Below are positions 1-64,000 of a stretch of 64,000 nt of DNA, piece by piece. This DNA comes from Candidatus Omnitrophota bacterium (GTDB lineage: Bacteria > Omnitrophota > Omnitrophia > Omnitrophales > Aquincolibacteriaceae). The number at the start of each line of letters is the position of its first letter. The first letter of the stretch is position 1. The notes under the pieces are model-generated. The model ran no database searches. It was not told the origin of the DNA and worked only from the letters and a program-made list of their open reading frames with translations. The stretch is taken from positions 109,955 to 173,954 of the forward strand of contig CAISGE010000002.1 of NCBI GenBank assembly GCA_903884815.1, written 5' to 3'. The position numbers were made by a program, and so were the translations under genes.

Positions 1-5
1 ACTCG

Positions 6-3000
6 GTGCTTCTCGCGACGGTGGCCGGTAATGTCACGACTTATACGGCGAAGGGGCTTGCGCCGAGTACGGATTATATCTTCACGGTCAAAGCGAAGGA
101 TGCCGCGTCAAACTACTCGGATCCAAGCGACCCGCTCACGGTCAGAACGGCACCGGACACCCAGGCTCCGTCAGCTCCGGCGGGGCTTCATTACTCGAAA
201 TTGAAGCGGGAGACCGTGACGCTCTCCTGGAGCGCTTCGACGGACGATATCGGCGTGACGGGTTATCAGATCTTCGAGAACGGAACATTTCTAGCGGACG
301 TACTGTCCGGCACGACCTACTCGGTCACCGGGCTCACGGCGTCGACGACTTATACCTTCACGGTCAGAGCCAAGGATCTTGCAGCTAACGCCTCCGCCTT
401 TTGCACTCCGGTGACATTTACCACGAAATCACTTACCGATGATGTGGCCGATCCCGTGATCAGCATCGGTTTACCCAGCGTGACATCTGCGGTCGCGACG
501 ATCAACTGGACGACCGACGAAGCCAGCGATTCTCAGGTGGAGTACCGGGTTAAGGGGACCACTGCTTGGATGCCCACAAGCACTGACCCTTCTCTTGTGA
601 CAAGCCATTCGGTGGCGCTTACCGGGCTGACTGCGGGTGTGATCTATGAATACCATGTGAAATCCTCGGATGCTTCGGGCAATCTTGCGGACAGTCTCGA
701 TACCCAGGCGACGCCATCTATCTTGACGACGCCGTCTCCTTCCTTTGGCTTGGATCCCGTGATCAGTGCCCAGCCCGTGGGAGGGCAAATCCAGAACGGC
801 AACGATATGACTTTAGGCGTGGCGGCGAGCGTGCCTGCCGGTTCCACCGTGGCGTATCAATGGCAGAAAGACGGCGTCGACATCAACGGAGCGACGAATA
901 GCAGTTACCTGCTTTCCGGAGCGAGTCCTGCTTTAGCCGGGAGTTACCGTTGCATCGTCAAGCGAATGAGCGGCACAACGGTGCTTAGTCAGGTCCCGAG
1001 CGCTGCGGCCGCGGTGACCGTCTCGCCTCTCTATCCGTTGATCTACGGTATCGCCGTGGCGGCTAAGGCTGCGAGTGCGACCATTACCTGGGGTACCTCC
1101 ACAGCCAGCGATTCTAAGGTGATGTACCGGGCGCAGGGGGCCTCGGCCTGGGAGACGGCCACGAGTTCTGATTCGCTCGTAAAAAATCACTCAGTCATGC
1201 TTACCGGGCTTATGGCGGGCACGCTTTATGAGTACCGAGTGAACTCCACGGACAGCGCGTACCGTTCCGCGGACGAGATGAAGCCCGCTGCTTTTACAAC
1301 GGCCCCTTCCGCAAGTTCCACAGATACGATCGTTCCCACGCTCAAGGTGGCGAGTGAGAATATAAACGGCACCGTGACCGACATTGTGAAACTCTCGGCC
1401 TACAGTAACGATGCCGACGCGCCTTCCATTCGATTCCAGCTGGACGGAAATAATCTGACCATAGGCACTCCCACGAATAATACGTTTGATTGGGATACGA
1501 CCCAAACGACCAACGGCGCCCACGTCATCAGCGCGATAGCGACAGACAGCGCCGGCAACACAACGACGATGTTTTTTAACCTGAGGGTTATGAATTATCC
1601 CATTTACTCGGTCTATTTGGAGAGGAATGCGACGGATGTGACCGTGAACTGGAAAACACTTTCCAATTCGAATACCCAGGTGGAATACGTCCGTGTCGAG
1701 GATAACGGAAGCGTTTCAGCGATCGTTTCTTCCCAGGTGCCGGATGACAACACTCCGACTCGCGAACATTCGATAATGCTCAAGGGTCTGGAGCCGGGCG
1801 CGACCTATTATTACCGCGTGAAGTCCACGAATGACGCGGGCACGGAAGTGTCAAGCGACTACATGTTCACGACCGCACAGCTTCCAACCACGGATGCTCC
1901 GCAAATTAGTAGCGAAGGCGCGACCCCTGTTTCGCTCGAAAAGGATATGACGTGGGTGTTCGCGGGCGATAGCATCACGAGCTTGCATGAATACAACGTG
2001 TACATGGAGGCGTATTACCAGCTGCGCTATCCCGGCATGGATTTTCATTTTCGCGAAGCCGCGGGTAGCGGACAGCAAATTATTGGTTTCACGAACTACG
2101 GCAGATATGACTATTGGGCTTATTCCTGGGACCCGGATATTGTGAGCGCTTCGATCTGCAACGGGCCTGCCGTCCGGGATTTGGTCCGGGGTCAGCTGGA
2201 CGATCTTGCCCATAATTTCATTGAGGGAGAGAGTGGCGCGATCCCGGTAATATTCGGTACTATTCCGGCGCCAAGCGGTCTTAGCAACTGGGCAAATGAG
2301 GTTTTCAACGATGCGTACACTTCGTTTGCAAAAGACAATGGCTATCTCTACACGGATGACTTCGGACCGCTCAATGATCTCTGGACCGCCAATCGCAATT
2401 CGGCGAATCCGATTCCTTTTGAAGAAGCGACCCCGGATCATCCGGGACCCACGCCCCAGGCGAGCATCGCTTATGAAAGACTGAGCCAATTGGGAGCGGA
2501 CCCCTTGGTGAGCTCGGCCACGATCAACGCTGCCGCGACGGGAACCGCGACCGATCCCGTGGTTACGGCGCATAACAAAACGACCATCGACGACAAATCG
2601 ATCTACGTCTCCCCGGGGAAGGACCTCATCGAATTCACGCGGCTTGATGACCGGTTGCCGATGGCGATCCCCACCGACAAATCGCTCTTATTACAGCCGG
2701 ACATTGTAAAGCTCAATCAATATATGCTGCAGGTAAACGGCTTGCAAGCCGGGACCTACAAGGTCTATATCGATGGACAAGAATCGGCCACGGTCACCTC
2801 GGGGCAGCTTGCGAATGGCTGGAACATGGCCGCCATGGCCATGACGCAAGGTCCGATCCACGACCAGTTGCAACGCGTGCTCGACGCCATTTACGCTAAA
2901 GAGGGCCTGGGCCCGAACCCAAATACCGTACCACAAACCTACGGGGTCCAGCTACATACAGGAGTCAATAATTTTCAGAACTATGCCAGTTTATATTATA

Positions 3001-3134
3001 GCCAAGGTTATCGCGGCGAGGACCTGAAGGCCAAGCTCGCCCCCCAGATTGCCGCGCTCGAGGCTTTGGATCAAGCCATCTATGATGCGGCCAAACCCGT
3101 CGAAAGAACGTTCAGGTTGGTCAGAATCAGTTGA
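6..3134 (+). CDS. Large secreted multidomain protein, 5'-truncated at the window edge. It has Fn3 and purple-acid-phosphatase-N-like repeats, an Ig-like domain and a C-terminal SGNH/GDSL-hydrolase-like domain.
   Basis: ORF runs from the window edge. Repeated Fn3 signatures (APSAPAGL...TYTFTVRAKD), an Ig-like block (YQWQKDGVDINGATNSSYLL...YRCIV) and an SGNH block I (WVFAGDSIT). Confidence 0.6.
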   Translation: MLLATVAGNVTTYTAKGLAPSTDYIFTVKAKDAASNYSDPSDPLTVRTAPDTQAPSAPAGLHYSKLKRETVTLSWSASTDDIGVTGYQIFENGTFLADVLSGTTYSVTGLTASTTYTFTVRAKDLAANASAFCTPVTFTTKSLTDDVADPVISIGLPSVTSAVATINWTTDEASDSQVEYRVKGTTAWMPTSTDPSLVTSHSVALTGLTAGVIYEYHVKSSDASGNLADSLDTQATPSILTTPSPSFGLDPVISAQPVGGQIQNGNDMTLGVAASVPAGSTVAYQWQKDGVDINGATNSSYLLSGASPALAGSYRCIVKRMSGTTVLSQVPSAAAAVTVSPLYPLIYGIAVAAKAASATITWGTSTASDSKVMYRAQGASAWETATSSDSLVKNHSVMLTGLMAGTLYEYRVNSTDSAYRSADEMKPAAFTTAPSASSTDTIVPTLKVASENINGTVTDIVKLSAYSNDADAPSIRFQLDGNNLTIGTPTNNTFDWDTTQTTNGAHVISAIATDSAGNTTTMFFNLRVMNYPIYSVYLERNATDVTVNWKTLSNSNTQVEYVRVEDNGSVSAIVSSQVPDDNTPTREHSIMLKGLEPGATYYYRVKSTNDAGTEVSSDYMFTTAQLPTTDAPQISSEGATPVSLEKDMTWVFAGDSITSLHEYNVYMEAYYQLRYPGMDFHFREAAGSGQQIIGFTNYGRYDYWAYSWDPDIVSASICNGPAVRDLVRGQLDDLAHNFIEGESGAIPVIFGTIPAPSGLSNWANEVFNDAYTSFAKDNGYLYTDDFGPLNDLWTANRNSANPIPFEEATPDHPGPTPQASIAYERLSQLGADPLVSSATINAAATGTATDPVVTAHNKTTIDDKSIYVSPGKDLIEFTRLDDRLPMAIPTDKSLLLQPDIVKLNQYMLQVNGLQAGTYKVYIDGQESATVTSGQLANGWNMAAMAMTQGPIHDQLQRVLDAIYAKEGLGPNPNTVPQTYGVQLHTGVNNFQNYASLYYSQGYRGEDLKAKLAPQIAALEALDQAIYDAAKPVERTFRLVRIS

Positions 3135-3243
3135 AGTCCGGGGCGCGCGCAGGCCCGCCGCAAGCTGGCGCTGCCGGAGTGAACGACGAAGACTTTGTCT
3201 TGATCTGGCGAATCGACCACAAAGACTAAGAGTCGCAAAAACG

Positions 3244-3315
3244 GTATGTGGCATGTCGTATGTCACATGAAATAGCGAAGCTGCGTTGTCTTTTCGACAT
3301 ACTACATACGACATA
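3244..3315. repeat. Imperfect inverted repeat of GTATGT motifs (GTATGTGGCATGTCGTATGT ... ACATACTACATACGACATAC) between convergent genes. Possibly a bidirectional terminator or protein-binding site.
   Basis: Read directly from the sequence. Lies between the stop codons of the + strand gene (3134) and the - strand gene (3379). Confidence 0.3.
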
Positions 3316-3378
3316 CGCTGTATGAGATAAATAAAGCAATGGCCCCAGGGTCTAGCAGCGTTCTCGAGAGCCCTGTCT

Positions 3379-5661
3379 TTAGCTGGCGAAAGTCTTGACG
3401 GGTTTGGGCTGCACGAGCGGGAGGACGAAAGAGAAGGTGCTGCCCTTCTTGAATTCCGATTCAATTTCGATCTGGCCGTGATGCTGTTCTACGATCTTCT
3501 TCGAGATCGCAAGTCCCAACCCCGTGCCGCCCGGCGCGACGAGCTTGGCCGATTCCAGCTGGCCGAATTTCCGAAAGAGCTTCGGGATATCTTTTTGCTG
3601 GACGCCGATCCCCGTGTCTTTGACCGAGACCTTGATACCCTCCGGGGTTGCGGCTGTGACGAGCGTGATCTCGCCTTGAAGCGTAAATTTGATGGAATTC
3701 TGGATAAGATTGGTCAGTACCTGGAGGATCTTGTCGCGGTCGAGTTCGGGATGAGGGAGGTGGGGTTGGAGCTCCAGCTTTAAAATAAGATTTTTGTTTT
3801 CCACCAGCGGTCGCATGGCGAGGGCGGCTTCTTCGAGGAGCTTATTAACATTCTCCTTTTTCATGTGGAACTCGATCACGCCGGCTTCCATTTTGTGAAA
3901 GGCGAGAACATCGTTGACGAGCCGCACCAGCCGGTCGACGCAGCGCTTGGAGATATTGAGCACTTCTTTTTGCTCGGCCGTGATCTCGCCTGTCAGCCCC
4001 TCAAGGATGATGCTCAGACCTTCCTTAACAGAGTGAATTGGCGTGCGGAGCTCATGGGAAACCATTTGGATGAGCTCTGCCTTGATCTCAAGGGATTCTT
4101 TGTATTTGTGCTCGGTTACGTCCTTGGCGAAACAGTAAAATCCGTCAAAGTTCCCGTCTTTGTCCAGAGCCCGCACAATACAAACATACTGGTGGAAGAT
4201 CGAGCCGTCCTTCCGGAGGGCTTTCACCTCGGTTTCGGCTTTGCCCGAGCGCTTCATTTCTTCGAACGCCATCCCAGCTTTGCCCGCATCCTCCGGGCAG
4301 ATCGTCGTCATACGATTCAGGCCAACCATTTCGTCCGGGGTGTAACCCATCATGGCGGCGTAGGCCTTATTGACGCTCAGGATCTTTTTCTGGGGGTCCA
4401 TGCGGGCGATGCCGTCAAGCGCGTATTCCATCGCGATAGAAAAATCCCGAAGCTGCTTTTCGGACAGGATCCTTTCGGTGATATCCTCCGAGATACCGAG
4501 CAGGTAAGCGGGTTTTCCCTGAGCGTCAAGGATCGGGATTTTCTTCGTGTGGAGGATCCGCACGCCTTTTTTATTTGTGTGAATGGATTCTTCCCGGATC
4601 TCCAGAAGGGCTCCGCCGAGGAGCGTTTGCCGGTCTTTTTCCACGAAGGCGTCTGCCTCGGGCTTTGGAAAAAAGGAATAGTCGTTTTTCCCGATCAATT
4701 CTTCGCGTTTGTGTCCGACGAGCTCTTCGCCCGCGCGGTTGAAGCGTACAAAGCGCAGCTCGTTCGCCTCCTTGATAAAGACCATGTCGGGAATGTTCTC
4801 GATGATCGAATCCAGAAAGGAGTTCGTCTGACGCAGCTCCTTTTCGATACGGATTCTCTGGTCGATCTGCTCCCGCAGTTCCTCGTTTGAAAGTCCAAGT
4901 TGGCGCGATTTCTGCTCAAGCTCCGAGGTTCTTTCGGCGACCTTCAGCTCCAGGGCTTCATTCATGTGTTTGAATCCCTGAAGGTAGACCCCGAGCTTCT
5001 TAAGCGTTGGCAAGAACACAAGCGCGCCGATCAAGACGAGGCAAAAAAAGTTTAAAACAAAGAGTGCCCGTCCAAGATTTTGAAGCGCGAGGATCTGCAC
5101 GCCGTTGTCTTTCTGGAATTTCTTGATCGATGAGCGCAGTGTGCCAAGAAGGCGGGTGCTTTTCGCCTGGAAAGCTACAAGCTGAAGATTGTCCGCGTGG
5201 ACCCTGACCGGGGAGCTGACCAGGAACTTTTTTAATGACGAAACGTATTCTTCCAGTTCCAGGTTCAGCGGGGCGGAGGAGGAATAATAGAGTCTGCGGA
5301 GGACGTTGATCAGGTGGAGAGGGAGTTGTGTTTTCTCGGAAACAATATCGTTGGAGGTGGTGCTGAAGACCAACAGGGAATTGAGATCGTCGTGGACGCT
5401 TGCCCGCAGGTCGGCGCGTTCCTGGGGATCCATCGATTGCGCGTAGGCGATCGACAAAAAAGACGTTTTTTGGATAAGGCTGTACTGACCTTCCATGAAG
5501 CCGATGATCGCTGCGTCACGTTCCGCGTGGACGATTTGGTGATTCATCACGGAGAAGTTTCCGACCGCAAAACAAGCGAGGAAAATGAATGAGAAAAGGA
5601 ATTTCAGATTGGTCGCGAGGAGGACGGAATCGCGACGGGCTTTCACAGGTTTTTTTTCCAT
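3379..5661 (-). CDS. Sensor histidine kinase with an N-terminal two-TM periplasmic sensor region, two PAS domains, HisKA and HATPase_c.
   Basis: H-box (MVSHELRTPIHSV), a coiled-coil linker, PAS-like segments, and G-box residues near the C-terminus (GGTGLGLAISKKIVEQHHG). I preferred the ATG start at 5661 (MEKKPVKARR); the six-frame track extends to a TTG at 5685 that overlaps the upstream gene's stop. Confidence 0.8.
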   Translation of the reverse strand: MEKKPVKARRDSVLLATNLKFLFSFIFLACFAVGNFSVMNHQIVHAERDAAIIGFMEGQYSLIQKTSFLSIAYAQSMDPQERADLRASVHDDLNSLLVFSTTSNDIVSEKTQLPLHLINVLRRLYYSSSAPLNLELEEYVSSLKKFLVSSPVRVHADNLQLVAFQAKSTRLLGTLRSSIKKFQKDNGVQILALQNLGRALFVLNFFCLVLIGALVFLPTLKKLGVYLQGFKHMNEALELKVAERTSELEQKSRQLGLSNEELREQIDQRIRIEKELRQTNSFLDSIIENIPDMVFIKEANELRFVRFNRAGEELVGHKREELIGKNDYSFFPKPEADAFVEKDRQTLLGGALLEIREESIHTNKKGVRILHTKKIPILDAQGKPAYLLGISEDITERILSEKQLRDFSIAMEYALDGIARMDPQKKILSVNKAYAAMMGYTPDEMVGLNRMTTICPEDAGKAGMAFEEMKRSGKAETEVKALRKDGSIFHQYVCIVRALDKDGNFDGFYCFAKDVTEHKYKESLEIKAELIQMVSHELRTPIHSVKEGLSIILEGLTGEITAEQKEVLNISKRCVDRLVRLVNDVLAFHKMEAGVIEFHMKKENVNKLLEEAALAMRPLVENKNLILKLELQPHLPHPELDRDKILQVLTNLIQNSIKFTLQGEITLVTAATPEGIKVSVKDTGIGVQQKDIPKLFRKFGQLESAKLVAPGGTGLGLAISKKIVEQHHGQIEIESEFKKGSTFSFVLPLVQPKPVKTFAS

Positions 5662-5681
5662 AGCCTTTTCAGGAGCGTGGC

Positions 5682-7373
5682 TCAAGCGGGCATTCCGAGG
5701 TAGAATCCCTGGCCGTATTTTACGCCAAGCTCCTTAAGTTTGTCGAGGTCTTCTAAGGTCTCGATGCCTTCGGCTATCACTTCGGCGTTGAGGTCTGCCG
5801 CGATCTTGAGGGTGCGGCGCAGAGAACGTTCAATGTGAAGGTCCTGGGCGATCCCGCGTATGTATTTTTTATCCAGCTTGATCACGTCGGGCTCCAGCAA
5901 AATGAGACTTTCCAGACAGGTGTTCCCGAACCCCACGTCATCGACGGCGATCGAAATGCCATAACGTTTGAGCTCCTCGACAGGGCCGATCAGATGCGAG
6001 GGCTCACCGAGGATTTGCTGCTCGCTGATCTCAAGGCAGTAGCTTTGGGCCGGGCAATTCGTCACGAGTTTCTGGACAAGGTCCTCCACCGCAAGGTCAA
6101 TGATCGTGGCCGGAAAAAGGTTGATGTGCCGGTGCATGGCGGGAGGTAGAGAGGCCGAAGCCGAGACGCAGGAGCGGAAACAGTGATGATCGACCAAGGT
6201 CAGCATGTTGTTTTCCATTGCGAGCCGGAAAAATTCGTCGGGGGTGTGAACGCCGCTATTTTGAAGGCGCGAAAGGAATTCGTAGCCGATGATCGACAGG
6301 TTGTCCAGACGAAGGATCGGCTGTTTCACCGCGAAGAAATCCGTCCCCCGTCGCATGAGTTCGGTCATATGCCCCGCGTCGGCCCCCAGGATCAGCTCTT
6401 CCGCTTCGCCGGGCGTTTGATACGAAATTCGGTTTTTCCCTTCCTTCTTGCTTTGTCTCAGAAAGGGGTCGGAAATGGCCAGAAGATCATCGACGGAGGT
6501 CACGTGAGACGGCACGGAAGAAAGTCCAAAGCTGGCCGTGATGCGGAGGGACTCTTTGTCTGAAATGACGATGGTGGTGTTCGAAATCGCGAACCGGAGA
6601 CGCTCGGCTAGCTGAAGTCCTTCCTTCAGCGGTGTTTTCGGCAGAAGCAGGATGAACTCATCGCCGCCGATCCGCGCTACGTGATCGGAGATGCGCACCG
6701 AATCCCGGATCTTTTTCGCGGTCTCCTTCAGGAGAAGATCGCCGACGGGATGGCCCAGCGTATCATTGATCCGTTTCAAGTCGTCGATATCCAAAATAAG
6801 GACCATTAATCTTCCGCCCTCGCGGGTCAGGACCTGGGTTTCGCGGCGGAGGACTTGCTGGAGGCCGCGGCGGTTGTAAAGTTCGGTCAGGGGATCAAGA
6901 AGCGCCATTTTTTCAAGACGCAGATTGCTTTCGCGAAGGCGTCCGGTGACTGAAGCGAGCTTCTCTTTGATCCGGTGGCGGTCGATCGCGTGATGCAAAA
7001 TGCGGAGCAGGAGCCTCGAATTGATCTCGCCTTTGATCAGGTAGTCTTCCGCCCCTTTGCGGACAGCGTCGATCGCGAGGGTGTCGCTGTCCAGGCCGCT
7101 CATGATCACGATGGGAGTATGGCGCGCCTGGGCCCGGAGAGAAACAAAGGTCTGGATGCCGGAGGAGTCGGGGAGCATCAGGTCGAGCAGGATCAGGTCC
7201 CAGCCCGTTTCGGCGATGGCTTCCAGGGCTTGCCGCAGAGTGGGAACCCATGTGATATCGAGTGGGGGATTTGCCTCTTTGCTGAGGCGGATCTTCATGA
7301 TCTCCGCGAAATCCTGCTCGTCTTCGACGAGGAGTACCTTCCATCCGGGTTGCGTGAACTTTTCCTGGTCCAT
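5682..7373 (-). CDS. Response regulator with REC, GGDEF and EAL domains (c-di-GMP turnover).
   Basis: N-terminal REC (KVLLVEDEQDFAEIM...LILLDLMLPD). GGDEF motif (RIGGDEFILLL). EAL-type motifs (EFLSRL, DDVGFGNTCLESL). RBS AAGGGAG upstream. Its stop lies 20 nt from the kinase start, or overlaps it if the kinase uses the TTG start. Confidence 0.8.
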   Translation of the reverse strand: MDQEKFTQPGWKVLLVEDEQDFAEIMKIRLSKEANPPLDITWVPTLRQALEAIAETGWDLILLDLMLPDSSGIQTFVSLRAQARHTPIVIMSGLDSDTLAIDAVRKGAEDYLIKGEINSRLLLRILHHAIDRHRIKEKLASVTGRLRESNLRLEKMALLDPLTELYNRRGLQQVLRRETQVLTREGGRLMVLILDIDDLKRINDTLGHPVGDLLLKETAKKIRDSVRISDHVARIGGDEFILLLPKTPLKEGLQLAERLRFAISNTTIVISDKESLRITASFGLSSVPSHVTSVDDLLAISDPFLRQSKKEGKNRISYQTPGEAEELILGADAGHMTELMRRGTDFFAVKQPILRLDNLSIIGYEFLSRLQNSGVHTPDEFFRLAMENNMLTLVDHHCFRSCVSASASLPPAMHRHINLFPATIIDLAVEDLVQKLVTNCPAQSYCLEISEQQILGEPSHLIGPVEELKRYGISIAVDDVGFGNTCLESLILLEPDVIKLDKKYIRGIAQDLHIERSLRRTLKIAADLNAEVIAEGIETLEDLDKLKELGVKYGQGFYLGMPA

Positions 7374-7432
7374 CTCCGCACTCCCTTTTCCGTCCCGGGG
7401 ATCCCTTCCCGGGGCTTCATCCTGCCTAGCGC

Positions 7433-7828
7433 CTAAACATCGGGAAGGATTTTCTTGATCGCGTCAAAGAGATCGCTGAATTCATACGGCTTTGTCAAAT
7501 AAGCGTCGGCCCCGATGACCTTGCCCAGGATCTTATCGACAATGGAATCTTTCCCCGTCAACATAATGATGGGAATTTTCACCAGGTTTTCATCAAAACT
7601 TTCCCGGAGCGCTTTGCAGACTTCCTCGCCGGGGAGTTTGGGGATCATGAGATCAAGAATGATAAGGTCGGGGAGGGTTTCCGTGGCTTCTTTAAGACCG
7701 GTCATGCCGTCAAAGGCTGCTGAGACCGAGTAGCCTAGATTTTTCAGGCGCATGGTCAAAAACTTGCTGGCGCTGTATTCGTCTTCAATGATGAGGATTC
7801 TTTTTTTTGTAACGGATTTTTTTTCCAT
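7433..7828 (-). CDS. Single-domain CheY-like response regulator receiver protein.
   Basis: KKRILIIEDE...DLIILDLMIPKLPGEEV...IIMLTGK REC signature. The six-frame ORF extends to 7900, but no RBS precedes that start. The ATG at 7828 (MEKKSV) follows an A-rich AAAGAG motif. Confidence 0.7.
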   Translation of the reverse strand: MEKKSVTKKRILIIEDEYSASKFLTMRLKNLGYSVSAAFDGMTGLKEATETLPDLIILDLMIPKLPGEEVCKALRESFDENLVKIPIIMLTGKDSIVDKILGKVIGADAYLTKPYEFSDLFDAIKKILPDV

Positions 7829-8199
7829 GGGGCTCTTTTTTTCTGCAGGCAAATTAAATTTAGGGGTGGTGGTCTCTGACGCCATATCAACGATCCTCAT
7901 TTGGAATCAACAGGCCGCGCGAAACCGCAGCGGATCTTTTTCGCGAAAACGTTTCTTTTGAAACGGAACTTTCTTTAACTCGAAAGGAAGTATATCTGGC
8001 GAATGTGGAAAAAGCAAATCACGGGGATCTGAAAAGGGGCTAATTGCTATGGAAAACTCTAAAGAGAGATATCTTGTTTCATCCGTGAGGGCATTGCCAA
8101 TTCGTGCCACAACTTTTTTCTATAAATATGTGGCAAGGATTCTCTGGTTCGCCCTCTTACGAGGGAAGTCCTCTCGCCAAACGACAAGCCAAAATAGTT

Positions 8200-8466
8200 C
8201 TATGTCTTGCCGTTGAAGTCATCCACGGTGCGTTCCAAATCCTGGACCCGGTCGGATAAGGCGCTGACCGTTTCCGTCAGCTCCGCGATGCTCTGCTCCA
8301 TTTCATCCATTCTGTCGCTCCGCAGGGTTTTCTGAAGGTCCGCGACTTCCTGGGGAGTTCCGCTCATTCCGGTTTCTGCCGAATCATTTTCTGCGGCCGG
8401 CGCGACCGGAAGCGCGAACGAAAGAAGTCCTATTCCCAAAATTAAAACAGCCGTGATTTTTTTCAT
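8200..8466 (-). CDS. Small secreted protein with a signal peptide and a coiled-coil region; hypothetical.
   Basis: MKKITAVLILGIGLLSFALPVAPAAE signal peptide. RBS GAGGTGG sits 5 nt upstream of the ATG at 8466, and a TATACT -10-like hexamer lies further upstream. Confidence 0.45.
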   Translation of the reverse strand: MKKITAVLILGIGLLSFALPVAPAAENDSAETGMSGTPQEVADLQKTLRSDRMDEMEQSIAELTETVSALSDRVQDLERTVDDFNGKT

Positions 8467-8724
8467 CGAAGCCACCTCGAACGGGAGTATACCCTATCTT
8501 TGCAGAAAAGCAAAACATGGGAGGTTGTTTGATTTTTCGTCACAAAAATAGAAAGGGCCCACGGAACCCTCCAGGAAGCCTAAGCTTAGGCCTCCTGCAG
8601 AAAAAAAATCTTTACGGTTGTCTTTAGAGCGGGATTGTATGATACTTCCTCAGCAAAAAGGCCGTGAGCCCGGTCCGGAAGTCCGGATGTGAGGACGCGG
8701 TGTAAACCAAAAGGAGAAAGCATC

Positions 8725-9009
8725 ATGGCGAAGGCGAAAGCAAAAACGAAGGCAAAAGGAAAAGCAAACTCAGCGTTCATGAAACCGATGAAGATCAGCG
8801 AGAAACTCGCACCGGTGGTCGGCAAAGGTCCGATGCCCCGCAGCGAAGTCGTCAAGAAGCTCTGGGCCTACATCAAGAAGAATAAGCTCCAGGACACCAA
8901 GAACAAGCGCAACATCAATGCGGATGAGTCGCTCAAGGCCGTGTTCGCAGGCAAGAAGGTCGTCAATATGTTCGAGATGACCAAGCTCGTCAGCAAGCAT
9001 CTCTCTTAA
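8725..9009 (+). CDS. SWIB/MDM2 domain protein.
   Basis: Lysine-rich N-terminus followed by LAPVVGKGPMPRSEVVKKLWAYIKKNKLQDTKNKRNINADESLKAVFAGKKVVNMFEMTKLVSKHL, the canonical bacterial SWIB domain. RBS AAGGAGAAAG precedes the ATG at 8725. Confidence 0.7.
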   Translation: MAKAKAKTKAKGKANSAFMKPMKISEKLAPVVGKGPMPRSEVVKKLWAYIKKNKLQDTKNKRNINADESLKAVFAGKKVVNMFEMTKLVSKHLS

Positions 9010-9028
9010 GAAGCCCCTTTTTTCATTG

Positions 9029-9060
9029 CTCTATCCGCCGTCGTAAGGGGGCGGATAGAG
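9029..9060 (+). terminator. Perfect 11-bp GC-rich hairpin (CTCTATCCGCC-gtcgtaagg-GGCGGATAGAG) directly downstream of the SWIB gene. Putative terminator with no clear U-tract.
   Basis: Inverted repeat read from the sequence, 20 nt after the stop codon. Confidence 0.3.
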
Positions 9061-9329
9061 TCCGTGAAAATCCGGATTGAAAGGGATGGCCCTTCGCGGG
9101 CCATCCCGTTCTCCGAGGATCCTCTGCAAACGAAAACCCATTCCCTCTAACTTAGTAATTTCAGTGTTCGCATTCTGTTAATGTCAGGACCTTCCCCTCG
9201 GCGTTTCGGAAGAACCCTTATCTGAGGCGTGATCCGAAGTCCTCAAGCCGCTCCTTTCCACCGCCGTTCAAGTTTTTGCACCCATGCCATAAAGGGCGAC
9301 TTGGACGGCCCCAAGCCTTAAAGACATGT

Positions 9330-9357
9330 TATAGTTTCTATAGGTAGATGCCGAATC
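9330..9357 (+). promoter_or_regulatory. Weak sigma-28 (FliA)-like promoter candidate upstream of the pilin cluster: TATAGTTT-N12-GCCGAATC, versus the consensus TAAAGTTT-N11-GCCGATAA.
   Basis: Motif read from the sequence about 40 nt upstream of the first pilin ATG. The spacer is 1 nt longer than the consensus. Confidence 0.2.
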
Positions 9358-9397
9358 AATAGGCAACATAATCTTTTCACCTGAATGGGGGAAGGCC

Positions 9398-9862
9398 ATG
9401 AAAAACATGAGAAAAGGTTTCACGCTTGTAGAAGTACTGATTGTCGTTGTCATCATCGCTATTCTCGCCTCGCTTATTGTGCCGCGTATGCTCATGCAGA
9501 CCGAAAAGGCCAAAGCCGCCGAAGCTCTCCAGATGATAGGTGCTATCAAACGCGCTGCGGATAGGTACTACGATTTCCATGGAACTTATATTACCCCCAC
9601 TTACGAAATTTATGCGGACCCTGCAGGAGCTGCATCCGCAGAGGGTGATTGGGCGGATCTCGGCCTTGACGACAGCAATATCAGAAAAACAAAGTACTGG
9701 GCTTATAATTATTCTCCCGGGAATAACATCCTCGACGTGCAGACGCCCGATGGGGTAAAATTCGCAACTTACAATATGCAAACGGAGCTGTGGAGTTGCG
9801 ACGGGATTTTTTTTAAAGAGCTTAAAAATGCCGGTGGCAATGTGACCGGCCGCACGATTTAA
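9398..9862 (+). CDS. Type IV pilin or pseudopilin (prepilin-type N-terminal cleavage/methylation domain protein), paralog 1.
   Basis: Class III signal MKNMRKG|FTLVEVLIVVVIIAILASLIVPRM with Glu at +5. C-terminal Cys pair (WSCDG...). RBS GGGGGAAGG. Confidence 0.8.
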   Translation: MKNMRKGFTLVEVLIVVVIIAILASLIVPRMLMQTEKAKAAEALQMIGAIKRAADRYYDFHGTYITPTYEIYADPAGAASAEGDWADLGLDDSNIRKTKYWAYNYSPGNNILDVQTPDGVKFATYNMQTELWSCDGIFFKELKNAGGNVTGRTI

Positions 9863-9928
9863 AAGCAGAATAGAGTAGGTGGTGTGTTGAAAGGGAGCGC
9901 GGCCTATTTCACGCGGGAAAACAGGGTC

Positions 9929-10438
9929 ATGGAAAACACGAAAAAAGGATTTACGCTTGTTGAAGTGCTGATCGTTGTCGTCATTATTGCCATCCTCGCT
10001 TCGCTCATCGTGCCTCGCATGCTCATGCAGACCGAGAAAGCCAAAGCTGCCGAAGCCTTTCAGATGATGGGGGCCATCAAACGAGCAGCGGAAAGATATT
10101 ACGACTTTGCGGGAAGTTATAATGTTCCTTTTCAGGGAAGTATGATTTTTACGAGACCTGACGGGGGTGCGAATATTGGCGATTGGTCCGAACTTGGCCT
10201 CACAGGTATAGAGAAATCAAAGAATTGGTATTACATTTACCAAGGGACGGGCGCCAGTTACGCCATCATTGCCTATGATGACATAGCTTCCGAAAAACGC
10301 AAGGCGGAGATCCATTACGAGGGCTATGAAGATATCAATGAGGTAAGCTTTTGGGTTTGCGCAGGTACTTTTAAACCGATAGAACCTCCCGCGCCGGGAC
10401 ATGGTATGGAGACATCTGTGAAGGGCTGCACGATTTAA
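9929..10438 (+). CDS. Type IV pilin or pseudopilin, paralog 2.
   Basis: MENTKKG|FTLVEVLIVVVIIAILASLIVPRMLMQTEKAKAAEAFQMMGAIKRA, the same N-terminus as paralog 1. C-terminal Cys pair (WVCAG...KGCTI). The six-frame ORF begins further upstream at 9884. Confidence 0.75.
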   Translation: MENTKKGFTLVEVLIVVVIIAILASLIVPRMLMQTEKAKAAEAFQMMGAIKRAAERYYDFAGSYNVPFQGSMIFTRPDGGANIGDWSELGLTGIEKSKNWYYIYQGTGASYAIIAYDDIASEKRKAEIHYEGYEDINEVSFWVCAGTFKPIEPPAPGHGMETSVKGCTI

Positions 10439-10480
10439 AGATTAAGAAGGGAAACGGGTAGCGGCGAACGGGGAAAGCAT

Positions 10481-10942
10481 ATGAAAAATAGAAAAAAAGG
10501 ATTTACGCTTGTTGAAGTGCTGATCGTTGTCGTCATTATTGCCATCCTTGCATCGCTCATCGTGCCGCGTATGCTGATGCAGACCGAAAAAGCCAAAGCT
10601 GCCGAAGCCCTCCAGATGGTGGGTGCTATGAAAAGGGCCCTCGAGAGATACGTCGATATGTCTGCGACTCGTCCGCAGCTAGATCTGAATTCGGGCCACA
10701 GTTATGGGAATATAGAGACAACTGGCCATTGGTCAGATCTTGGGCTTCCACTCATGGACAAATCGCAATTCTGGAATTATTTTGCCTATGCGGATGACAC
10801 TATGTGGCAAGTCTCTGTTTATGACGCTGCGAGCGACTCAAAATACATAGTTTTCACCGAATACTACGGTCCACCTATTTCAGATATTTGGGGCTGCGAT
10901 GGGGTCCTTTTTAAGTCCGTGAATGGCGTTTGCACGGTTTAA
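10481..10942 (+). CDS. Type IV pilin or pseudopilin, paralog 3.
   Basis: MKNRKKG|FTLVEVLIVVVIIAILASLIVPRMLMQTEKAKAAEALQMVGAMKRA. The 5' 130 nt are nearly identical to paralog 2 at the DNA level. C-terminal Cys pair (WGCDG...GVCTV). Confidence 0.8.
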   Translation: MKNRKKGFTLVEVLIVVVIIAILASLIVPRMLMQTEKAKAAEALQMVGAMKRALERYVDMSATRPQLDLNSGHSYGNIETTGHWSDLGLPLMDKSQFWNYFAYADDTMWQVSVYDAASDSKYIVFTEYYGPPISDIWGCDGVLFKSVNGVCTV

Positions 10943-11021
10943 AAAGGGAATAGTCCGCTGCCTGAAAACCACCGTGTTTTCCGCTAGAATCCTACTGATT
11001 CTGAAACTCGCCCATGGATTT

Positions 11022-11066
11022 TATTCACACCACTGTCTGTCTAACGAACGATGCTGGATTGCCTCA
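11022..11066 (-). repeat. Pseudo-copy of the comM 3' end. The minus strand encodes EAIQHRSLDRQWCE-stop, versus the true comM terminus EAIQYRSLDRQWYG-stop. Att-like direct repeat bounding the ORF6N insertion.
   Basis: A direct repeat of roughly 45 nt at about 75% identity, sharing the 15-nt core ACCACTGTCTGTCTA, with comM 11621-11665. The stop codon is preserved at the equivalent position. Confidence 0.55.
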
Positions 11067-11070
11067 TGCG

Positions 11071-11592
11071 TTATGTCTGAAACCCAATCGGACCTTTGGG
11101 TTTTTTCGAAGTGGAAGCCGGTGGTTCGAGGAGTTCTTTGATGGCCTTGAATACAATCTGAAACTGATGGTCGTATTTTCTCTCCATCGCCTCGATTTTC
11201 TGTCGCAGCTCCTTGTTCCCCGCTAGCATTTCCCGTAATTGGGTAAATGTCCGCATTATCTGGATGTTGACTTGAATTGCTCGTTTGCTGTTAAGAACGC
11301 TGGAAAGCATTAGGATGCCATGCTCTGTGAACGCAAAAGGAGGCTTGCGTGTTCCTCCCCAACTTGTTCCGCCAAAATGGCGGGTCAAGTTTGTAAGCTC
11401 TTCTCTTGTAAGGACTAAGAGAAAGTCATCCGGAAAGCGTTCTGTGTTTCTGCGCACCTGGCGCTTGAGATGCTCGGTTTCGACTCCATAAAGTTCTGCC
11501 AAGCCTCTGTCGAACATGACCTTTTTTCCCCGAAGCAGGAAAATCTTGCTCTGAATTACTTCTTGCGGGACGAGAGCCTTTGATCCTGCCAT
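11071..11592 (-). CDS. ORF6N-domain protein (phage/Bro-N-like DNA-binding family).
   Basis: IFLLRGKKVMFDRGLAELYGVETEHLKRQVRRNTERFPDDFLLVLTREEL matches the ORF6N signature. Start at 11592 (MAGSK) with AAAGGA upstream. The six-frame ORF extends to 11628, overlapping the comM end. Confidence 0.7.
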   Translation of the reverse strand: MAGSKALVPQEVIQSKIFLLRGKKVMFDRGLAELYGVETEHLKRQVRRNTERFPDDFLLVLTREELTNLTRHFGGTSWGGTRKPPFAFTEHGILMLSSVLNSKRAIQVNIQIMRTFTQLREMLAGNKELRQKIEAMERKYDHQFQIVFKAIKELLEPPASTSKKPKGPIGFQT

Positions 11593-11620
11593 GGGTTTGT
11601 TTTCCTTTCTGATGTCACGG

Positions 11621-13138
11621 TTATCCATACCACTGTCTGTCTAGGCTGCGATATTGAATTGCCTCAGCAATATGCTCGCTTTGAATTTGTTCGCACCCCG
11701 CCAGATCACCGATTGTTCGGGCGATTTTGAGAATCTTATAATAAGCCCTCGCCGATAAATGGAGTTCCTTCATCGCCATTTCGATAAGCTTGCGGCCCTG
11801 CATGTCCGGCGTTGCGAATTCCTTGATGTCCCTGGGATTCATCTGGGAATTAGTTTTATAGGACCTCATGCGGTAGCGTGACCTTTGGATCGTTCGGCAC
11901 GCGCAAACTCTCTCCCGTATCACTGACGAACTTTCCGACGGTTCTTGACTCGTCAGCGTCTGGAACGATAAGGCCGGCACTTCAATATGAATATCGATCC
12001 TGTCGAGCACCGGCCCCGAGATCTTAGACTGATATTTATGGATTGCCCCTAGCGAGCACCGGCAGGTCTTGCGTGTATCGCCGAGATAACCACACGGACA
12101 GGGATTCATCGCCGCGACTAATAAAAAATGGGCAGGGAAGGTGATCTGGTTCTTGGCTCTCGAGATCGTGATGTAGCCGTCCTCCAAGGGACCGCGCAAG
12201 GTTTCCAGTGCGTCGCGACGGAATTCCGGAAGTTCATCCAGGAAAAGGACGCCGCCGTGGGAAAGTGACATTTCTCCGGGGCGGGGAGAGGTGCCGCCTC
12301 CGGCGAGAGCAATGGCGGACGCGGTGTAATGGGGCGAGCGGAAGGGGCGCTCGGCGATTAGTCCGCTTCCTTGAGGGATCGACCCCGCCACACTGTGGAT
12401 CTTGGTGATCTCCAGGGCCTCCTCGGTTGTCATGGGAGGGAGGAGGGTCGGGATTCGCTTGGCGAGCATCGTCTTTCCGCTTCCGGGAGGGCCGATGAAA
12501 AGGATCTTGTGATCTCCCGAGACGGCAATCTCCAGGGCGCGCTTAGCGGCCTGCTGGCCGCGCACCTCGGAGAAATCAAGAAGATGGGAGGACGGGTTCA
12601 TGTTCTTATAGGGAATATTCCGGAGAGGCTCGACGCTGCGCTCTCCGGTCAGAAATTCTACGGTTTCACGGAGATTCTTGACGGGATAGACGGAGACGTC
12701 TTTGGCTAATGCCGCTTCCCCCCCGTTTTCGGCTGGGAGGACAAACGAGGATTCCCGAAAGCCCGAAGTGATGGCAATAACGCCTTTCAGAGGGCGCAAG
12801 GCCCCGTCGAGGGCCAGTTCTCCGATAAAGATATGTTTTGCCAGCTTTTCAGGGGGGATGATCCCGTGGCAGGCCAGAATTCCCAAGGCGATAGGGAAGT
12901 CAAAAGAAGCGCCTTCCTTCTTGATGTCCGCTGGGGCGAGACTGATGGTGATCTTATCCGGCGGGATATGGAAACCGCTATTTTTGAGGGCGGTGCGAAC
13001 CCTTTCCCGGGCCTCCTTGATGCTGGTGTCGGCGAGGCCCACCAGGATTAGCTGGGGAAGCCCGTCGCTGATATCGACCTCGATATCCACCGGAAAGGCG
13101 TGGATGCCAATGGCGAAGGCGCTTTTGATGCGTATCAT
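11621..13138 (-). CDS. comM: YifB/ComM family Mg-chelatase-like AAA+ ATPase (competence protein ComM).
   Basis: MIRIKSAFAIGIHAFPVDIEVDISDGLPQLILVGL... ChlI-like N-terminus, a Walker A (GPPGSGKT), an AAA+ core and a C-terminal Mg-chelatase subunit ChlI domain. The ATG at 13138 matches the family N-terminus. Confidence 0.85.
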   Translation of the reverse strand: MIRIKSAFAIGIHAFPVDIEVDISDGLPQLILVGLADTSIKEARERVRTALKNSGFHIPPDKITISLAPADIKKEGASFDFPIALGILACHGIIPPEKLAKHIFIGELALDGALRPLKGVIAITSGFRESSFVLPAENGGEAALAKDVSVYPVKNLRETVEFLTGERSVEPLRNIPYKNMNPSSHLLDFSEVRGQQAAKRALEIAVSGDHKILFIGPPGSGKTMLAKRIPTLLPPMTTEEALEITKIHSVAGSIPQGSGLIAERPFRSPHYTASAIALAGGGTSPRPGEMSLSHGGVLFLDELPEFRRDALETLRGPLEDGYITISRAKNQITFPAHFLLVAAMNPCPCGYLGDTRKTCRCSLGAIHKYQSKISGPVLDRIDIHIEVPALSFQTLTSQEPSESSSVIRERVCACRTIQRSRYRMRSYKTNSQMNPRDIKEFATPDMQGRKLIEMAMKELHLSARAYYKILKIARTIGDLAGCEQIQSEHIAEAIQYRSLDRQWYG

Positions 13139-13316
13139 GGGATCTCCCTTCGTTATAACCCCGAAACAAACACGCTTGCTTTTTAAATAAGCTAAACTTA
13201 TAATGACGCACTTCATGAGGCCGTTGCTCACTGGAAGTGCTTCTTTATCATATTATTAATGATAATAATTCATAAACAAGAAAGGTGTCAACCTTTTTCC
13301 TGTTCACAAATCCCTT

Positions 13317-13781
13317 ATGATCGATGTCTTGAATCCTCCATTTCATAGTGAAAGAGCCTACGCCGCCGTCTTATTGAGCTGGTTCGTCGCCCAGGCTCTT
13401 AAGGTGATACTGGGAGGAGCGAGTCACAAAAAATTTGACGTCCGTTGGCTTTTTGACACGGGCGGGATGCCCAGCGCGCACTCCGCGACCGTGGCTAGTC
13501 TCGCCACTGTGGTGGGGCTCTATTATGGCTTCAACAGCATTCCTGCCTTGATGGGATTGATCATTTGCCTTATCACGATGTTCGATGCCGCAGGCGTCCG
13601 CCGGCATTTGGGCACGCAGGGGAAGATCCTCAATGAGATCGTCGACGAGTTTTACGCGAAGGGCGCGGTCCCGGAGAAGCGTCTCAAGGAACTTTTGGGA
13701 CACACGCCTGTCGAAGTGATCGCCGGCGCGGCTTTAGGAATTTTCATGGCCTATCTTTTTTGTGCATGGACCGTCTCATGA
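13317..13781 (+). CDS. Divergent PAP2 (acid phosphatase/vanadium haloperoxidase-related, YuiD-like) membrane protein.
   Basis: GGMPSAHSATVASLATVVG and MFDAAGVRRHLGTQGKILNEIV motifs typical of DUF212/divergent PAP2. Confidence 0.6.
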   Translation: MIDVLNPPFHSERAYAAVLLSWFVAQALKVILGGASHKKFDVRWLFDTGGMPSAHSATVASLATVVGLYYGFNSIPALMGLIICLITMFDAAGVRRHLGTQGKILNEIVDEFYAKGAVPEKRLKELLGHTPVEVIAGAALGIFMAYLFCAWTVS

Positions 13782-14716
13782 AAAAAAACATCCTTCTGAA
13801 GACCCTGATCGTCGCAATATTTCTTGCGCCTATGATGGCCTATGGGGCCGAGACGCCTGTCAAAGAGGCGGTGGACCACGAGGCTCGCGTGACGGAATCT
13901 CCCAAGAGCGCACCGGGAGGCGCGCTGCAGAAAAACGACCACGATGCTTTTAACGAAAAGCATATGGTGGTCCCTGAATCCCGGCCCGAACCTGTCGCGA
14001 CGGTTTCCGGAGCGGAAAAGAAAAAAAGTCAGGCCGCGGCCGTGAAAAAGGAGAACGATGTTTGGAAGACCTCTTCCAACGTTCCTTCCAGGAAAAAAGC
14101 GCCGGACGTTTCAGCGAAGACCGAGACGGTTTCAAAGCTCAACACGGATGAGATGCAGAAGCGGTGGAAAGCCTTGTTTTCCAAGGACGCTTCCCCCGAC
14201 AGCATTTTCTGCGTTGTAAAGCCCGGCGACAGTCTTTATGTTCTCGCCCAAAAAAACCACACGACAGTCGAGTTCATCAAAAAGATCAACCATCTCACGA
14301 GTGACGACATTTATATCGGGAAAAAGCTCAAAATCCACACCGCTCCTTTTTCGATCGTGGTGGATAAGGCGAAGAACACCCTCGTGCTTTATTCTGGGGA
14401 TCTGCCGGTGAAAAAATATTCCGTAGCAACCGGGAAAAAGAACTGCACGCCGGTTGGCGAGTTCAAGATCACGGACAAACTTACGAATCCGACTTGGTTT
14501 AAGACCGGCGCGATTCTTCCCCCGGGGAGTCCGGAGAATGCGCTCGGGACCCGGTGGATGGGCTTGGACAAGCCGTCCTACGGCATTCATGGAACGATCG
14601 AGCCCAAGAGCATCGGCACGCAGGCCTCCGAAGGCTGCATCCGGATGCTGAACGAAGAGGTCGAAGAACTTTACAGCATTGTGCCGGTAGGTACCAAGGT
14701 CACCATCCAGGATTAA
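13778..14716 (+). CDS. LysM domain plus L,D-transpeptidase (YkuD) protein with a signal peptide.
   Basis: Signal MKKNILLKTLIVAIFLAPMMAYGAE. LysM (VKPGDSLYVLAQKNHTTVEFIKKINHL). L,D-transpeptidase catalytic block (YGIHGT...SEGCIRM). An ATGA overlap with the upstream stop. Confidence 0.75.
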   Translation: MKKNILLKTLIVAIFLAPMMAYGAETPVKEAVDHEARVTESPKSAPGGALQKNDHDAFNEKHMVVPESRPEPVATVSGAEKKKSQAAAVKKENDVWKTSSNVPSRKKAPDVSAKTETVSKLNTDEMQKRWKALFSKDASPDSIFCVVKPGDSLYVLAQKNHTTVEFIKKINHLTSDDIYIGKKLKIHTAPFSIVVDKAKNTLVLYSGDLPVKKYSVATGKKNCTPVGEFKITDKLTNPTWFKTGAILPPGSPENALGTRWMGLDKPSYGIHGTIEPKSIGTQASEGCIRMLNEEVEELYSIVPVGTKVTIQD

Positions 14717-14737
14717 TCAAAAGAGGCCTTCTTTTCT

Positions 14738-15790
14738 ATGACTAAAAAAACGAAGAAGAAAAAAATCGTTAAAAAACAAATCGTGGCGCCTGTCGAGATC
14801 CGGGAAAAGATCAAGCTTGGGACGCGCGATATCTTTGACACGTGCCTCGCGTTCGAACGGCCGGTCGTGGAGATGGAAAAAAAGATCAACGAGCTTCGCA
14901 AGATCAATCATGAAGGGATCGATCTTTCCGGCGAGATCAAAAGCGCCGAGAAAAAGCTTGAGAAGGCCATTCAGGACATCTTCGATCATTTAACGCCGTG
15001 GCAGCGCGTGCAGGTTGCGCGGCATCCGCTTCGCCCTTACACGCTCGACTATGTGAGTTTTCTCACTACCGATTTTTTAGAGTTACACGGTGACCGGCGC
15101 TTTAGCGATGACCGGGCGATCGTGACGGGGATCGCGAAATGGGGCGGCAAGGAACCCGTTTGTATAATCGGGCACCAGAAAGGCCGCGATACCAAAGAAA
15201 ATCTGATGCGGAGTTTCGGGAGCGCCCATCCGGAAGGCTATCGCAAAGCCATGCGCGTGATGACCCTGGCGGAGAAGCATAATATTCCTATTCTTTGTTT
15301 TATCGATACGCCGGGCGCTTATCCCGGGATCGGCGCCGAGGAGCGCGGGCAGGCCGAGGCGATTGCCTACAACCTCAGAGCGATGGGGGAACTCAAGGTT
15401 CCCATTATTTGCGTGGTGATCGGTGAGGGCGGAAGCGGCGGGGCCTTGGGGATCGGGGTCGGCGACAGGATCTATGTCATGGAAAATGCGTACTACTCGG
15501 TGATCTCCCCGGAAGGCTGCGCGGCCATTCTCTGGAAAGAACCCACACGCGCTCCGGATGCCGCGACGGCTTTAAAATTGACCGGCCCGGATCTTCTCGA
15601 GCTTGGCGTGATCGATGGCGTGATCCCGGAGCCGCTCGGCGGCGCTCACCGGGATTTTAACGCGACCGCGGAGAATCTTCGCAAGACGGTCAGCGAAGCT
15701 CTCGAAGAGCTTAACAAGATCCCCCGGAAAGAACTTCCGGACCTGCGTTATCAGAAGTTCCGCAAAATGGGTGTTTTTTCCACGAAGTAG
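14738..15790 (+). CDS. accA: Acetyl-CoA carboxylase carboxyltransferase alpha subunit.
   Basis: Strong family match: PILCFIDTPGAYPGIGAEERGQAEAIAYNLRAMGELKVPIICVVIGEGGSGGALG. Has a Lys-rich N-terminal extension. Confidence 0.9.
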   Translation: MTKKTKKKKIVKKQIVAPVEIREKIKLGTRDIFDTCLAFERPVVEMEKKINELRKINHEGIDLSGEIKSAEKKLEKAIQDIFDHLTPWQRVQVARHPLRPYTLDYVSFLTTDFLELHGDRRFSDDRAIVTGIAKWGGKEPVCIIGHQKGRDTKENLMRSFGSAHPEGYRKAMRVMTLAEKHNIPILCFIDTPGAYPGIGAEERGQAEAIAYNLRAMGELKVPIICVVIGEGGSGGALGIGVGDRIYVMENAYYSVISPEGCAAILWKEPTRAPDAATALKLTGPDLLELGVIDGVIPEPLGGAHRDFNATAENLRKTVSEALEELNKIPRKELPDLRYQKFRKMGVFSTK

Positions 15791-15917
15791 CACGCTGCGC
15801 ACGAAGTTTAAAGTGGATTTATGGTGGAAGAGCGTGTTGCGTTCCTATCTGCGAATCCCGAGCGGTACACGCTAAAAAATACGGCAGTTTTTAAAGCGGA
15901 AAATTCCTCCCGACCCT

Positions 15918-16127
15918 TTAGGCGGCTCCCCAGAGCTGTTTTTTCAAGTTCATCAATCTCTCGAACAATTTCTTTTCCTGCACAACTTCCCGCAGAGTGT
16001 TTTCAGGAATATCCAGCAAGGCTACCTCGCTAACGCGATCAATGTGTTCGGGGAAGCGGTGCGCGAGCTCATAGGTGGGGATGCCCTGCCTGTATTTCAG
16101 ATCGAATAATTTTTCATAGAGTGTCAT
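15918..16127 (-). CDS. Small hypothetical protein (69 aa).
   Basis: Strong RBS GGGAGGT 6 nt upstream of the ATG. No recognisable domain. Confidence 0.4.
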   Translation of the reverse strand: MTLYEKLFDLKYRQGIPTYELAHRFPEHIDRVSEVALLDIPENTLREVVQEKKLFERLMNLKKQLWGAA

Positions 16128-16292
16128 TTTTTACCTCCCGAGTATGTGTATCACTTCGGCATCTTTTGCTGAATCTATCGACTTTGTTGAAGATTTCCTA
16201 AAAAATTAATTATTTTATATCTATATATAGCGTTACTATCCAAAAATGAGCACAATTACTTGTGGAACATTAAAATACCTTCACTTTTTGCG

Positions 16293-16318
16293 TTGACGGG
16301 AAAAAAATTTGTTATAGA
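16293..16318 (+). promoter_or_regulatory. Candidate sigma-70-like promoter (TTGACG ... TATAGA) within an AT-rich region upstream of the TPR-like/MerR/FliA gene group.
   Basis: AT-rich 200-nt region at 16140-16355. The hexamers were read from the sequence and their spacing is suboptimal. Confidence 0.2.
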
Positions 16319-16355
16319 TTGTAAAGTATAAAGTGTAATTTACATTTTATAAACT

Positions 16356-17039
16356 ATGAGAACAATAACGCTAATGACTATTGCGATGTTGGTGCTGACG
16401 CCGATTCAGTCGACGGAGGCTTTTCTCGGGTTTGGAGAAAAAAAAGAAAAGCCGCTCGTTCAGGCCCGGAAAAGTTTTAGTAATCACGAATACTACACCG
16501 CGCGCCGCTTGACCCAGCAAGCCCTCGAAAAAAATCCACAGGATCCCGAAGCGACAAAGATGATGGGCGCCATCCTTGATAAGGAGATCGAGCGCCAGAA
16601 GGAACAGCTCTTGCCCCAGGCCGTTGAAGAAATGAATGCGGATGACAAGCAGGACGCGATCAAGACCTGGCTCGAGCGGAGCCGCTCGCTTTTCGCGGTG
16701 AGCCAATATGATCTGGCGCTTTTCGCGGCGGAAAAGGTTTTTCTTTATGACGCGAATAATGCCGCTGCCTCAGAACTCATCGATGAGATCAAGGGGAAGG
16801 CCCTCAAGGAGGGCAAGGCCGACACGCTTTTTATTCATAAGATGTACAAGGAAGAGATCGCGGACCGTCTGGAACAATATCGTACCCAGGCTGAGGATCT
16901 GGCGTCTCAGGGACTTTTCGGGCAGGCCCAGTTCACTGCCGAAAAGATCCTCATGCTCGAACCCGAGGATCCCAAGGCCCTCGGCGTTCTTCAGAAAGTC
17001 CTTTCACACATGGACAGGACAAGGAGCGAATCGCTATGA
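16356..17039 (+). CDS. Secreted TPR-like, coiled-coil protein; hypothetical.
   Basis: Signal peptide MRTITLMTIAMLVLTPIQSTEA. Helical, TPR-like composition. Confidence 0.5.
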   Translation: MRTITLMTIAMLVLTPIQSTEAFLGFGEKKEKPLVQARKSFSNHEYYTARRLTQQALEKNPQDPEATKMMGAILDKEIERQKEQLLPQAVEEMNADDKQDAIKTWLERSRSLFAVSQYDLALFAAEKVFLYDANNAAASELIDEIKGKALKEGKADTLFIHKMYKEEIADRLEQYRTQAEDLASQGLFGQAQFTAEKILMLEPEDPKALGVLQKVLSHMDRTRSESL

Positions 17040-17278
17040 AGCGCGAAAAACTCTATAAGATCGGGGAAGTAATGCAGTACACAAGTCTTTCGAGGCAAAC
17101 ACTTCATAACTATACGGTTGCCGGGCTGATCCATGAGGCCCGGAGGACCATCTCAGGGCACCGGCTTTATGATGAATCAGCGTTCGACCGTCTGGAACAG
17201 ATCAAGATCTTGCAAGCGAAGAATTATACATTAAGCCAAATCAAAAAGATCCTCGAACAGCAAGAGACACCCAAATGA
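17036..17278 (+). CDS. MerR-family HTH transcriptional regulator (small).
   Basis: YKIGEVMQYTSLSRQTLHNYTVAGLI...GHRLYDESAFDRLEQIKILQ MerR-type HTH. An ATGA overlap with the upstream gene. Confidence 0.65.
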   Translation: MKREKLYKIGEVMQYTSLSRQTLHNYTVAGLIHEARRTISGHRLYDESAFDRLEQIKILQAKNYTLSQIKKILEQQETPK

Positions 17279-17299
17279 AGGGTTCTCGAGCTGGGCGCG

Positions 17300-18097
17300 G
17301 TGAAAAGGAGACCCCCCATGCACGAAGATGAGATCAAGATGTGGAAGAAGTTCAAGAGAAGCAAGAGCCTTCCGTTGCGTGAAGAGATCGTGAAGAAATA
17401 TTTGTATCTCGTGAAGTATGTCGCGGGCCGGGTGGCGATCGGACTTCCGTCGAGCGTCGAGTTCAACGACCTCGTCAGCTACGGGATCCTGGGGCTTTTT
17501 GACGCGATCAATAAATATGACGTCTCCCAGGGCAACAAGTTCGAGACCTATGCCGTCTCCCGCATTCGCGGCTCGATCATGGACGAACTTCGCAAACTCG
17601 ACTGGGCGCCCCGGCTTCTGCGCAAGCGGGCGCGGGAGATCGACCGGAAATGCAAAGAGCTCGAAGAGAAGAACGGCCGCTTGGCCACGGATGATGAAGT
17701 GGCGAAGGCCCTGAAGATCTCCACCGACGATTTGAACTCGATCTACAGCGATCTCAATTCCACGACCTTTCTGTCGCTGGATGAGGTGTGGCAGAACGAT
17801 GACGGCAATAAGCCTATCTCGCGTCTTCAGACGATCGAAGATTCCCTGATCACGGACCAGTTCAATTATGTCCACCAGAACGAAGTGAAGGAGCTGTTGG
17901 CCGAGGCGATCGATCAGCTTCCCGAAAAGGAAAAGCTCGTGATCGTGCTCTACTATTACGAGAATCTGACGCTTCGCGAGATCGGCGAGATCCTGGATGT
18001 TTCCGAGTCCCGAGTTTGCCAGATCCACACGAAAGTCGTCACGCGCCTGCGCGGTCATCTGATGCGTCGCGCCGGTCACTTGACCATGGAAGCCTAA
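17300..18097 (+). CDS. fliA: RNA polymerase sigma factor, FliA/WhiG (sigma-28) subfamily.
   Basis: Region 2 (FNDLVSYGILGLFDAINKYD...FETYAVSRIRGSIMDELRKLDW), region 3 and region 4 (LTLREIGEILDVSESRVCQIHTKVVTRLR). Confidence 0.8.
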   Translation: MKRRPPMHEDEIKMWKKFKRSKSLPLREEIVKKYLYLVKYVAGRVAIGLPSSVEFNDLVSYGILGLFDAINKYDVSQGNKFETYAVSRIRGSIMDELRKLDWAPRLLRKRAREIDRKCKELEEKNGRLATDDEVAKALKISTDDLNSIYSDLNSTTFLSLDEVWQNDDGNKPISRLQTIEDSLITDQFNYVHQNEVKELLAEAIDQLPEKEKLVIVLYYYENLTLREIGEILDVSESRVCQIHTKVVTRLRGHLMRRAGHLTMEA

Positions 18098-18159
18098 GCG
18101 AGAGGGAAGACGAAAAGGAACAGAAGATAAAAAATCCAGCACCTTTGTTACAAAAGTAT

Positions 18160-18186
18160 TAAGTTTTGTCACGCTGCGTCGATATA
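18160..18186 (+). promoter_or_regulatory. Sigma-28-type promoter candidate upstream of flgM: TAAGTTTT-N11-TCGATATA, versus the consensus TAAAGTTT-N11-GCCGATAA.
   Basis: Motif read from the sequence. The spacer is exactly 11 nt. Lies 128 nt upstream of the flgM ATG. Confidence 0.35.
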
Positions 18187-18313
18187 AAGAGAGTCACAGC
18201 GAAGGAAGCCGTGTAGTTGTCTTATCCCAAAACGGCCTGCCGCTCAGGACGAAGCCCGAAGTGAAAAACAGGGCTCGCCAAAAGCGACCGCAAGTGGCTT
18301 AAAGGCAGGAAGA

Positions 18314-18565
18314 ATGCAAAGCGTGGCAGAATCTAAAAGACCCAAATTCAGGATCCAGGCTCCGAGCGAGAGAACGATCGCGCAAAAAGATCGCGAGGAG
18401 GTCCAGAAATATCTTCGCCTTATCCCCACCGAAGCGGAGCCCAATCTGGGGCGCGTCCGCGAGATCAAAGAAGAGATCAAAAAAGGCACTTACCTGACGC
18501 ATGAGATGATCGAAGCCGCTGCGATGCAGCTGGCGCTCAGGCTCCTAAGGAAAGAAAAAGATTAG
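18314..18565 (+). CDS. flgM: Anti-sigma-28 factor FlgM.
   Basis: The C-terminal RVREIKEEIKKGTYLTHEMIEAAAMQLALRLL matches the FlgM sigma-28-binding region. Lies directly downstream of fliA. Confidence 0.6.
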   Translation: MQSVAESKRPKFRIQAPSERTIAQKDREEVQKYLRLIPTEAEPNLGRVREIKEEIKKGTYLTHEMIEAAAMQLALRLLRKEKD

Positions 18566-18618
18566 ACCGGAGTTTCCCCAGTCCCCTTCTGGAAAGGTAG
18601 CTAAGGTTTAAACCTTAG

Positions 18619-19911
18619 CTACAAAGCTCCGGAAGTCGCAACAGCCGTTGAAGCAGATCGCGAGTTGAGACCCGTAAGCTCGATCCACTTTTTGACCGCC
18701 GGAAGCGTCATGAACTTTTTCCAGACGCTCTCGCCATTCAAGTAATTCTCCAACATCAGCAGCGTGATCCCCTGATCGATCCCGAGATATTCCGTAGCCC
18801 ACCAGCCTTTGTCCACGTTGAAGGCATCTTTGAATCCGAAGTTTCCGTAGAGTTCTTGCTGGTAGTGGTCATAGAAGAAGCGCGCGGCTTTGGTGCTGAG
18901 CTCCGGGGTGAAGACGATCGAGGAAAGAGCGGCGTAGGGAGCGATCGTGCCGTCCTGGATGCCGCCTCCGGGTTTTCCGCCGTACGCTTTGTAACCTCCC
19001 GGGCCCACGGACGAGGATAACCCCCAGGAGGACTCGGAGTAACCCTTGTATTTTCCGGCGAAGCTCAGGGAATACTCCCGGTTGGCCAGGGTCGCCTCGC
19101 GGGAATTCTCAAAAAAATTGATGCCGCGGTCGTCCAGCCCCCGGAAGTCGATGTAGGCGTGTGAGAACTGATAAGTAAAAAGCGCGCCGGTGGACGCGTA
19201 AACAACTTTGTGGCCGTTGAAATCCCCCTCAGGGCGAAGCCAACGCTCCCAGGCTCTCGGAGGGACGGGAAAAGTCGGAGAGCCGACGGCGAGAGCCACC
19301 AGGAGCATCAACTCATTGTAGGAATCCCAATAATAGGGGAGGAATTTGGACTCCGGCGTCCAGCCCATGCAAATAAAATCAGAACCGTTCATCATCCACT
19401 TCCAGTTCACACGTTCGTAGATCTCCCGGGCGAGCTTGTCGACCTCCGTCCCCGGATAATACTGAGCGGCCAGGAGCGCGCCCGCGACCGCCAGCGCGGT
19501 GTCGATCGACGAAGCCTCCGAACCCCAAACCCGTTTTCCGGTTTTATTGTCCAGGAAATGATAAAAAAACCCTTCCTGGTGCGCAGCTTTGTGGCGGAGC
19601 ATTTGGAGCGTCGTGAGAATTCTCCCGTAGGCATAATCCCGGGTGATCCATCCGCGGGAAGCTCCGATGGCGTAAGCCGCGAGGGCAAACCCCGTGGCGG
19701 CCACTGAAGTCGGGGAGCCGGCACGGGAAGAATCCTTGGTCAGTCCCGTGAGCTTGTCCGAGAAGCGGGTGAAATACTGGAAGGTGTCTTTTTCGATCTT
19801 GTTCAGGAGCTCGCGGTCTTCGGGGGACGGTTCAAAGGCCCAGAGAGACGCGGGAGAAAAAGAAAACGCGAGCAGAAGTGCGAGAAAAAAACAGGTGAGA
19901 CGCTTAAGCAT
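18619..19911 (-). CDS. Secreted glucoamylase-family (Glycoamylase/DUF3131-like, possible beta-1,2-glucan hydrolase) protein.
   Basis: Signal MLKRLTCFFLALLLAFSFSPASLWA. My recollection of conserved blocks of the bacterial glycoamylase family (SSIDTALAVAGALLAAQYY...). The ORF extends to 19971. Confidence 0.45.
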   Translation of the reverse strand: MLKRLTCFFLALLLAFSFSPASLWAFEPSPEDRELLNKIEKDTFQYFTRFSDKLTGLTKDSSRAGSPTSVAATGFALAAYAIGASRGWITRDYAYGRILTTLQMLRHKAAHQEGFFYHFLDNKTGKRVWGSEASSIDTALAVAGALLAAQYYPGTEVDKLAREIYERVNWKWMMNGSDFICMGWTPESKFLPYYWDSYNELMLLVALAVGSPTFPVPPRAWERWLRPEGDFNGHKVVYASTGALFTYQFSHAYIDFRGLDDRGINFFENSREATLANREYSLSFAGKYKGYSESSWGLSSSVGPGGYKAYGGKPGGGIQDGTIAPYAALSSIVFTPELSTKAARFFYDHYQQELYGNFGFKDAFNVDKGWWATEYLGIDQGITLLMLENYLNGESVWKKFMTLPAVKKWIELTGLNSRSASTAVATSGAL

Positions 19912-20548
19912 CAGCGCTGGTTTTGACTTGGGAAAGCTTTTCTTTGATCCGCGCGACAGCCTGCGTCGCATCCTTTTCCAGGGTCAGAGCTTTAAGGTCG
20001 GAGAGGAAACGATCGGATTTTTCAAGCGCTTCATTGAATTCCTCCGCGGCGGGGATGCCCTCATCCAGCTTTCTTAAAAAAACACGCGCCCGGTAATCGC
20101 CTTTTTCGAGCGTGCCGAAGGCCTGACTGAACCTGAAAAAAGGCCCCGCGATCTTGTGCGAGATAAAAATGGTACCCCACGCGATCAGAACGAGAAGGAG
20201 GGAAAATTTCCAGAAAAGGGACCGGTTCGCTTCATTGAGGATTTCCTTGAAAACTTCACGCTGACGCTCCCCCAGCTTTTCGGTCGACTTAAAAAAGGAG
20301 AGGGAGGAGAAGCTCGGCGTACCGGGGGTGTGGCGCGCCTGCTCGTATTCCACCATCCGAGACGCGGTCACGAGATCGTTCAGCGTTTGCTCATCGGAAA
20401 AAGTATCCAGCACCTTGCTCCAGATGCCGAAATAGAGGCCGCCCATTGCAACGAGGTTGATCAGGAGGAGCGGGACCGTGACGGCCAGCATGAAGCGCGT
20501 TTGGAGCGGTCGATTAATGAAAAACTGCCTACGGCGATTTGGGTTCAT
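19904..20548 (-). CDS. Membrane protein with a HAMP-like region; hypothetical.
   Basis: Two TM helices followed by a HAMP-like segment KIAGPFFRFSQAFGTLEKGDYRARV. Confidence 0.45.
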   Translation of the reverse strand: MNPNRRRQFFINRPLQTRFMLAVTVPLLLINLVAMGGLYFGIWSKVLDTFSDEQTLNDLVTASRMVEYEQARHTPGTPSFSSLSFFKSTEKLGERQREVFKEILNEANRSLFWKFSLLLVLIAWGTIFISHKIAGPFFRFSQAFGTLEKGDYRARVFLRKLDEGIPAAEEFNEALEKSDRFLSDLKALTLEKDATQAVARIKEKLSQVKTSADA

Positions 20549-20620
20549 TGATTTTTCCCTCGATCTTCATACTATTGAAAAGGAAATCATCTGTCAAAAC
20601 GTTATTCCTTGTATATAATA

Positions 20621-20690
20621 GCGTACGGCGTAAGGAGTACGGCGGGAAAAGATGCGCGTTGCGCCGTACCCCGTACGCCTTACTTTTTCC
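20621..20690 (+). promoter_or_regulatory. GC-rich hairpin followed by TTTTT in the glmS 5' leader. Candidate attenuator or regulatory RNA structure.
   Basis: GTACGGCG (20637-44) pairs with CGCCGTAC (20662-69), and GCGTAC (20621-26) pairs with GTACGC (20673-78). Followed by CTTACTTTTTCC, then the RBS GGAGGA and the glmS ATG. A TATAAT hexamer lies at 20615-20620. Confidence 0.3.
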
Positions 20691-20701
20691 GGAGGAAAAT
20701 C

Positions 20702-22546
20702 ATGTGCGGCATTATTGGTTATGTAGGTTATAGGAACACCGTGCCGGTCCTGATCACCGGGCTTGAGCGGCTCGAATACCGGGGCTATGACTCGGCCGGG
20801 ATCGCTTGCGTGGACCATCAGAAGGACGGGCTGATCCTCATTAAGGAAAAGGGGAAGCTCGGGGTCCTGAAGGAAAAACTCGGGGATTTCGCGATCGAGG
20901 CGCATATCGGGATCGGGCATACCCGCTGGGCCACGCACGGGGAACCCTCCCGCGCGAACGCCCACCCGCACGTGGATGCCTCAGGCAAGATCGCCCTCGT
21001 TCATAACGGAATTCTGGAGAATTACGCCGCCGTCAAAAGCATCCTCCAGAAAAAAAGAGTACGCTTTCTCTCCCAGACCGATACCGAGGTCGGTGTCAAT
21101 CTCATCGGCGCCTATTACCGGAAAACCGGCAAGCTTTTTGACGCGGTCAAGCGCGCGGTTCAGGAACTGCACGGCTATTTCGCGTTCGTTCTTTTTTCCA
21201 AAGAGGACCCCGAGACCTTGATCGCCTACAAAAGGTCGAATCCACTCGTGATCGGGCTCGGACAGGGAGAAAATTTCGTCGCGAGTGATGTGACGGCCTT
21301 GATCCCCTACACGCGGCAGGTGATCTACCTCGAAGACGAAGACCTGGCCGTGATCACGGCGCAAAAAATTTCCGTTTATTCCCTCAAGACCAAGACCTGG
21401 GTCAAGCGTCATCCGACCACGGTCCATTGGGATGTCTCGCAGGCCCAGAAGCAGGGGTTCCCGCATTTCATGCTCAAGGAAATGTATGAACAGCCGGAGG
21501 TCCTCAAGAACATTCTCGCCAAACGCACTCCTGGAAGCGGGGAGATCTTTTTTGACACGCTCGACAAGAAATTCCAGAAGCGTCTCCGGGAGATTGAACG
21601 GGTCTCCATGATCAGCTGCGGCACGGCGTATCACGCGGGCTTGGTCGGCGCCATCGCCCTCGAGCAGTACACGCGGCTTCCGTGTCGCACGCAGGTCTCC
21701 AGCGAATTCCGCTACGGGGATCCTATTCTGAACACCAAGGATCTGGTGGTCTTGATCACGCAGTCGGGCGAGACGGCCGATACCTTGGCCGCGCTTCGTG
21801 AAGCAAAAGCCAAAGGGGCCGCCACCTTGGCGGTGGTGAACGTAGTCGGAAGCACGATCGCGCGCGAAGCCGATGCGGTGATTTACACGCATGCCGGGCC
21901 CGAGATCGGCGTGGCTTCGACCAAAGCCTATATCGCCCAGCTGGCCACGCTTCTTTTGCTGGCTTTCTATATGGCGAAGATCCGCAAAACGATCTCTCCC
22001 GCGGATCTCAAGGAACTGCTCCGCGAATTTAAAAAAATGCCCCAGCATTGCGCCCGGGTTCTGAAAGATATCAAGAAATTCGAATCGTGTGCCGAGAAAC
22101 ATTATACCCGGCGCAATTTTCTTTATCTCGGGCGGGGCTGCAACTATCCGACCGCGCTTGAGGGCGCCTTAAAACTAAAAGAAATTTCCTACGCCCACGC
22201 ACACGGCTACGCGGCGGGGGAGATGAAGCACGGGCCGATCGCCTTGATCGATCACGAACAACCCGTGATCTGTATTGCTCCGGAATCCAAGACTTATGAC
22301 AAAATGATCTCGAACGTTCAGGAGATCCTCGCCCGGGACGGCATCGTGATCGCGATCGGAACCGACGGCCAGAAGGACCTTAAAAAAATGGCGGATGATT
22401 TTTTCGCGATCCCCCGGGTTCCGGAAATCCTTTCCGCGATCCTCACCGTTATCCCGCTCCAGTTTCTGGCGTATAAGATCGCCGTGCTGAACGGCAGGGA
22501 TGTGGACCAGCCGAGAAATCTGGCGAAGTCAGTCACCGTAGAATAA
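20702..22546 (+). CDS. glmS: Glutamine--fructose-6-phosphate aminotransferase.
   Basis: MCGIIGYVG N-terminal nucleophile. A GATase class II domain and two SIS domains. Full-length family match. RBS GGAGGA. Confidence 0.95.
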   Translation: MCGIIGYVGYRNTVPVLITGLERLEYRGYDSAGIACVDHQKDGLILIKEKGKLGVLKEKLGDFAIEAHIGIGHTRWATHGEPSRANAHPHVDASGKIALVHNGILENYAAVKSILQKKRVRFLSQTDTEVGVNLIGAYYRKTGKLFDAVKRAVQELHGYFAFVLFSKEDPETLIAYKRSNPLVIGLGQGENFVASDVTALIPYTRQVIYLEDEDLAVITAQKISVYSLKTKTWVKRHPTTVHWDVSQAQKQGFPHFMLKEMYEQPEVLKNILAKRTPGSGEIFFDTLDKKFQKRLREIERVSMISCGTAYHAGLVGAIALEQYTRLPCRTQVSSEFRYGDPILNTKDLVVLITQSGETADTLAALREAKAKGAATLAVVNVVGSTIAREADAVIYTHAGPEIGVASTKAYIAQLATLLLLAFYMAKIRKTISPADLKELLREFKKMPQHCARVLKDIKKFESCAEKHYTRRNFLYLGRGCNYPTALEGALKLKEISYAHAHGYAAGEMKHGPIALIDHEQPVICIAPESKTYDKMISNVQEILARDGIVIAIGTDGQKDLKKMADDFFAIPRVPEILSAILTVIPLQFLAYKIAVLNGRDVDQPRNLAKSVTVE

Positions 22547-22565
22547 AATAAAAAGGAGACCTCTC

Positions 22566-23099
22566 ATGAAATGTCCTCGCACAGGCGCCAACATGAAAGA
22601 AGTCGAGATCAACAAGGTTAAGGTGGATATTTCCGAGGGATGTGGCGGCGTCTGGTTCGACAATCTGGAATTTGAAAAATTCGATGAGGCTCATGAAAAC
22701 GCGGGCGACAAACTGGTTGATTTGATGGCGTCTTTCGCGAAGGGGAAGGGACCGGTCGACCTGGACAAACGGATCAACTGCCCCCGTTGTGCGGACACGG
22801 TGCTGATGCGGCATTTTGAAAGTCCCCTCCGGAAGATCCAGATCGATCAATGTCCGGGATGCGGCGGGATCTGGTTGGATGCCGGGGAGCTGAAGGATTT
22901 CCGGAAGCTTTTTCCGACGGAAGCGGACCGGAAAAAAGCCGGCGACGAATTTATCGCGAAGTCCATCATGCCCATCCTTGAGGCCAAAGCCAAAGAGGGC
23001 CAGGAAGAGCTCGAAAAGGCCCGGCGTGTTGCCCACATGTTCCGCTTCATTTGTCCGAGTTATTACATCCCCGGGAAACAAGCAGGCGCCGCTTTTTAA
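22566..23099 (+). CDS. Double zinc-ribbon (zf-TFIIB-like) protein; hypothetical.
   Basis: Two CPxC...C..CGG(V/I)W(F/L)D modules (CPRTGANM...CGGVWFD and CPRCADTV...CPGCGGIWLD). RBS AAAGGAGA. Confidence 0.55.
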   Translation: MKCPRTGANMKEVEINKVKVDISEGCGGVWFDNLEFEKFDEAHENAGDKLVDLMASFAKGKGPVDLDKRINCPRCADTVLMRHFESPLRKIQIDQCPGCGGIWLDAGELKDFRKLFPTEADRKKAGDEFIAKSIMPILEAKAKEGQEELEKARRVAHMFRFICPSYYIPGKQAGAAF

Positions 23100-23155
23100 A
23101 AACAGCTGGGGGCCTGCGGATGACGGCTCCCTTTTCCTTTGATGGACGAGGGGAA

Positions 23156-23746
23156 ATGCAAAGAAAAACAATAGCGTTCCTTTTTCTCGCCCTCCTGCTT
23201 TATCCCGCCACACTGCTTTTCTCCGAATCACCCCTGACTGTCACCCGCGTGATCGACAGTGATACCCTGGAACTTTCGAGCGGCGAAACCGTGCGCCTGA
23301 TCGGGATCGATTGTGATGAGCAGGAATACAGTCCAGCAGACGCGGCGTATCTTAACCGTGGCAAGAAGTGGGAACGCGGCCCAGATTCACTAAAACACGC
23401 CAAGGAAGCGGCGGAGTTCACTCGCAAGCTGGTGGAAGGCAAGAAGGTCAGACTAGATTACGATGTCCAGCGGAGGGATAAATACGGGCGATTGTTAGCC
23501 TATGTTTATGTCTTGGTATGCAACAACTGCGATGTTCTTAGGGCGGCAGAATATGAATATCTGGATATGATAGATCCGGACGAAAGCAATGCTGTTTGTA
23601 TCTTTCTTAATGCAACCCTCATCAAGGCTGGCTACGCCCAAGTCGTGACCGTCCCGCCGAGTGTGAAGTACGCTGACCTGTTCGTGAAGCTGGAGAAGGA
23701 AGCCAGGGGGAGGAAAAGGGGGTTGCGAAGTGAGGGTAAAATTTGA
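23156..23746 (+). CDS. Secreted thermonuclease (staphylococcal nuclease, SNase)-like protein, copy 1.
   Basis: Signal peptide. SNase motifs RVIDSDTLEL, TVRLIGIDCDE and DKYGRLLAYVYV. The C-terminal tail is conserved with the other copies (KAGYAQ...VKY..LFVKLEKEAR). Confidence 0.75.
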   Translation: MQRKTIAFLFLALLLYPATLLFSESPLTVTRVIDSDTLELSSGETVRLIGIDCDEQEYSPADAAYLNRGKKWERGPDSLKHAKEAAEFTRKLVEGKKVRLDYDVQRRDKYGRLLAYVYVLVCNNCDVLRAAEYEYLDMIDPDESNAVCIFLNATLIKAGYAQVVTVPPSVKYADLFVKLEKEARGRKRGLRSEGKI

Positions 23747-24861
23747 GCGAAGAACATATGCGGAAATACAAGTATGACAACTTCGGCAATGATCTTGCTT
23801 CTGAGCTCGGGCAGAAAGTTCGATGCACCCGATGTTTGGGGCCGTCCAGCATCAGGAAACAGGATGGCGGCGCCGTGAATAAAGAGCTTCCGTATGACAT
23901 GTATATACATTGGCAGTTATTAAGGGAGTGTAATTTTTCATGTGAATATTGTTATTCTTCCCCGCAGACCGGCCCGGCAAAAAAAGCGGATGTTGCGCGG
24001 ATAGTTCACCGGTTAGATGCTTTTGGGAAGACATCTCTTATTTCATTTACAGGAGGGGAACCTTTTCTTGTTCCGAATTTTATCGAGCTGGTGAAGGAAT
24101 TAACAAAAAGACATTATGTTCGCATCGATACGAATCTCAGCCTTTTAGCAGCTTGCGAGAGCTTTATCAAGGAGGTTGATCCGGAAAGGATTTGCGAGAT
24201 AGTTTTTTCGATTCATGCCGGAGAAAGGGAGAAACGCAAGATGCCGCTGCGGGACTTGTGCGCTCTTGTAAGAAAGTTCCGAGATCGCGGATTTATCATG
24301 ACGGGAAATTATGTCGTCTACCCCACGCTGTTGAAGAGGTTCTCGGATGACATGAAAATATTTCGAGAGAATGCGGTCAGTGTTTTGCCTAGTTTGTTTG
24401 TCGGAAGACAGGGCGGTAAAAATTATCCAATGCATGCCGGCAGGTTAGCTTACGAGCAAAACGCCTTTGATTTGATCTCAGGGATAAATCCAAAGGTAAA
24501 TCTCGTTTTAAACAGGAGCGTCGGCGAATTGTGCCCGGCGGGGGTAAATTCATTTTTTGTTAATTCCGATTATAAGGTTTTTGCCTGTGCGGCTATCCGG
24601 AGGGAAATAGGCGACTTTTGGGGGGATTGGAAGATGTTTCCCAAGGTCGTGCGGTGTCCGATGGAGTATTGTTACTGCCCATTTAATAAACCTTTTGTGG
24701 TGGGTCAGAGGACTCAAATACAGACTTCATTGCTGAAAGACGCTCTCCATCGGAACGGCGAGGCATCCGTTTGGCAATCTAGATTCTTAACAAGGGATAT
24801 GCGGAGAGGGGTAAAAAGGTTTGTCGAGCGCCTTGTTGAAAAGTTCTCGCTGCGTGAATAG
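23743..24861 (+). CDS. Radical SAM enzyme with a C-terminal SPASM/twitch-like Cys cluster, copy 1.
   Basis: CNFSCEYC is a CxxxCxxC radical SAM motif. The C-terminus carries CPAG...C...CPMEYCYCP. The track start is a TTG at 23743 overlapping the SNase stop, and an alternative ATG lies at 23758. Confidence 0.75.
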   Translation: MSEEHMRKYKYDNFGNDLASELGQKVRCTRCLGPSSIRKQDGGAVNKELPYDMYIHWQLLRECNFSCEYCYSSPQTGPAKKADVARIVHRLDAFGKTSLISFTGGEPFLVPNFIELVKELTKRHYVRIDTNLSLLAACESFIKEVDPERICEIVFSIHAGEREKRKMPLRDLCALVRKFRDRGFIMTGNYVVYPTLLKRFSDDMKIFRENAVSVLPSLFVGRQGGKNYPMHAGRLAYEQNAFDLISGINPKVNLVLNRSVGELCPAGVNSFFVNSDYKVFACAAIRREIGDFWGDWKMFPKVVRCPMEYCYCPFNKPFVVGQRTQIQTSLLKDALHRNGEASVWQSRFLTRDMRRGVKRFVERLVEKFSLRE

Positions 24862-24910
24862 GCTTTAAATTGCAGAAGGAAGCACGGGAACAGAAAAGGG
24901 GGATTTGGAA

Positions 24911-25384
24911 ATGAAGAAGTACTTGTTCGCGATCGCGGCATTGTGCCTGGCGGCCACCACCATTGCGGCGGAGAGTCGCGCATCAAACGGATCAACAGAG
25001 ACCCTTAAGAAGGTTAGATCGGTTCTGCCTCAAGGCTGGTTCATTGTCAAAGTTGTGAAAGGGCCGTCTTCTCCGAACCATTACGCGGAGGATGCACAAG
25101 AGGCTGTTGTTGTTTTGATCAGCAATCCATCAATCGATGCGAAAATGAAAAGTAAAGCCAAGATCGGGCCGTACGAGCTCTATCTGATGGACCTTCGCTA
25201 TAAAGAGAAAAGCCATACAGTCTCAGCTCTGCATCCGGAGGTCGCGGAACGGCCTGCGCGATACCTCGGCAGAAGTGAGCATTTTAAAATTTATTGGGGT
25301 GGGGGTATGTGGGGACTCGATCCTGTTGAAAAGAAACTTGAGGCTGACGTCAAACAAGCGTTGAGCATTGCTACGGAAAAGTGA
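24911..25384 (+). CDS. Secreted hypothetical protein.
   Basis: Signal MKKYLFAIAALCLAATTIAAESRA. Preceded by the recurring junction element at 24878-24914. Confidence 0.5.
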   Translation: MKKYLFAIAALCLAATTIAAESRASNGSTETLKKVRSVLPQGWFIVKVVKGPSSPNHYAEDAQEAVVVLISNPSIDAKMKSKAKIGPYELYLMDLRYKEKSHTVSALHPEVAERPARYLGRSEHFKIYWGGGMWGLDPVEKKLEADVKQALSIATEK

Positions 25385-25396
25385 GGAGTCGTTAAA

Positions 25397-26356
25397 ATGA
25401 GGAAGCTATTATTCGTGATCACGGCGCTGTGCCTAGCGGCCTCGGCGGGGTATGGGGAGGAATCTTCCGGGAATTTCCCGTTCAGCAAGATCGAGAGGAG
25501 GGGCGGCGTGGTCCGCCTGCAACTTCCTGACCATGGATTCCGGTGGCTCATAGGTGTAAATACGGAAAACCGCGCGAAGCTCAGAAGGTCGAACTATTCG
25601 GAGGTCGTGGAGTTGAAGACCCGCGGGATCTTGGGTGGGGACAAGCTTTATATGATTGAAAAGCATCAACAGATCGTCATCGAACCTATTTTTCAGGGCA
25701 AAGCCCTTTTTTTAAAGCAAACCGTTAAAACGGATTTGCGTAGCATGGGCGGCTCCGTAAAGATTGAAAAATCCTTTATTCCCGTGCCGGACGAGGGAAA
25801 GCAGCTGCAAGCGAGCCTGGCGCCGGAGGGTTCTTTGGTTGTGAAACGCGTGATCGACGGTGATACCCTGGAACTTTCGAGCGGCGAAACTGTGCGTCTG
25901 ATCGGAATCGATTGTGAGGAAAACGAGTACAGTCCTGCCGAGGCGGTCTATCTTAACCAAGGAAAAAAATGGAAGCGCGCGCCGGGATCTCTGATGCACG
26001 CTAAGGCGTCGGCAGATTTCGCCCGCAAGCTGGTCGAGGGCAAGCAGGTTCGGTTGGAGTACGACGTTCAGAAGAAGGATAAGTCCGGCAGGACGCTGGC
26101 GTATGTTTATCTATTGCCAAGGCAGGCAGAGAATCATGACAAGACCGTTCTTGAATTCGGACGTTTTTTGGATGATGGTTATGGCGGGCCGGGAAAATCG
26201 AGCCTCGTCTTTATCAACGCCACCCTCATCAAGGCTGGCTACGCCCAAGGCATGACCTCCTCCAAGGATGCCATCCCGCCGAATGTGAAGTATCAGGAGT
26301 TGTTTGTGAAGCTGGAGCAGGAAGCCAGAGAAAATAAAAGGGGGTTGTGGAAATGA
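25397..26356 (+). CDS. Secreted SNase-like nuclease with an N-terminal extra domain, copy 2.
   Basis: Signal MRKLLFVITALCLAASAGYG. The C-terminal SNase domain (RVIDGDTLELSSGETVRLIGIDCEENEY...) is nearly identical at the DNA level to copy 1 (25852-25940 versus 23260-23345). Ends ...EARENKRGLWK*. Confidence 0.75.
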   Translation: MRKLLFVITALCLAASAGYGEESSGNFPFSKIERRGGVVRLQLPDHGFRWLIGVNTENRAKLRRSNYSEVVELKTRGILGGDKLYMIEKHQQIVIEPIFQGKALFLKQTVKTDLRSMGGSVKIEKSFIPVPDEGKQLQASLAPEGSLVVKRVIDGDTLELSSGETVRLIGIDCEENEYSPAEAVYLNQGKKWKRAPGSLMHAKASADFARKLVEGKQVRLEYDVQKKDKSGRTLAYVYLLPRQAENHDKTVLEFGRFLDDGYGGPGKSSLVFINATLIKAGYAQGMTSSKDAIPPNVKYQELFVKLEQEARENKRGLWK

Positions 26357-26691
26357 AAAAACAGAAAAATCAGAACGTGGTAACACCAAGCAACGTCCTT
26401 TCTTCTTACGACCCAGTTAAAGTTGCCTTGGCAGAAGGAAATATATACGGAGCAGGCGCTTCGGGGAGATTCAAGAAGAGTTGGGTGACAAGGCTGGGTT
26501 TTATTCTTCTGGCGCTACCGTTTCTTGGCTACGCTATCTTTATGTTTCCTATGATTTATAAGAGCTTGTCTGAAGCCATCAACGTCAAAACAACTGAGGT
26601 TACACTGGCGGTCGGCATTGGAGGCATGCTTCTCGACTTATCCTGCCTTTGGCTGGGACTTAAATTAATCGCAGGTGCGTTAAAGAAATAA
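26353..26691 (+). CDS. Small two-TM membrane protein; hypothetical.
   Basis: An ATGA overlap with the SNase-2 stop, inside the junction element. The hydrophobic helices suggest a membrane protein. Confidence 0.5.
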   Translation: MKKQKNQNVVTPSNVLSSYDPVKVALAEGNIYGAGASGRFKKSWVTRLGFILLALPFLGYAIFMFPMIYKSLSEAINVKTTEVTLAVGIGGMLLDLSCLWLGLKLIAGALKK

Positions 26692-26703
26692 TAGGAGGGG
26701 GTT

Positions 26704-27153
26704 GTGGAAAAGAAAAGGTCAATAGGTGTAATGGTCATTTCTATAGTTAATTTGCTGGTAGGTTTGCCCGTGCTTTTTTTATGCCTCCGTTTTTTCATTT
26801 CAAATTATGAAAAGTTCATATCGCAGCTAGGTGATTTGTCTTTTTTCAGCGTTTTCGTTTTTATACTCTATGTTCTTATGGCGCTAACAGCTGTTTGTTT
26901 CCCCGTCCTATTTAGTTATGCGGGAATTTCAACTTATAATCTCAAGCCTGGTTCCGTAGCCCTCAATAAGGCTATCGCTAAATGGACGATTGTTTTCGTG
27001 GGGGGAGGCGAAGTTATTTTTGCGGTTACGCTTGCACCGCATCTAATGATTAGAATGGAATTCAGCCTTCTTGTGACGCTTGCCGCCGTGCTGTATTTTA
27101 TGTGGGTGCAAATGTATTTCACGCATCCCAAAGTTAAGGAGCAGTTCAAGTAA
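26704..27153 (+). CDS. Four-TM membrane protein, paralog family A (C-terminus ...P.VK.QFK).
   Basis: GTG start after GGGGGTTGTGGAAAAG. The C-terminal THPKVKEQFK is shared with the 30507 and 34426 genes. Confidence 0.5.
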   Translation: MEKKRSIGVMVISIVNLLVGLPVLFLCLRFFISNYEKFISQLGDLSFFSVFVFILYVLMALTAVCFPVLFSYAGISTYNLKPGSVALNKAIAKWTIVFVGGGEVIFAVTLAPHLMIRMEFSLLVTLAAVLYFMWVQMYFTHPKVKEQFK

Positions 27154-27214
27154 GGACCCCGAACCGCAAGGGGCCGCGGCAGGGAGCGCGGGAACAGAAA
27201 AGGAGGTTGTGGAG

Positions 27215-27496
27215 ATGAAAAGGATATTTGTAATAATATTAACATTAAGTATCTTGCTTGGAATTTCTGACGTTGCGTTTGCGAAGCACCATCATTCTAA
27301 AAAAGCAGAGGCCCCGAATAACAAAGAGGATCAAGGGAGGAAGGTGACGTGCCTCGTCAAGGGCGTCCCGCAAATGGTGAGGACAGAAGGCGTTTGTAAG
27401 GATTTTAACGGCACCGTGGTGCCCGAAAAAACTCCTCCAGGAGCAACGGCGGTGCCGGAGAAAAAAATAACGGCGCAAAAAATAGAAAGCAAATAG
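27215..27496 (+). CDS. Small secreted protein (93 aa) with a His-rich segment and 2 Cys; hypothetical.
   Basis: Signal MKRIFVIILTLSILLGISDVAFA. Preceded by the junction element GGGAACAGAAAAGGAGGTTGTGGAGATG. Confidence 0.45.
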   Translation: MKRIFVIILTLSILLGISDVAFAKHHHSKKAEAPNNKEDQGRKVTCLVKGVPQMVRTEGVCKDFNGTVVPEKTPPGATAVPEKKITAQKIESK

Positions 27497-27537
27497 ATCC
27501 CTCGTTATGAATTGAAAATGATCAGAAAGGCAACTCT

Positions 27538-27741
27538 ATGACACGCATAATCTTTTTGGCAGCACTGGTTTTGACCTTCAGCGGTTGTTGCACTTCTCAG
27601 TCGGCGGCGGACTTGCAAATCAGCCAGGACGAGGCGAAGCTGACACGGATGTACCGCGAGTGCATTGAGAAGAATCTTGGCCATGGGGAAGCCATGAGGA
27701 AGGATTGCGAGCCGATCCTTGGCCCCTATGTAAGTCATTAG
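27538..27741 (+). CDS. Small lipoprotein (67 aa) ending ...KDCEPILGPYVSH.
   Basis: Lipobox LTFSGC. The 3' end is repeated at 29254-29310. Confidence 0.4.
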   Translation: MTRIIFLAALVLTFSGCCTSQSAADLQISQDEAKLTRMYRECIEKNLGHGEAMRKDCEPILGPYVSH

Positions 27742-27838
27742 AGGCGGGGGCGACGAAGGCGTTTAACCGGTTGGAGGGTGATGTTGAGTTCGGGGAGATG
27801 ATGGAGGATTAAAAGAGTAAGAAAAAAAGGAGGGTTCT

Positions 27839-28006
27839 ATGAACGGAAGTGATATGACAATGATCGTAACGTATATCGTCGGGAGTCTCCTTGTTTTTCT
27901 CGTTTGCAGAGAAATCGTGTGCTGGTATTTTAAAATGAATGAAGTCACGAAGTTGCTTCGGGAGATCAAGGAATGTTTGAAAAGCCATCCCTCCCTTAAG
28001 TCTTGA
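27839..28006 (+). CDS. 55-aa single-TM peptide (MNGSDMTMIVTYIVGSLLVFLVCREIVCWYFKMNEVTKLLREIKECLKSHPSLKS); hypothetical.
   Basis: A strong RBS AAAAAGGAGGG 7 nt upstream. Below the 60-aa cutoff of the ORF track. Confidence 0.35.
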   Translation: MNGSDMTMIVTYIVGSLLVFLVCREIVCWYFKMNEVTKLLREIKECLKSHPSLKS

Positions 28007-28090
28007 TGGGGGGGGGGAAGAGGCTGCTTCGGGATGCGGGCGTGCATCGTAGTTTATTAAAATGATGAGGCAGCTAAAGGAGAAGGCAAA

Positions 28091-28708
28091 ATGAAGCTAA
28101 AAACAATTTCTATTTTAGGATTGTTACTGGCGCTCAACATGGGCACCGTTTGGGCGGGACAGTATGTTTTTTCCGGGTATGGGAAACGAGTCTTGTTTGG
28201 TTCGATCGACAAATCTCGCATGTGTACCGTGAGCTTCTCTGTGGATGAGACGTTGCCATCGAGTGAAATTGTTGCGACCCTTCGGTTTACGAATACAGGC
28301 AATGCTCCGATGAAAGGCGATCCATTCTTCTCTCAAACAACGCAAATTGTTTCCAAGGATGAGAAGACCTATGAGGTGCCATGGGCGACTGGAATGGTGG
28401 AGTTGAAAGACGGAAGTAAATACGAGATTCCCGGCACAGTGACTCCCGAAAAGGTTGAAGATGTCGTGAAAAATCATCCCGAACTAAGAAAGCCGTCACC
28501 TTTTGAGACATTAGTGGCTCCTCTGGAGGATGACTCGGAGGAGGCTTCTAAAAACAAAGAAGTTCGACTTATTAACCCGGGCGGCATAGCGGAGAAGGTG
28601 CTGTATATCAAAGATCCGCTTATTCGGGCTGTGATAACATCAAATAATGTGAAGAGTGTCATTTTAAATTGCGGCATGGGAAAATTCGTTCTTACCCAAC
28701 AGTCTTAA
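28091..28708 (+). CDS. Secreted hypothetical protein (205 aa).
   Basis: Signal MKLKTISILGLLLALNMGTVWA. RBS AAAGGAGAAGG. Confidence 0.5.
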   Translation: MKLKTISILGLLLALNMGTVWAGQYVFSGYGKRVLFGSIDKSRMCTVSFSVDETLPSSEIVATLRFTNTGNAPMKGDPFFSQTTQIVSKDEKTYEVPWATGMVELKDGSKYEIPGTVTPEKVEDVVKNHPELRKPSPFETLVAPLEDDSEEASKNKEVRLINPGGIAEKVLYIKDPLIRAVITSNNVKSVILNCGMGKFVLTQQS

Positions 28709-28791
28709 AACATGAGATGAAAACGGGCGTTTATCAAGAGGATGCGGCGGATTAAAGGAAGAAATAACAGGAGCCGTTGGGGAAGGACATA

Positions 28792-28920
28792 ATGCGCTAT
28801 GCCATTGGCCTGATAAGTAAGTTGGATGGTCCCACGATAATGTTTCTGGGCATTTTCTCCCTTACTATCATTGTCATTTGCATGGTTGGGATATCTTTTC
28901 CAAAGAAGCGGGGAAAATAG
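28792..28920 (+). CDS. 42-aa hydrophobic peptide; hypothetical.
   Basis: RBS GGGGAAGGA upstream. A single TM. Very short, so the confidence is low. Confidence 0.2.
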   Translation: MRYAIGLISKLDGPTIMFLGIFSLTIIVICMVGISFPKKRGK

Positions 28921-28950
28921 GAGAGGGAGAACCTACGAAGGAGAGGATAT

Positions 28951-29253
28951 ATGCTGTTCGGATGTTTCGTGACCAGAGCTGAGGATCAAAGCGGTGCTAT
29001 GATGCGGATAATTCTGTTGTTATCTGGGATTTTGTTTTTGGCGGGCTGTGCGACATCGACATCCCAAACTGCTTTTGTGGATGCCGGGGGGCATGCGTGC
29101 ACGAAAGCCTTTAAAAAAGTCGCGCCTTTTGGAATTGCGATCAGCGAAAGCGTCGAATGCTCGGAGATTGCTACTTTTGCTCCCGCCGAATCGTCCAAGC
29201 CCTCATCCCCGAGGAAAGCAAAACAAAAGAAACATTGGTTCTGGCCATTTTAG
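28951..29253 (+). CDS. Lipoprotein (100 aa). Its stop is immediately followed, in frame, by a remnant EDKDCEPVLGP*.
   Basis: RBS AGGAGAGGA. Lipobox LFLAGC. The in-frame remnant after the stop matches the 27538 gene's C-terminus. Confidence 0.4.
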   Translation: MLFGCFVTRAEDQSGAMMRIILLLSGILFLAGCATSTSQTAFVDAGGHACTKAFKKVAPFGIAISESVECSEIATFAPAESSKPSSPRKAKQKKHWFWPF

Positions 29254-29340
29254 GAGGACAAGGATTGCGAGCCGGTCCTTGGCCCGTAGGGAAGTCATGA
29301 GAGGCAGAGTCGGGGAGCCGTAGAACCAAGCGAGGGGCGT

Positions 29341-30393
29341 ATGAACGCGATCGCGAAGGACGTTTATCAGAAGCTGGTGCGGGAGATCGGCGAGATCTAT
29401 GAGGGTGCGCGTAGGACCCTGGTCGAGGCCTATTGGAAGATCGGACAGAGGATCGTTCGGGTCGAACAGCAGGGCGCGGTCAAAGCCGTTTACGGTTCCG
29501 GTCTCCTTCAAAAAATCTCCGAAGAGCTTACGCGAAAGTGCGGTCCTGGATTTTCCGAATCGAACCTCCGGCGCATGCGGCAGTTCTACCTGAGTTACCC
29601 AATTCGTGCGGCGCCGCACGAATTGACCTGGACCCAATACTCGGAGCTTCTCCCCGTCGGGAATGCCGCAGTTCGGAAACGGCTTGAAAAGCAGGCCCTG
29701 AGGGAAGGACTTTCTCACAAAGCAATCCGCAAGCTTGTCCAGTCCGAACGCGTTCGCGAAGAAGCTCCTTCCCCCTCCGCAAGTCCCGAGTCCCGAGCGA
29801 CGAGTCCCGATCTTTTAATCCCCCTCCGCGGAAAGCTTCACACGCATCAGATCGCCCTCAAAGGGGGCGCGCTTTATCTCGACCTGGGCTTCCGTATTTA
29901 CCGCCCGCTGACGCCAGACCAAGCTGCGGCGGGGTTCAAAGAAGGCGATATTGTCAACGTGGAACCCCTTCAACCTACGCGGTTGAAAAGGTCGGAGTCT
30001 GGCTCCGGAGCCCTTTATACGTATGAAGCGGCGCTTGACCACATCTATGACGGCGACACGCAGTGGTATTTTATTTTTACGGGGCGCGGAGAAGGGCCGG
30101 GAAATAAAAGTGCCGGCTTTATGAAAAACGACAAGCTCCGGCTCCGCGGGATCGACTGTCCGGAGCTTAAGTACGCGGCGGGGAAGGCGGCGAAGCGCTT
30201 CGTGGTGGAGCTTTTCAGCCGGGCGGTGGGGATGACCGTCACGACGACGAAGCCCGACAAGTACGACCGCTACCTTTCCGATATCTTTCTCCGGATGAAG
30301 GACGGGGCGGAGCTTTTCCTCAATAACGAACTTCTCGCGGCCGGCCACGCCTGCTTGTACAGCGATCCCAAGCCCAAGGATTGGGAAGATTAA
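29341..30393 (+). CDS. Fusion protein with an N-terminal YhcG/DUF1016-like domain and a C-terminal SNase-like nuclease domain (no signal peptide).
   Basis: N-terminus LVEAYWKIGQRIVRVEQQGA...GFSESNLRRMRQFYLSYP is DUF1016_N-like. C-terminus HIYDGDTQWYF...LRLRGIDCPELKY...KYDRYLSDIF is SNase-like. Confidence 0.65.
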   Translation: MNAIAKDVYQKLVREIGEIYEGARRTLVEAYWKIGQRIVRVEQQGAVKAVYGSGLLQKISEELTRKCGPGFSESNLRRMRQFYLSYPIRAAPHELTWTQYSELLPVGNAAVRKRLEKQALREGLSHKAIRKLVQSERVREEAPSPSASPESRATSPDLLIPLRGKLHTHQIALKGGALYLDLGFRIYRPLTPDQAAAGFKEGDIVNVEPLQPTRLKRSESGSGALYTYEAALDHIYDGDTQWYFIFTGRGEGPGNKSAGFMKNDKLRLRGIDCPELKYAAGKAAKRFVVELFSRAVGMTVTTTKPDKYDRYLSDIFLRMKDGAELFLNNELLAAGHACLYSDPKPKDWED

Positions 30394-30435
30394 CGCGGGA
30401 AAAAAGAAAATGGGGTTAGGTCTTGTTTTCTTTGG

Positions 30436-30510
30436 GTCGTAAAGTATCTGGAGCTGTTCGTGAAGCTGGAGAAGGAAGCGAGAGAAAACGAAAGGGGGCT
30501 TTGGAAATGA
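30436..30510 (+). repeat. Orphan SNase 3'-end fragment (encodes VVKYLELFVKLEKEARENERGLWK*) carrying the RBS and start of the downstream gene.
   Basis: About 85% DNA identity to 26285-26356, the 3' end of SNase copy 2. No upstream SNase body. Confidence 0.6.
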
Positions 30511-30971
30511 AAACAGGAGCTGTGGTATTTATTAAAAAAGGAGAACAGAAAAAGAAACTACCCAAGGGTGTGAAAATAATTGGCATTTATCACAAGTGGT
30601 TTGGTGGAATTTTGGGTTTCTTCTCATCGCTTGCATATCTTTTTGAGCTTTTTTTTCCAAATTTTCTTCCTCAGTTTATTGGGAGGATGCCGCAACACGG
30701 GGAGAACATATTTTATGTAAAAATTTACTGTATCCTTAGTCTAATACTTTCACCTATCTGCTATATTTTGGGAAGCCAACTTTTGCAATTCAAGGAAAAA
30801 GGAAGGAAAGGCATTTTATATCTTACCGTTTTTTACATATTTCTTACTCCTTGGCTTAATGTGTTAGCGTATAACATAAAATCACCAAGCAGAATCATTT
30901 TGTCAGTATTGTTGCAGTCGTTGGTCATTTGCTATCTTAGCCGTCCCAACGTCAAAGCCCAGTTCCAATAA
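30507..30971 (+). CDS. Multi-pass membrane protein, paralog family A (C-terminus RPNVKAQFQ).
   Basis: An ATGA overlap with the orphan fragment's stop. The C-terminus is shared with 26704 and 34426. Confidence 0.5.
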   Translation: MKTGAVVFIKKGEQKKKLPKGVKIIGIYHKWFGGILGFFSSLAYLFELFFPNFLPQFIGRMPQHGENIFYVKIYCILSLILSPICYILGSQLLQFKEKGRKGILYLTVFYIFLTPWLNVLAYNIKSPSRIILSVLLQSLVICYLSRPNVKAQFQ

Positions 30972-31029
30972 GGACCCCGAACTACATGGGTACGTGGCGG
31001 GGAGCACGAGAACAGAAAAGGGGGTTGTG

Positions 31030-31674
31030 ATGGAGATGAATGATGCGGAAAAGTTGAAGGGAACTGGCGGGTGGTTGGGGCTATACATTCTCTTGGGATT
31101 TTTGGACCTTATATCGGTTCCGGTTATTTGTTTGTTTCCAACCGTTGAAACTGTTTCGCGTGCAGTTCTGATCATATGTAATGCAATAGCCTGCTTTTTG
31201 CTCATAAAGAAAAATAGTAATGCAGTGAAATGGACACGGCTTTTTCTATGGAGCCAAATGGGCGTGGATGCTGCTTTTTTCCTTTTCCATGCGCCTGATT
31301 TTTTATGGACATGGTCTTCCGGCAGGAATTACTACGAAGCTTTTTTTGCAATTAGAGGAACCCTGGGGGGTATTTTTTCGGCATGGATCTGGTTATCATA
31401 TTTTGAAAAATCAGAACGAGTAAAATTGAACTTTCCCGACTCTTTGCTCCCCGCACCCAGTAACCAATCGGTACGATTATGGAATTGGGTGGGTGTGATT
31501 GTGATATTAATTTACCTCCCACTCACAGTTTATGGGCAGGTATTAAAGGCCCAAATAAAACCGATCATAAGGGAATCTATAAAAAAAGGCGGGACATCTG
31601 TGGGCAGCCTGCTGAGAAATCCATTGGCATTACAGAAAGAGGCTCTCCGGAAATTGTGGGAATCGAAACATTGA
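31030..31674 (+). CDS. Multi-pass membrane protein (215 aa), possibly DUF2569-like.
   Basis: N-terminal GTGGWLGLYILLGF and 5-6 hydrophobic helices. Preceded by a conserved spacer GGACCCCGAAC...GAACAGAAAAGGGGGTTGTG. Confidence 0.45.
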   Translation: MEMNDAEKLKGTGGWLGLYILLGFLDLISVPVICLFPTVETVSRAVLIICNAIACFLLIKKNSNAVKWTRLFLWSQMGVDAAFFLFHAPDFLWTWSSGRNYYEAFFAIRGTLGGIFSAWIWLSYFEKSERVKLNFPDSLLPAPSNQSVRLWNWVGVIVILIYLPLTVYGQVLKAQIKPIIRESIKKGGTSVGSLLRNPLALQKEALRKLWESKH

Positions 31675-31681
31675 GAAAACT

Positions 31682-31861
31682 ATGACCGAAGACCCCAGCA
31701 AGAATAAACCCACCAATCTCGACATCCCCGGATCTGAGCCGGAAGCGAATTCTGAGGCGAAGGTCACTTTGCTGAAGCGCGGACTTTTGATCCTGATCTT
31801 TTTCGGCATAGGCATGCTCATCGCGACCGCCTGGTATATGACGAAGCGGTATTGGCGTTGA
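31682..31861 (+). CDS. 59-aa peptide with an acidic N-terminus and a C-terminal TM (…LLKRGLLILIFFGIGMLIATAWYMTKRYWR).
   Basis: Intact ORF. A frameshifted copy lies at 35486-35664. Confidence 0.35.
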   Translation: MTEDPSKNKPTNLDIPGSEPEANSEAKVTLLKRGLLILIFFGIGMLIATAWYMTKRYWR

Positions 31862-31927
31862 AAATGCAAGCACGGGGACAGACAAGGGGATTGTGGAAAT
31901 GAAGCTATTTTTCAAAAGGAGAATGAC

Positions 31928-32989
31928 TTGAGTCATTCCTGCCGCGCCATTTCTTTTTTGCCGATCACCGCTGTTCTTGAAATGACTTATCGGTGTAATC
32001 ACCAGTGCCAGTTCTGTTCCTGTCCTTGGATGACGGAGGAGCATGTCTCCATGAAGGGGAAAGAGCTTTCCACGGTTCAATGGAAGGCCGTTCTTGATCT
32101 TTTGGCGCGGCAGGGCGTTCACCAAATCTGTTTTACGGGCGGTGAAGCGCTATTACGCCCCGATCTTCCCGAGATCATGGCTTACGCTTCACGGCTGAAG
32201 GTTAAAGTGATCAAGGATAAAGACGGTCAACTGGCGGAACACATAGCGTCCCCCAAACTATACCTTTTATCGAATGGTGCGTTGGTCGACGATGCTATTC
32301 TCGACCTCTGCAAGAGAGATGACATCCAGCTGAGCATCAGCATGCCCGGGCTGCGCACTTTTGCCGAATTGACCGGCGGGGGTGACGTGAACAAAATACT
32401 GCGTATCTTCGAGAAAGCCCGGGAGCGCGGCCTTTCAACGGTGGTGGGCATCACTGTGACAAAGAAGAATCTTTTCGAACTCTACGAAACGATTTCAGCG
32501 GCCTTTCTTGCGGGGGCGACCCAGCTTTTATTAAATCGATTTCTTGAAGGCGGTCGCGGGCGCCGCTACGCCCGGGAACTTGCTTTAAGCCGCGCAGAAT
32601 TGATCGAAATGCTCGATGTCGCGGAACAAGCGCTTCATGATGCGGGCCGTTATGGCTCGGTGGGGACCGAGCTGCCGCTGTGCTTGTTCACCTCTGGTAA
32701 ATATAAGAGATTAGAGGTTTCAACGGGATGTTCTGCGGCCAAGGGTTTTTTTGTGATCGGTCCATCGGGAAAAGTGAGGGTTTGCAATCATTCGCCGGTG
32801 GAGCTGGCGCACTATTCGGAGATCGAAACCTTGAAAATGGATCCGTATTGGATGAAATTCGCCCGGAGTGATTACTTACCCGCCATGTGTGCGGGGTGTG
32901 AGGATGCCGGTCGTTGTGCCGGTGGATGCCGGGAAGCCGCGCATATTGTCGCGGGCGCGATCAACGCGCCGGACGCTCTGCTCATTTAA
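31928..32989 (+). CDS. Radical SAM/SPASM-domain enzyme (peptide or protein-modifying maturase, or anSME-like), copy 2.
   Basis: CNHQCQFC radical SAM motif and a full SPASM motif CAGCEDAGRCAGGC (CX2CX5CX3C), plus further upstream Cys. TTG start. Confidence 0.8.
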   Translation: MSHSCRAISFLPITAVLEMTYRCNHQCQFCSCPWMTEEHVSMKGKELSTVQWKAVLDLLARQGVHQICFTGGEALLRPDLPEIMAYASRLKVKVIKDKDGQLAEHIASPKLYLLSNGALVDDAILDLCKRDDIQLSISMPGLRTFAELTGGGDVNKILRIFEKARERGLSTVVGITVTKKNLFELYETISAAFLAGATQLLLNRFLEGGRGRRYARELALSRAELIEMLDVAEQALHDAGRYGSVGTELPLCLFTSGKYKRLEVSTGCSAAKGFFVIGPSGKVRVCNHSPVELAHYSEIETLKMDPYWMKFARSDYLPAMCAGCEDAGRCAGGCREAAHIVAGAINAPDALLI

Positions 32990-33003
32990 AGAAAGGAGAC
33001 AGG

Positions 33004-33645
33004 ATGCTTTTTATTCAAATCGCTTTGGTCACGATGCTTCTTCTTGGGCTCACGGTTTTATCCGCTTGCACAAAGCAGGCAAATCAATCAGATGCCAAGA
33101 GTAAGCAGGCGGTTACGTCCGAGCAAATCCAAGCCATGTCGCGTGAGGATATACAAAGAGCCTTGAAAAGGATCGAATCGAGTCATACGCCAACGTCGCA
33201 AAAGATGGGCGCGATGTGTTATGAACCAGTAGCTCCCGCATCTGGATACTTCGAATATGTTTGCCCCGTTGACGGCGATAAAACAGTTTTTTCGCTAAAA
33301 TCCAATGCATTTGATCAGGCAACCCATTTGCAGGAGCTTAGAGGCTCGGTCGAAAGATTGCGTCCGCTTGCTAAGGGGATCGCCCTATCACTTGATGAAG
33401 GCAGGCTTTGCGCCAAGTGTCATCCGGCGCTTCCTGATGCGGAAAGATTTGTTTCCCTGGTTCTTCAATATGCCGATGGAAGAACGGTCCGTACGGATCG
33501 GGTGACTCCTGAGGACCTCAAATATCTGACGGGGTTCTTTTCCGGCGGATTAAGCTATTTATCTCAAGGTCCGGATCAGGAGCCCCTGAAGCCTAAAGTG
33601 GCTCGCCTCAAGGAGCTGTTGGGTGAGAAAGGAGTAGGCACATGA
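33004..33645 (+). CDS. Lipoprotein (213 aa) with 4 Cys, including a CAKCH (CXXCH) motif.
   Basis: RBS AAAGGAGA. Lipobox LTVLSAC. Paralogous to 33642-34262. Confidence 0.5.
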   Translation: MLFIQIALVTMLLLGLTVLSACTKQANQSDAKSKQAVTSEQIQAMSREDIQRALKRIESSHTPTSQKMGAMCYEPVAPASGYFEYVCPVDGDKTVFSLKSNAFDQATHLQELRGSVERLRPLAKGIALSLDEGRLCAKCHPALPDAERFVSLVLQYADGRTVRTDRVTPEDLKYLTGFFSGGLSYLSQGPDQEPLKPKVARLKELLGEKGVGT

Positions 33646-34262
33646 TGTTCTTGCAAATTGTTTTTGTCGTGATGCTTGTTCTGGGGCTCACGGTTTTATC
33701 GGCTCGTGCGCAGCAGGCGGATCCGCCCGACACCAAGAGTAAGCAGGCGGTGACTTCCGAGAAAATCCAAGCCATGTCGCGTGAGGATATACAAAAAGCC
33801 TTGAAAAGGATCGAGTCGAGTAATCCGCCGGCGAAGAAGATGGGCGCGATGTGTTATAAAATGGGTGAAACACCTGAAAACTTTGAATATGTTTGCCCCG
33901 TTGACGGGGAGAAAACCGTCTATTCACGAGCCCAAGCATCTAAACAGGCAGTAGATTTGCAGGGGCTCAGAAGTTCGATCGAAAAATTGCGCCCGTTTGC
34001 AAAGGGGATCTCCCTATCGCTCGATGAGAGCAAACTCTGCGCCAAGTGTAATCCGGCACTCCCCGATGCGGAAAGATACGTTTCCCTTGTCCTTCAATAT
34101 GCCGACGGGAGAACGGTCCGCACAGACAGGGTGACTCCCGAAGATCTGCGTTATTTGACAGGGTTCTTTTCTGGAGGATTAAGCTATGAAACTTTTAATG
34201 AGGGGCAGGACCCCCTCAAGCCTGTTGAAGGTCGGTTGAAACAGCTTTTGGGGGAGCAGTAA
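33642..34262 (+). CDS. Secreted paralog of the 33004 lipoprotein (CAKCN in place of CAKCH).
   Basis: An ATGA overlap. Long stretches of near-identical DNA with the upstream paralog. Confidence 0.5.
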   Translation: MMFLQIVFVVMLVLGLTVLSARAQQADPPDTKSKQAVTSEKIQAMSREDIQKALKRIESSNPPAKKMGAMCYKMGETPENFEYVCPVDGEKTVYSRAQASKQAVDLQGLRSSIEKLRPFAKGISLSLDESKLCAKCNPALPDAERYVSLVLQYADGRTVRTDRVTPEDLRYLTGFFSGGLSYETFNEGQDPLKPVEGRLKQLLGEQ

Positions 34263-34353
34263 TTCCGCCTTCATAAAATGTCCGCTGTTTTTGGGAAGGT
34301 CCGTATGCGGAAGAGCGGGAACGGAAAAGAAGGCTAGTGCCTGTTTTCTAAGG

Positions 34354-34428
34354 GTCGTAAAGTATCTGGAGCTGTTTCGTGAAGCTGGAGAAGGAAGCGA
34401 GAGAAAATAAAAGGGGGTTGTGGAGATG
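34354..34428 (+). repeat. Second orphan SNase 3'-end fragment (frameshifted) carrying the start of the downstream gene.
   Basis: Near-identical to 30436-30510 apart from a 1-nt insertion (gctgtttcgtg versus gctgttcgtg). Confidence 0.6.
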
Positions 34429-34911
34429 AGAAAAATATCAGCAGGATTGAGGGGGACAGGATGGCTGTTGGTATTATATGGATTGATTTCTTTTTGCGGG
34501 CTTGCGGTTAGCTTCTTTTTAGGTGCTCTCCTTAGTATACGCCAAGCACCAATGTCGGAGTCACAATACCGTACATCTGTGGACCTTGTTACGAGTGTTT
34601 TTATGCCTCTTCCGAATAAATTTGTCGCAATAGGAATGCTTATAGGTGGGATAGGGGTATTAAGGCTAAAGTCATGGGGAAGATGGCTTGTGGTAGGAGC
34701 TATCCTTACCGATTTTATTCAAAAATCATTCTGGATGTACGCCTCTTCACGATTCAACCTAGATTTTATTTTTCAAACCGAATTGACTGTTTTTGTATTT
34801 TATTCTTCTCTTTTCTTGGAGTTGCTGGTTCTTTTGTATTTTATGCGCCCCAATGTAAAGATACAGTTCAAACAAGGAACCACGGGAACAGAAAAGGGGG
34901 TTGTGGTGTGA
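34426..34911 (+). CDS. Multi-pass membrane protein, paralog family A (…RPNVKIQFK then GTTGTEKGVVV encoded by the junction element).
   Basis: N-terminal GTGWLLVLYG. The C-terminal family motif. Its 3' end runs through the GGGAACAGAAAAGGGGGTTGTGG element. Confidence 0.5.
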   Translation: MRKISAGLRGTGWLLVLYGLISFCGLAVSFFLGALLSIRQAPMSESQYRTSVDLVTSVFMPLPNKFVAIGMLIGGIGVLRLKSWGRWLVVGAILTDFIQKSFWMYASSRFNLDFIFQTELTVFVFYSSLFLELLVLLYFMRPNVKIQFKQGTTGTEKGVVV

Positions 34912-35489
34912 ATGCTAAGGTTAGAGCTTTCATTGGCGGGGCACTCGGAGTTGTCGTAATTTTCATAATAACATTCAGTTCTATTGGATACGGGGAGGAA
35001 ACAAAAAGGGCGTACTATGCGAATGGGAAGTTGCAGGGCGAGATGATTTATAAGAACGAAAGTAATGAGTCTCTGTCTAAGGAATATTACGAAAGCGGGG
35101 AATTACAAGGCGAGACGCTTTTCAAGAACGGAATGCTTGAAGGGCCGTATAAACTTTATTACAGAAACGGACATGTGCGGGAAGATGGATCTTATAAAAA
35201 TGGCTATCGTGAAGGGCCGTATAAAGAATATTACGAAAGCGGGCAATTGAAAGAGGCGAAAGCTTATGTGAATGGAAAACCAGAGGGGCCGAGTGAAGAG
35301 TATTACCCGAGCGGGCAATTGCATGTCGAGAGAAATTTCAAGAACGGAATGCAAGAGGGACTGATGAAGTCTTATTACGAAAGCGGGCAATTGCAATCCG
35401 AGGTATCTTACGAGAAGGGAGAGCCTGGCGAGGGAACGATAAAGCTCTATGGTCTAGACGGAAAATTAATGTCCGTGAGAAAACCATGA
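34908..35489 (+). CDS. YwqK/MORN-variant repeat protein with an N-terminal TM anchor.
   Basis: GTG start overlapping the upstream stop. About 8 repeats of the form Y(K/E)NG.(L/R)EGPYKEYYESGQL. Confidence 0.55.
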   Translation: MNAKVRAFIGGALGVVVIFIITFSSIGYGEETKRAYYANGKLQGEMIYKNESNESLSKEYYESGELQGETLFKNGMLEGPYKLYYRNGHVREDGSYKNGYREGPYKEYYESGQLKEAKAYVNGKPEGPSEEYYPSGQLHVERNFKNGMQEGLMKSYYESGQLQSEVSYEKGEPGEGTIKLYGLDGKLMSVRKP

Positions 35490-35664
35490 CTCCAGACCCT
35501 ATCAAAAAGCAACTCTCCGACCCCGCGATCCCAGGATCTGAGACGGAAGCGAATTCTGAGGCGAAGGTCACTCTGCTGAAAGCGGACTTTCGATCCTGAT
35601 CTTCCTCGGCATAGGTATGTTGATTGCAACTGCCTGGTTGATGGCGAAACGGTATTGGCGTTGA
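35486..35664 (+). pseudogene. Frameshifted copy of the 59-aa peptide gene (31682-31861).
   Basis: About 85% DNA identity to 31712-31861, with a 1-nt deletion producing a premature stop (…KVTLLKADFRS*). Confidence 0.4.
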
Positions 35665-35763
35665 AGATTGAATTACGGGAACAAAAAATGCGTCCCCGTG
35701 GGACGCCGTTCCGTCCCGAGGTTATTCAGAGTTTATCGTGGTGTCTCTAAAATGGAGGTGAGT

Positions 35764-36246
35764 ATGAAAATGTTTCTTTGGGCAGTCGTTTTGGGTGCGT
35801 TGTTCACACAGATGCCGACTTGCGTTTATTGCGAAACGAATAGCCTTATCGGAGAGTGGGAAGTCGTGTCGCAAGTTCCTTCGCAAAAGGAGCTGTTATC
35901 ATACACAAAGAAACCTGCGGGATTCGAGGGCGTGAATAATGATGACGTCGTTGTCCCCGAGACTAAACAGACGGTAACCATTACAGAAAACAATCTGATA
36001 AATAAAACGGTCGGAGAAGGCGTAAACATAAACGATGAAGAACCGTATAAATTAGAAGGCGATAAAATCATCATGATCCCGCCTGAGGGCGAAGCTGCGG
36101 AAAGTCCGTTCTATGTTTATGCCAAGCAGTTTATTCCGGCTTATACGTCTTTCAAGTTTGATGGGGAGAATCTCATACTGACGACGAGCGAAATCCCGGG
36201 ATATCAAAATAAAACAATAACCAAGGTGTTAAAACGCATTAAATAA
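35764..36246 (+). CDS. Secreted hypothetical protein.
   Basis: Signal MKMFLWAVVLGALFTQMPTCVYC. RBS GGAGGTG. The start is ambiguous between 35752, 35764 and 35770. Confidence 0.45.
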   Translation: MKMFLWAVVLGALFTQMPTCVYCETNSLIGEWEVVSQVPSQKELLSYTKKPAGFEGVNNDDVVVPETKQTVTITENNLINKTVGEGVNINDEEPYKLEGDKIIMIPPEGEAAESPFYVYAKQFIPAYTSFKFDGENLILTTSEIPGYQNKTITKVLKRIK

Positions 36247-36350
36247 GCACCAGTTTTTATTTTACAGCCCGGCGGTTCTGCGGCCAGTTGGAAAGACCGG
36301 ACGCAGTCTCGTTTTCAGGAAGGACGACTCAACGGCGGGAAGGATGAAAG

Positions 36351-36695
36351 ATGATTAAAAAATCCAAAGGTGCAAGGATGGTTTTAATGTTTGTGGCCGT
36401 TTTGCTATTGGGAGGACTCCTTGCTTTCGCAGTTACGGCCAATAAGAAAGAGACGCCCGCGGAGAGAATTGACCGGCTGGGACGAGAGATGGCGGCCGAC
36501 AAGGCTGAGGCGGTACGCCGCGCAAAAAAACTAGGGATCCCGGTACGCGAGACCTATTCCGACGGGAGAACGATTGAGCTAATGCGGTTCGACGGTGATC
36601 GTCCCGTGTTTTATACGACAGACCAGGTAACCCATCCGAGGCCGTCGGCCCCTCCCGTTGAAGTAAACCAAACTTCGTCTGTGAAGGAGGGGTAA
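36351..36695 (+). CDS. Membrane-anchored or secreted hypothetical protein (114 aa).
   Basis: The N-terminal hydrophobic segment VLMFVAVLLLGGLLAFAV. Confidence 0.4.
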   Translation: MIKKSKGARMVLMFVAVLLLGGLLAFAVTANKKETPAERIDRLGREMAADKAEAVRRAKKLGIPVRETYSDGRTIELMRFDGDRPVFYTTDQVTHPRPSAPPVEVNQTSSVKEG

Positions 36696-36828
36696 GCTAA
36701 CGCTTCCCCGCGCCTGCCCGCCAACGCATTGTGGCGGGGGATGCCGTTGGGTTCACACGGTAGTAGAATGGAACCCTTCGACGCGGATCCGCGGAAAGCA
36801 GGTATGTCAAAACAAGGAGGCGATTGAA

Positions 36829-37938
36829 ATGAAAGAGGACAAATTGTTCGAATCTTTTTCGATCGGGGGCATGCGCCTTAAAAACAGGATCGTCCTTGCT
36901 CCCATGACTCGGGCACGGGCGGGCACAAGCCGCGTCCCCAACGAGCTGATGGCGGAATATTATCTCCAGCGCTCCGGCGCCGGGATGCTGATCACGGAAG
37001 CGACCGTGATCTCGGAGCAGGGGATCGGCTGGGGCGGGACTCCGGGGATCTACACGCAGGCCATGGCGGAGGGATGGAAAAAGATCACTCAAACGGTCCA
37101 GGCGGGCGGGGCGCCGGTCATTCTTCAGCTCTGGCATTGCGGGAGGGTCTCGCACAGTGATTTCTTGGGAGGCGCGCTTCCGGTTTCAGCTTCGGCCGTG
37201 AAGATCGATAACGGCGAGCTGGTCCGTACGCCACTCGGTAAAAAACCTTATGAGGTCCCGCGCGCTTTGACGACAGGTGAAGTCAAGGCGGTGGTGCAGG
37301 ATTTCCGGGCCGCGGCGGTCCACGCGAAATCGGCCGGCTTCTCGGGCATCGAGATCCACGGGGCGAATGGTTATCTGATCAATCAATTTCTCGATCCGAA
37401 AGCGAACCTGCGCACGGATGCTTACGGGGGGGACGTCCTGAACCGCTTCCGTTTCCTGAGAGAGATCCTGGAAGCGGTGCTGGAGGTTTGGCGCCCCGAG
37501 GAAGTGGGCGTACGCATTTCTCCGAACGGGGTCTTTAACGATATGGGCAGTGACGATTTCAGGGAGACCTATCTTTTTGTCGCGAAAGAATTAAATCAGC
37601 TGCGGCTGGGCTATCTGCACGTCATGGACGGTCTGGCCTTTGGTTTTCATGGCAAAGGAGAGCCGATGAAGCTTTCGGAGTTCCGGGGGATCTTTTCCGG
37701 GGCGATCCTCGGTAATTGTGGGTACACGCGTGAACTGGCAGAGCAGCGGGTCGGGCAGGGCGACGCGGACCTGATCGCCTTCGGCCGTCCGTTTATCACC
37801 AACCCGGACCTGGCCGACCGCTTCAAAAACGACTGGCCCCTCAATCCCTTCAGCGATATGTCCCAATGGTACGGCGGGGGAGCGGCCGGGTATACGGATT
37901 ATTTGCCGTTTGCTGCGGCCCAATCGGCTCAGGGGTGA
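36829..37938 (+). CDS. Old Yellow Enzyme family NADH:flavin oxidoreductase (alkene reductase/NemA-like).
   Basis: Full-length OYE match (LKNRIVLAPMTRARA..., HGANGYLINQFLD...). RBS AAGGAGG. Confidence 0.85.
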   Translation: MKEDKLFESFSIGGMRLKNRIVLAPMTRARAGTSRVPNELMAEYYLQRSGAGMLITEATVISEQGIGWGGTPGIYTQAMAEGWKKITQTVQAGGAPVILQLWHCGRVSHSDFLGGALPVSASAVKIDNGELVRTPLGKKPYEVPRALTTGEVKAVVQDFRAAAVHAKSAGFSGIEIHGANGYLINQFLDPKANLRTDAYGGDVLNRFRFLREILEAVLEVWRPEEVGVRISPNGVFNDMGSDDFRETYLFVAKELNQLRLGYLHVMDGLAFGFHGKGEPMKLSEFRGIFSGAILGNCGYTRELAEQRVGQGDADLIAFGRPFITNPDLADRFKNDWPLNPFSDMSQWYGGGAAGYTDYLPFAAAQSAQG

Positions 37939-38077
37939 GTGGGGGACAGACCGGGCGCGTTTCGCTCCATATAGCTTCTAGGTAATATGGCCGAAGTTAA
38001 TAAGGCTTGGCTTTCTTGAGGCTTAGAGGATACAAACGGAAGCGCATATCCATTCAAAAAATGGCGGGTTTGATAAA

Positions 38078-39622
38078 GTGAAAAAGTTTTTTAACGCAAT
38101 CACCGGCTGGATGACTGAAGAAACATTCAGACGCAGCGATCTGTTCGTGCTCGCGCTCTACGGGCTGCTGATCGGGTTCGGGATCCGGTATCACGAGCCG
38201 TGGAGCGACGAGGCGCTGCCCTGGATCATCGCGCGGGATACCGATCTGCGCGGCTTCCTTGGGATGATCCTTCAGAATTGGGACAGGCATCCGGGGCTTT
38301 TCCACGTCCTTCTGCTCCCCTTCGTGAAGCTCGGCTTTCCTTATTTTACCCAGGCCATTCTGAACGCTCTCCTGGCGCTTCTGGCGGCTTTCCTTTTTCT
38401 GACGAAGGCGCCCTTTCCACGGATCTTCCGGTATCTTTTTCTGTTCACCTATTACATGCTCTTTGAATATTCCGTGGTCGTTCGTCCCTACATGCTCACC
38501 GTCGTCCTTCTGTTCATTCTGGCGGTTTTTTATCCCAAGCGCGAGAGCCGGCCGATCACCTACGCGCTTCTGATCACCCTGTTGTTTCACGCGGACTATA
38601 TGAGTTTTGGATTGGGAGTGGGATTGACGGCAGCTTATCTGGTGGAATATGGACGCCTGTTTAAAACGAAGCCACGTTTGGCCGCGGCGTTCGCCTTGAT
38701 GGCGCTGAATGCGCTGTGGATCGGGTGGATGGCCCACGCGCTTCCGGCGGGGCACGGGGAATATGGCAATAAATGGGCGCCGGATATCCTGAACTTCGTG
38801 AAGCCCCTGGCAAACGCCTTTTTTCCGTTCTCGGATCTGGGCCGGCACGCGGCTTTCGCGTTCCCCACGGCCGTGATCGCCGGAAGCTATGTTTTGATCG
38901 CGACGTTCGTCTCTCTGATCCGGCGTCGGATACCCGCCTTGATCCTGGGCGTTTCCTTGGCGTACCTTTTTACGGTTTTTACGTTTTTCCACGGAGGCGA
39001 TTACCGCAATCACGGTTTTATTTTACTCAGCGTTCTCTTTGCTCTCTGGATCGCCCGGGATTCCGCCGGGGAGGCTCCGGCCGCTCCCGGGACCGGAAGA
39101 AGTGCCCGGCCCTGGTTCGGTCAACTTGCGATTGCGATCATGAGCCTTTGCATTCTCCTGGGCCTTCAGAATCTCAGTTTTGTTTATCGCCTGGAATATC
39201 ACCTTCCTTTCTCGGGGAGCCGGGATATGGCCCGGGTGATCGCGGGGATCGAAAAAAAGAACCACATTTTCGAACAGGGATTTGTGATCGTTTCACCGCA
39301 CAAGAATTCCGTGGGGCTGATGCCTTATTTGCCCGGCGTGAGGTTCTGGAATCCCTGCACGGGCAATTACGCGGAATACTACCGGTTGACGCGGGAAACG
39401 TCCCGGTGTAATGATCTTCCCGAGGCGGCGGCCGTTCAGATTGCGAAGGGTTATTTTAGGGATCTAAGCCGTGTCCTGTTCCTTTTCCGGAATCCCTTGC
39501 CGGCAATGACAGATCCGGATTATGAATATCAAGAACTCTACCGGGTCAGTCCCGCTTTCGGACACTGGCAGGAAACGTTTTCTCTTTACCGGGCGCTGCC
39601 CAAGGTTTCTCCGGCGAAATGA
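38078..39622 (+). CDS. Multi-pass membrane protein, putatively a GT-C fold glycosyltransferase (ArnT/PMT_2-like), paralog 1.
   Basis: About 12 predicted TM helices. An early periplasmic loop with YHEPWSDEALPW (DE motif). GTG start with a weak RBS. Confidence 0.4.
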   Translation: MKKFFNAITGWMTEETFRRSDLFVLALYGLLIGFGIRYHEPWSDEALPWIIARDTDLRGFLGMILQNWDRHPGLFHVLLLPFVKLGFPYFTQAILNALLALLAAFLFLTKAPFPRIFRYLFLFTYYMLFEYSVVVRPYMLTVVLLFILAVFYPKRESRPITYALLITLLFHADYMSFGLGVGLTAAYLVEYGRLFKTKPRLAAAFALMALNALWIGWMAHALPAGHGEYGNKWAPDILNFVKPLANAFFPFSDLGRHAAFAFPTAVIAGSYVLIATFVSLIRRRIPALILGVSLAYLFTVFTFFHGGDYRNHGFILLSVLFALWIARDSAGEAPAAPGTGRSARPWFGQLAIAIMSLCILLGLQNLSFVYRLEYHLPFSGSRDMARVIAGIEKKNHIFEQGFVIVSPHKNSVGLMPYLPGVRFWNPCTGNYAEYYRLTRETSRCNDLPEAAAVQIAKGYFRDLSRVLFLFRNPLPAMTDPDYEYQELYRVSPAFGHWQETFSLYRALPKVSPAK

Positions 39623-39647
39623 TGTACGTGGCGAGAAGGAACGATTG

Positions 39648-41234
39648 ATGCAAATAACTTTTAAAAGTAGCCTGGAGCTTGTCCTGTCTTTACCGAAGAA
39701 GGTCATGGGCTGGCTGCTCGACGAAAAATTCCGCAGAACGGACCTCCTGGTGCTGGCTGTTTATGGCGTGATCGTCAGCTTCGGGATCTGGCACCACGAG
39801 CCCTGGGGCGACGAGGCTTATCCCTGGATCATTGCCCGGGACGCGGACTGGCGGACCTTTCTGGAGATCCTCTTCACGAATCGGGACCGGCACCCCGGAC
39901 TTTTCTATCTCGTGATCCTTCCTTGGGTCAAGCTGGGCTTTCCGTATATCGCCCAGGGGATTTTGAATCTCCTCTTTGCGCTTGGAGCGGCGTTTCTCTG
40001 GCTCAAGCGCGCGCCTTTTCCCCGCGTGTTCCGCTACCTTTTCCTGTTCTCCTTTTACATGCTTTACGAGTACGCCGTGATCACGCGGAATTATATGATG
40101 TCGCTTCTGATCCTTTTTGCTATCGCGGCCTTGTATCCCAAGCGAACGGAGCGCCCGATGGTTTACGCGATTCTGGTCGCCCTTCTTTTGCACGCGGATT
40201 TTATGTGCCTGGGCCTCGGGCTCGGATTGACAGCCGTCTTTGCCTGGGAGCACCGGAACAAATTTGCCGGAAACCGTCCGCTCATCATCTCCATGACCTT
40301 GATGACATTCTCAGCCCTGCTCGTCCTCTGGATCGCACACGCGCTTCCTCTGGACCATCCCGCACGCGGCCGGCATCTCGCATTTTCCGTGAGCCAATGC
40401 CTCGTTCCCGTCAGCAAGGCGTTCCTCCCGTTTTTTAACGACAGTCAAACTCCGGGATTGCCTCGGGTGGCGATGCTTGCCAGCTTCACGGCATTTTTTC
40501 TTTCGTGGATCGCGCTCTTGCGAAAGCCCGCGCCTCTTGTGATCTTGGGGTGCGCGCTCGCGCCGCTTTTTTACATCTTTAATTTCGTGGATGTCGGGGA
40601 TTACCGCCACTACGGATTCATTCTGGTCAGTATTATTTTCACGTTTTGGATCGCGGCAAGTTATCCCGCGCCGCTGGGGACTGCGCCCACGGTTTGGCCC
40701 CGTCGCACGCGAGCCGCAGTGATCGCGCTCATGTGCGCGTTCTTTTTTGTGGGCCTCCGTGCGGTCAACTTTATTTATATGATGGAATACAAGTTGCCCT
40801 TTTCGGGGTCGCGTGACGCCGCGGACGCTGTTAAATTATTGGAGAGGCGCTACGGCCTTTTGAGTCAGGGTTTTACGGTCGTGGCCAAGAACGCGAACGC
40901 CATCAGTCTCATGCCGTATTTGCCCGGGGTGAAGTTTTGGAACCCTTGCACGAGAAGCTTTGCCCGTTACTATTACAATAATAAGGCGCTGGCCGCCTGC
41001 ACCGAGGTTCCTTCTTATGAAGCGGTCCTGCGGACGAAAGCTGCTTGGGGAGACATTAGCAAGGCGATCTTCCTCTTCGATGCTCCGCTTCCGGTCCCGG
41101 AGGACGCTGATTACAAGTATGAGAACTTTTTCACTTCCCGGAAAGGGTTTGGCTATACGTACGAGACTTTCTATTTCTATCGCGCGATCCCTAAAGGGGC
41201 TCCGGTATCTCCCGCGGGACAGGCGGCGCGCTAA
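39648..41234 (+). CDS. Paralogous GT-C-like multi-pass membrane protein, paralog 2.
   Basis: Same architecture and motifs (WHHEPWGDEAYPWIIARD..., C-terminal MPYLPGVKFWNPCT...). Confidence 0.4.
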   Translation: MQITFKSSLELVLSLPKKVMGWLLDEKFRRTDLLVLAVYGVIVSFGIWHHEPWGDEAYPWIIARDADWRTFLEILFTNRDRHPGLFYLVILPWVKLGFPYIAQGILNLLFALGAAFLWLKRAPFPRVFRYLFLFSFYMLYEYAVITRNYMMSLLILFAIAALYPKRTERPMVYAILVALLLHADFMCLGLGLGLTAVFAWEHRNKFAGNRPLIISMTLMTFSALLVLWIAHALPLDHPARGRHLAFSVSQCLVPVSKAFLPFFNDSQTPGLPRVAMLASFTAFFLSWIALLRKPAPLVILGCALAPLFYIFNFVDVGDYRHYGFILVSIIFTFWIAASYPAPLGTAPTVWPRRTRAAVIALMCAFFFVGLRAVNFIYMMEYKLPFSGSRDAADAVKLLERRYGLLSQGFTVVAKNANAISLMPYLPGVKFWNPCTRSFARYYYNNKALAACTEVPSYEAVLRTKAAWGDISKAIFLFDAPLPVPEDADYKYENFFTSRKGFGYTYETFYFYRAIPKGAPVSPAGQAAR

Positions 41235-41317
41235 AAGACGGTATCCTGGATCTCGTGATTTGGAATTTGATTTCGCGGAGAAGGGGGAGTATCCTTATCC
41301 GCAAGGAGAACTGATCT

Positions 41318-41764
41318 GTGGCCCAAAAAAAACGCAAGTCTTTCACCCTTCATGAAGCGCACGCGCTTCTGCCGGAACTCGAAAAACGCCTGAAACATCT
41401 CCGCGACAAAAAAGAGACCTACAGCCGCACCCACGATCTTCTTTTCATGCACGAACTTGTTTGCGCGGCCGAACGCTCCCACGGACTTTCGGACGAAACC
41501 GACGACCTGGAGGACGGCATTCACGCGCTCGAAGACGCGATCGAGGATCTTGCCAAGGACGTCGAGGCGATCTTTGCGACAGGGTGCCTGCTCCGCAATA
41601 TCGAAAGAGGACATATCGAGTTCTTCGGTTCCCATGATGGGATGGAGGTTTATTTTTCCTGGCAGCTCGGTGAGCCAGAGATCGGCCACTACCGTCCGAT
41701 CGGGAAAAAGATCCATGAGCGTGTTCCGCTTGATCCCAAACGGCCGGGCAAGAAAAAAACTTAA
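41318..41764 (+). CDS. DUF2203-like hypothetical protein.
   Basis: TLHEAHALLPELE...GCLLRNIERGHIEFF...WQLGEPEIGHYRP. RBS AAGGAG with a GTG start. Confidence 0.4.
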   Translation: MAQKKRKSFTLHEAHALLPELEKRLKHLRDKKETYSRTHDLLFMHELVCAAERSHGLSDETDDLEDGIHALEDAIEDLAKDVEAIFATGCLLRNIERGHIEFFGSHDGMEVYFSWQLGEPEIGHYRPIGKKIHERVPLDPKRPGKKKT

Positions 41765-41798
41765 AGCCGGTTCCATGCAGCTATCCCCAGGAGGCACT

Positions 41799-43232
41799 AT
41801 GAACGTCCGCTCAAGCTTGTCTTTACTACTTCTCATGACACTTCCCCTCGTTTGCTGCTCTGCCGCGACCGGTGCGCCGTCTCAAAGCACTTTGGCGGAC
41901 CAGGCCGCGATCGAGCTCACCGTCTATAACAGCAATATCGCCCTCGTGAAGGACACGCGGCAGGTGACACTTCCGGCCGGGGAAGGGGAGCTCCGCTTCA
42001 TGGACGTGGCCTCCAGCATCAATCCCGTGACGGTGAGCGCGCGGTCGCTTAATTTCCCCAATGATTTTTCGATACTCGACCAGAATTACGAGTATGACCT
42101 GATCAGCGAATCCCGGCTTCTCGATAAATACGTCGGCAAGAAGCTCAAAATCCTCCGTTGGGACGAGACCCTCACCAAAAGAGAAGAGGTCGAGGCGACG
42201 CTTTTGAGTAATAACGACGGGCAGATCTATCAGATCGGGAGTGAAATCTATCTCGGGTACCCCGGCACCAAGGTCGTTCCGACGATCCCGGAAAATCTTA
42301 TCTCCAAGCCGACCCTGACCTGGCTTTTCACGAACAAGAGCACGAAGGCGCATCAGCTCGAGGTTTCCTATCTGACCGGGAATATTAGCTGGAAAGCGGA
42401 CTATGTGGCGACGCTCTCGGGAGATGACAAATCTCTCGGATTGTCCGGATGGGTCACGATCGACAATCAAAGCGGCGCGATGTACAAAGACGCGCGCCTC
42501 AAGCTCGTCGCCGGCGATGTCAATCGCGTCCAAGATAACTTTAGGGAGAAATCCATGATGCCTACCGAATCGATGGCGATGAACGGTGCCGCGGCCCAGC
42601 AGTTCGAGGAGAAGGCCTTCTTTGAATATCATATCTACGATTTGCAGCGAAGGACCACGATCAAGGACAGGCAGACCAAACAGATCAGCCTGCTGGAAGC
42701 CTCTGGAGTTGACGCGAAGAAGGAATTCCTGGTTTCCGGTGACGCTAATTATTATTTTTACGCCATGCCGGGTCAGAAGCAAAAGCAGGATGTGAATGTT
42801 TTTATCGAATTCAGGAACTCCCAGGCCAATCACGTCGGGATGCCGCTTCCCCAGGGGACGGTGCGGATGTACAAGAAAGACACCGACGGTAGCCTCCAGT
42901 TTATCGGTGAGGACAATATCCGCCACACCCCCAAGGATGAGGTCGTGCGTCTCAAGATCGGCAAGGCCTTCGATGTGGTGGCCGAGCGCGTTCAGATGGA
43001 CTACAAGCATATTTCTTCGAACATGCACGAGAGCGAGTGGGAAGTGACGATCCGCAACCACAAGACCTCCGCGATCGACGTGGCGATCCTTGAGCCGCTT
43101 TACTCCGACTGGAAAGTCCTGACGAGTACGCACGAGTATAAGAAGGTGGATGCCAACACTTTACGTTTTGATGTTCCCGTCGGAAAAGACCAGGAAGTCG
43201 TCGTTCGCTACCGCGTTCAGGTCAAATCCTGA
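41799..43232 (+). CDS. Secreted DUF4140/DUF4139 (TIGR02231-like) protein.
   Basis: RBS AGGAGG and a signal peptide. The TVYNSNIALVKDTRQVTLPAGEGELRF and ARLKLVAGDVNRV blocks. Confidence 0.5.
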   Translation: MNVRSSLSLLLLMTLPLVCCSAATGAPSQSTLADQAAIELTVYNSNIALVKDTRQVTLPAGEGELRFMDVASSINPVTVSARSLNFPNDFSILDQNYEYDLISESRLLDKYVGKKLKILRWDETLTKREEVEATLLSNNDGQIYQIGSEIYLGYPGTKVVPTIPENLISKPTLTWLFTNKSTKAHQLEVSYLTGNISWKADYVATLSGDDKSLGLSGWVTIDNQSGAMYKDARLKLVAGDVNRVQDNFREKSMMPTESMAMNGAAAQQFEEKAFFEYHIYDLQRRTTIKDRQTKQISLLEASGVDAKKEFLVSGDANYYFYAMPGQKQKQDVNVFIEFRNSQANHVGMPLPQGTVRMYKKDTDGSLQFIGEDNIRHTPKDEVVRLKIGKAFDVVAERVQMDYKHISSNMHESEWEVTIRNHKTSAIDVAILEPLYSDWKVLTSTHEYKKVDANTLRFDVPVGKDQEVVVRYRVQVKS

Positions 43233-43285
43233 GGGCGAAGCTCCAAGAATCAACTGAAGTAAAACCCGAAAAAAAAGAGGTTCCA

Positions 43286-44740
43286 ATGTTCCGGTGCATT
43301 CATGGTGACTGCCAAAAATATAAAAATCTCCTTAACGGCGAGTGGGTAGCCCCCGCTTCAAAAAAATGGGACAAGATCGTTTCCCCGTCCGATGGTTCTC
43401 TGGTGGGGGAAGTGCCCGCGATGAGCCGGGAAGAGGCGGATGAGTTTCTCAAGTCCGCGGCCGCGGCGCAAAAGGGCTGGGAGGCGGTGCCGGTCAATGA
43501 ACGTGCCGCTCTTTTGCACAAGGCGGCCGATATCCTGGAGAGTGAAAAGGATGTGATCGCGGAAGTACTGATGCGGGAGATCTCCAGGAACCGGAAATCC
43601 TGTGTTTCCGAGGTGGTCCGTACGGCGGATCTGATCCGTTTCACGGCAGAAGAGGGCAAGCGCGTCACCGGGGAAAGTATTTCTTCCGGAGCGTTTCCCG
43701 GCTTTCACGAAACGAAACTCTCGATCGTGAACCGAGTCCCGGTCGGGGTGGTGCTCGCGATCGCGCCTTTCAATTATCCGATCAACCTGGCGGCTTCCAA
43801 GATCACCCCGGCGCTTGTGGCGGGGAATTCCGTGCTTTTTAAACCCCCGACGCAAGGGTCCGTGAGCGCCCTTTATCTCGCGCGCGTTTTCTGCGAGGCA
43901 GGGATCCCGGCGGGGGTTCTGAACGTCATTACGGGACAGGGCCGCGTGATCGGAGACTATTTGGTCAGCCATCCGCTTGTGAATATGGTGGCCTTCACGG
44001 GAAGCAGCAAGGTCGGGAAGCACATTGCTTCGCTTGTCGGGATGAAGCCCCTTCTTTTAGAGCTCGGCGGCAAGGACGCGGCGATTATTCTGGAAGATGC
44101 CGATCTTGTTTTGGCCGCAAAACATATTGTCGGGGGCGCTTTCTCGTATTCCGGCCAGCGTTGCACGGCCGTGAAGCGCATTCTCGTACTGGATTCTGTG
44201 GCCGACAAGCTGATCGAGCAGATCCTGCCTCTGGTCCGGGCTCTGACCGTGGGTCGCCCTGAAGATAACGCGGAAATCACCCCGCTGATCACCACCGAGG
44301 CCGCGGATTTCGTCCAAGAGCTGATCGACGATGCGATTCAGAAAGGCGCCAAGTTGTTGACCGGGAATAAACGCGAAGGGAACATTATTTATCCGACGCT
44401 CTTTGACCAAGTGACCGTGGATATGCGGATCGCCTGGGAGGAGCCTTTCGGGCCGGTGCTTCCCATCCTGCGCGTGAAATCAATCGAGGAAGCGGTCAAG
44501 ATCACGAATGATTCCGAATACGGTCTCCAGGCGTCCATCTTCACAAAAAGTATCGACGAGGCTTTCCGGGTGGCGGCGCGCCTTGATGTCGGGACGATCC
44601 AGGTCAACGGAAAGACAGAGCGCGGACCGGATCATTTCCCGTTCGTCGGGGTCAAGAGCTCCGGAATGGGAACCCAGGGGATCCGTTATTCGATCGAAGC
44701 CATGACGCGCTGCAAGGCCGTCGTTCTTAATTTTAACTAG
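43286..44740 (+). CDS. gapN: NADP-dependent non-phosphorylating glyceraldehyde-3-phosphate dehydrogenase (aldehyde dehydrogenase family).
   Basis: Full-length ALDH match with the GapN-type motifs PFNYPINL, ELGGKD and the catalytic Cys (GQRCTA). Confidence 0.75.
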   Translation: MFRCIHGDCQKYKNLLNGEWVAPASKKWDKIVSPSDGSLVGEVPAMSREEADEFLKSAAAAQKGWEAVPVNERAALLHKAADILESEKDVIAEVLMREISRNRKSCVSEVVRTADLIRFTAEEGKRVTGESISSGAFPGFHETKLSIVNRVPVGVVLAIAPFNYPINLAASKITPALVAGNSVLFKPPTQGSVSALYLARVFCEAGIPAGVLNVITGQGRVIGDYLVSHPLVNMVAFTGSSKVGKHIASLVGMKPLLLELGGKDAAIILEDADLVLAAKHIVGGAFSYSGQRCTAVKRILVLDSVADKLIEQILPLVRALTVGRPEDNAEITPLITTEAADFVQELIDDAIQKGAKLLTGNKREGNIIYPTLFDQVTVDMRIAWEEPFGPVLPILRVKSIEEAVKITNDSEYGLQASIFTKSIDEAFRVAARLDVGTIQVNGKTERGPDHFPFVGVKSSGMGTQGIRYSIEAMTRCKAVVLNFN

Positions 44741-44889
44741 GCTGTTCGGGGGTCTGATTTCCGCGCCGGAAGCGTCTATTTTTCGCTTTACGAGCATCGG
44801 ATGACTCAGTACTATGCGTTCGTGACTTGGGGCGAGCCCCCGCCTTCCTGCGTATTCGAAGCACTATTGAACCGTTAAAGGAGAAAATT

Positions 44890-45522
44890 ATGCCCTTCGG
44901 ATTCCTTCTACCCAAAGAAACCAGCTTTTATGACTATTTTGACAAGCAGGCGGATTACGCCGTTCAGGCGGCGGCCCAATTCGTGAAGATGGTGGCGGAT
45001 TTCAAAGTCGACGAAGCCGAGGTCGGGATCATGAAGGAGATCGAGCACGGCGGGGACGAAGTCACCCACCAGATCATGGACCAGCTCAACAATACGTTCA
45101 TCACGCCGTTCGACCGGGAGGATATTCACGATCTGGCCAAAAGGCTCGATGATATCGTGGACATACTCTACACCCTCACCAAGCGTCTCCGCGTCTATAA
45201 GATCCTGAGCATGGAGCGGAACCTCACGGAATTTGCCCGCGTGATCGAAATGTCCGTCAAAGGCGTTTCTCAGGCCGTCAAAGGCCTCCGGGACATGAAG
45301 AACAGCAAGAATGTCCTCAAAGCCTGCATCGAAGTGAATAACCTCGAGAATCTCGGGGACAGGATGCGGGATGACATGCTGAGCGAGCTTTTCGAAAAAC
45401 ACGGTAAAGATCCCATCGCCGTGATCAAGTGGAAGGATATTTATCAGGACGCGGAAACGGTCCTGGACGTTTGTGAGGATGTGGTCCACGTCGTCGAATC
45501 CATTCTCGTCAAACACGCCTGA
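44890..45522 (+). CDS. DUF47 (PhoU-like/YkaA) protein associated with a Pi transporter.
   Basis: The N-terminal MPFGFLLPKETSFYDYFDKQADY. RBS AAGGAGA. Lies immediately upstream of pitA. Confidence 0.7.
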   Translation: MPFGFLLPKETSFYDYFDKQADYAVQAAAQFVKMVADFKVDEAEVGIMKEIEHGGDEVTHQIMDQLNNTFITPFDREDIHDLAKRLDDIVDILYTLTKRLRVYKILSMERNLTEFARVIEMSVKGVSQAVKGLRDMKNSKNVLKACIEVNNLENLGDRMRDDMLSELFEKHGKDPIAVIKWKDIYQDAETVLDVCEDVVHVVESILVKHA

Positions 45523-45533
45523 GAATTGCCGCG

Positions 45534-46526
45534 ATGACCCTCTGGATCCTCTTCCTGATCGTGCTGGCGCTTTCCTTTGATTTCCTGAACGGTTTTCACG
45601 ATTCCGCGAACTCCATTGCGACGGTCGTTTCCACGCGCGTTCTTTCGCCCCAGCATGCGGTGATCTGGGCCGCCTTCTTCAACTTCATCGCGTTCCTTTT
45701 CTTCGGGCTCCACGTGGCCAATACCATCGGGAAGGGAATCATCGATATCCACATCGTGGACAGCCAGATCATCTTTGGCGCCTTGATGGGTGCGTGTGCT
45801 TGGAACATTATCACCTGGTATTACGGGCTTCCCACGAGCTCTTCCCACGCTTTGATCGGTGGGCTGGTGGGATCGGCGCTTGTGAAGGCCGGGACGGGGG
45901 CTCTCGTTTGGGGCGGGATCATCAAAACGGTGGCTTTCATCATTATCTCCCCCGTCGTGGGTCTTATTCTTGGGGTTGTCTACGGAGTTATTGTCCACTG
46001 GATTGCCCGGAAAAGTTCTCTGGCGGGTGTCGATCATTGGTTCAGAAAAGGGCAGCTGGTTTCCGCGGCGCTTTACAGCCTGGGACATGGCGGCAATGAT
46101 GCGCAAAAGACCATGGGTATCATCGCAAGCCTTCTTTTCAGCGCGGGGCTTCTTGGTAAGGAGTTTCATATCCCGTTCTGGATCGTGATCACCTGTCATT
46201 CCGCGATCGCCCTTGGAACGATGTCGGGGGGATGGCGGATCGTGAAGACCATGGGACAGAAAGTCGCGAAACTTCGCCCCGTGGATGGTTTTTGTGCGGA
46301 GGCAGGAGCGGCGACAAGCCTTTTCGTGGCATCCGCGTTCGGGATCCCGGTCAGCACGACCCATACGATCACCGGCGCCATCATGGGCGTTGGTTCCCTG
46401 AAACGGATGAGCGCGGTACGGTGGGGAGTGGCGGGGAGTATTGTTTGGGCCTGGATCATCACGATCCCGTGTTCGGCGGCGATCTCTGCTATTTCTTACA
46501 GCGCGGCAAAATATTTCATGAAATAG
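45534..46526 (+). CDS. pitA: Inorganic phosphate transporter, PiT family.
   Basis: GFHDSANSIATVVST... PHO4 signature repeated in both halves (GGNDAQKTMGII). Confidence 0.85.
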   Translation: MTLWILFLIVLALSFDFLNGFHDSANSIATVVSTRVLSPQHAVIWAAFFNFIAFLFFGLHVANTIGKGIIDIHIVDSQIIFGALMGACAWNIITWYYGLPTSSSHALIGGLVGSALVKAGTGALVWGGIIKTVAFIIISPVVGLILGVVYGVIVHWIARKSSLAGVDHWFRKGQLVSAALYSLGHGGNDAQKTMGIIASLLFSAGLLGKEFHIPFWIVITCHSAIALGTMSGGWRIVKTMGQKVAKLRPVDGFCAEAGAATSLFVASAFGIPVSTTHTITGAIMGVGSLKRMSAVRWGVAGSIVWAWIITIPCSAAISAISYSAAKYFMK

Positions 46527-46606
46527 GCGCGCCCCGGTTTTCTTTTAGTTTTTACGGGAAACCGGGACAATCCTGATTTGTTGTAGATTCTTTTAATGAA
46601 TGATAA

Positions 46607-48379
46607 TCAGGATGGAAAGAATACCGAGAAGCGCGCCCCTTGGCCGAGGGTGCTTTGGCAGGAGGCGTGGCCGCCATGAGCTTCCATAATGTGCTTCACG
46701 ATCGCAAGCCCCAATCCCGTTCCTCCCAGCTCTTTCGAATGAGACTTATCCGCTCGAAAAAATCGCTCGAAAACCCGTTCTAAGGAGTCCTCGGGGATCC
46801 CGGTCCCCGTATCTTCGATCGTCACCGTGATTCCCTTCGATTCTTGCTCAGACCAAACAGTGATCCGTCCTTCCGGTTTGTTGAATTTGATCGCGTTGTC
46901 GAGAAGGTTCACGAATACCTGATGGATCTTGTCTCTGTCGCCGGACACCTCGAGCGGCTTGCCTGACAGACGGTTTTCCACCGAGATCCTTCTCTCCTGA
47001 AGCCGTAGCTTGAATCTCTCCAGGATCATGGGCAGTTCCGAAGCCAGGTCGACCGTCTCTTTTCTAAGGAGGGCCACGCCCTGCTCAATCTCTCCGAGGG
47101 TCAAGACGTCTTCTACAAGACGCCCAAGACGGCCGGTCTCTTCGGCGACGATCTTGAGGAACTTTTCGCGTGTGGCCGGGTCTTTCGCGGCGCCGTCCAG
47201 CAAGGTTTCGATAAAGCCCTTGATCGTTGTAAGAGGCGTCCGGAGCTCATGGGAGACGTTGGCGACGAATTCCCTGCGGATATTCTCGAGGCGCCGTAGC
47301 TCCGTCATATCATGAAAGACCAGGATGCCGCCGATGTCGCGTACATGGGACTCGAGAACGATGACGTTCACGCGTAGGATCTTTTTGATTTTTCCGGAAA
47401 GCTGGATTTCTCCGGAGACGGTTTTCTGGTCCCGGAAGGCCTGGTCCACGATCTGTTCGAGCAGGGGATGCCGCGTGATCTCGATCAGTCCCTTGCTTTG
47501 TGCGCCGGCGGCAGAGAATTCGAAGATCTTTTCCGCGGCGGGGTTCGCCATGACGCACTGTTTCCGCCGGCTGATCGCGATCACGCCTTCGGTCATATTG
47601 CTCAGGATGACCGAAAGTTTTTCTTTTTCGGTTTCCAGGTCTTCTATCCGCGAACGCAGCGTCGCGGCCATCTGGTTCATCGTGACCGCGAGCATCTTGA
47701 GCTCATCCCGGCCATCCATCAGGATCTTTTCAGACCAGTCCTCCCGGGCGTAGCGCTCAGCCACGGAGGTGATGCGCCGGATACGTTTTGTGAGCTGGTG
47801 GCTGAAGATCATTCCGGCGCCCACGACGACGAGGATGCCGAGAAGCGCGGTGAATATGACGGGCCGGCTGACGGAGGACAGGATCTCATCAACGCGCGTG
47901 ACCGGCATCGACGCGCGCACGACCCCCAGGACTCTTTCACGGTCCAGCACGGGGAGGGCAACATAAAGCATCCGGGTTCTGACGGTCATGCTGTAGCGGA
48001 TGCTTATGCCCGTTTCCTTCCTGAGCGCAGCCGCCACTTCCGGCCGGGTCGCGTGATTGTCCATTTTCGAGAGTCCTTCCACGGTCTCGCTGGAGTCCGC
48101 CAGGATCGCTCCTTCGGGATCTATGACGGTGATGCGCAGCCGGATCACTTCAGATAGTTTTTTGATCTCGGATTGAAGACGGGGCACGTCGCCCAGCAGG
48201 GGCGTCGCGATCTCACGGATCAGTGTCGTCTGATGCGTCAGGGAGCTCTGCAGCTGTTGGAGGTCGCGCTGCTGGAGATAACGGGAAAGCGTCCAGTCGG
48301 TTACGAACAGGACGAGAACGAAAACGATGCCATAAAGCGCGAGAAGGCGCTTGGCGAAACCGGTTTGGAGGAATGCCAT
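46607..48379 (-). CDS. Sensor histidine kinase, PhoR-like (TM, HAMP, PAS, HisKA, HATPase_c).
   Basis: H-box FVANVSHELRTPLTTIKGF and G-boxes (GGTGLGLAIVKHIMEAHGG). Start MAFLQ at 48379. The ORF extends to 48409. Confidence 0.75.
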   Translation of the reverse strand: MAFLQTGFAKRLLALYGIVFVLVLFVTDWTLSRYLQQRDLQQLQSSLTHQTTLIREIATPLLGDVPRLQSEIKKLSEVIRLRITVIDPEGAILADSSETVEGLSKMDNHATRPEVAAALRKETGISIRYSMTVRTRMLYVALPVLDRERVLGVVRASMPVTRVDEILSSVSRPVIFTALLGILVVVGAGMIFSHQLTKRIRRITSVAERYAREDWSEKILMDGRDELKMLAVTMNQMAATLRSRIEDLETEKEKLSVILSNMTEGVIAISRRKQCVMANPAAEKIFEFSAAGAQSKGLIEITRHPLLEQIVDQAFRDQKTVSGEIQLSGKIKKILRVNVIVLESHVRDIGGILVFHDMTELRRLENIRREFVANVSHELRTPLTTIKGFIETLLDGAAKDPATREKFLKIVAEETGRLGRLVEDVLTLGEIEQGVALLRKETVDLASELPMILERFKLRLQERRISVENRLSGKPLEVSGDRDKIHQVFVNLLDNAIKFNKPEGRITVWSEQESKGITVTIEDTGTGIPEDSLERVFERFFRADKSHSKELGGTGLGLAIVKHIMEAHGGHASCQSTLGQGARFSVFFPS

Positions 48380-48380
48380 C

Positions 48381-49070
48381 TTATTCTCCGTCGAAGCGGT
48401 AGCCGACACTTTTTACGGTTACGATACGGGGGGATTCCTTCCCGAGTTTTTTCCGCAACTGCCCAATGTGCATGTCGACGGTCCGGGTTTCGATATTGAC
48501 CGAATTGTCATAACCCCAAACCCGCTCCAGAAGAAATTCCCGGGAAAGCACGCGGCCGCTTGCTTCCATCAGTGTTTTCAGCAGTTCAAACTCTTTGGCG
48601 GTCAGCTCGACAGGTTTCTCTTTGAGGCGGAGCTCGTGCTTGGTGAGGTCGAGTTCGAGCGTGCCGGCCCTCATCATCTCCACCTTGGGCCTATCCTTTG
48701 CCCGGCGCAAGACCGCCTTGACGCGCGCGACAAGTTCCCTCGGGCTGAAAGGCTTTGTCATGTAGTCATCGGCGCCGAGTTCAAGGCCCACGATCTTGTC
48801 GGATTCCGTGCCCTTAGCGGTAAGCATGATGATGGGGATCGTGCGGGTCTTGTCGTTCTGCTTGAGGGCTTTGCACACATCAAGGCCGCTCATTTCCGGA
48901 AGCATGAGATCCAAAACCACAAGCGCCGGTTTATCTTTGAGCGCCGACTCAAGACCCGTTGTGCCCTTGGCGGCCGTGAGAACGCGAAAACCGTCCTGCT
49001 CGAGATTGTATTTTACAAGCTCGGCAATGTTTTTTTCATCTTCAATGAGGAGGATCGTTTCGTTTGCCAT
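48381..49070 (-). CDS. OmpR/PhoB-family response regulator.
   Basis: A REC domain (ILLIEDEKNIAELV...LVVLDLMLPEMSGLDV) and a winged-helix C-terminus (LTAKEFELLKTLMEASGRVLSRE...VDMHIGQLRKKL). Confidence 0.8.
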   Translation of the reverse strand: MANETILLIEDEKNIAELVKYNLEQDGFRVLTAAKGTTGLESALKDKPALVVLDLMLPEMSGLDVCKALKQNDKTRTIPIIMLTAKGTESDKIVGLELGADDYMTKPFSPRELVARVKAVLRRAKDRPKVEMMRAGTLELDLTKHELRLKEKPVELTAKEFELLKTLMEASGRVLSREFLLERVWGYDNSVNIETRTVDMHIGQLRKKLGKESPRIVTVKSVGYRFDGE

Positions 49071-49140
49071 AAGTTTTCGGAAAGCATTCTATCACAAAGA
49101 ATCCAGCCCGAAGAAGACTTAAGGTCCTCCCTCAGATGTT

Positions 49141-49259
49141 TTTACACATCCTTTACATAGCGTGCTTAAGCCGGCTGCGGTTCCGCTCAGGTCGATAGCG
49201 GTGGGAAACACGTCCAGGCCTGTTCCGCGGCAGCGAATCTGTTTTACGTTCAATTTACA
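49141..49259 (+). promoter_or_regulatory. Two pairs of TTTACA/TTTACG direct repeats with 11-bp periodicity (Pho-box/PhoP-box-like) in the divergent phoB - giant-gene intergenic region.
   Basis: TTTACAcatccTTTACAtag at 49141-49160 and TTTACGttcaaTTTACAcc at 49243-49261, both read from the sequence. Confidence 0.25.
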
Positions 49260-49349
49260 CCATCATCAAGGGGTTTTTTCACGGCAAGGATAGCATTGTC
49301 ATAGAAAGAAAAACATTTTTAAAAAGAATTCAGGAAGAGGACTCGGTCG

Positions 49350-52300
49350 ATGAAAAACTTGAGAAGAAAATCCAGGGCTAAACCAAAGGAGATTTTCCAC
49401 TCGTCGGCGATCTCAAAACGGGCTCTCGAGTTTTTTCCACGAATCATCAGTTTTTTTCTGATCCTAGTTTTTGTATGGAGTCAGGTTCTTCCCGCGGATA
49501 CCGCGTGGGCCTTTCAGGAAATGACAGCTGGATTCATGAAAGCCCCGGCGTATGAAAGGATCGTTTTCCCGGATTTTGCCCGCGTGGAATGGGCGAATAC
49601 CTCTGTGAACGTGCCGCGCGGCGTGGTGTATCTTTTCCAGGACGCCCACACCTCTCTCTTGGCGCAGCAAAGAATTACCCAGACGCTTCTCGAACTCCGG
49701 AAGCAAGGCGCGATCGATGCCGTTCTTGTAGAAGGCGCTGCGGGCAGGTTGACCGCTGACCGCTTCGACGCCCACCCCGGGCTCAAAAAAACCCCCGAAC
49801 TGATTGAGAACCTCGAGAAGCAAGGCTATCTCCATGGAGCTGCGGCCTTCTATGTTTTACGTCCCGACACGACCGTGGAAGGTCTCGAAACACCGGGGCT
49901 TTACCGTGAAAACCGCCAGGCCTTCCGCGATGTCTTTGCATTCCGCGACAGGATCGATCCGGTGACGGAGCGCTTCAAAGTGGAATGGCAGCGTTGGCTC
50001 CAAGGTCACATGGATGAAGCGTCCCGGACTTTTTTCCTCAATGCCGCTTCCCGGCACACCGACGCTATCGAGCCGGCGTATTTCCAGCAGCTCCTCCGCA
50101 TGGCTTCCGAGAAAGCCGGGATCTCCTGGAGTATCGGGGATCAGGCCGAGTGGCCGCAGCTGATCCGGGTCCAGCGCATGCTTGAGATCCAACCCAGGCT
50201 CCGGATGGATGAAGCCCGCGCCGCATTCAAGGATCTGAGGAAAATCCTTCCGGGCTCATTCAAGGAAAAGCTCGATTTCATTCAAATGAGGATTGACGGA
50301 GGCCTCAAAGGAACGCTTGTACAGGAAGATGCCACCCTCTACCGTGATTTTGCAGCGCAGCTCATGACGGAACTTGTGAAGCAAAAGCGCCCGATGCTTT
50401 CTTATGGAGCTTTTTATGACTGGCTGGCCTGCGAGACATTCCGCCAGGAGATTCAGGCCGAGGATCTTGCCCTTGAGATCGAAAGGCTCGAGGACAGGAT
50501 CTGGAAGGCCTGGTTCCAGAACCCGGAAGACCGCGGTTGGATGGCGCTTGGAAGGCTCGGAGTTCTGCTTGCGAAGGCCAGCCGCCTGGAGCTTTCACGC
50601 GGAGAGGTTCGTCAATTCTCCAGGGCGCTCGAGGCCAAAGCCTTCGAAGCCTGGATCGGGAAGTTCCTGCCGGAGGAAAAAGAGACTTTTGAGAAATTCA
50701 GCAGCGGAGTTCTGTCCTTCTACAAATTAGCAGAAAGCCGTGAGCAGGGATTTGTCGCGCGCCTTTCGGAAACGCTCGAAGCATTATCCTCAAAGAATGC
50801 CAGAACTCCCCACGTGGCCGTCGTGACCGGCGGCTATCACAAGATCGGGCTCCTTAATAATCTGAAGTCCCAGGGGCTGCGTGTGGCGGTCGTGACTCCG
50901 GTATTAGAGCGGGTGGATCAGAACGTCGCCTATCTGTATAGAATGCTGGAAACCACGCCGGAAGCTTCGACGCTTTCGATAGTTCCTGCCGCGGTGGTAG
51001 GTTCCTCCGAATTGCGCGGGCTGGTAGGCGACGCGAATGCCGAGCGAAGCGAAAGGAGAGTGGCGAAGATCTTGGACGAAGCTTCTACCCCCGGGACTCC
51101 TGCTGCTACGGTTCGCAAAGCCGTTCCCACAGAGTTCCGGTGGAAATCCTGGATCCGCTGGATACTTACGGCTTTCATTCTGTTGTTTTCTTCTCGAGGC
51201 CTGAGTCAGGAAGCTCCGGCATCTCATAAGGCCGAACTGGCGGAGTTGAACCGGATCGCCGGACAGGGTTTTAACGTCAATAGGCCCCCGGTAGCGGAGC
51301 GGCCTGCCATGCTTTTTACTTCGGGACGACTCAATTCCCAGAGTTTTGTTTGGGGAAAAGGACTCGGTGCTGGCGGGAAGAACCTTGGAGAATTGGCGCG
51401 TATGAATCCGGAAGCGCGCCGGGTTGCGATCCAGGCACTTTTACAGAACGAGCTACGCGGCCGGTATCTGTCGATCGGATTGGATATTAAGACTTCTTCG
51501 AGCAGCACTAAAGCTACCGATCTGATCCATCCCAGCCCTCTCATGCTTGGATTTTTAAAACTGAGGGCGGCTACGGAGGCTTTGGAATGGCTTTTGTCGG
51601 CGGCTCCCCAGAATGCCGCGGATGAGGCCTACGCCCAAGGGTGGCGGCTGGAGTGGGAAGCGCAAGTCAAGAATCTCGAAGCTCAGGCCTATGCGACAGT
51701 GATCCAGATCCAGAAACTTGGCGCCAAGATCGATTTGAATACAAGAATCCTGAAATTGCTGGAGATATCCTTACCGCAGGCCCGGGTCCGGGAAGATCCC
51801 AAAAACAGGCTGGAAAGTCCCGGGACGGCTTTAAACGTCGAGATGAAGCTCCGTATGCTCCAGGTCAGAACAAGAGATCTGATGCGGCAGCGGCAGACCC
51901 TCCGGGCGGAGCTAGGATTTTTGCTCGGGGTTTCGGCTGAAGCGATCAGCCTTGACAGTGTGGGACGTCTCCCGGTTCCTCTTCTTCCTATCTCATGGAA
52001 AAACAATCAGCGGGAAAATTTTTCAAATGCCGTTCTCGGATCTATTCCGGCAAGTTTGCGTCTGAGGTCCCGTGAAATGTTGGCTCTCGGGGCCAGCGAG
52101 GCAGCGACGGCGGAAGGACGCCGGGGTTGGTTCCATCTTCCGCAGGTCAGGATCTCCGGTCTTACGGCGGAGCAAGCCGGTGGAGAGGCTGTCCCGGGAT
52201 GGACCCCGGAGCGAAGAAAAGCCAATTTGGAGGGGGCCGATCAAGAGGCAGCCTTGGAGGTTGCTCAGGCTCAAGTAGCGCTTCAAGCCAGAAAAGGACT

Positions 52301-55300
52301 CGATGGAATATGGATGGGGCTCGACCAGGAACAAGCCTCGGAAGAGATGCTCGCGAAGTACTGGGCGGATTGGCAACAGAACTCGCTCACATTTCATTCC
52401 TCCAATGCCGTGCAAATGAATCTCCTGGGGAATATGCAGGAACTCGGCGGGCAGCTGATCGATGCCCGGGTCAGCGTCAGCGAAACTGTCGTAGGGTTTG
52501 TGGGCCTGGGGATCCTGGACCCCGCTACACTCGGGGCCGCCCCGATCAGTCCGAATCTCTATTCCCGTGGTTCTTCGCCGCGGTCCGAGGTCCGGACATG
52601 GATCAAGACGGTTTTTCAGAAGCTGCCGCTCCTTTTCATGGCAGGATTCGCCTTGTTTCTGGCGTCTTGCGCGACGGGGCCCCGGAATGTTATGCCGCCT
52701 CACGCGGCCAAGATGGAGTGGAAAGCCCCCGCGGCCCCGCGGCACATGAATATCGAGAAGTATAAGGAGCCCGCGCTTCCCTTGACCGGGGGTGTTTCTG
52801 ACGGCTTTTATGGGGACTTGCTTCCGCCCAAAGCTGACGCCGAAACGAAAGCCAGGATCCTGGCATCAACACCCCTCGCGGAAACCTCAAAGCAGGCGAA
52901 GCAAGACGCTCCAAAAGAAATTAAAGTGGAGGGGCCCGGGAAAAACGCTTGGGATGCATCGGATACGGTGAAGACGGCTCCGGAGAAACCCGCCGCGGCT
53001 CCGAAGAGCGAAACGGCCGAAAATGCGGCCCTTATCAAGACCCTCCTCGATACCGCGAAGGTGCTGGATGCCTATCATTTCCAGCCCGGAGAAACGCGTG
53101 ACGCGCTGCTTCAGGGAGAGCCGATCAAGAAATTCCAGGACGCCCTCGTCGCTGCGGCGCCTCTCCTGGCAGGACTGGACTTCGTCGACGATCCACTCCA
53201 CACGAAAAATCGCGGCAGCTTTGGAAAATACACCTACGTCTGGCTGAAGAAGGTTATGGGAGACGCACCTCAGATTCTGGCGCTCACGAGCGGAACACCT
53301 GCTGAGACAAAGACGGCGCAAGCTCCCGCTCCGAAGGCGGAGGAGCATCTTTCAAAAGGGAAGACCCACGAAACAGAGGCTCAGCGCGATGAGGCCATTA
53401 ACAAGGCCGTCGCGGCGGCCGCTTCGCCCTCCACCGTGAATCCTCCGGCGATGCCTGAAAAAATCAAGACGGAAAAAACTTCTCCGGCCGGAATTCCCGC
53501 GGTGGCGGAAACTCCGACTCCATCCGCCCAGCGTAAAACGCCCCTGGCTCAAACGCCTCCCAAGGCGGAAGATCTTTCCGGGGATTCCGACAGTGATTTT
53601 GTTTTTGAGATGCCCGAAATAAAAATGCATTCGGCCAAACTGGGGGACGGCCCCTCCGGAGGCTTTGTCATCAAAGCTTTTTCGGCGGGAGAAGTCAGGA
53701 CAAGTGACAGCGGGGGGACGCAGACCTGGAGCATCGAAGATCCCATTCGGGCCAACGCGATCAAGAATCTTTTCGATCTTCTCAAAACCGATCTGGGGCA
53801 ATTGGCCGGCATGGATTCTCAATCCTGGGCTCCATATGAATTGCTTATGCAAAAGCTGAAAGCTGCAGAGGAGAAAATACAGCTGGCGCGCGCGCTGCAG
53901 AACGACGAAGAACTCGGGCATCTTGAAACGGGCCGCTTCGTGGAGACCGGGCATGTCTATGCCGAGGCGGGTTCGGTCAATGCCGGGGACCCTGTCATCG
54001 AGGCATTCCCGGATAGCGTGGTGGGCGTTGAAACAACGGTGCCTCTTTGGACGTTGATCGGCCACCAGCTCCATCCTCTGATCAATGAAAAGCCGGCGGC
54101 GATCCTTGGCTCCATCCAGGTGCTGAAGATTGATCCGACGGGGAACCCGGAGATCGATCCGAAAGGCGGCCCGACGGCCGTCATTCACTTTGCAGCTCAA
54201 CCCGCTGACGGGGGCTCGATTGAAAAAGATGCGGAATTCAACGTGGAATTGCGCTTTGCTAAAACCGGCGGGATCCAGGAAGGTGAGCCTGTTAATGTGG
54301 AGCTCGGCGATTCCGGCACGCTGACTCCGGCCGCAAGAGCCCAAAAGGATGTGCCCGCACCCGAGGATGGTTTTTTTAAGGTAGAAGGTCCCGGCCATTA
54401 TCAGGGAAATGTCCATCTGGCTTCCCGGCGCGACGGGGCCCAGGTGCTGGCGAATGAAAGCTGGCAGTCTCTTTTAAGCGACGCGCAGAGTCTTGTCAAC
54501 GGGGCCGCAGAGATGTTGCAGCGTATGAGCGATTCAGGCGTCGGGTCCGATAAAGTGCAGGCGTTTCAAAATCGTGTGCATGATCTTTCCCAGATTTTGA
54601 CAGGCATCGGACAATCGACTGTCAGGGGTGGCAACGGATTTTTTTCGCCGGACCCGCAGGCGACAGCCCTTCCCGCTGCAAAAGGCGCCTCTCTCGGAAC
54701 AGTTTATTCCGACAGCGTTTTTATAGGTTCGAAGACGGATCCGGGGGAGATGTTCATGGTTCCCAAGGGCTCCGCCAAGGTGGGCGATCTTGTGAGGGTC
54801 ACCGGAGGCGGCGAGGTATTAACGGGGAAAGTTTCGAAGATCATTGAGGAGATCCCTGCCGAGCCGAGAGATGCCTACAAGGATCTGGACGCGGTGGTTG
54901 TTGAGGTCGAGTCGCCGGCTTCGCAGATCATCGTCTGGCCGAAAGGATTGGACCTGCCGCTTTTCGGCGAAATTCTCCGGAAGATCCGCGAACAGTCTCA
55001 GGAAACCTCCCAATATTCTCCGGAAGGGGCAGGGTTCCATTGGATCGCGGGGCCTGCGGGATTCGGGGAGGAATGCTTGCTGGCCTCGGTGGGCAAGAAG
55101 GCTACGGGAACACCTTCAGTCGCACCTTCTATCGGACCCAGGTCCGCCCAGTTGGCTTCAACGGATTCAAGGCCTATCGTCACTCTTCCGGATCCTTCAA
55201 GCCCCCGAGTTCGCGAGATTACGGCGGAACACAGTCCCGGACGGCAGATTGAAAAGTTTAATAAAGAGAAAGGATCCATGACGGACCCGGAATTCAGGGA

Positions 55301-58300
55301 GCTATTTGAACGGGGCTCGGTGCCGCTGGTCTTTGAAATGAGCCGGTTCTTGCTTGCTGAAAAACATGATTGGGCTCCGGCGATGGACTCGCTCCGTGCG
55401 CTAAGCGGACATGCCGGGAAAGACGGTGCCGATGTCCAGCGGGCGGGTGCCATTGAACTAGCGATCGTTTCGGTTCTCTATCAGCGGCCGGCGAATCTTT
55501 CTTCGGATCTCATGCGTCTCAAAGTACAATCCCGGGAATATCCGGAAGCCCAGGCGTTCATCGATTCCGTTTTCCTGTATATTCTTCAAAAAGAGGGGAT
55601 TCATTCCCAGGCATCACAAGCTTTCCTGGGTTCCGGATATTTCACTCTCGAGGATATGAAGCCCGTTGCGCGCGCAGCGCGGCATTCCGCCGATCCTCTT
55701 TATAAAACCTTGGGAGCGCAGCTGGATACCTTCCGGAGGCATGAAGCTGCCGCGCGGGAAATTTTAGATCTTAAACTTACGCCGGATGTTGCGGCTGCCA
55801 CGAGCAGCGTGGATCCCACCAATCCTTTCAAAAACCTTTCTCCTGAAAAGAAACGCGCCGCGCATTTTACCCAGGCGGTCCGGAGGGACGATGTCCTTAT
55901 GCTTCAATCGGGCCGGCTGACCTCCGACGCGGGATTGGGCGCTGCCCAGATCGATCCCTCGACGGCCGCTCAGTTGAAGCAGACAAACACAAACGAAGCC
56001 TCCTCCGGTTCGGAATTCAAATTATATCCGGGCAGTTCCGCGACGGGCGCGACGCTTGGCGAATGGGACACCGTGGGATTATTGCAACGGCAGGAAATGG
56101 TCCGCGAATGGGCGTCCCAGGGCCGGTTTTATGATCTCACACAAGCCTTGCGAGGGCTTGGTTCCAGGCAGCCGGTCCTGACAGACATGATCCTCAAGAC
56201 GCTTTCAGCTTCCCCGGAAGGCCGGCTGGCGCTCTATGCCGCAGTTTTAAACGGAACCGTCACCCTTCCGTTCAGTCAGGCCTACCTTTCCAATTTGATC
56301 AAAGATGCCGCGCAGTTCACGGATCTGAATCAGTCCGGGACATCGGAGGAAAAGAAAGACGGAACTCTTTCCCCTCGCTCCCCCAGGTTCATTTACATAG
56401 AGGCATTGCTGCAATCGCTTAAAAAGAACAGTGCGGATAGTGCGAACAGTGCGGGCAGCGCGGACCGTAATGCCGTCTTGAGAGCTTTGGCGGGACTTGT
56501 TCCGCACGGTCATTCCCTTAGAGCTTTGGAAGGAAATCTGAAGGGTGTTTCCGCGGATACAGACCGTATCCTCCAAGGGGTTCCGGAAGAAGACCGCGAA
56601 GGACTACGAAAGGCTGCCATAAATGAAGAAGGGCGCCGCGCGGTGAGGGCCGGAGCCAATGCCGTTTTTAAAAGCAAACATTCCGAAGCTTTGGGCGAGG
56701 CGCGTCTCGGATCGATACAGACGGATCTTGGCATCTTGCTTGCGGATCTTGAGCTTTCGCGTGCTGGGGTTGGGTCTGTGACGGCTTCGTCGGCCGGAGA
56801 GTTCATCGAAACGTCCCTTTCGAAATGGAGAGCTTCCGAGAGTCTCAAAGACGATGTCCGGAAAGCGTCGGGGGAAGCGTTGGGATACATGAACGGGCAG
56901 GCGCGTCCGGACTTTGACCCCAAGAAAGATTACTACATGGGGGCTAATTTTATGGCCTGGCTCAGCTGGGGATTGGGCGGTCTCGGATTTTATTTCGTCG
57001 GATGGCTTATGAACATGTACCGGTTAGCGCACAAGCGCGAGAAATTGCTGGATAGTCGCGTCGAGAAGGGCCTTCCTGTGCACTCTTTCCCGTCGCTTGA
57101 GGAGTGGCGCCTGGAATTTCAAGGGCAGATCAACTCCTCTGAATTTGTCGGGTATGAAAACCTCAAGGACGCACTTCAGCGGTGGATGAATATGCTGGCG
57201 ACGGAAGGCCCTTTGTCCGCGGAAAATCTGGCAGGGATGCGCGTGGAAGCCGAGCGGATCTCCAGGGACCATAAACTGAAACTTGGTGAAACCATGCTTC
57301 GTCGTTACTGGCACAATGACCGCATCCATAACAGGAACATGATGCATATGGTCGCAGAGCTTTCGATGCTGACTATGGAGCGGTTGATTCATGAGGGAGC
57401 GGGTCGTTCCCGGAATTCGGATTTCATTTTTCACAGAGATCTTGCGCTCAAGATGCTTTTCCTGAAAAGGCTTCTTTTCACGATGAAAAATCTCCGATCG
57501 AACCGGGCTCTGAATGTTATTGAACCGCTTCTAGTTAATGACAAGGAGATCGACCGGATCTCAAGAAAATTACTCAAACATGAAAGAAGAGGCTGGAAAT
57601 ATATCGTTCGCCCCCAATGGGCGCTCAATTGGATGAGAGGAAAACATAATGAGCTCGCTTTTCAGTCCCTGGATGAATACGCGAGGGTTGCAGAGCGGCT
57701 GGGGGAACGGGTGGATCTTCCGGGGCTGAGAACGATTCTCGGGGAGGTCCTGGATACAGAGAAGCCTATGCAGGAGACCCGGCTGACGACAGATGACAAT
57801 GATGCTTTTAATGTTCACCGAAGGCTGAAATCAAGAATGCTTAATCTTGTGTCCCGCATTATGGGGATTCCCGGACTTTTGGCTTTGGGGATCAGTATTC
57901 ATACCCTGGGCTTCGGAGTTTTGACCTGCATGTTGTTCGTGGTGAACATCGGTCTTTTATTGCCCTGGATCAACTATCTCGCTCACGTCATTGGCAATAT
58001 GAGCGGTGCGGAAGGGCGTCACTTCACCGAAGGGATCCTGAAGCTTCAAAGACTGAAGATGGCATTTGACGCTGCTTCGCCGGAGGAAGATGACGCTACC
58101 GAAGTCGATGGCGATGAGTTTCTTCCTGACAATATTTTCCAGTTTGAACCGGATCCGTCAGGAATGGTCCCGGCGCTGGCCCGGGTCCAAAATTCATCCG
58201 AAACCGGAGATCCTGGCCGCGCAGAATCCCGCGTGCCGGTCACGCTTATGGCCAATTCGATCAAGACGGAAATGAAAGGGAAAAAAGAATATTGGGTGGC

Positions 58301-59435
58301 GGTTTTCTCCAGAGCTGGCCAGGAAGAGGCCTTTGACGCATTAATGAGAGGGATCGGCTCTTTTGCCTTGAAGGAGCTTTCCGCTTCCGCCGGCGGTGGG
58401 GAAGATGTGAAAAAGGGGAAAGAAAACCGCCTTCGCGAAACTCTTGCGGCTGTGAAAGAACAGGGAAATGTTCGTCTTCATATAGACAAGGAGAGCGGGC
58501 GCCTTGCGGTGGCTGACCTTGGCATAATGCCGTTAAGAGAAAAAAAGCGGGCGCTCATTTTTGGTTTGGGGATCGCCACACAACTCTATGGACAGGTCAC
58601 TAGCGGCGGCACTGTCTTTAACCACTTTCCCGGTTTCTCCGGCCTCGCGTTTCAAGTGGATGCCGAAAGTTCCCGGGTCATCTTCAGCGATCTCCCCATT
58701 GCCGAAAAAACTGCCCTTCCTTCGGGAAACGCCAAGCCCTCGCCAAAGCCGGCGCTCACCGCGGCAGTGGTGGCCGCGACGTTGATTATCTTTCTCGGAA
58801 TATTGCCGTTGGGGGCAGGAGCTTATGCCGCAACGCTTGCCAGGAAAGCCTTCGAAGCGCGAGAAGCCCTGCTCCAGCCGGACCTAAATGCTTTGGTAGC
58901 CCGCGCGCCGAAAGAATCTTTGGCGTTGCTGGCCCCCAAAGCGGATGCGAACTACACGCTCTTTCTGGAGGCGGCTCTGCTGAAGGGGCAGGAGACGATC
59001 GAGCCACTGACTCGTTTGCCTTACAAAGTGGTAGTGGTTTTCAATGAGGTGCAGAAAAAAGAATACATGAATTTCGTTGCTCGGCTTGGCGGCACCAAAA
59101 AGGGATCGTTTGAAATCAGGCTAGGGAAAGTCGAAGAAGTCGTTCGCTTGAGCGTCGGGCGCCCTGTCCAGGAAGACAATGAAGAAAAAATGCAGTTCGC
59201 GTTCGCGGGCTCTGACGAAAAGGTGCTTCGCCATCTAAGGCCGTATGTCGGCAATTTGATTCACGTCGACGGCGAGACCCTCGTTCCGGGAGAATGGCTT
59301 CTGGACGCGTTCCAGAGCCTGTATGTCTTCAATTTAGGGAAAATCCGGAAGGATTTTATCTGGTCGATCGATACCGCGTTGCCGATTCTGCTGGAACAGA
59401 CCCTGGCGATCCAGCGCATCGCTCATGCGGCGTAA
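49350..59435 (+). CDS. Giant protein (3361 aa) of unknown function with an N-terminal signal anchor and at least 6 further internal TM segments.
   Basis: An uninterrupted 10,086-nt ORF in DNA of roughly 56% GC. RBS AGGAAGAGGA. Hydrophobic segments (FFLILVFVW, WIRWILTAFILLF, LLFMAGFALFLASC, FMAWLSWGLGGLGFYFVGWLM, LLALGISIHTLGFGVLTCMLFVVNIGLLLPWI, LTAAVVAATLIIFLGILPLGAGAYAA). I recognise no domain in it. Confidence 0.8.
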   Translation: MKNLRRKSRAKPKEIFHSSAISKRALEFFPRIISFFLILVFVWSQVLPADTAWAFQEMTAGFMKAPAYERIVFPDFARVEWANTSVNVPRGVVYLFQDAHTSLLAQQRITQTLLELRKQGAIDAVLVEGAAGRLTADRFDAHPGLKKTPELIENLEKQGYLHGAAAFYVLRPDTTVEGLETPGLYRENRQAFRDVFAFRDRIDPVTERFKVEWQRWLQGHMDEASRTFFLNAASRHTDAIEPAYFQQLLRMASEKAGISWSIGDQAEWPQLIRVQRMLEIQPRLRMDEARAAFKDLRKILPGSFKEKLDFIQMRIDGGLKGTLVQEDATLYRDFAAQLMTELVKQKRPMLSYGAFYDWLACETFRQEIQAEDLALEIERLEDRIWKAWFQNPEDRGWMALGRLGVLLAKASRLELSRGEVRQFSRALEAKAFEAWIGKFLPEEKETFEKFSSGVLSFYKLAESREQGFVARLSETLEALSSKNARTPHVAVVTGGYHKIGLLNNLKSQGLRVAVVTPVLERVDQNVAYLYRMLETTPEASTLSIVPAAVVGSSELRGLVGDANAERSERRVAKILDEASTPGTPAATVRKAVPTEFRWKSWIRWILTAFILLFSSRGLSQEAPASHKAELAELNRIAGQGFNVNRPPVAERPAMLFTSGRLNSQSFVWGKGLGAGGKNLGELARMNPEARRVAIQALLQNELRGRYLSIGLDIKTSSSSTKATDLIHPSPLMLGFLKLRAATEALEWLLSAAPQNAADEAYAQGWRLEWEAQVKNLEAQAYATVIQIQKLGAKIDLNTRILKLLEISLPQARVREDPKNRLESPGTALNVEMKLRMLQVRTRDLMRQRQTLRAELGFLLGVSAEAISLDSVGRLPVPLLPISWKNNQRENFSNAVLGSIPASLRLRSREMLALGASEAATAEGRRGWFHLPQVRISGLTAEQAGGEAVPGWTPERRKANLEGADQEAALEVAQAQVALQARKGLDGIWMGLDQEQASEEMLAKYWADWQQNSLTFHSSNAVQMNLLGNMQELGGQLIDARVSVSETVVGFVGLGILDPATLGAAPISPNLYSRGSSPRSEVRTWIKTVFQKLPLLFMAGFALFLASCATGPRNVMPPHAAKMEWKAPAAPRHMNIEKYKEPALPLTGGVSDGFYGDLLPPKADAETKARILASTPLAETSKQAKQDAPKEIKVEGPGKNAWDASDTVKTAPEKPAAAPKSETAENAALIKTLLDTAKVLDAYHFQPGETRDALLQGEPIKKFQDALVAAAPLLAGLDFVDDPLHTKNRGSFGKYTYVWLKKVMGDAPQILALTSGTPAETKTAQAPAPKAEEHLSKGKTHETEAQRDEAINKAVAAAASPSTVNPPAMPEKIKTEKTSPAGIPAVAETPTPSAQRKTPLAQTPPKAEDLSGDSDSDFVFEMPEIKMHSAKLGDGPSGGFVIKAFSAGEVRTSDSGGTQTWSIEDPIRANAIKNLFDLLKTDLGQLAGMDSQSWAPYELLMQKLKAAEEKIQLARALQNDEELGHLETGRFVETGHVYAEAGSVNAGDPVIEAFPDSVVGVETTVPLWTLIGHQLHPLINEKPAAILGSIQVLKIDPTGNPEIDPKGGPTAVIHFAAQPADGGSIEKDAEFNVELRFAKTGGIQEGEPVNVELGDSGTLTPAARAQKDVPAPEDGFFKVEGPGHYQGNVHLASRRDGAQVLANESWQSLLSDAQSLVNGAAEMLQRMSDSGVGSDKVQAFQNRVHDLSQILTGIGQSTVRGGNGFFSPDPQATALPAAKGASLGTVYSDSVFIGSKTDPGEMFMVPKGSAKVGDLVRVTGGGEVLTGKVSKIIEEIPAEPRDAYKDLDAVVVEVESPASQIIVWPKGLDLPLFGEILRKIREQSQETSQYSPEGAGFHWIAGPAGFGEECLLASVGKKATGTPSVAPSIGPRSAQLASTDSRPIVTLPDPSSPRVREITAEHSPGRQIEKFNKEKGSMTDPEFRELFERGSVPLVFEMSRFLLAEKHDWAPAMDSLRALSGHAGKDGADVQRAGAIELAIVSVLYQRPANLSSDLMRLKVQSREYPEAQAFIDSVFLYILQKEGIHSQASQAFLGSGYFTLEDMKPVARAARHSADPLYKTLGAQLDTFRRHEAAAREILDLKLTPDVAAATSSVDPTNPFKNLSPEKKRAAHFTQAVRRDDVLMLQSGRLTSDAGLGAAQIDPSTAAQLKQTNTNEASSGSEFKLYPGSSATGATLGEWDTVGLLQRQEMVREWASQGRFYDLTQALRGLGSRQPVLTDMILKTLSASPEGRLALYAAVLNGTVTLPFSQAYLSNLIKDAAQFTDLNQSGTSEEKKDGTLSPRSPRFIYIEALLQSLKKNSADSANSAGSADRNAVLRALAGLVPHGHSLRALEGNLKGVSADTDRILQGVPEEDREGLRKAAINEEGRRAVRAGANAVFKSKHSEALGEARLGSIQTDLGILLADLELSRAGVGSVTASSAGEFIETSLSKWRASESLKDDVRKASGEALGYMNGQARPDFDPKKDYYMGANFMAWLSWGLGGLGFYFVGWLMNMYRLAHKREKLLDSRVEKGLPVHSFPSLEEWRLEFQGQINSSEFVGYENLKDALQRWMNMLATEGPLSAENLAGMRVEAERISRDHKLKLGETMLRRYWHNDRIHNRNMMHMVAELSMLTMERLIHEGAGRSRNSDFIFHRDLALKMLFLKRLLFTMKNLRSNRALNVIEPLLVNDKEIDRISRKLLKHERRGWKYIVRPQWALNWMRGKHNELAFQSLDEYARVAERLGERVDLPGLRTILGEVLDTEKPMQETRLTTDDNDAFNVHRRLKSRMLNLVSRIMGIPGLLALGISIHTLGFGVLTCMLFVVNIGLLLPWINYLAHVIGNMSGAEGRHFTEGILKLQRLKMAFDAASPEEDDATEVDGDEFLPDNIFQFEPDPSGMVPALARVQNSSETGDPGRAESRVPVTLMANSIKTEMKGKKEYWVAVFSRAGQEEAFDALMRGIGSFALKELSASAGGGEDVKKGKENRLRETLAAVKEQGNVRLHIDKESGRLAVADLGIMPLREKKRALIFGLGIATQLYGQVTSGGTVFNHFPGFSGLAFQVDAESSRVIFSDLPIAEKTALPSGNAKPSPKPALTAAVVAATLIIFLGILPLGAGAYAATLARKAFEAREALLQPDLNALVARAPKESLALLAPKADANYTLFLEAALLKGQETIEPLTRLPYKVVVVFNEVQKKEYMNFVARLGGTKKGSFEIRLGKVEEVVRLSVGRPVQEDNEEKMQFAFAGSDEKVLRHLRPYVGNLIHVDGETLVPGEWLLDAFQSLYVFNLGKIRKDFIWSIDTALPILLEQTLAIQRIAHAA

Positions 59436-59495
59436 GGTTTCAGCAGCCCTTCTGGGCAAGAACTTTAAACGCAATTCACAAAAGGAGCCAAGCTT

Positions 59496-59720
59496 ATGAG
59501 CGAAAATGAAAAGATGGTCGTTTTGTTGAGGAATCAAGTGGAGCTGCTCGAAGATCTCGTGGAGGAACTCGAAAAGAAAGAAGCTCTCAGTGTTGAGGAC
59601 TTCTCTTATTGCGAGAGCCGCACAGATGAGATCACCAAGAATCTCCTGAGGGTCAGGCGCTGGGCCTTGGCCGAGATGATCTGCGGAACTCAGTGGCGCC
59701 AGCCCGTCGCAGCGGCGTAG
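59496..59720 (+). CDS. Small hypothetical protein (74 aa), coiled-coil.
   Basis: RBS AAAGGAG upstream. No recognised domain. Confidence 0.4.
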   Translation: MSENEKMVVLLRNQVELLEDLVEELEKKEALSVEDFSYCESRTDEITKNLLRVRRWALAEMICGTQWRQPVAAA

Positions 59721-59834
59721 CAGCGGACTCCCCGGGCTATTTTTCGCTGTCCTAACCCACCCCCTCATTTTCTCTGCGTTAGACTGGAGGAAATTCCCAC
59801 CACACACGTCCAAGCCAAAGTCTTTGAGGTTGCC

Positions 59835-62537
59835 CTAGCGGGGGTGAATTGTTCGGAGGTGTTTGGTGAGGGTGGTTTTTTTGAGCATCGGGTCGTCCAG
59901 GGGTTCCTGGGTCAGGAGCACTGAACTGAGCTCGAACTCTCCGGCGGCGTCGGACACGGCCAGATAGTTGAAGGTTTGTCCCGTGTCCTTGGGAATCTTG
60001 ATCTCGAAGACAGACCAGTCGCTATCCGTGGAAAGCACGACGGGCACTTTCGTCGTGAGCAGCTGATTATCCTCGTATTTGAATTCGATAAAAAAATTGT
60101 TGTTCTTTCCCGACACGTTCCTGGCCCGCAGGTAGATGTAGTTGAATTTTTTTAAATTCGTGTAAGGGATATACCCGCCCCGCCATCCTTGGCCTCCGGA
60201 GAACCGGTAAGAACCCTTTCCCGGATATTTTAAGAACGGAATGCTGCCGTGGCTTAAGCGCCAGTAGCGGATCACTTCGAATTCTTCCGGTCTTTGGAGA
60301 ATATTATCGGTGGGAGCCATCTCGGCTTCCTTGAAGGGATCGGTTCGGGTGAGGAGGATCTTTTCGAGCCGGATTTCTCCCTCCCGTCCGCCGCGCACCA
60401 TGGCGTTGAGAAGATACCTCGGGTCGTGAAGGACCACCGAAATGTAATTCAGGGGCTTGTCGTCCGACTCCGGGATGGGTTTGATGGGCAGTATGAATGT
60501 CTTGGAAAGTCCGTCTTTGGAAAGGACTCCAGGTTGCACGGTATTGACCACGACCGTGGCGAGCGTGATGTCATCGCTTTTGAGTTCGATCTCAAAAATG
60601 CTCGGCGAACTCCGGACGGGGAGCGTGACGGATAAATAACGCATATCCGCGATCCGGACGGCTTTGTCAATATAGGTGCCCCGGAATGCCCACTGGTCAA
60701 AATAGGAGGCGTAGGCGGGGATGTTGTAATAAAAAGTGAAGGGTTTGCCCGGGGCGATATCCATTTCCAGGGTCGGGCGGTCGATAGAATAGACGTTTTT
60801 CCCGTGAAGATGCCCGCTTTGAAGATGTTCCGTGATATTGAAAAAAGGACCCGGGTCGGGCGGCTTTTGAAAGTGGACTTCGAAGGTTCCGGACGTGGGA
60901 GCCGGAAAAGGCTGTGTCGGGAAATAAAGCGGCACGCCCTTTCTTTCGGCGATTATCTGTCGGTATTTAGAATGCAGAAGTTCGGCCAGCTTGATGTCCA
61001 TCGGAATACCTGAATGAGGCACGGTGCGCCGGTGAAGATACTCTTTAATCTCGTCGAGAACGCCGCCGCTTGCGGCCAAAAGGGTCATGCCCTTGGCGTC
61101 CGCCGTGAAAATGTCGGCATAGCCATCGCGCCCTACGGACTCCAGAGCTCCGAACGGAGTAACCATCTTCGGGACTTGATAGAAACGTTCCATCCATGCG
61201 GCTCCCACCGTGGGATTGATCAGCATGCCCATGGAGGTCGCGAAAAAAACCGCCACATCCTCCCGGTCGACCGCCTCTTCGGCGATCGAAGGAAGGCCCA
61301 TCTGGCGATAGATCCCCTTGGGATCATACGCGGTGCTGGAAAAACCCGGGAGTCCAAGGCGGCGGGCATGGTCGGCCTGGGCGTAAAGATAATTTTGATA
61401 AAGCGGGGCGAGGGCGGTTTCCATGAAAGGAATGAAAGCGAGTGCCCAGCTTTCGTGAAAGGAAGCGCGGAAACCTTTCAGGACAGTGATCTTTTCTCCG
61501 GATCCGGTCAGGTATTCGGTGGTCGGAATCCTGAGGCGCTGCCAGGCTTCTTCGGGGATCTGGCCGTGGAGGACGCCCCAGAGCACGGCGAGGGTTCCCT
61601 CGAACATGTCATTCAGATAATAGGTGTCGTCGCCGGTCCACTGCCCGGTTTCAGGATCAAACTGGATCGTTCCGTGGAGCACGCCTTTTTTAGCGTTATA
61701 GAATTTCCTGTAATTTTGGGCGTCCAAGATGATCTGCGCCTCTCTTGCGAGCTCCCGGTCGGGACGGTCCGAGGCGTTCTCAAAAGCGGCGACGATCGCG
61801 GCGAGAGCCCAGGTCATCTGGCCGTTATCAAGCGACGGGATCTTCGTGTTTGCGGGGGCAATGGTTCCGTTCGGGCGGATATCGACCCAAGGAAAGAAGC
61901 CGGCCTGTTCGGGATATTTTTTCTGATAGACCCGGAGGACGTGAAGGCTCAGGTTCAAAAGCCTGCGTGCTTCTTTCGGGGTGATGGAGAGTTTTTGGAA
62001 CCCCTTTTTCTTTTGGATGATCTTCAGAAGAAAAGGGATAGAAAGAGATAGCTTCGAGGCGGCCGTGTAGTGGCCTACCTCGCTTAGCATATTCTCGTCC
62101 AGGCGTATCCGGATATGGTCGTAAGGCAGTCCGGTCTTAGCGTCCAGTCCCGTGCCGGGCTGAAAGTAAAGGGCTTCTGTGGGGATCAGTGTCCCGTTCA
62201 GGAACGAGGCCAAAGCCTCCGGGATTTCTTCCTGTCCTGGATAGCGAAAGAATTCGGGAGGCTCCTGGAGCCGCGCTTCCGGAGAGACCGTTGTTATCGG
62301 GCCCCGCACGACGCGTGCGGCGTCCCGGAGAAGGTCGCGAGGCTCGGGCTGAGTTTTTTGTGGCGGCAGGGGGATCTCCTGAGGGAGCTCAGTCGCGGTG
62401 AAGACGGGTGAAGAGCCTGGATCTGCCGACAGGGGATTCGCGGTCAAAAGAACCAGCGAACACAGTGTTGTCAGGAATACCGACCGGCGCTTTCCGTTCA
62501 CGCGCGGGCTCAGGCATTCTTTCATATAGAGGATCAT
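59835..62537 (-). CDS. Large secreted protein (900 aa) with an N-terminal glucoamylase/DUF3131-like domain and a C-terminal beta-rich region.
   Basis: A signal peptide (…LCSLVLLTANPLSA). The block SLDNGQMTWALAAIVAAFENA resembles the 18619 protein and the glycoamylase family. Confidence 0.5.
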   Translation of the reverse strand: MILYMKECLSPRVNGKRRSVFLTTLCSLVLLTANPLSADPGSSPVFTATELPQEIPLPPQKTQPEPRDLLRDAARVVRGPITTVSPEARLQEPPEFFRYPGQEEIPEALASFLNGTLIPTEALYFQPGTGLDAKTGLPYDHIRIRLDENMLSEVGHYTAASKLSLSIPFLLKIIQKKKGFQKLSITPKEARRLLNLSLHVLRVYQKKYPEQAGFFPWVDIRPNGTIAPANTKIPSLDNGQMTWALAAIVAAFENASDRPDRELAREAQIILDAQNYRKFYNAKKGVLHGTIQFDPETGQWTGDDTYYLNDMFEGTLAVLWGVLHGQIPEEAWQRLRIPTTEYLTGSGEKITVLKGFRASFHESWALAFIPFMETALAPLYQNYLYAQADHARRLGLPGFSSTAYDPKGIYRQMGLPSIAEEAVDREDVAVFFATSMGMLINPTVGAAWMERFYQVPKMVTPFGALESVGRDGYADIFTADAKGMTLLAASGGVLDEIKEYLHRRTVPHSGIPMDIKLAELLHSKYRQIIAERKGVPLYFPTQPFPAPTSGTFEVHFQKPPDPGPFFNITEHLQSGHLHGKNVYSIDRPTLEMDIAPGKPFTFYYNIPAYASYFDQWAFRGTYIDKAVRIADMRYLSVTLPVRSSPSIFEIELKSDDITLATVVVNTVQPGVLSKDGLSKTFILPIKPIPESDDKPLNYISVVLHDPRYLLNAMVRGGREGEIRLEKILLTRTDPFKEAEMAPTDNILQRPEEFEVIRYWRLSHGSIPFLKYPGKGSYRFSGGQGWRGGYIPYTNLKKFNYIYLRARNVSGKNNNFFIEFKYEDNQLLTTKVPVVLSTDSDWSVFEIKIPKDTGQTFNYLAVSDAAGEFELSSVLLTQEPLDDPMLKKTTLTKHLRTIHPR

Positions 62538-62708
62538 GGAGGAGTCTAGCGCTGTGATGTAATGCTTCCGTAATACAGGCGTAAGTGTTTGGAAAATTCC
62601 CTGTAAGCTCCCCTTGTCTCTCTTTTCGGAAAAGAGAAATAGTCGTTCGAATCTTCAGAACAACGTAATAGAATAAACCCATTATGTGATCCAACGAGGG
62701 GCTTTGCT

Positions 62709-63218
62709 ATGAAACTGTATTTTTTACGTCACGGGATGGCTGCCGAGAAAAGCGACAGCGATTATCCTGATGATTCCAAGCGCCCGCTCACGCCGGGAGG
62801 GAAGCGTGAGATGAGGACCATCGCAAGGGGGATGCACCATATGAAGTTCCGGATCGACCGGATTCTTTCCAGTCCCTATCTCCGAGCGAGACAGACCGCG
62901 GAAATCGTCTCCCAGGAAATGAAGACGCCTCTTAAGGTGGAATTTTCGGATCATCTGATCCCCGGCGCTTCATTCCGGGAACTTCTCAAGGAGCTCCGTG
63001 TTTCAGGAAAAGAATTTTCCCGCGTTCTTCTGGTGGGACATGAGCCTTTTCTGAGGCAGAGTTTGTCCCTGATCCTTTCCGGGACCGCGAACGCTTTTCT
63101 CCCGATGAAAAAAGGCGGGGTTTGCAAAGTCAGCATCGACCGCTGGGACGAAATCCCTTGCGCCACTATGAAATGGTTCCTGACCCCTAAGCAGCTCATG
63201 GCGCTCGCGCCGCACTGA
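62709..63218 (+). CDS. sixA: Phosphohistidine phosphatase SixA (histidine phosphatase superfamily).
   Basis: MKLYFLRHGMA...RPLTPGGKREM...LLVGHEPFL. The RHG and H catalytic motifs. Confidence 0.7.
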   Translation: MKLYFLRHGMAAEKSDSDYPDDSKRPLTPGGKREMRTIARGMHHMKFRIDRILSSPYLRARQTAEIVSQEMKTPLKVEFSDHLIPGASFRELLKELRVSGKEFSRVLLVGHEPFLRQSLSLILSGTANAFLPMKKGGVCKVSIDRWDEIPCATMKWFLTPKQLMALAPH

Positions 63219-63374
63219 GAGCCTTTGGCGCGCGAAGTTTTTTATAACTTGTTTGTTTCAAAAGATTTAAAGGTGTTTATCCGAGGGCCAGTTTACCTAG
63301 GTTTTACATGAATTCTCGCGGGATTCGGATTAGAATACGGCCTTAAAGCGTCTCTTCAGGCGTAGGAGAAATCT

Positions 63375-64000
63375 ATGGGGAACAACAAGAAAAGATACCT
63401 GCTTGGGATCGACCTCGGCGGGACCAAGGTTCTGATCGGGATCATGGACAAGAAATTCCGGATCCTGAAACGGGTCAAGCTCGAGATGGACGGGAACAAG
63501 GGCGAAAAATTCTTCTTCAATAATCTCGTGGACGGCATTGAAGAGGTTTTGGAGGAGGCCGGCACGGGACTGAACAATATCTCCATGATCGGGATCGGCT
63601 GTCCCGGGATCATCGATGTTTTTAACGGGGTGGTCAAGATCTCCTCGAACGTCTCTTTCTTCAAGAATTATCCTCTCGTCAAAAAGCTTAAAGCCAAACT
63701 GAAGGTGCCGATCCTTCTTGAGAATGATGCCAACGCGGCACTCTACGGGGAGCAGCAATTCGGAGCCGCTCACGGGTACCGGCAGGTCGTGGGAGCTTTT
63801 CTCGGTACCGGCGTGGGCGGCGCGTTGATACTGAACGGCCATCTTTACAGAGGCATTTCCGGGGGTGCTGGCGAGATCGGGCAGATGCTTGTTTCGATGC
63901 CCTCTTTTTCTGATTTCGAGATTTCCCGCCAAAAGGTCGGCGCCTTGATCGGGCGGAACGCGATCGCGTCAGAGGCCGGATTTCTTTTATTGCGACAAAA
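63375..64000 (+). CDS. ROK family sugar kinase or regulator (glucokinase-like), 3'-truncated at the window edge.
   Basis: RBS AGGAGA. LLGIDLGGTK, ENDANAALYGE and GTGVGGALILNGHLYRGISGGAGEIG ROK signatures. No stop before the window end, so it is absent from the ORF track. Confidence 0.75.
   Translation, partial: MGNNKKRYLLGIDLGGTKVLIGIMDKKFRILKRVKLEMDGNKGEKFFFNNLVDGIEEVLEEAGTGLNNISMIGIGCPGIIDVFNGVVKISSNVSFFKNYPLVKKLKAKLKVPILLENDANAALYGEQQFGAAHGYRQVVGAFLGTGVGGALILNGHLYRGISGGAGEIGQMLVSMPSFSDFEISRQKVGALIGRNAIASEAGFLLLRQ

Follow-up and report, generated by a model that had tools for sequence, protein, structure and literature searches.

Two fragments upstream of small membrane protein genes in a 64-kb stretch of an Omnitrophota genome (64,000 nt, hereafter the window) are non-coding and were copied from the 3'-terminal ~24 codons of a gene for a secreted staphylococcal-type nuclease (SNase) of this lineage; with seven more tail-derived junctions, nine in all, they form a set within one island. 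The position and conservation of the tails suggest, with a probability that we put at roughly 55%, that the tail provides the downstream gene with its ribosome-binding leader and has been kept for that reason.

Orphan nuclease tails without a nuclease body

The coordinates of all features are given in Table 1. When translated, the first fragment (30436-30510) reads VVKYLELFVKLEKEARENERGLWK followed by a stop codon. The second (34354-34428) encodes the same peptide except for one residue, but only after a +1 shift, which is due to one extra T at 34375-34377 (TTT, as against TT in fragment 1). Both fragments are homologous to the C-terminal helix region of SNases, with the motif VKYxxLFxxxExEARxxxRGLW. 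In BLASTN searches inside the island, the tail of the second SNase gene (26285-26361) matched fragment 1 with 86.7% identity (E 7e-20) and fragment 2 with 89.7% identity (E 4e-23). A profile built from seven intact SNase tails only also matched both fragments (E 5e-17 and 3e-15, respectively), and shuffled-sequence controls gave zero matches. The initial annotation, which had described two SNase 3' ends at these sites, one of them with a 1-nt insertion, is thus confirmed on both points, with 87-90% identity to the 3' end of SNase2. It had also placed the fragments directly upstream of membrane protein genes of a 'family A', and the ATG start codons of A2 (30507-30971) and A3 (34426-34911), both genes for small multi-pass membrane proteins, indeed form the ends of fragment 1 and fragment 2, respectively.

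Table 1. Nuclease genes, orphan tails and family-A genes of the window
Feature	Coordinates	Strand	Description
SNase1	23156-23746	+	secreted thermonuclease with signal peptide; Pfam SNase profile positions 1-104 of 107
Short orphan core	24868-24913	+	reads KEAREQKRGIWK and stop; ATG at 24911 of 157-aa secreted protein; E 0.006 with the intact-tail-only profile
SNase2	25397-26356	+	secreted thermonuclease; Pfam SNase profile positions 1-106 of 107
A1	26704-27153	+	149-aa membrane protein, GTG start
Short orphan core	27180-27217	+	past the A1 3' end; ATG at 27215 of 93-aa secreted protein
SNase3	29341-30393	+	DUF1016_N-SNase fusion; separate, widespread Omnitrophota family
Fragment-1 unit	30395-30513	+	A-tract/hairpin/T-tract 30403-30433, orphan long SNase tail 30436-30510, Shine-Dalgarno AAAGGGGG, A2 ATG at 30507
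A2	30507-30971	+	154-aa multi-pass membrane protein; C-terminus SRPNVKAQFQ
Short orphan core	31003-31032	+	past the A2 3' end; ATG at 31030 of 214-aa membrane protein
Short orphan core	31862-31899	+	reads MQARGQTRGLWK and stop; ATG at 31897
Fragment-2 unit	34315-34432	+	hairpin 34323-34349, orphan long tail 34354-34428, Shine-Dalgarno, A3 ATG at 34426
A3	34426-34911	+	161-aa membrane protein; ORF extends into next short core
Short orphan core	34874-34910	+	at the A3 3' end; GTG at 34908 of MORN-repeat protein

Neither fragment is part of an ORF with a catalytic SNase body, and the claim that the nuclease body is missing therefore stands: upstream of each fragment lies only a different gene or intergenic DNA. 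Fragment 2 is preceded by 91 nt of intergenic DNA and an unrelated 206-aa gene, and fragment 1 by 42 nt and the stop codon of SNase3. The initial annotation was thus right for fragment 2 in stating that there is no upstream SNase ORF; fragment 1, however, follows an SNase gene in the same frame, albeit a complete one of another family. It had further described in-frame stop codons immediately upstream of the fragments, which is incorrect for fragment 2, where the nearest one is ~40 codons away. This open stretch shows no similarity to SNases and contains no ORF of at least 50 aa. A mechanically called ORF (30423-30971) does read through fragment 1, but in another frame, and its extension is not conserved because a TAA closes the same frame in fragment 2 and in the SNase2 tail.

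The fragments share more than their nuclease-derived part. The regions 30395-30513 and 34315-34432 are 83% identical over an alignment of 119 nt, which includes ~40 nt of non-SNase sequence upstream of the tail, and both tails begin at the same 5' breakpoint. The common breakpoint together with the common upstream sequence indicates that one truncated unit was copied. The initial annotation regarded the fragments as footprints of deletion or recombination events that removed the nuclease and kept the junction; the involvement of recombination or duplication and the retention of the junction hold, but two independent deletions in situ do not. Between the two units, identity is 93% in the tail and falls to about 70% in the hairpin before it, and the genes that follow cannot be aligned.

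The nuclease genes of the window

In both SNase1 (196 aa) and SNase2 (319 aa), a signal peptide is combined with one SNase domain, and conservation is highest at the C-terminus. The tail belongs to the SNase domain itself, since the Pfam match extends to position 104-106 of 107. SNase1, whose start codon was taken from the L001 gene calls, carries a long tail at 23654-23730 (tail profile E 1.3e-19) with a diverged end (RGLRSEGKI and stop). The canonical long tail of SNase2 (26276-26355; tail profile E 2.6e-22) ends in ATGA, and a 112-aa membrane protein starts at the ATG at 26353, inside the SNase2 end. The third SNase of the window ends differently, and only two of the SNases, not three as was first proposed, carry this tail.

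Fragment 1 lies in the frame of SNase3, 42 nt downstream and separated by a single TAA, and in SNase3 the Pfam SNase profile is matched no further than position 78 of 107; the fragment could thus be taken for the true C-terminus of SNase3, reached by stop-codon read-through or cut off by a recent nonsense mutation. However, the homologues of SNase3 (320-360 aa) all end in GHARLYxDPxPEDWGD at the same endpoint as SNase3, an exact pattern shared by more than 30 of them. Translation through the stop codon leaves the domain match unextended (1-80 of 107), the same 40 nt precede fragment 2, which has no SNase before it, and a common frame is expected by chance in one of three cases. The homologue ends, the unextended match and the sequence upstream of fragment 2 effectively refute this explanation: SNase3 is a complete member of its family, and fragment 1 is not part of it.

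Nine tail-derived junctions in one island

The nine tail-derived junctions are all located on the + strand between 23.7 and 34.9 kb of the window. A shorter class, which comprises the last ~40 nt of the tail (EAREQKRGLWK and stop), accounts for five of the nine junctions. In eight of them, the 3' edge is the start codon of the following gene; the remaining one, the diverged tail of SNase1, stops 12 nt short of the next ATG. The ATG at 31897 opens just a 10-codon mini-ORF upstream of a radical SAM gene (31928-32989). A1 is preceded by merely the last ~17 nt of a tail (26693-26709; AGGAGGGGGTTGTGGAA). The family-A genes downstream of the tails cannot be aligned save for their last ~22 residues, and P0245 is an A3-like homologue. 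Direct copies of GGGGGTTGTGGAAA are found on both flanks of the 112-aa gene (26353-26691), and the island has many segmental duplications, such as 32990-33627 versus 33626-34256 at 77% identity.

Orphan tails were also found in four other Omnitrophota contigs, with long tails in L015 and L023 and short cores in L013, L015, L023 and L034. The short core of L034 occupies a position orthologous to the core at 27180 of the window, and the A1 orthologue in L023 is preceded by a full orphan tail. The short cores of different species are nearly identical, such as those at 24868 of the window and 1159 of L013. L023 contains a Cys-rich extension with a tail copy on either side. The initial annotation had suggested that related strains be searched for intact SNase genes at the positions of the fragments. 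None was found; the contigs that contain the neighbouring genes all derive from the same strain (at least 99.85% identity) and show one arrangement, with no structural variants.

Such an array could be read as a mobile cassette system, in which the tails are docking or junction sites, a tail copy bounds every cassette as in an integron, and promoterless genes are excised and inserted at SNase tails by some site-specific recombinase or, through circular intermediates, by homologous recombination of the Campbell type. Nine junction repeats in the same orientation across a 12-kb array of small unrelated genes would fit this reading, as would the direct copies of GGGGGTTGTGGAAA around the 112-aa gene, the placement of the L023 Cys-rich extension between tail copies, the near identity of short cores across species and the fact that several assemblies break within the island. 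However, any repeat is expected to break assemblies, and the breaks in this region are explained by the tail repeats. Pfam detected no integrase, transposase or recombinase domain, IntI included, in the 40 ORFs scanned in the window or in the called genes of related loci up to 10 kb to each side. The tails lack an inverted repeat or hairpin of the attC type, viral contigs gave no matches, all same-strain contigs share a single arrangement, and the short core that is orthologous in two species fits vertical inheritance. A cassette system of this kind is therefore considered unlikely.

Conservation at the nucleotide level

Seven SNase genes were compared, in which the body shows only 53% protein identity. 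At identical residues of the tail, the identical codon was used in a fraction of 0.776 of the comparisons, versus 0.49 expected from the rate for the same amino acids in the SNase body of these seven genes; synonymous sites in the tail are unusually conserved. The orphans match the terminal-tail consensus at 57-61 of 66 nt, and the intact terminal tails match it at 55-61 of 66; neither in the window nor in other species do the orphan tails resemble relics in decay.

The frameshift in fragment 2, a stop codon in the L023 orphan and the richness of the island in segmental duplications might be taken to mean that the fragments are functionless, neutral pseudogene remnants of recent deletions or duplications and too young to have decayed. 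This is, however, rather improbable: orphans occur in at least four other contigs, some of which clearly come from other species, and their 5' ends differ by no more than about 10 nt; they are as near to the consensus as coding tails; and the flanks that were copied with them are far more diverged (70% upstream, unalignable downstream).

A comparison within L023 speaks for retention as a leader: an internal tail that is coding within an extended SNase and has no gene start after it matches the consensus at 50 of 66 nt and shows synonymous drift, whereas the orphan copy directly upstream of the A1-like gene retains 57 of 66 canonical bases despite an in-frame TAA. In L014, the canonical tail bases are kept although the SNase has a C-terminal extension and no start codon is adjacent, and L034 has a terminal tail without an overlapping gene; nucleotide conservation thus tracks the downstream start imperfectly. 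The comparison of internal with orphan tails includes only two internal examples. Moreover, conservation extends ~30-65 nt upstream of the Shine-Dalgarno sequence and exceeds the need of a ribosome-binding site alone, and gene conversion or a recent horizontal spread could produce the same picture as purifying selection.

A putative ribosome-binding leader

The fragments and the short cores contain GGGGG or GGAGG 7-9 nt upstream of an ATG or GTG, as is expected of a leader, and the genes started at tail-derived junctions code for membrane or signal-peptide proteins. In folding predictions, the tail region did not exceed shuffled sequence in stability (z from -1.1 to +1.0), as would fit an open region for ribosome loading. 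A hairpin is present only upstream of the tail, in the two long fragments, and no Rfam covariance model matched at E up to 1 in the region searched (22000-37500).

On this basis, we propose that in intact genes the stretch doubles as the code for the C-terminal helix of the nuclease and as the leader of the next gene: a purine-rich segment without significant predicted structure precedes the Shine-Dalgarno sequence AAAGGGGG, and the ATG after it shares bases with the stop codon of the nuclease (ATGA). Where the nuclease body is lost or becomes detached, the tail would persist because the downstream gene for a small membrane or secreted protein needs it for translation. One truncated unit, consisting of hairpin and tail, would have been copied and would now head two different membrane protein genes, and the shorter version heads five further gene starts of the same island. 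The same-orientation repeats would also provide homology for RecA-type recombination, which could delete, duplicate or swap the cassettes between them. The origin of the tails and their conservation are well supported; the leader function is inferred from position and conservation, and the part in recombination is likewise an inference. A more far-reaching and doubtful version would be an integrase-free cassette system in Omnitrophota, in which the nuclease 3' end would serve for docking and for expression alike. Small membrane or secreted protein genes that lack promoters might then be captured, duplicated and swapped at tail copies, and the result would be variable islands of surface proteins that resemble integrons in their working but are driven by homology.

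If the leader reading is true, a piece of protein-coding sequence has become a portable leader for neighbouring genes and has outlasted its parent gene. A class of apparent pseudogene fragments in Omnitrophota would thereby be explained, and annotation pipelines should not call them decay. The tail-bearing family comprises at least nine leftovers before genes for small membrane or secreted proteins in this genome and its relatives, which were probably kept for their translation-start signals. The tails also mark a variable island of small envelope proteins. Omnitrophota are thought to include host-dependent or predatory nanobacteria, and surface variation may matter in such a phylum.

Comparison with known systems

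The initial annotation had likened the fragments to orphan modules of polymorphic toxin and immunity loci. In orphan cdiA-CT/cdiI and rhs-CT/immunity modules, a homology block lies at the 5' edge of the variable toxin domain, and recombination changes the toxin. The island resembles these systems in having truncated pieces with short homology to a full-length gene, which lie in the same orientation before small variable genes and would therefore allow partners to be swapped by homologous recombination. In contrast to them, the homology block here comes from the invariant 3' end of the gene for a small secreted enzyme, has no toxin domain and falls together with the putative ribosome-binding leader of the gene that follows.

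Since a nuclease is involved and repeated homology handles adjoin variable small genes, the SNase could be thought of as the toxin, the membrane proteins as immunity proteins and the tails as a means of switching between them. However, the SNases are signal-peptide enzymes of 175-320 aa without pre-toxin domains, and no full-length multidomain toxin with N-terminal secretion or trafficking domains is present among them. As the conserved handle is the 3' end, recombination would leave the nuclease unchanged. The orphans consist of the 24-codon conserved tail only and carry no alternative toxin domain, and the genes after the tails are heterogeneous (membrane, secreted, MORN-repeat, Zn-ribbon and DUF2007 proteins), match no immunity family and were assigned no immunity or toxin type by PADLOC or NCBIfam. 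The toxin-immunity interpretation is thus highly improbable, and the analogy drawn at first does not hold.

Integron attC arrays and the recombinase-associated immunity-gene arrays of Bacteroidales likewise contain small unrelated genes in the same orientation with conserved junction copies. attC sites lie after the cassette ORF; the junction found here, in contrast, is derived from coding sequence, includes a Shine-Dalgarno sequence and a start codon and, as the folding scores show, does not contain an attC-like imperfect palindrome. The locus is neither a polymorphic-toxin nor an integron system.

A further parallel is offered by translationally coupled gene pairs with ATGA overlap, in which the downstream gene has its ribosome-binding site and start codon within the 3' end of the upstream gene; when the upstream gene is lost, this segment stays behind. 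Unlike the remnant of an ordinary coupled pair, however, the segment spans 40-75 nt and is conserved at synonymous sites across species, and unlike a one-off relic it occurs nine-fold in one island and as an orphan in several species. REP/BIME repeats and MITEs are also short, multicopy and intergenic, but the tails are non-palindromic, lie on one strand within one island of the window and stand in a fixed register with the downstream start.

Two SNase tail fragments in an island with three SNase genes

The two SNase 3'-end pieces that lack a nuclease body, fragments 1 and 2, lie in an island of about 13 kb, which is bounded by glmS and a Zn-ribbon gene on one side and by an old-yellow-enzyme gene on the other. 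Judged by how its homologues are named, the window belongs to Candidatus Omnitrophota. The island encodes two secreted SNases (SNase1 and SNase2), a DUF1016_N-SNase fusion (SNase3), two radical SAM enzymes, a MORN-repeat protein and many small membrane or signal-peptide proteins without family assignment.

Features of the island and its surroundings (positions in the window)
Feature	Position	Strand	Remark
glmS and Zn-ribbon gene	20609-23099		island boundary
SNase1	23156-23746		secreted
Short core	24868	+	
SNase2	25397-26356		secreted
A1	26704		family A
Short core	27180	+	
Direct repeat, copy 1	27700-27752		ends a 67-aa ORF
Direct repeat, copy 2	29260-29312		just upstream of SNase3
SNase3	29341-30393		DUF1016_N-SNase fusion
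Unit 1	30395-30513		
A-tract/hairpin/T-tract	30403-30433		unit 1
Fragment 1	30436-30510	+	
A2	30507-30971		family A
Short core	31003	+	
Radical SAM/SPASM region	31682-32989		
Short core	31862	+	
Tandem paralogues	32990-34256		213 and 206 aa
Unit 2	34315-34432		
A-tract/hairpin/T-tract	34323-34349		unit 2
Fragment 2	34354-34428	+	
A3	34426-34911		family A
Short core	34874	+	
Paralogue of 59-aa ORF region	35476-35683		region 35476-35688
Old-yellow-enzyme gene	36829-37938		island boundary
3361-aa ORF	49350-59435	+	

Both fragments were found where the initial annotation had placed them. Fragment 1 translates to VVKYLELFVKLEKEARENERGLWK* in the proposed frame, and the 1-nt insertion described for fragment 2 is visible as TTT at 34375-34377, against TT in fragment 1; a +1 shift restores a peptide that differs from that of fragment 1 in one residue. 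In BLASTN comparisons within the island, fragments 1 and 2 match the 3' end of SNase2 with 86.7% (E 7e-20) and 89.7% identity (E 4e-23), and a profile built from seven intact SNase tails only (two of the window, five of other contigs) recovers them at E 5e-17 and E 3e-15, respectively. Their location directly upstream of membrane protein genes was also confirmed: the fragment ends coincide with the ATG of A2 and A3, which encode small multi-pass membrane proteins. On contig L004, two G-to-T differences to the window fall within fragment 1 (equivalent to 30480 and 30497), around 150 nt from the contig end, and could be due to strain variation or an assembly error at a repeat.

The statement that no SNase ORF precedes the fragments does not hold for fragment 1: SNase3 is located 42 nt upstream and in frame with it, separated by a single TAA. 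This ORF is, though, complete and of a different family. As the Pfam SNase match of SNase3 ends at profile position 78 of 107 and the frame is shared, fragment 1 could be thought to represent its displaced or read-through C-terminus. This idea was refuted, because the closest thirty-odd of hundreds of SNase3 homologues (320 to 360 amino acids) end at the same residues, ...GHARLYxDPxPEDWGD, and translation past the stop codon adds no domain match. Through its N-terminal DUF1016_N domain, SNase3 matches PDC-S02, a candidate defence family of PADLOC (E 4e-32). Fusions of this kind are widely distributed among Omnitrophota (820 homologues at E-values up to 1e-5).

Fragments 1 and 2 are copies of one unit

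The fragments had been regarded as footprints of deletion or recombination events that removed the nuclease; rather than two separate deletions, they are copies of one truncated unit with a common upstream part and a common 5' breakpoint. Units 1 and 2 are 83% identical, their similarity sets in some 40 nt ahead of the SNase-like part, and homology to intact tails starts at the identical base in both fragments. Conservation along the units is very uneven: identity is about 70% in the upstream hairpin part and 93% in the tail (five substitutions and one indel in 72 nt), and the downstream genes A2 and A3 can be aligned only over their last 22 or so residues. A neutrally decaying duplicate is expected to diverge evenly along its length, and the observed pattern thus speaks against the fragments being neutral relics. 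Immediately 5' of the fragments, the shared upstream part contains an A-tract, a hairpin and a T-tract, seen in the fold only, which could weakly terminate transcription or mark a site of RNA processing. Both arms of the hairpin's inner stem differ between the copies (n = 2), and these differences may be compensatory.

A family of tails precedes membrane and signal-peptide protein genes

The last 40 nt or so of the tail, the short core, have the consensus GGAAGCaCGGGAACAGAAAAGGGGGTTGTGGAAATGA and read EAREQKRGLWK*. Together with the two fragments and two intact tails, five short cores make up nine tail copies in the island, all of which lie on the plus strand between 23.7 and 34.9 kb, with pairwise BLASTN E-values of 1e-4 to 1e-6. 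The three short cores that follow family-A genes reach local-alignment z-scores of 8.6 to 10.8 against the SNase2 tail. In eight of the nine copies, the 3' end coincides with the start codon of the following gene, and GGGGG or GGAGG precedes that codon by 7 to 9 nt; only the diverged SNase1 tail is separated from the following ATG, by 12 nt. A purine-rich block is located upstream of the Shine-Dalgarno stretch AAAGGGGG. Apart from one 10-codon mini-ORF, all genes headed by these eight copies encode membrane or signal-peptide proteins. Ahead of A1, a tail is reduced to its final ~17 nt. The three family-A proteins share little beyond a C-terminal RPNVKxQF, and each has its own orthologue elsewhere; the possibility that this C-terminus is a degraded tail start (PPNVKYQELF) was rejected, with nucleotide alignments no better than shuffles (p 0.07 to 0.98).

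Comparison of seven SNase genes (53% protein identity between their bodies) revealed that, in the tail, identical residues share their codon at a rate of 0.776. On the basis of these amino acids in the body, a rate of 0.49 would be expected, and two protein blocks of equal conservation have rates of 0.43 and 0.57. Orphan tails match the terminal-tail consensus at 57 to 61 of 66 nt and intact terminal tails at 55 to 61, whereas the internal tail of locus L023, which is coding but not followed by a gene start, matches at 50, with numerous synonymous substitutions. A second internal tail, that of L020, also gets a low score from the tail profile, so that this contrast comprises two cases only, and L014 is a counter-example, in which the canonical bases are kept though no start codon follows. 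Judged from these sequence comparisons, conservation of the tail extends beyond the protein to the DNA or RNA. No conserved RNA structure was detected in the tail (fold z from -1.1 to +1.0, no Rfam match), and a scan for sigma-70 promoters and intrinsic terminators gave none within the fragments, with overall counts equal to shuffle expectation.

The most economical account of the sequence data is that the tail serves as a leader of the downstream gene: the stretch is rich in purines, no significant structure is predicted for it, and a strong Shine-Dalgarno sequence with a start codon forms its 3' end. Such a leader would overlap the nuclease C-terminus in intact operons, which would explain the conservation of synonymous sites. 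Where the nuclease body is absent, the leader would survive, thereby accounting for the orphans and their common 5' limit.

Tails in other Omnitrophota contigs

Tail copies were also found in other Omnitrophota contigs. In L013, which belongs to an Omnitrophota MAG of GTDB, an SNase tail in terminal position is followed by a collapsed family-A remnant and a short core ahead of a small membrane protein, and this core is nearly identical to that at window position 24868. L015 contains an orphan long tail (E 7e-21) ahead of a Zn-ribbon gene, followed by a short core ahead of a secreted protein; here, a DUF1016_N-SNase gene likewise lies just upstream, 0.7 kb from the tail region. In L023, an SNase with an internal tail (Cys-rich extension) is directly followed by an orphan long tail (E 5e-20, in-frame TAA), an A1-like gene and short cores. 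In L034, the orthologue of the 93-aa gene in the window has a short core in front of it, at an orthologous position. The 5' ends of three independently placed long orphans fall within ~10 nt, at the PNVKY codons. Because of this recurrence across species and the consensus-level conservation, it is unlikely that the fragments are neutral relics.

The pattern scan of GTDB genomes yielded only two relevant loci, and that of metagenomes five stretches, three of them relevant (L015 and L019 are the same region, and L016 is the L013 contig). Of the others, L018 is probably a chance match and L017 is ambiguous: positions 250-345 of this 1.4-kb contig (OGVK01010081.1, oriented) hold a 26-codon ORF ending in ...REYRKAREQKRGY* with the exact 20-nt short-core sequence, followed by another ATG, which may be a further tail-derived junction or chance. 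Intact SNase genes at the fragment positions, which the initial annotation suggested looking for in related strains, were not found in any relative; the contigs recovered via SNase2 and A3 all derive from the same strain (at least 99.85% identity) and have one single arrangement, and the syntenic relative L009/L010 ends just after the SNase1 orthologue. A literature search on Omnitrophota and nucleases gave nothing relevant among the listed titles and abstracts.

Tails as repeats and further genes of the window

As same-orientation repeats, the tail copies could allow the cassettes between them to be deleted, duplicated or exchanged. Several assemblies break within the island, as would be expected at any repeat. 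Alternatively, the tail could be the docking site of a mobile cassette system. A 112-aa gene flanked by direct repeats and the L023 extension flanked by tail copies would fit such a system, but the 40 ORFs scanned contain no recombinase, integrase or transposase domains, no attC-like structure was seen, and the contigs recovered show no variants. An integron or mobile element was set aside, as no recombinase domains turned up among these ORFs and no viral contigs matched. The proposed resemblance to polymorphic-toxin loci fails on the defining features of such loci.

The direct repeat upstream of SNase3 spans 46-53 nt with 85-89% identity between its copies. The tandem paralogues directly upstream of fragment 2 share 77% nucleotide identity; their products have a signal peptide and a conserved C-terminal half and match no Pfam family. 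Elsewhere, the window contains one ORF of 3361 aa. The radical SAM/SPASM protein is peptide-maturase-like, with all NCBIfam matches below the curated cut-off, and is preceded by a 59-aa ORF with one hydrophobic segment, a short core and a 10-codon mini-ORF; the 59-aa ORF and the enzyme may constitute a RiPP-like precursor/maturase pair. A paralogue of the 59-aa ORF region with 81% identity is located downstream of the MORN gene.

What the first reader, a model, noticed from the sequence alone, without database searches (positions are those of the whole stretch)
49350..59435. Single 10-kb ORF encoding a 3361-aa multi-TM protein with no recognisable domains
An uninterrupted 10,086-nt reading frame has a good RBS. 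All antisense and alternative frames are short. The product has an N-terminal signal anchor and at least 6 further hydrophobic helices spread along its length. It has a long Pro/Ala/Lys/Glu-rich low-complexity region (about nt 52700-53600) and, to my eye, no enzymatic signature motif. Giant genes of this kind are a hallmark of some uncultivated, host-associated or episymbiotic lineages. This one sits divergently from phoBR with Pho-box-like repeats upstream.
Basis: seen in the sequence. Interest (0 to 1): 0.7.

Follow-up and report, generated by a model that had tools for sequence, protein, structure and literature searches.

The report
Giant modular envelope polyprotein with TolC-like domain
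The 10-kb gene is real and belongs to a small family of giant proteins from uncultured Omnitrophota-type bacteria; it strings together a protease/esterase-like domain, a TolC-like outer-membrane channel domain and several membrane modules, separated by internal signal-peptide-like segments and a recurring R-S-E-x-R motif that may mark where such giant proteins are cut.

Summary
ORF 49350-59435 (3361 aa) is intact and 100% identical at DNA level in three other assemblies. The exact protein is on at least 18 contigs. Colinear orthologues exist (3984 aa at 54% identity; at least 3508 aa; 2721 aa).

"No recognisable domains" is true only for HMM searches. A structure model gives two fold assignments:

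The TolC-like module follows a signal-peptide-like segment and precedes a conserved lipobox (LASC, Cys1107). Next come a Pro/Ala/Lys-rich linker and a weakly AcrA-like adaptor region. The rest holds four TM helices and unclassified domains.

A peptide motif, R-[SAT]-E-x-R, marks module boundaries across the family: 61 found against 2.7 expected. It was replicated on nine independent loci (56 in giant ORFs, 2 in other ORFs).

Two TTTACA-N5-TTTACA Pho-box-like sites lie upstream, and synteny with phoBR is conserved.

My best reading is a Pho-controlled, tripartite-exporter-like envelope machine encoded as one polyprotein. Processing and function are inferred, not shown.

The parts
49141..49157 (+). 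Pho-box-like direct repeat 1 (TTTACAcatccTTTACA) in the phoB/giant intergenic region
   Evidence: exact match to TTTACA-N5-TTTACA. The window holds 3 matches with at most 1 mismatch, against 0.16 expected.
49243..49259 (+). Pho-box-like direct repeat 2 (TTTACGttcaaTTTACA), 91-107 nt upstream of the ATG
49333..49341 (+). Shine-Dalgarno-like GGAAGAGGA, 8 nt before the start codon
   Evidence: sequence read directly
49350..59435 (+). Giant ORF, 3361 aa
49350..49511 (+). aa 1-54: N-terminal signal peptide or anchor. Basic n-region, h-region aa 32-47, A-W-A at aa 52-54.
   Evidence: The same layout appears in P0004 (ASA) and P0008 (VQA).
49611..50954 (+). aa ~88-535: conserved N-terminal domain with the Tiki/TraB/EreA/ChaN fold. 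Motifs QDAH (H100), VEGA (E128) and GGYH (H497), with a long helical insert at aa 182-482.
51045..51059 (+). aa 566-570: RSERR, boundary motif 1
51147..51224 (+). aa ~600-625: internal signal-peptide-like hydrophobic segment (H2) with small-residue sites at its end in the orthologues
   Evidence: End sequences: giant GLS|QE, P0004 GWS|QS, P0008 ASA|AD, L004 ISA|QE, L007 ATA|ED.
51225..52574 (+). aa ~626-1075: TolC-like outer-membrane-factor (OMF) domain. Long helices at aa 756-815, 826-859, 953-1014 and 1020-1052.
52581..52595 (+). aa 1078-1082: RSEVR, boundary motif 2
   Evidence: The position is conserved in P0004, P0008, L004b, L007 and P0006.
52608..52670 (+). aa 1087-1107: internal lipoprotein-type signal segment (H3) ending in the lipobox L-A-S-C (Cys1107)
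   Evidence: P0004 has LTSC and P0008 has AVGC. More distant orthologues have AxA|Q-type ends instead: AMA|QQ in L007 and AWA|QQ in P0006.
52671..53624 (+). aa 1108-1425: Pro/Ala/Lys/Thr/Glu-rich low-complexity linker, variable in length among the orthologues
   Evidence: about 40 aa in L004, about 175 aa in P0008
53625..55049 (+). aa 1426-1900: beta-rich region with weak similarity to periplasmic adaptor (membrane-fusion) proteins
   Evidence: hhalign against AcrA/CusB/MacA/EmrA: P = 0.0053, score 30.1, colinear over the lipoyl, hairpin and barrel parts. Block-shuffled null 18.8 +/- 2.3, with 0 of 60 reaching the observed score. Weak HAS-barrel hit at aa 1792-1841. PDB profile and Pfam searches were negative.
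55227..56909 (+). aa ~1960-2520: region conserved in the orthologues, fold unknown. Helical in the modelled part (aa 2391-2520).
56943..57020 (+). aa 2532-2557: TM4, followed by a basic flank (RLAHKREK)
57072..57824 (+). aa ~2575-2825: Arg/His-rich helical domain, the best-modelled part of the C-terminal half (pLDDT 80-92), with no significant structural match
57858..57992 (+). aa 2837-2881: TM5-TM6 hairpin
58218..58232 (+). aa 2957-2961: RAESR, boundary motif 3. It aligns with RRSEAR of P0004, which follows that protein's extra ~600-aa module.
58242..58724 (+). aa ~2965-3125: alpha+beta domain, 78% identical to P0004, unclassified
58755..58841 (+). aa 3136-3164: TM7
58842..59432 (+). aa 3165-3361: conserved C-terminal alpha/beta (Rossmann-like) domain, shared with other large proteins (P0006, P0009, P0010, P0011, L007)
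   Evidence: Foldseek gives only generic Rossmann matches with E above 0.6.
59496..59720 (+). 74-aa ORF with its own RBS (AAAGGAG). A 74-aa ORF is called at the same position after the orthologue P0004.
63292..63308 (+). Third Pho-box-like repeat, upstream of the ROK-Ppx-Ppk genes

Best explanation
The gene encodes a modular envelope polyprotein of a family whose named relatives are all Omnitrophota.

Order of parts:
1. Signal peptide.
2. Tiki/TraB/EreA-like hydrolase-type domain.
3. Second signal-peptide-like segment.
4. TolC-like outer-membrane-factor domain.
5. Lipoprotein-type signal segment with a lipobox.
6. Long flexible linker.
7. AcrA-like adaptor region (weak evidence).
8. An inner-membrane part with four TM helices and three unclassified soluble domains.

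These are the parts list of a tripartite (TolC, adaptor, inner-membrane) export machine written as one ORF.

I infer that the chain is cut into separate secretory pre-proteins, or at least released at its internal signal and lipobox sites. I infer that the R-[SAT]-E-x-R motifs at the module junctions (aa 566, 1078, 2957) are the recognition or processing marks, possibly read by the N-terminal Tiki-like domain. I also infer that the gene is switched on by PhoB under phosphate limitation.

Shown: the reality of the gene, the family, the two folds, the signal-like segments and lipobox, the enrichment and junction placement of the motif, and the Pho-box-like sites with conserved synteny.

Inferred: adaptor identity, cleavage, assembly into a channel, the exported substrate, and Pho control.
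For: Gene reality. Colinear orthologues.

TolC-like fold:
- The first 44 Foldseek PDB hits are all OMFs, and their alignments run about 340-490 columns against targets of about 350-490 residues.

N-terminal fold:
- H100, E128 and H497 are invariant.
- The H...(28 aa)...E spacing resembles E. coli TraB-family YbaP, where it is H41...E67.

Internal signal-like segments with conserved small-residue or lipobox ends.

Adaptor-like region: hhalign P = 0.0053, with 0 of 60 block shuffles reaching the score.

Motif:
- 61 found against 2.7 expected in 40,671 aa of family proteins, and none in 26,773 aa of other window ORFs.
- Codons vary, so the motif is selected at the peptide level.
- Replicated on 9 new loci: 56 in 18,319 aa of giant ORFs against 2 in 33,613 aa of other ORFs.
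- It brackets Pfam domains. In L019 the motifs at aa 1789 and 1934 flank a receiver domain at 1807-1928. APH in P0002 (1204-1434) lies between the motifs at 1148 and 1513.

Family members mix periplasm-type and cytoplasm-type modules in one ORF: PG_binding_1 and Response_reg in L026, APH in P0002, NUDIX in P0010.

Pho. The phoU-pho4-phoR-phoB<>giant-74aa...GH162-HisPhos-ROK order is conserved around P0004.
Against: - The structure models are low-confidence overall (mean pLDDT 54.6 and 59.7).
- Sequence profiles do not detect TolC. Pfam OEP is absent, hhalign against TolC/CusC gives P = 0.28, and the internal-repeat test gives P = 0.17.
- The OMF beta-barrel strands are not confidently modelled.
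- The adaptor assignment rests on one weak profile comparison. Pfam and the PDB profile search were negative.
- No ABC, RND or MFS transporter domain is present, so the 'engine' of a tripartite pump is missing or novel.
- There is no experimental evidence for cleavage.
- If the N-terminal domain is exported, it sits on the wrong side of the membrane to free internal signal peptides in the cytoplasm.
- The giant itself carries only 3 motif copies.
- The Pho boxes are consensus matches only.
Confidence: 0.45

Rival explanations
1. It is an unprocessed single-chain, multi-pass inner-membrane scaffold. All seven hydrophobic segments are ordinary TM helices. The TolC-like and other helical parts act as long structural struts, for example an envelope tether or coat as proposed for larger Omnitrophota giants. 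The RSExR motifs are linker or interaction motifs rather than cut sites.
For: - 94% of catalogued Omnitrophota long proteins are predicted to carry TM helices or a signal peptide, and their processing is unknown (paper 10.64898/2026.06.07.730766; 10.1101/2023.11.21.568195).
- The positive flank after TM4 fits an out-to-in helix.
- No cleavage has been shown.
Against: - An alternating topology would place a TolC-like domain in the cytoplasm between H2 and H3.
- H2 and H3 have signal-peptide features: a basic n-region followed by an AxA-type or lipobox end. These are conserved across orthologues of 23-54% identity, which an ordinary TM helix has no need for.
Confidence: 0.3
2. It is a cell-surface adhesin or prey-attack protein, like the 'archaeovorin' or dockerin-type giants. 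In this reading it is used for attachment to hosts and degradation of their cell walls.
For: - The relatives are Omnitrophota.
- It has an N-terminal signal and a long flexible linker.
- A GH162 glucanase gene lies downstream.
Against: - It has none of the expected domains: Ig/FN3, dockerin, TSP3, lectin, GH, GT, SecA-DEAD or C39.
- It has no tandem repeats.
- It is only 3.4 kaa, and its neighbourhood is phosphate metabolism rather than T2SS or carbohydrate import.
Confidence: 0.1
3. The fold matches are false positives caused by long coiled-coil helices in a low-confidence model. On this view the protein is an orphan with no relation to TolC or Tiki-type proteins.
For: - Mean pLDDT is 54.6.
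- Foldseek TM-scores are only 0.33-0.48 with large rmsd.
- Sequence profile tests against TolC are not significant.
Against: - 44 of the top 44 Foldseek hits belong to one family.
- The domain has the size of an OMF (about 450 aa) and follows a signal-like segment.
Confidence: 0.12
4. It is an assembly or sequencing artefact that merges several genes into one frame.
For: One distant relative (L004/L005) has the homologous region split into two ORFs.
Against: - The 10,086-nt sequence is identical in independent assemblies from several samples and sources.
- The orthologues are also uninterrupted: 3984 aa and at least 3508 aa.
- The split in L004 falls in a G5 run within GTGGGGGTGGG, which looks like a single-base indel.
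Confidence: 0.02

Closest known systems
Tripartite efflux / type I secretion assemblies (OMF TolC/OprM/CusC + periplasmic adaptor AcrA/MacA/EmrA/HlyD + inner-membrane transporter)
   Same: - An OMF-like fold of the right size sits behind a signal-like segment.
- The next module starts with a lipobox, as AcrA does, and is weakly AcrA-like in the order lipoyl, hairpin, barrel.
- A membrane-embedded C-terminal part follows.
   Different: - All parts are in one 3361-aa ORF instead of separate genes.
- There is no Pfam OEP or HlyD match.
- No ABC, RND or MFS engine is recognisable.
- An extra Tiki/TraB-like domain sits in front, with RSExR motifs at the junctions.
- The OMF beta-barrel is not verified.
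Omnitrophota giant / very long membrane-anchored proteins (West-Roberts et al. 2023 bioRxiv 10.1101/2023.11.21.568195; Seymour et al. 2023 PMC10066038; Nielsen & Lui 2026 bioRxiv 10.64898/2026.06.07.730766)
   Same: - The named relatives are Omnitrophota MAGs.
- It has an N-terminal signal, scattered TM helices and is largely Pfam-dark.
- A putative hydrolase or peptidase-type domain sits near the N-terminus.
- Family members carry mixed enzyme modules: APH, NUDIX, receiver, PG-binding.
   Different: - It is about 3.4 kaa, far below the 10-147 kaa proteins those papers catalogue.
- It has none of their hallmark domains (SecA-DEAD, C39, S8, dockerin, GT/GH).
- In term searches of the first and third of these papers I found no mention of a TolC-like module or a boundary motif. 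The first states that cleavage points are unknown.
Tiki/TraB/PrgY/GumN - EreA/ChaN superfamily (Wnt protease Tiki, MARTX RRSP endopeptidase, erythromycin esterases, ChaN)
   Same: - The invariant His...Glu...His set in QDAH / VEGA / GGYH resembles the GxxH...E...GxxH pattern visible in E. coli YbaP.
   Different: - No Pfam model reaches threshold.
- It has a ~300-aa helical insert.
- It is always the leader domain of a giant ORF.
- Its activity (protease, esterase or only binding) is unknown.
Bacterial polyproteins and motif-directed endoproteolysis (gingipain polyproteins; Mycoplasma hyopneumoniae adhesins cut at S/T-X-F|X-D/E). This comparison is from my own knowledge and was not tested here.
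   Same: One ORF gives several functional pieces, and a short linear motif in inter-domain linkers marks the junctions.
   Different: Cleavage is not demonstrated here, the motif (R-[SAT]-E-x-R) is different, and the modules carry their own signal-peptide-like segments.

Membership tests
Outer membrane factor (TolC/OprM/CusC, Pfam OEP) | Alpha-helical tunnel protomer built from long helical hairpins | tested here: met
   [not shown]
Outer membrane factor (TolC/OprM/CusC, Pfam OEP) | Four-stranded contribution to a 12-stranded outer-membrane beta-barrel | tested here: inconclusive
   The regions where the hairpins should lie (aa ~705-725 and 926-952) have pLDDT below 50, and only 3-residue strands are predicted.
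Outer membrane factor (TolC/OprM/CusC, Pfam OEP) | Sequence-profile match (Pfam OEP) and a detectable internal two-fold repeat | tested here: not met
   No OEP hit at E up to 1. hhalign against TolC/CusC gives P = 0.28. The comparison of the two halves gives P = 0.17.
Outer membrane factor (TolC/OprM/CusC, Pfam OEP) | Stand-alone secreted protein of ~450-500 aa with an N-terminal signal peptide | tested here: not met
   The domain is about 450 aa and follows a signal-like segment, but it is embedded at aa 626-1075 of a 3361-aa ORF.
Periplasmic adaptor / membrane-fusion protein (AcrA, MacA, EmrA, HlyD) | Lipoyl, alpha-hairpin and beta-barrel modules in order | tested here: inconclusive
   hhalign P = 0.0053, colinear over 184 columns. 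The block-shuffle null has a maximum of 26.8 against 30.1 observed. Pfam and the PDB profile search found nothing. This region was not modelled.
Periplasmic adaptor / membrane-fusion protein (AcrA, MacA, EmrA, HlyD) | Membrane anchoring by a lipidated Cys or a TM helix at the N-terminus | tested here: met
   The lipobox L-A-S-C (Cys1107) comes directly before the module. It is conserved as LTSC in P0004 and AVGC in P0008. Lipidation itself was not tested.
Tiki/TraB/PrgY/GumN - EreA/ChaN superfamily | Characteristic alpha/beta fold | tested here: met
   [not shown]
Tiki/TraB/PrgY/GumN - EreA/ChaN superfamily | Conserved His (first strand-loop), Glu (about 26-28 residues later) and C-terminal GxxH | tested here: met
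   H100, E128 and H497 are conserved in all aligned family members. E. coli YbaP has H41, E67 and GALH251. The residue equivalence was judged by eye, not by structural superposition.
Tiki/TraB/PrgY/GumN - EreA/ChaN superfamily | Pfam model match (PF01963 / PF04187 / PF05139) | tested here: not met
   Only one of 8 members hits PF04187, at E = 0.11. hhalign against the single YbaP sequence was not significant.
Omnitrophota 'archaeovorin' / dockerin-type giant proteins | More than 10-30 kaa with SecA-DEAD, C39/S8, GT/GH/methyltransferase/NUDIX or dockerin/TSP3 content | tested here: not met
   The protein has 3361 aa and none of these Pfam domains.
RTX toxins / repeat adhesins | Tandem Ca-binding nonapeptide or Ig-like repeats | tested here: not met
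   No Pfam hit. The only tandem repeat is a 9-bp x 4.2 array.
Pho regulon member | PhoB-type binding site (direct repeats in an 11-bp register) at the promoter, and phosphate-dependent expression | tested here: inconclusive
   Two TTTACA-N5-TTTACA sites lie upstream. The window holds 3 such sites against 0.16 expected, all beside phosphate-related genes. Synteny with phoBR is conserved. Binding and expression cannot be tested here.

The most novel reading that the evidence does not exclude
R-[SAT]-E-x-R is the processing code of a class of Omnitrophota giant proteins. On this reading these ORFs are true polyproteins that replace operons. Their modules, here a TolC-like channel, a lipoprotein adaptor and inner-membrane parts, are released at these motifs and at internal signal peptides. 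The conserved N-terminal Tiki/TraB-like domain may be the dedicated protease. This 3.4-kaa protein would be the smallest tractable model for that biology.
Probability: 0.3. Interest if true: 0.85.

Novelty: new variant of a known kind. Interest (0 to 1): 0.68.

Why it matters
Giant ORFs of Omnitrophota are a recognised puzzle. The literature says it is unknown whether they act as one chain or are cut, and that no cleavage points are known (10.1101/2023.11.21.568195).

This gene offers three things:
- It is small, fully assembled and conserved, and two of its modules can now be named.
- It gives an example of an outer-membrane-channel fold inside a much larger ORF, framed by signal-peptide and lipobox features.
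- It reveals a family-wide junction motif that yields concrete, testable cut-site predictions.

If processing is confirmed, it would show a bacterial strategy of encoding a multi-compartment envelope machine as a polyprotein. It would also give a rule for splitting far larger giant proteins into their functional units.

The conserved phoBR linkage adds a testable physiological trigger, namely phosphate limitation.

Tried and rejected
- Full-length homology search timed out.
- Word-based searches with aa 1101-2250 and aa 2251-3361 found nothing. Only the exhaustive phmmer run found relatives, 9 cluster representatives in 1.84 billion.
- Pfam, NCBIfam and PDB sequence searches on the whole protein were negative.
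- PDB profile searches with the N-terminal alignment and the adaptor-region alignment were negative.
- Pfam on every member of those two alignments gave only a PF04187 hint at E = 0.11 and a sub-threshold HAS-barrel match.
- Foldseek of the C-terminal model gave only generic Rossmann and 14-3-3-like matches with E above 0.6. That half remains unclassified.
- hhalign of the TolC-like region against E. coli TolC/CusC, the half-against-half repeat test, and hhalign of the N-terminal domain against YbaP were all non-significant.
- A literature search for the motif strings was useless, because 'RSEAR' matches 'research'.
- Cluster look-up returned no organism names, so the phylum of the window itself is inferred from relatives only.
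- Rejected: assembly artefact; RTX or repeat adhesin; a DNA-level repeat as the origin of the motif, because codon usage varies; internal translation starts, because no Met precedes the hydrophobic core of H2 or H3.
Full report

The ORF 49350-59435 (+) starts with ATG and runs 3361 codons without a stop. GGAAGAGGA sits 8 nt upstream of the ATG.

It is not an assembly artefact:
- The identical protein is recorded on at least 18 contigs read, from 34 blocks of JGI, ENA, NCBI and Logan data.
- The three loci that could be fetched (L001-L003, from different samples) are 100% identical in DNA over all 10,086 nt.
- A cluster mate differs by one residue.

Hydrophobic segments lie at aa 24-52, ~601-615, 1087-1111, 2532-2557, 2837-2881 (two helices) and 3136-3164. 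The Pro/Ala/Lys/Thr/Glu-rich stretch is aa ~1108-1425.

Pfam gives only a sub-threshold HAS-barrel hit. NCBIfam and PDB sequence searches are empty. No adhesin-type tandem repeats exist.

The one inaccuracy concerns alternative frames. Antisense ORFs of 354 and 240 aa overlap the low-complexity part, and nothing suggests they are genes.

**2. Relatives and lineage**

Word-based searches found relatives only for the first 1100 aa (two searches were empty). An exhaustive phmmer run of aa 2251-3361 against 1.84 billion cluster representatives found just 9 proteins.

Orthologues:
- P0004 (3984 aa) is colinear over the whole length at 54% identity. The N-terminal domain and the last ~360 aa are about 80% identical, and the middle is 22-57% identical. 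P0004 also has an extra ~600-aa module inserted near giant aa 2830-2960.
- P0008 (2721 aa), the L007 ORF (at least 3508 aa) and the L004 pair of ORFs are further colinear orthologues.
- The L004 split falls in a G5 run and looks like an indel.

A scan of GTDB species genomes with the N-terminal domain returned six loci. Five are Candidatus Omnitrophota MAGs and one is an unnamed MAG. At the four that run far enough (L007, L008, L009, L011), the domain opens an ORF that is still open after 2689-3975 aa, at the end of the fetched stretch. Nine further metagenome loci show the same pattern.

The window's organism is therefore probably an Omnitrophota-type bacterium. I could not get a direct taxonomic label.

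Giant, TM-rich, mostly unannotated ORFs are a known feature of that phylum. This protein is far smaller than those described, and it lacks their hallmark domains.

**3. What the parts are**

An AlphaFold2 model of aa 1-1110 (5-sequence MSA, mean pLDDT 54.6) has usable confidence in aa 90-515 and in four long helices between aa 756 and 1052.

TolC-like domain:
- The first 44 Foldseek PDB hits are all OMFs.
- So aa ~626-1075 has a TolC-like fold. The beta-barrel hairpins are not confidently modelled, and sequence profiles do not see the relationship.

N-terminal domain:
- This places aa ~90-520 in the Tiki/TraB/EreA/ChaN superfamily.
- The family alignment shows invariant H100 (QDAH), E128 (VEGA) and H497 (GGYH). 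The pattern and spacing resemble E. coli TraB-family YbaP.
- Members of this superfamily include proteases (Tiki, RRSP), esterases and a haem binder (my own knowledge). The domain may therefore be catalytic, but its activity is unknown.

Adaptor-like region:
- aa 1426-1900 gave a weak but colinear profile match to AcrA/CusB/MacA/EmrA: P = 0.0053, score 30.1.
- Cross-controls gave P = 0.4-0.87, and the reversed query scored 15.1.
- 60 block shuffles averaged 18.8 +/- 2.3 with a maximum of 26.8.
- I treat the adaptor identity as plausible, not established.

C-terminal half:
- A second model (aa 2391-3361, mean pLDDT 59.7) shows a confident helical domain at aa ~2580-2720 and a Rossmann-like C-terminal domain at aa ~3200-3350.
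- Neither has a significant structural match.
- The C-terminal TM helix plus domain recurs in other large proteins: P0006, P0009, NUDIX-containing P0010, and P0011.

**4. Internal signal peptides**

H2 (aa ~601-615) and H3 (aa 1087-1111) each have three signal-peptide features: a basic upstream flank, a short hydrophobic core, and a small-residue end.
- H2 ends in ASA|AD (P0008), ATA|ED (L007), ISA|QE (L004), GWS|QS (P0004) and GLS|QE (giant).
- H3 ends in a lipobox in the three closest proteins: LASC in the giant, LTSC in P0004 and AVGC in P0008.
- H3 ends in AMA|QQ in L007 and AWA|QQ in P0006.

The layout is therefore SP, Tiki-like domain, SP, TolC-like domain, lipoprotein SP, linker, adaptor-like region. 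Each element is exactly what the stand-alone proteins carry. TM4 with its basic C-flank would then return the chain to the cytoplasm.

An unprocessed alternating topology would leave the TolC-like domain in the cytoplasm. This is the main argument for processing, and it is an inference.

**5. A junction motif (found in passing, then followed up)**

R-S-E-x-R, more generally R-[SAT]-E-x-R, is strongly over-represented in this family:
- 61 copies against 2.7 expected in 40,671 aa of family proteins.
- 0 copies in 26,773 aa of other ORFs of the window.
- Codons differ between copies, so the constraint is on the peptide.
- The flanks are Ala/Ser/Pro/Gly/Glu-rich, like linkers.

In the giant the three copies sit at module junctions:
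- aa 566, between the N-terminal domain and H2.
- aa 1078, thirteen residues before H3.
- aa 2957, aligned with RRSEAR of P0004, which follows that protein's extra module.

The result was replicated on nine independent metagenome loci: 56 motifs in 18,319 aa of giant ORFs against 2 in 33,613 aa of all other ORFs.

The motifs bracket known domains rather than lying inside them:
- In L019, motifs at aa 1789 and 1934 flank a receiver domain at 1807-1928.
- In L026, PG_binding_1 (1447-1497) lies between motifs at 1382 and 1813, and a receiver domain (2313-2406) lies between motifs at 2087 and 2445.
- In P0002, APH (1204-1434) lies between motifs at 1148 and 1513.

Term searches of two Omnitrophota giant-protein preprints found no such motif and no TolC-like module. 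One of them states that cleavage points are unknown.

**6. Context**

The order PhoU_div, PHO4, phoR, phoB <> giant, 74-aa ORF, GH162 (-), His_Phos, ROK, Ppx, Ppk is conserved around P0004. That locus has an extra 1695-aa NUDIX protein, and the part shown ends within ROK.

TTTACA-N5-TTTACA, direct repeats in an 11-bp register as in PhoB/PhoP boxes, occurs three times in 64 kb against 0.16 expected. Two copies lie in the phoB/giant intergenic region and one lies upstream of ROK-Ppx-Ppk. Pho control is therefore a reasonable but untested inference.

**7. Mechanism proposed**

Shown: a real, conserved gene; the two fold assignments; the signal and lipobox features; the enrichment and placement of the motif; the Pho-type sites and conserved synteny.

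Inferred:
- The ORF is a polyprotein for an envelope-spanning, tripartite-exporter-like assembly.
- Its modules are separated at internal signal peptides and/or RSExR sites.
- The Tiki-like domain may be the processing enzyme or a secreted or periplasmic hydrolase.
- The machine is induced by phosphate limitation.

Weak points:
- Model confidence is low.
- No recognisable transporter engine is present.
- The adaptor is unverified.
- There is an unresolved sidedness problem. An exported N-terminal protease could not free cytoplasmic pre-proteins.

The main rival is an unprocessed multi-pass scaffold.

**8. Verdict**

It is best filed as a new variant within the known phenomenon of Omnitrophota giant membrane proteins, with an unexpected tripartite-pump-like parts list.

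The junction motif and internal signal peptides make the open question of whether, and where, these giants are cut directly testable on a protein of manageable size.

Noticed in passing
window 51045-51059, 52581-52595, 58218-58232; also L007-L012, L019-L026 giant ORFs: The peptide motif R-[SAT]-E-x-R is enriched by more than an order of magnitude in the giant ORFs that carry this N-terminal domain. It is absent from neighbouring ordinary ORFs, is encoded with varying codons, and brackets Pfam domains. It is a candidate polyprotein junction or cleavage code.
   Followed up: yes
window 63292-63308: A third TTTACA-N5-TTTACA Pho-box-like repeat lies just upstream of the ROK-Ppx-Ppk genes. This suggests the motif defines a local Pho regulon.
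   Followed up: partly
window 59496-59720: A 74-aa helical ORF with a strong RBS sits directly after the giant gene. A 74-aa ORF is called at the same position after the orthologue P0004. It has no Pfam hit and ends in -AAA.
   Followed up: partly
L004 3727-3779 (and L005): In a 43%-identical relative the homologous gene is split by a frame change inside GTGGGGGTGGG (a G5 run). This may be a sequencing indel or a real, possibly phase-variable, frameshift.
   Followed up: partly
P0004 aa ~3005-3576; P0009 aa 1-640; P0004 contig gene 22431-27518: The closest orthologue carries an extra ~600-aa module with no Pfam hit, which also appears in P0009. Its genome has an additional 1695-aa NUDIX protein downstream of the giant gene. 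P0010 (1797 aa), another NUDIX-containing protein, ends in the same TM + C-terminal domain as the giant. Together these suggest module shuffling between large proteins.
   Followed up: partly
window 59418-59432 and C-termini of P0004, P0006, P0009, P0010, P0011: All proteins that share the C-terminal domain end in small residues (-HAA, -RSA, -QAA, -VSA). This is reminiscent of C-terminal protease or degron tags.
   Followed up: no
window 53352-54416 (-) and 52023-52745 (-): Antisense ORFs of 354 and 240 aa lie inside the low-complexity linker-coding region. They are probably a by-product of codon composition.
   Followed up: no
window 56428-56465: A small 9-bp x 4.2 tandem repeat encodes an (A/S)-(D/N/G)-S-type stretch (NSADSANSAGSAD).
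   Followed up: no
L026 9848-17983; L019 9956-21304: Family members combine a periplasm-type domain (PG_binding_1) and a cytoplasm-type receiver domain in one ORF that starts with the same N-terminal domain.
   Followed up: partly
window 6-3134 (+); 59835-62537 (-): There is a 1042-aa FN3 / purple-acid-phosphatase-N-domain protein at the start of the window. A 900-aa GH162-family protein (PF26157 in the precomputed table, no hit in my scan) lies convergent to the giant gene.
   Followed up: no
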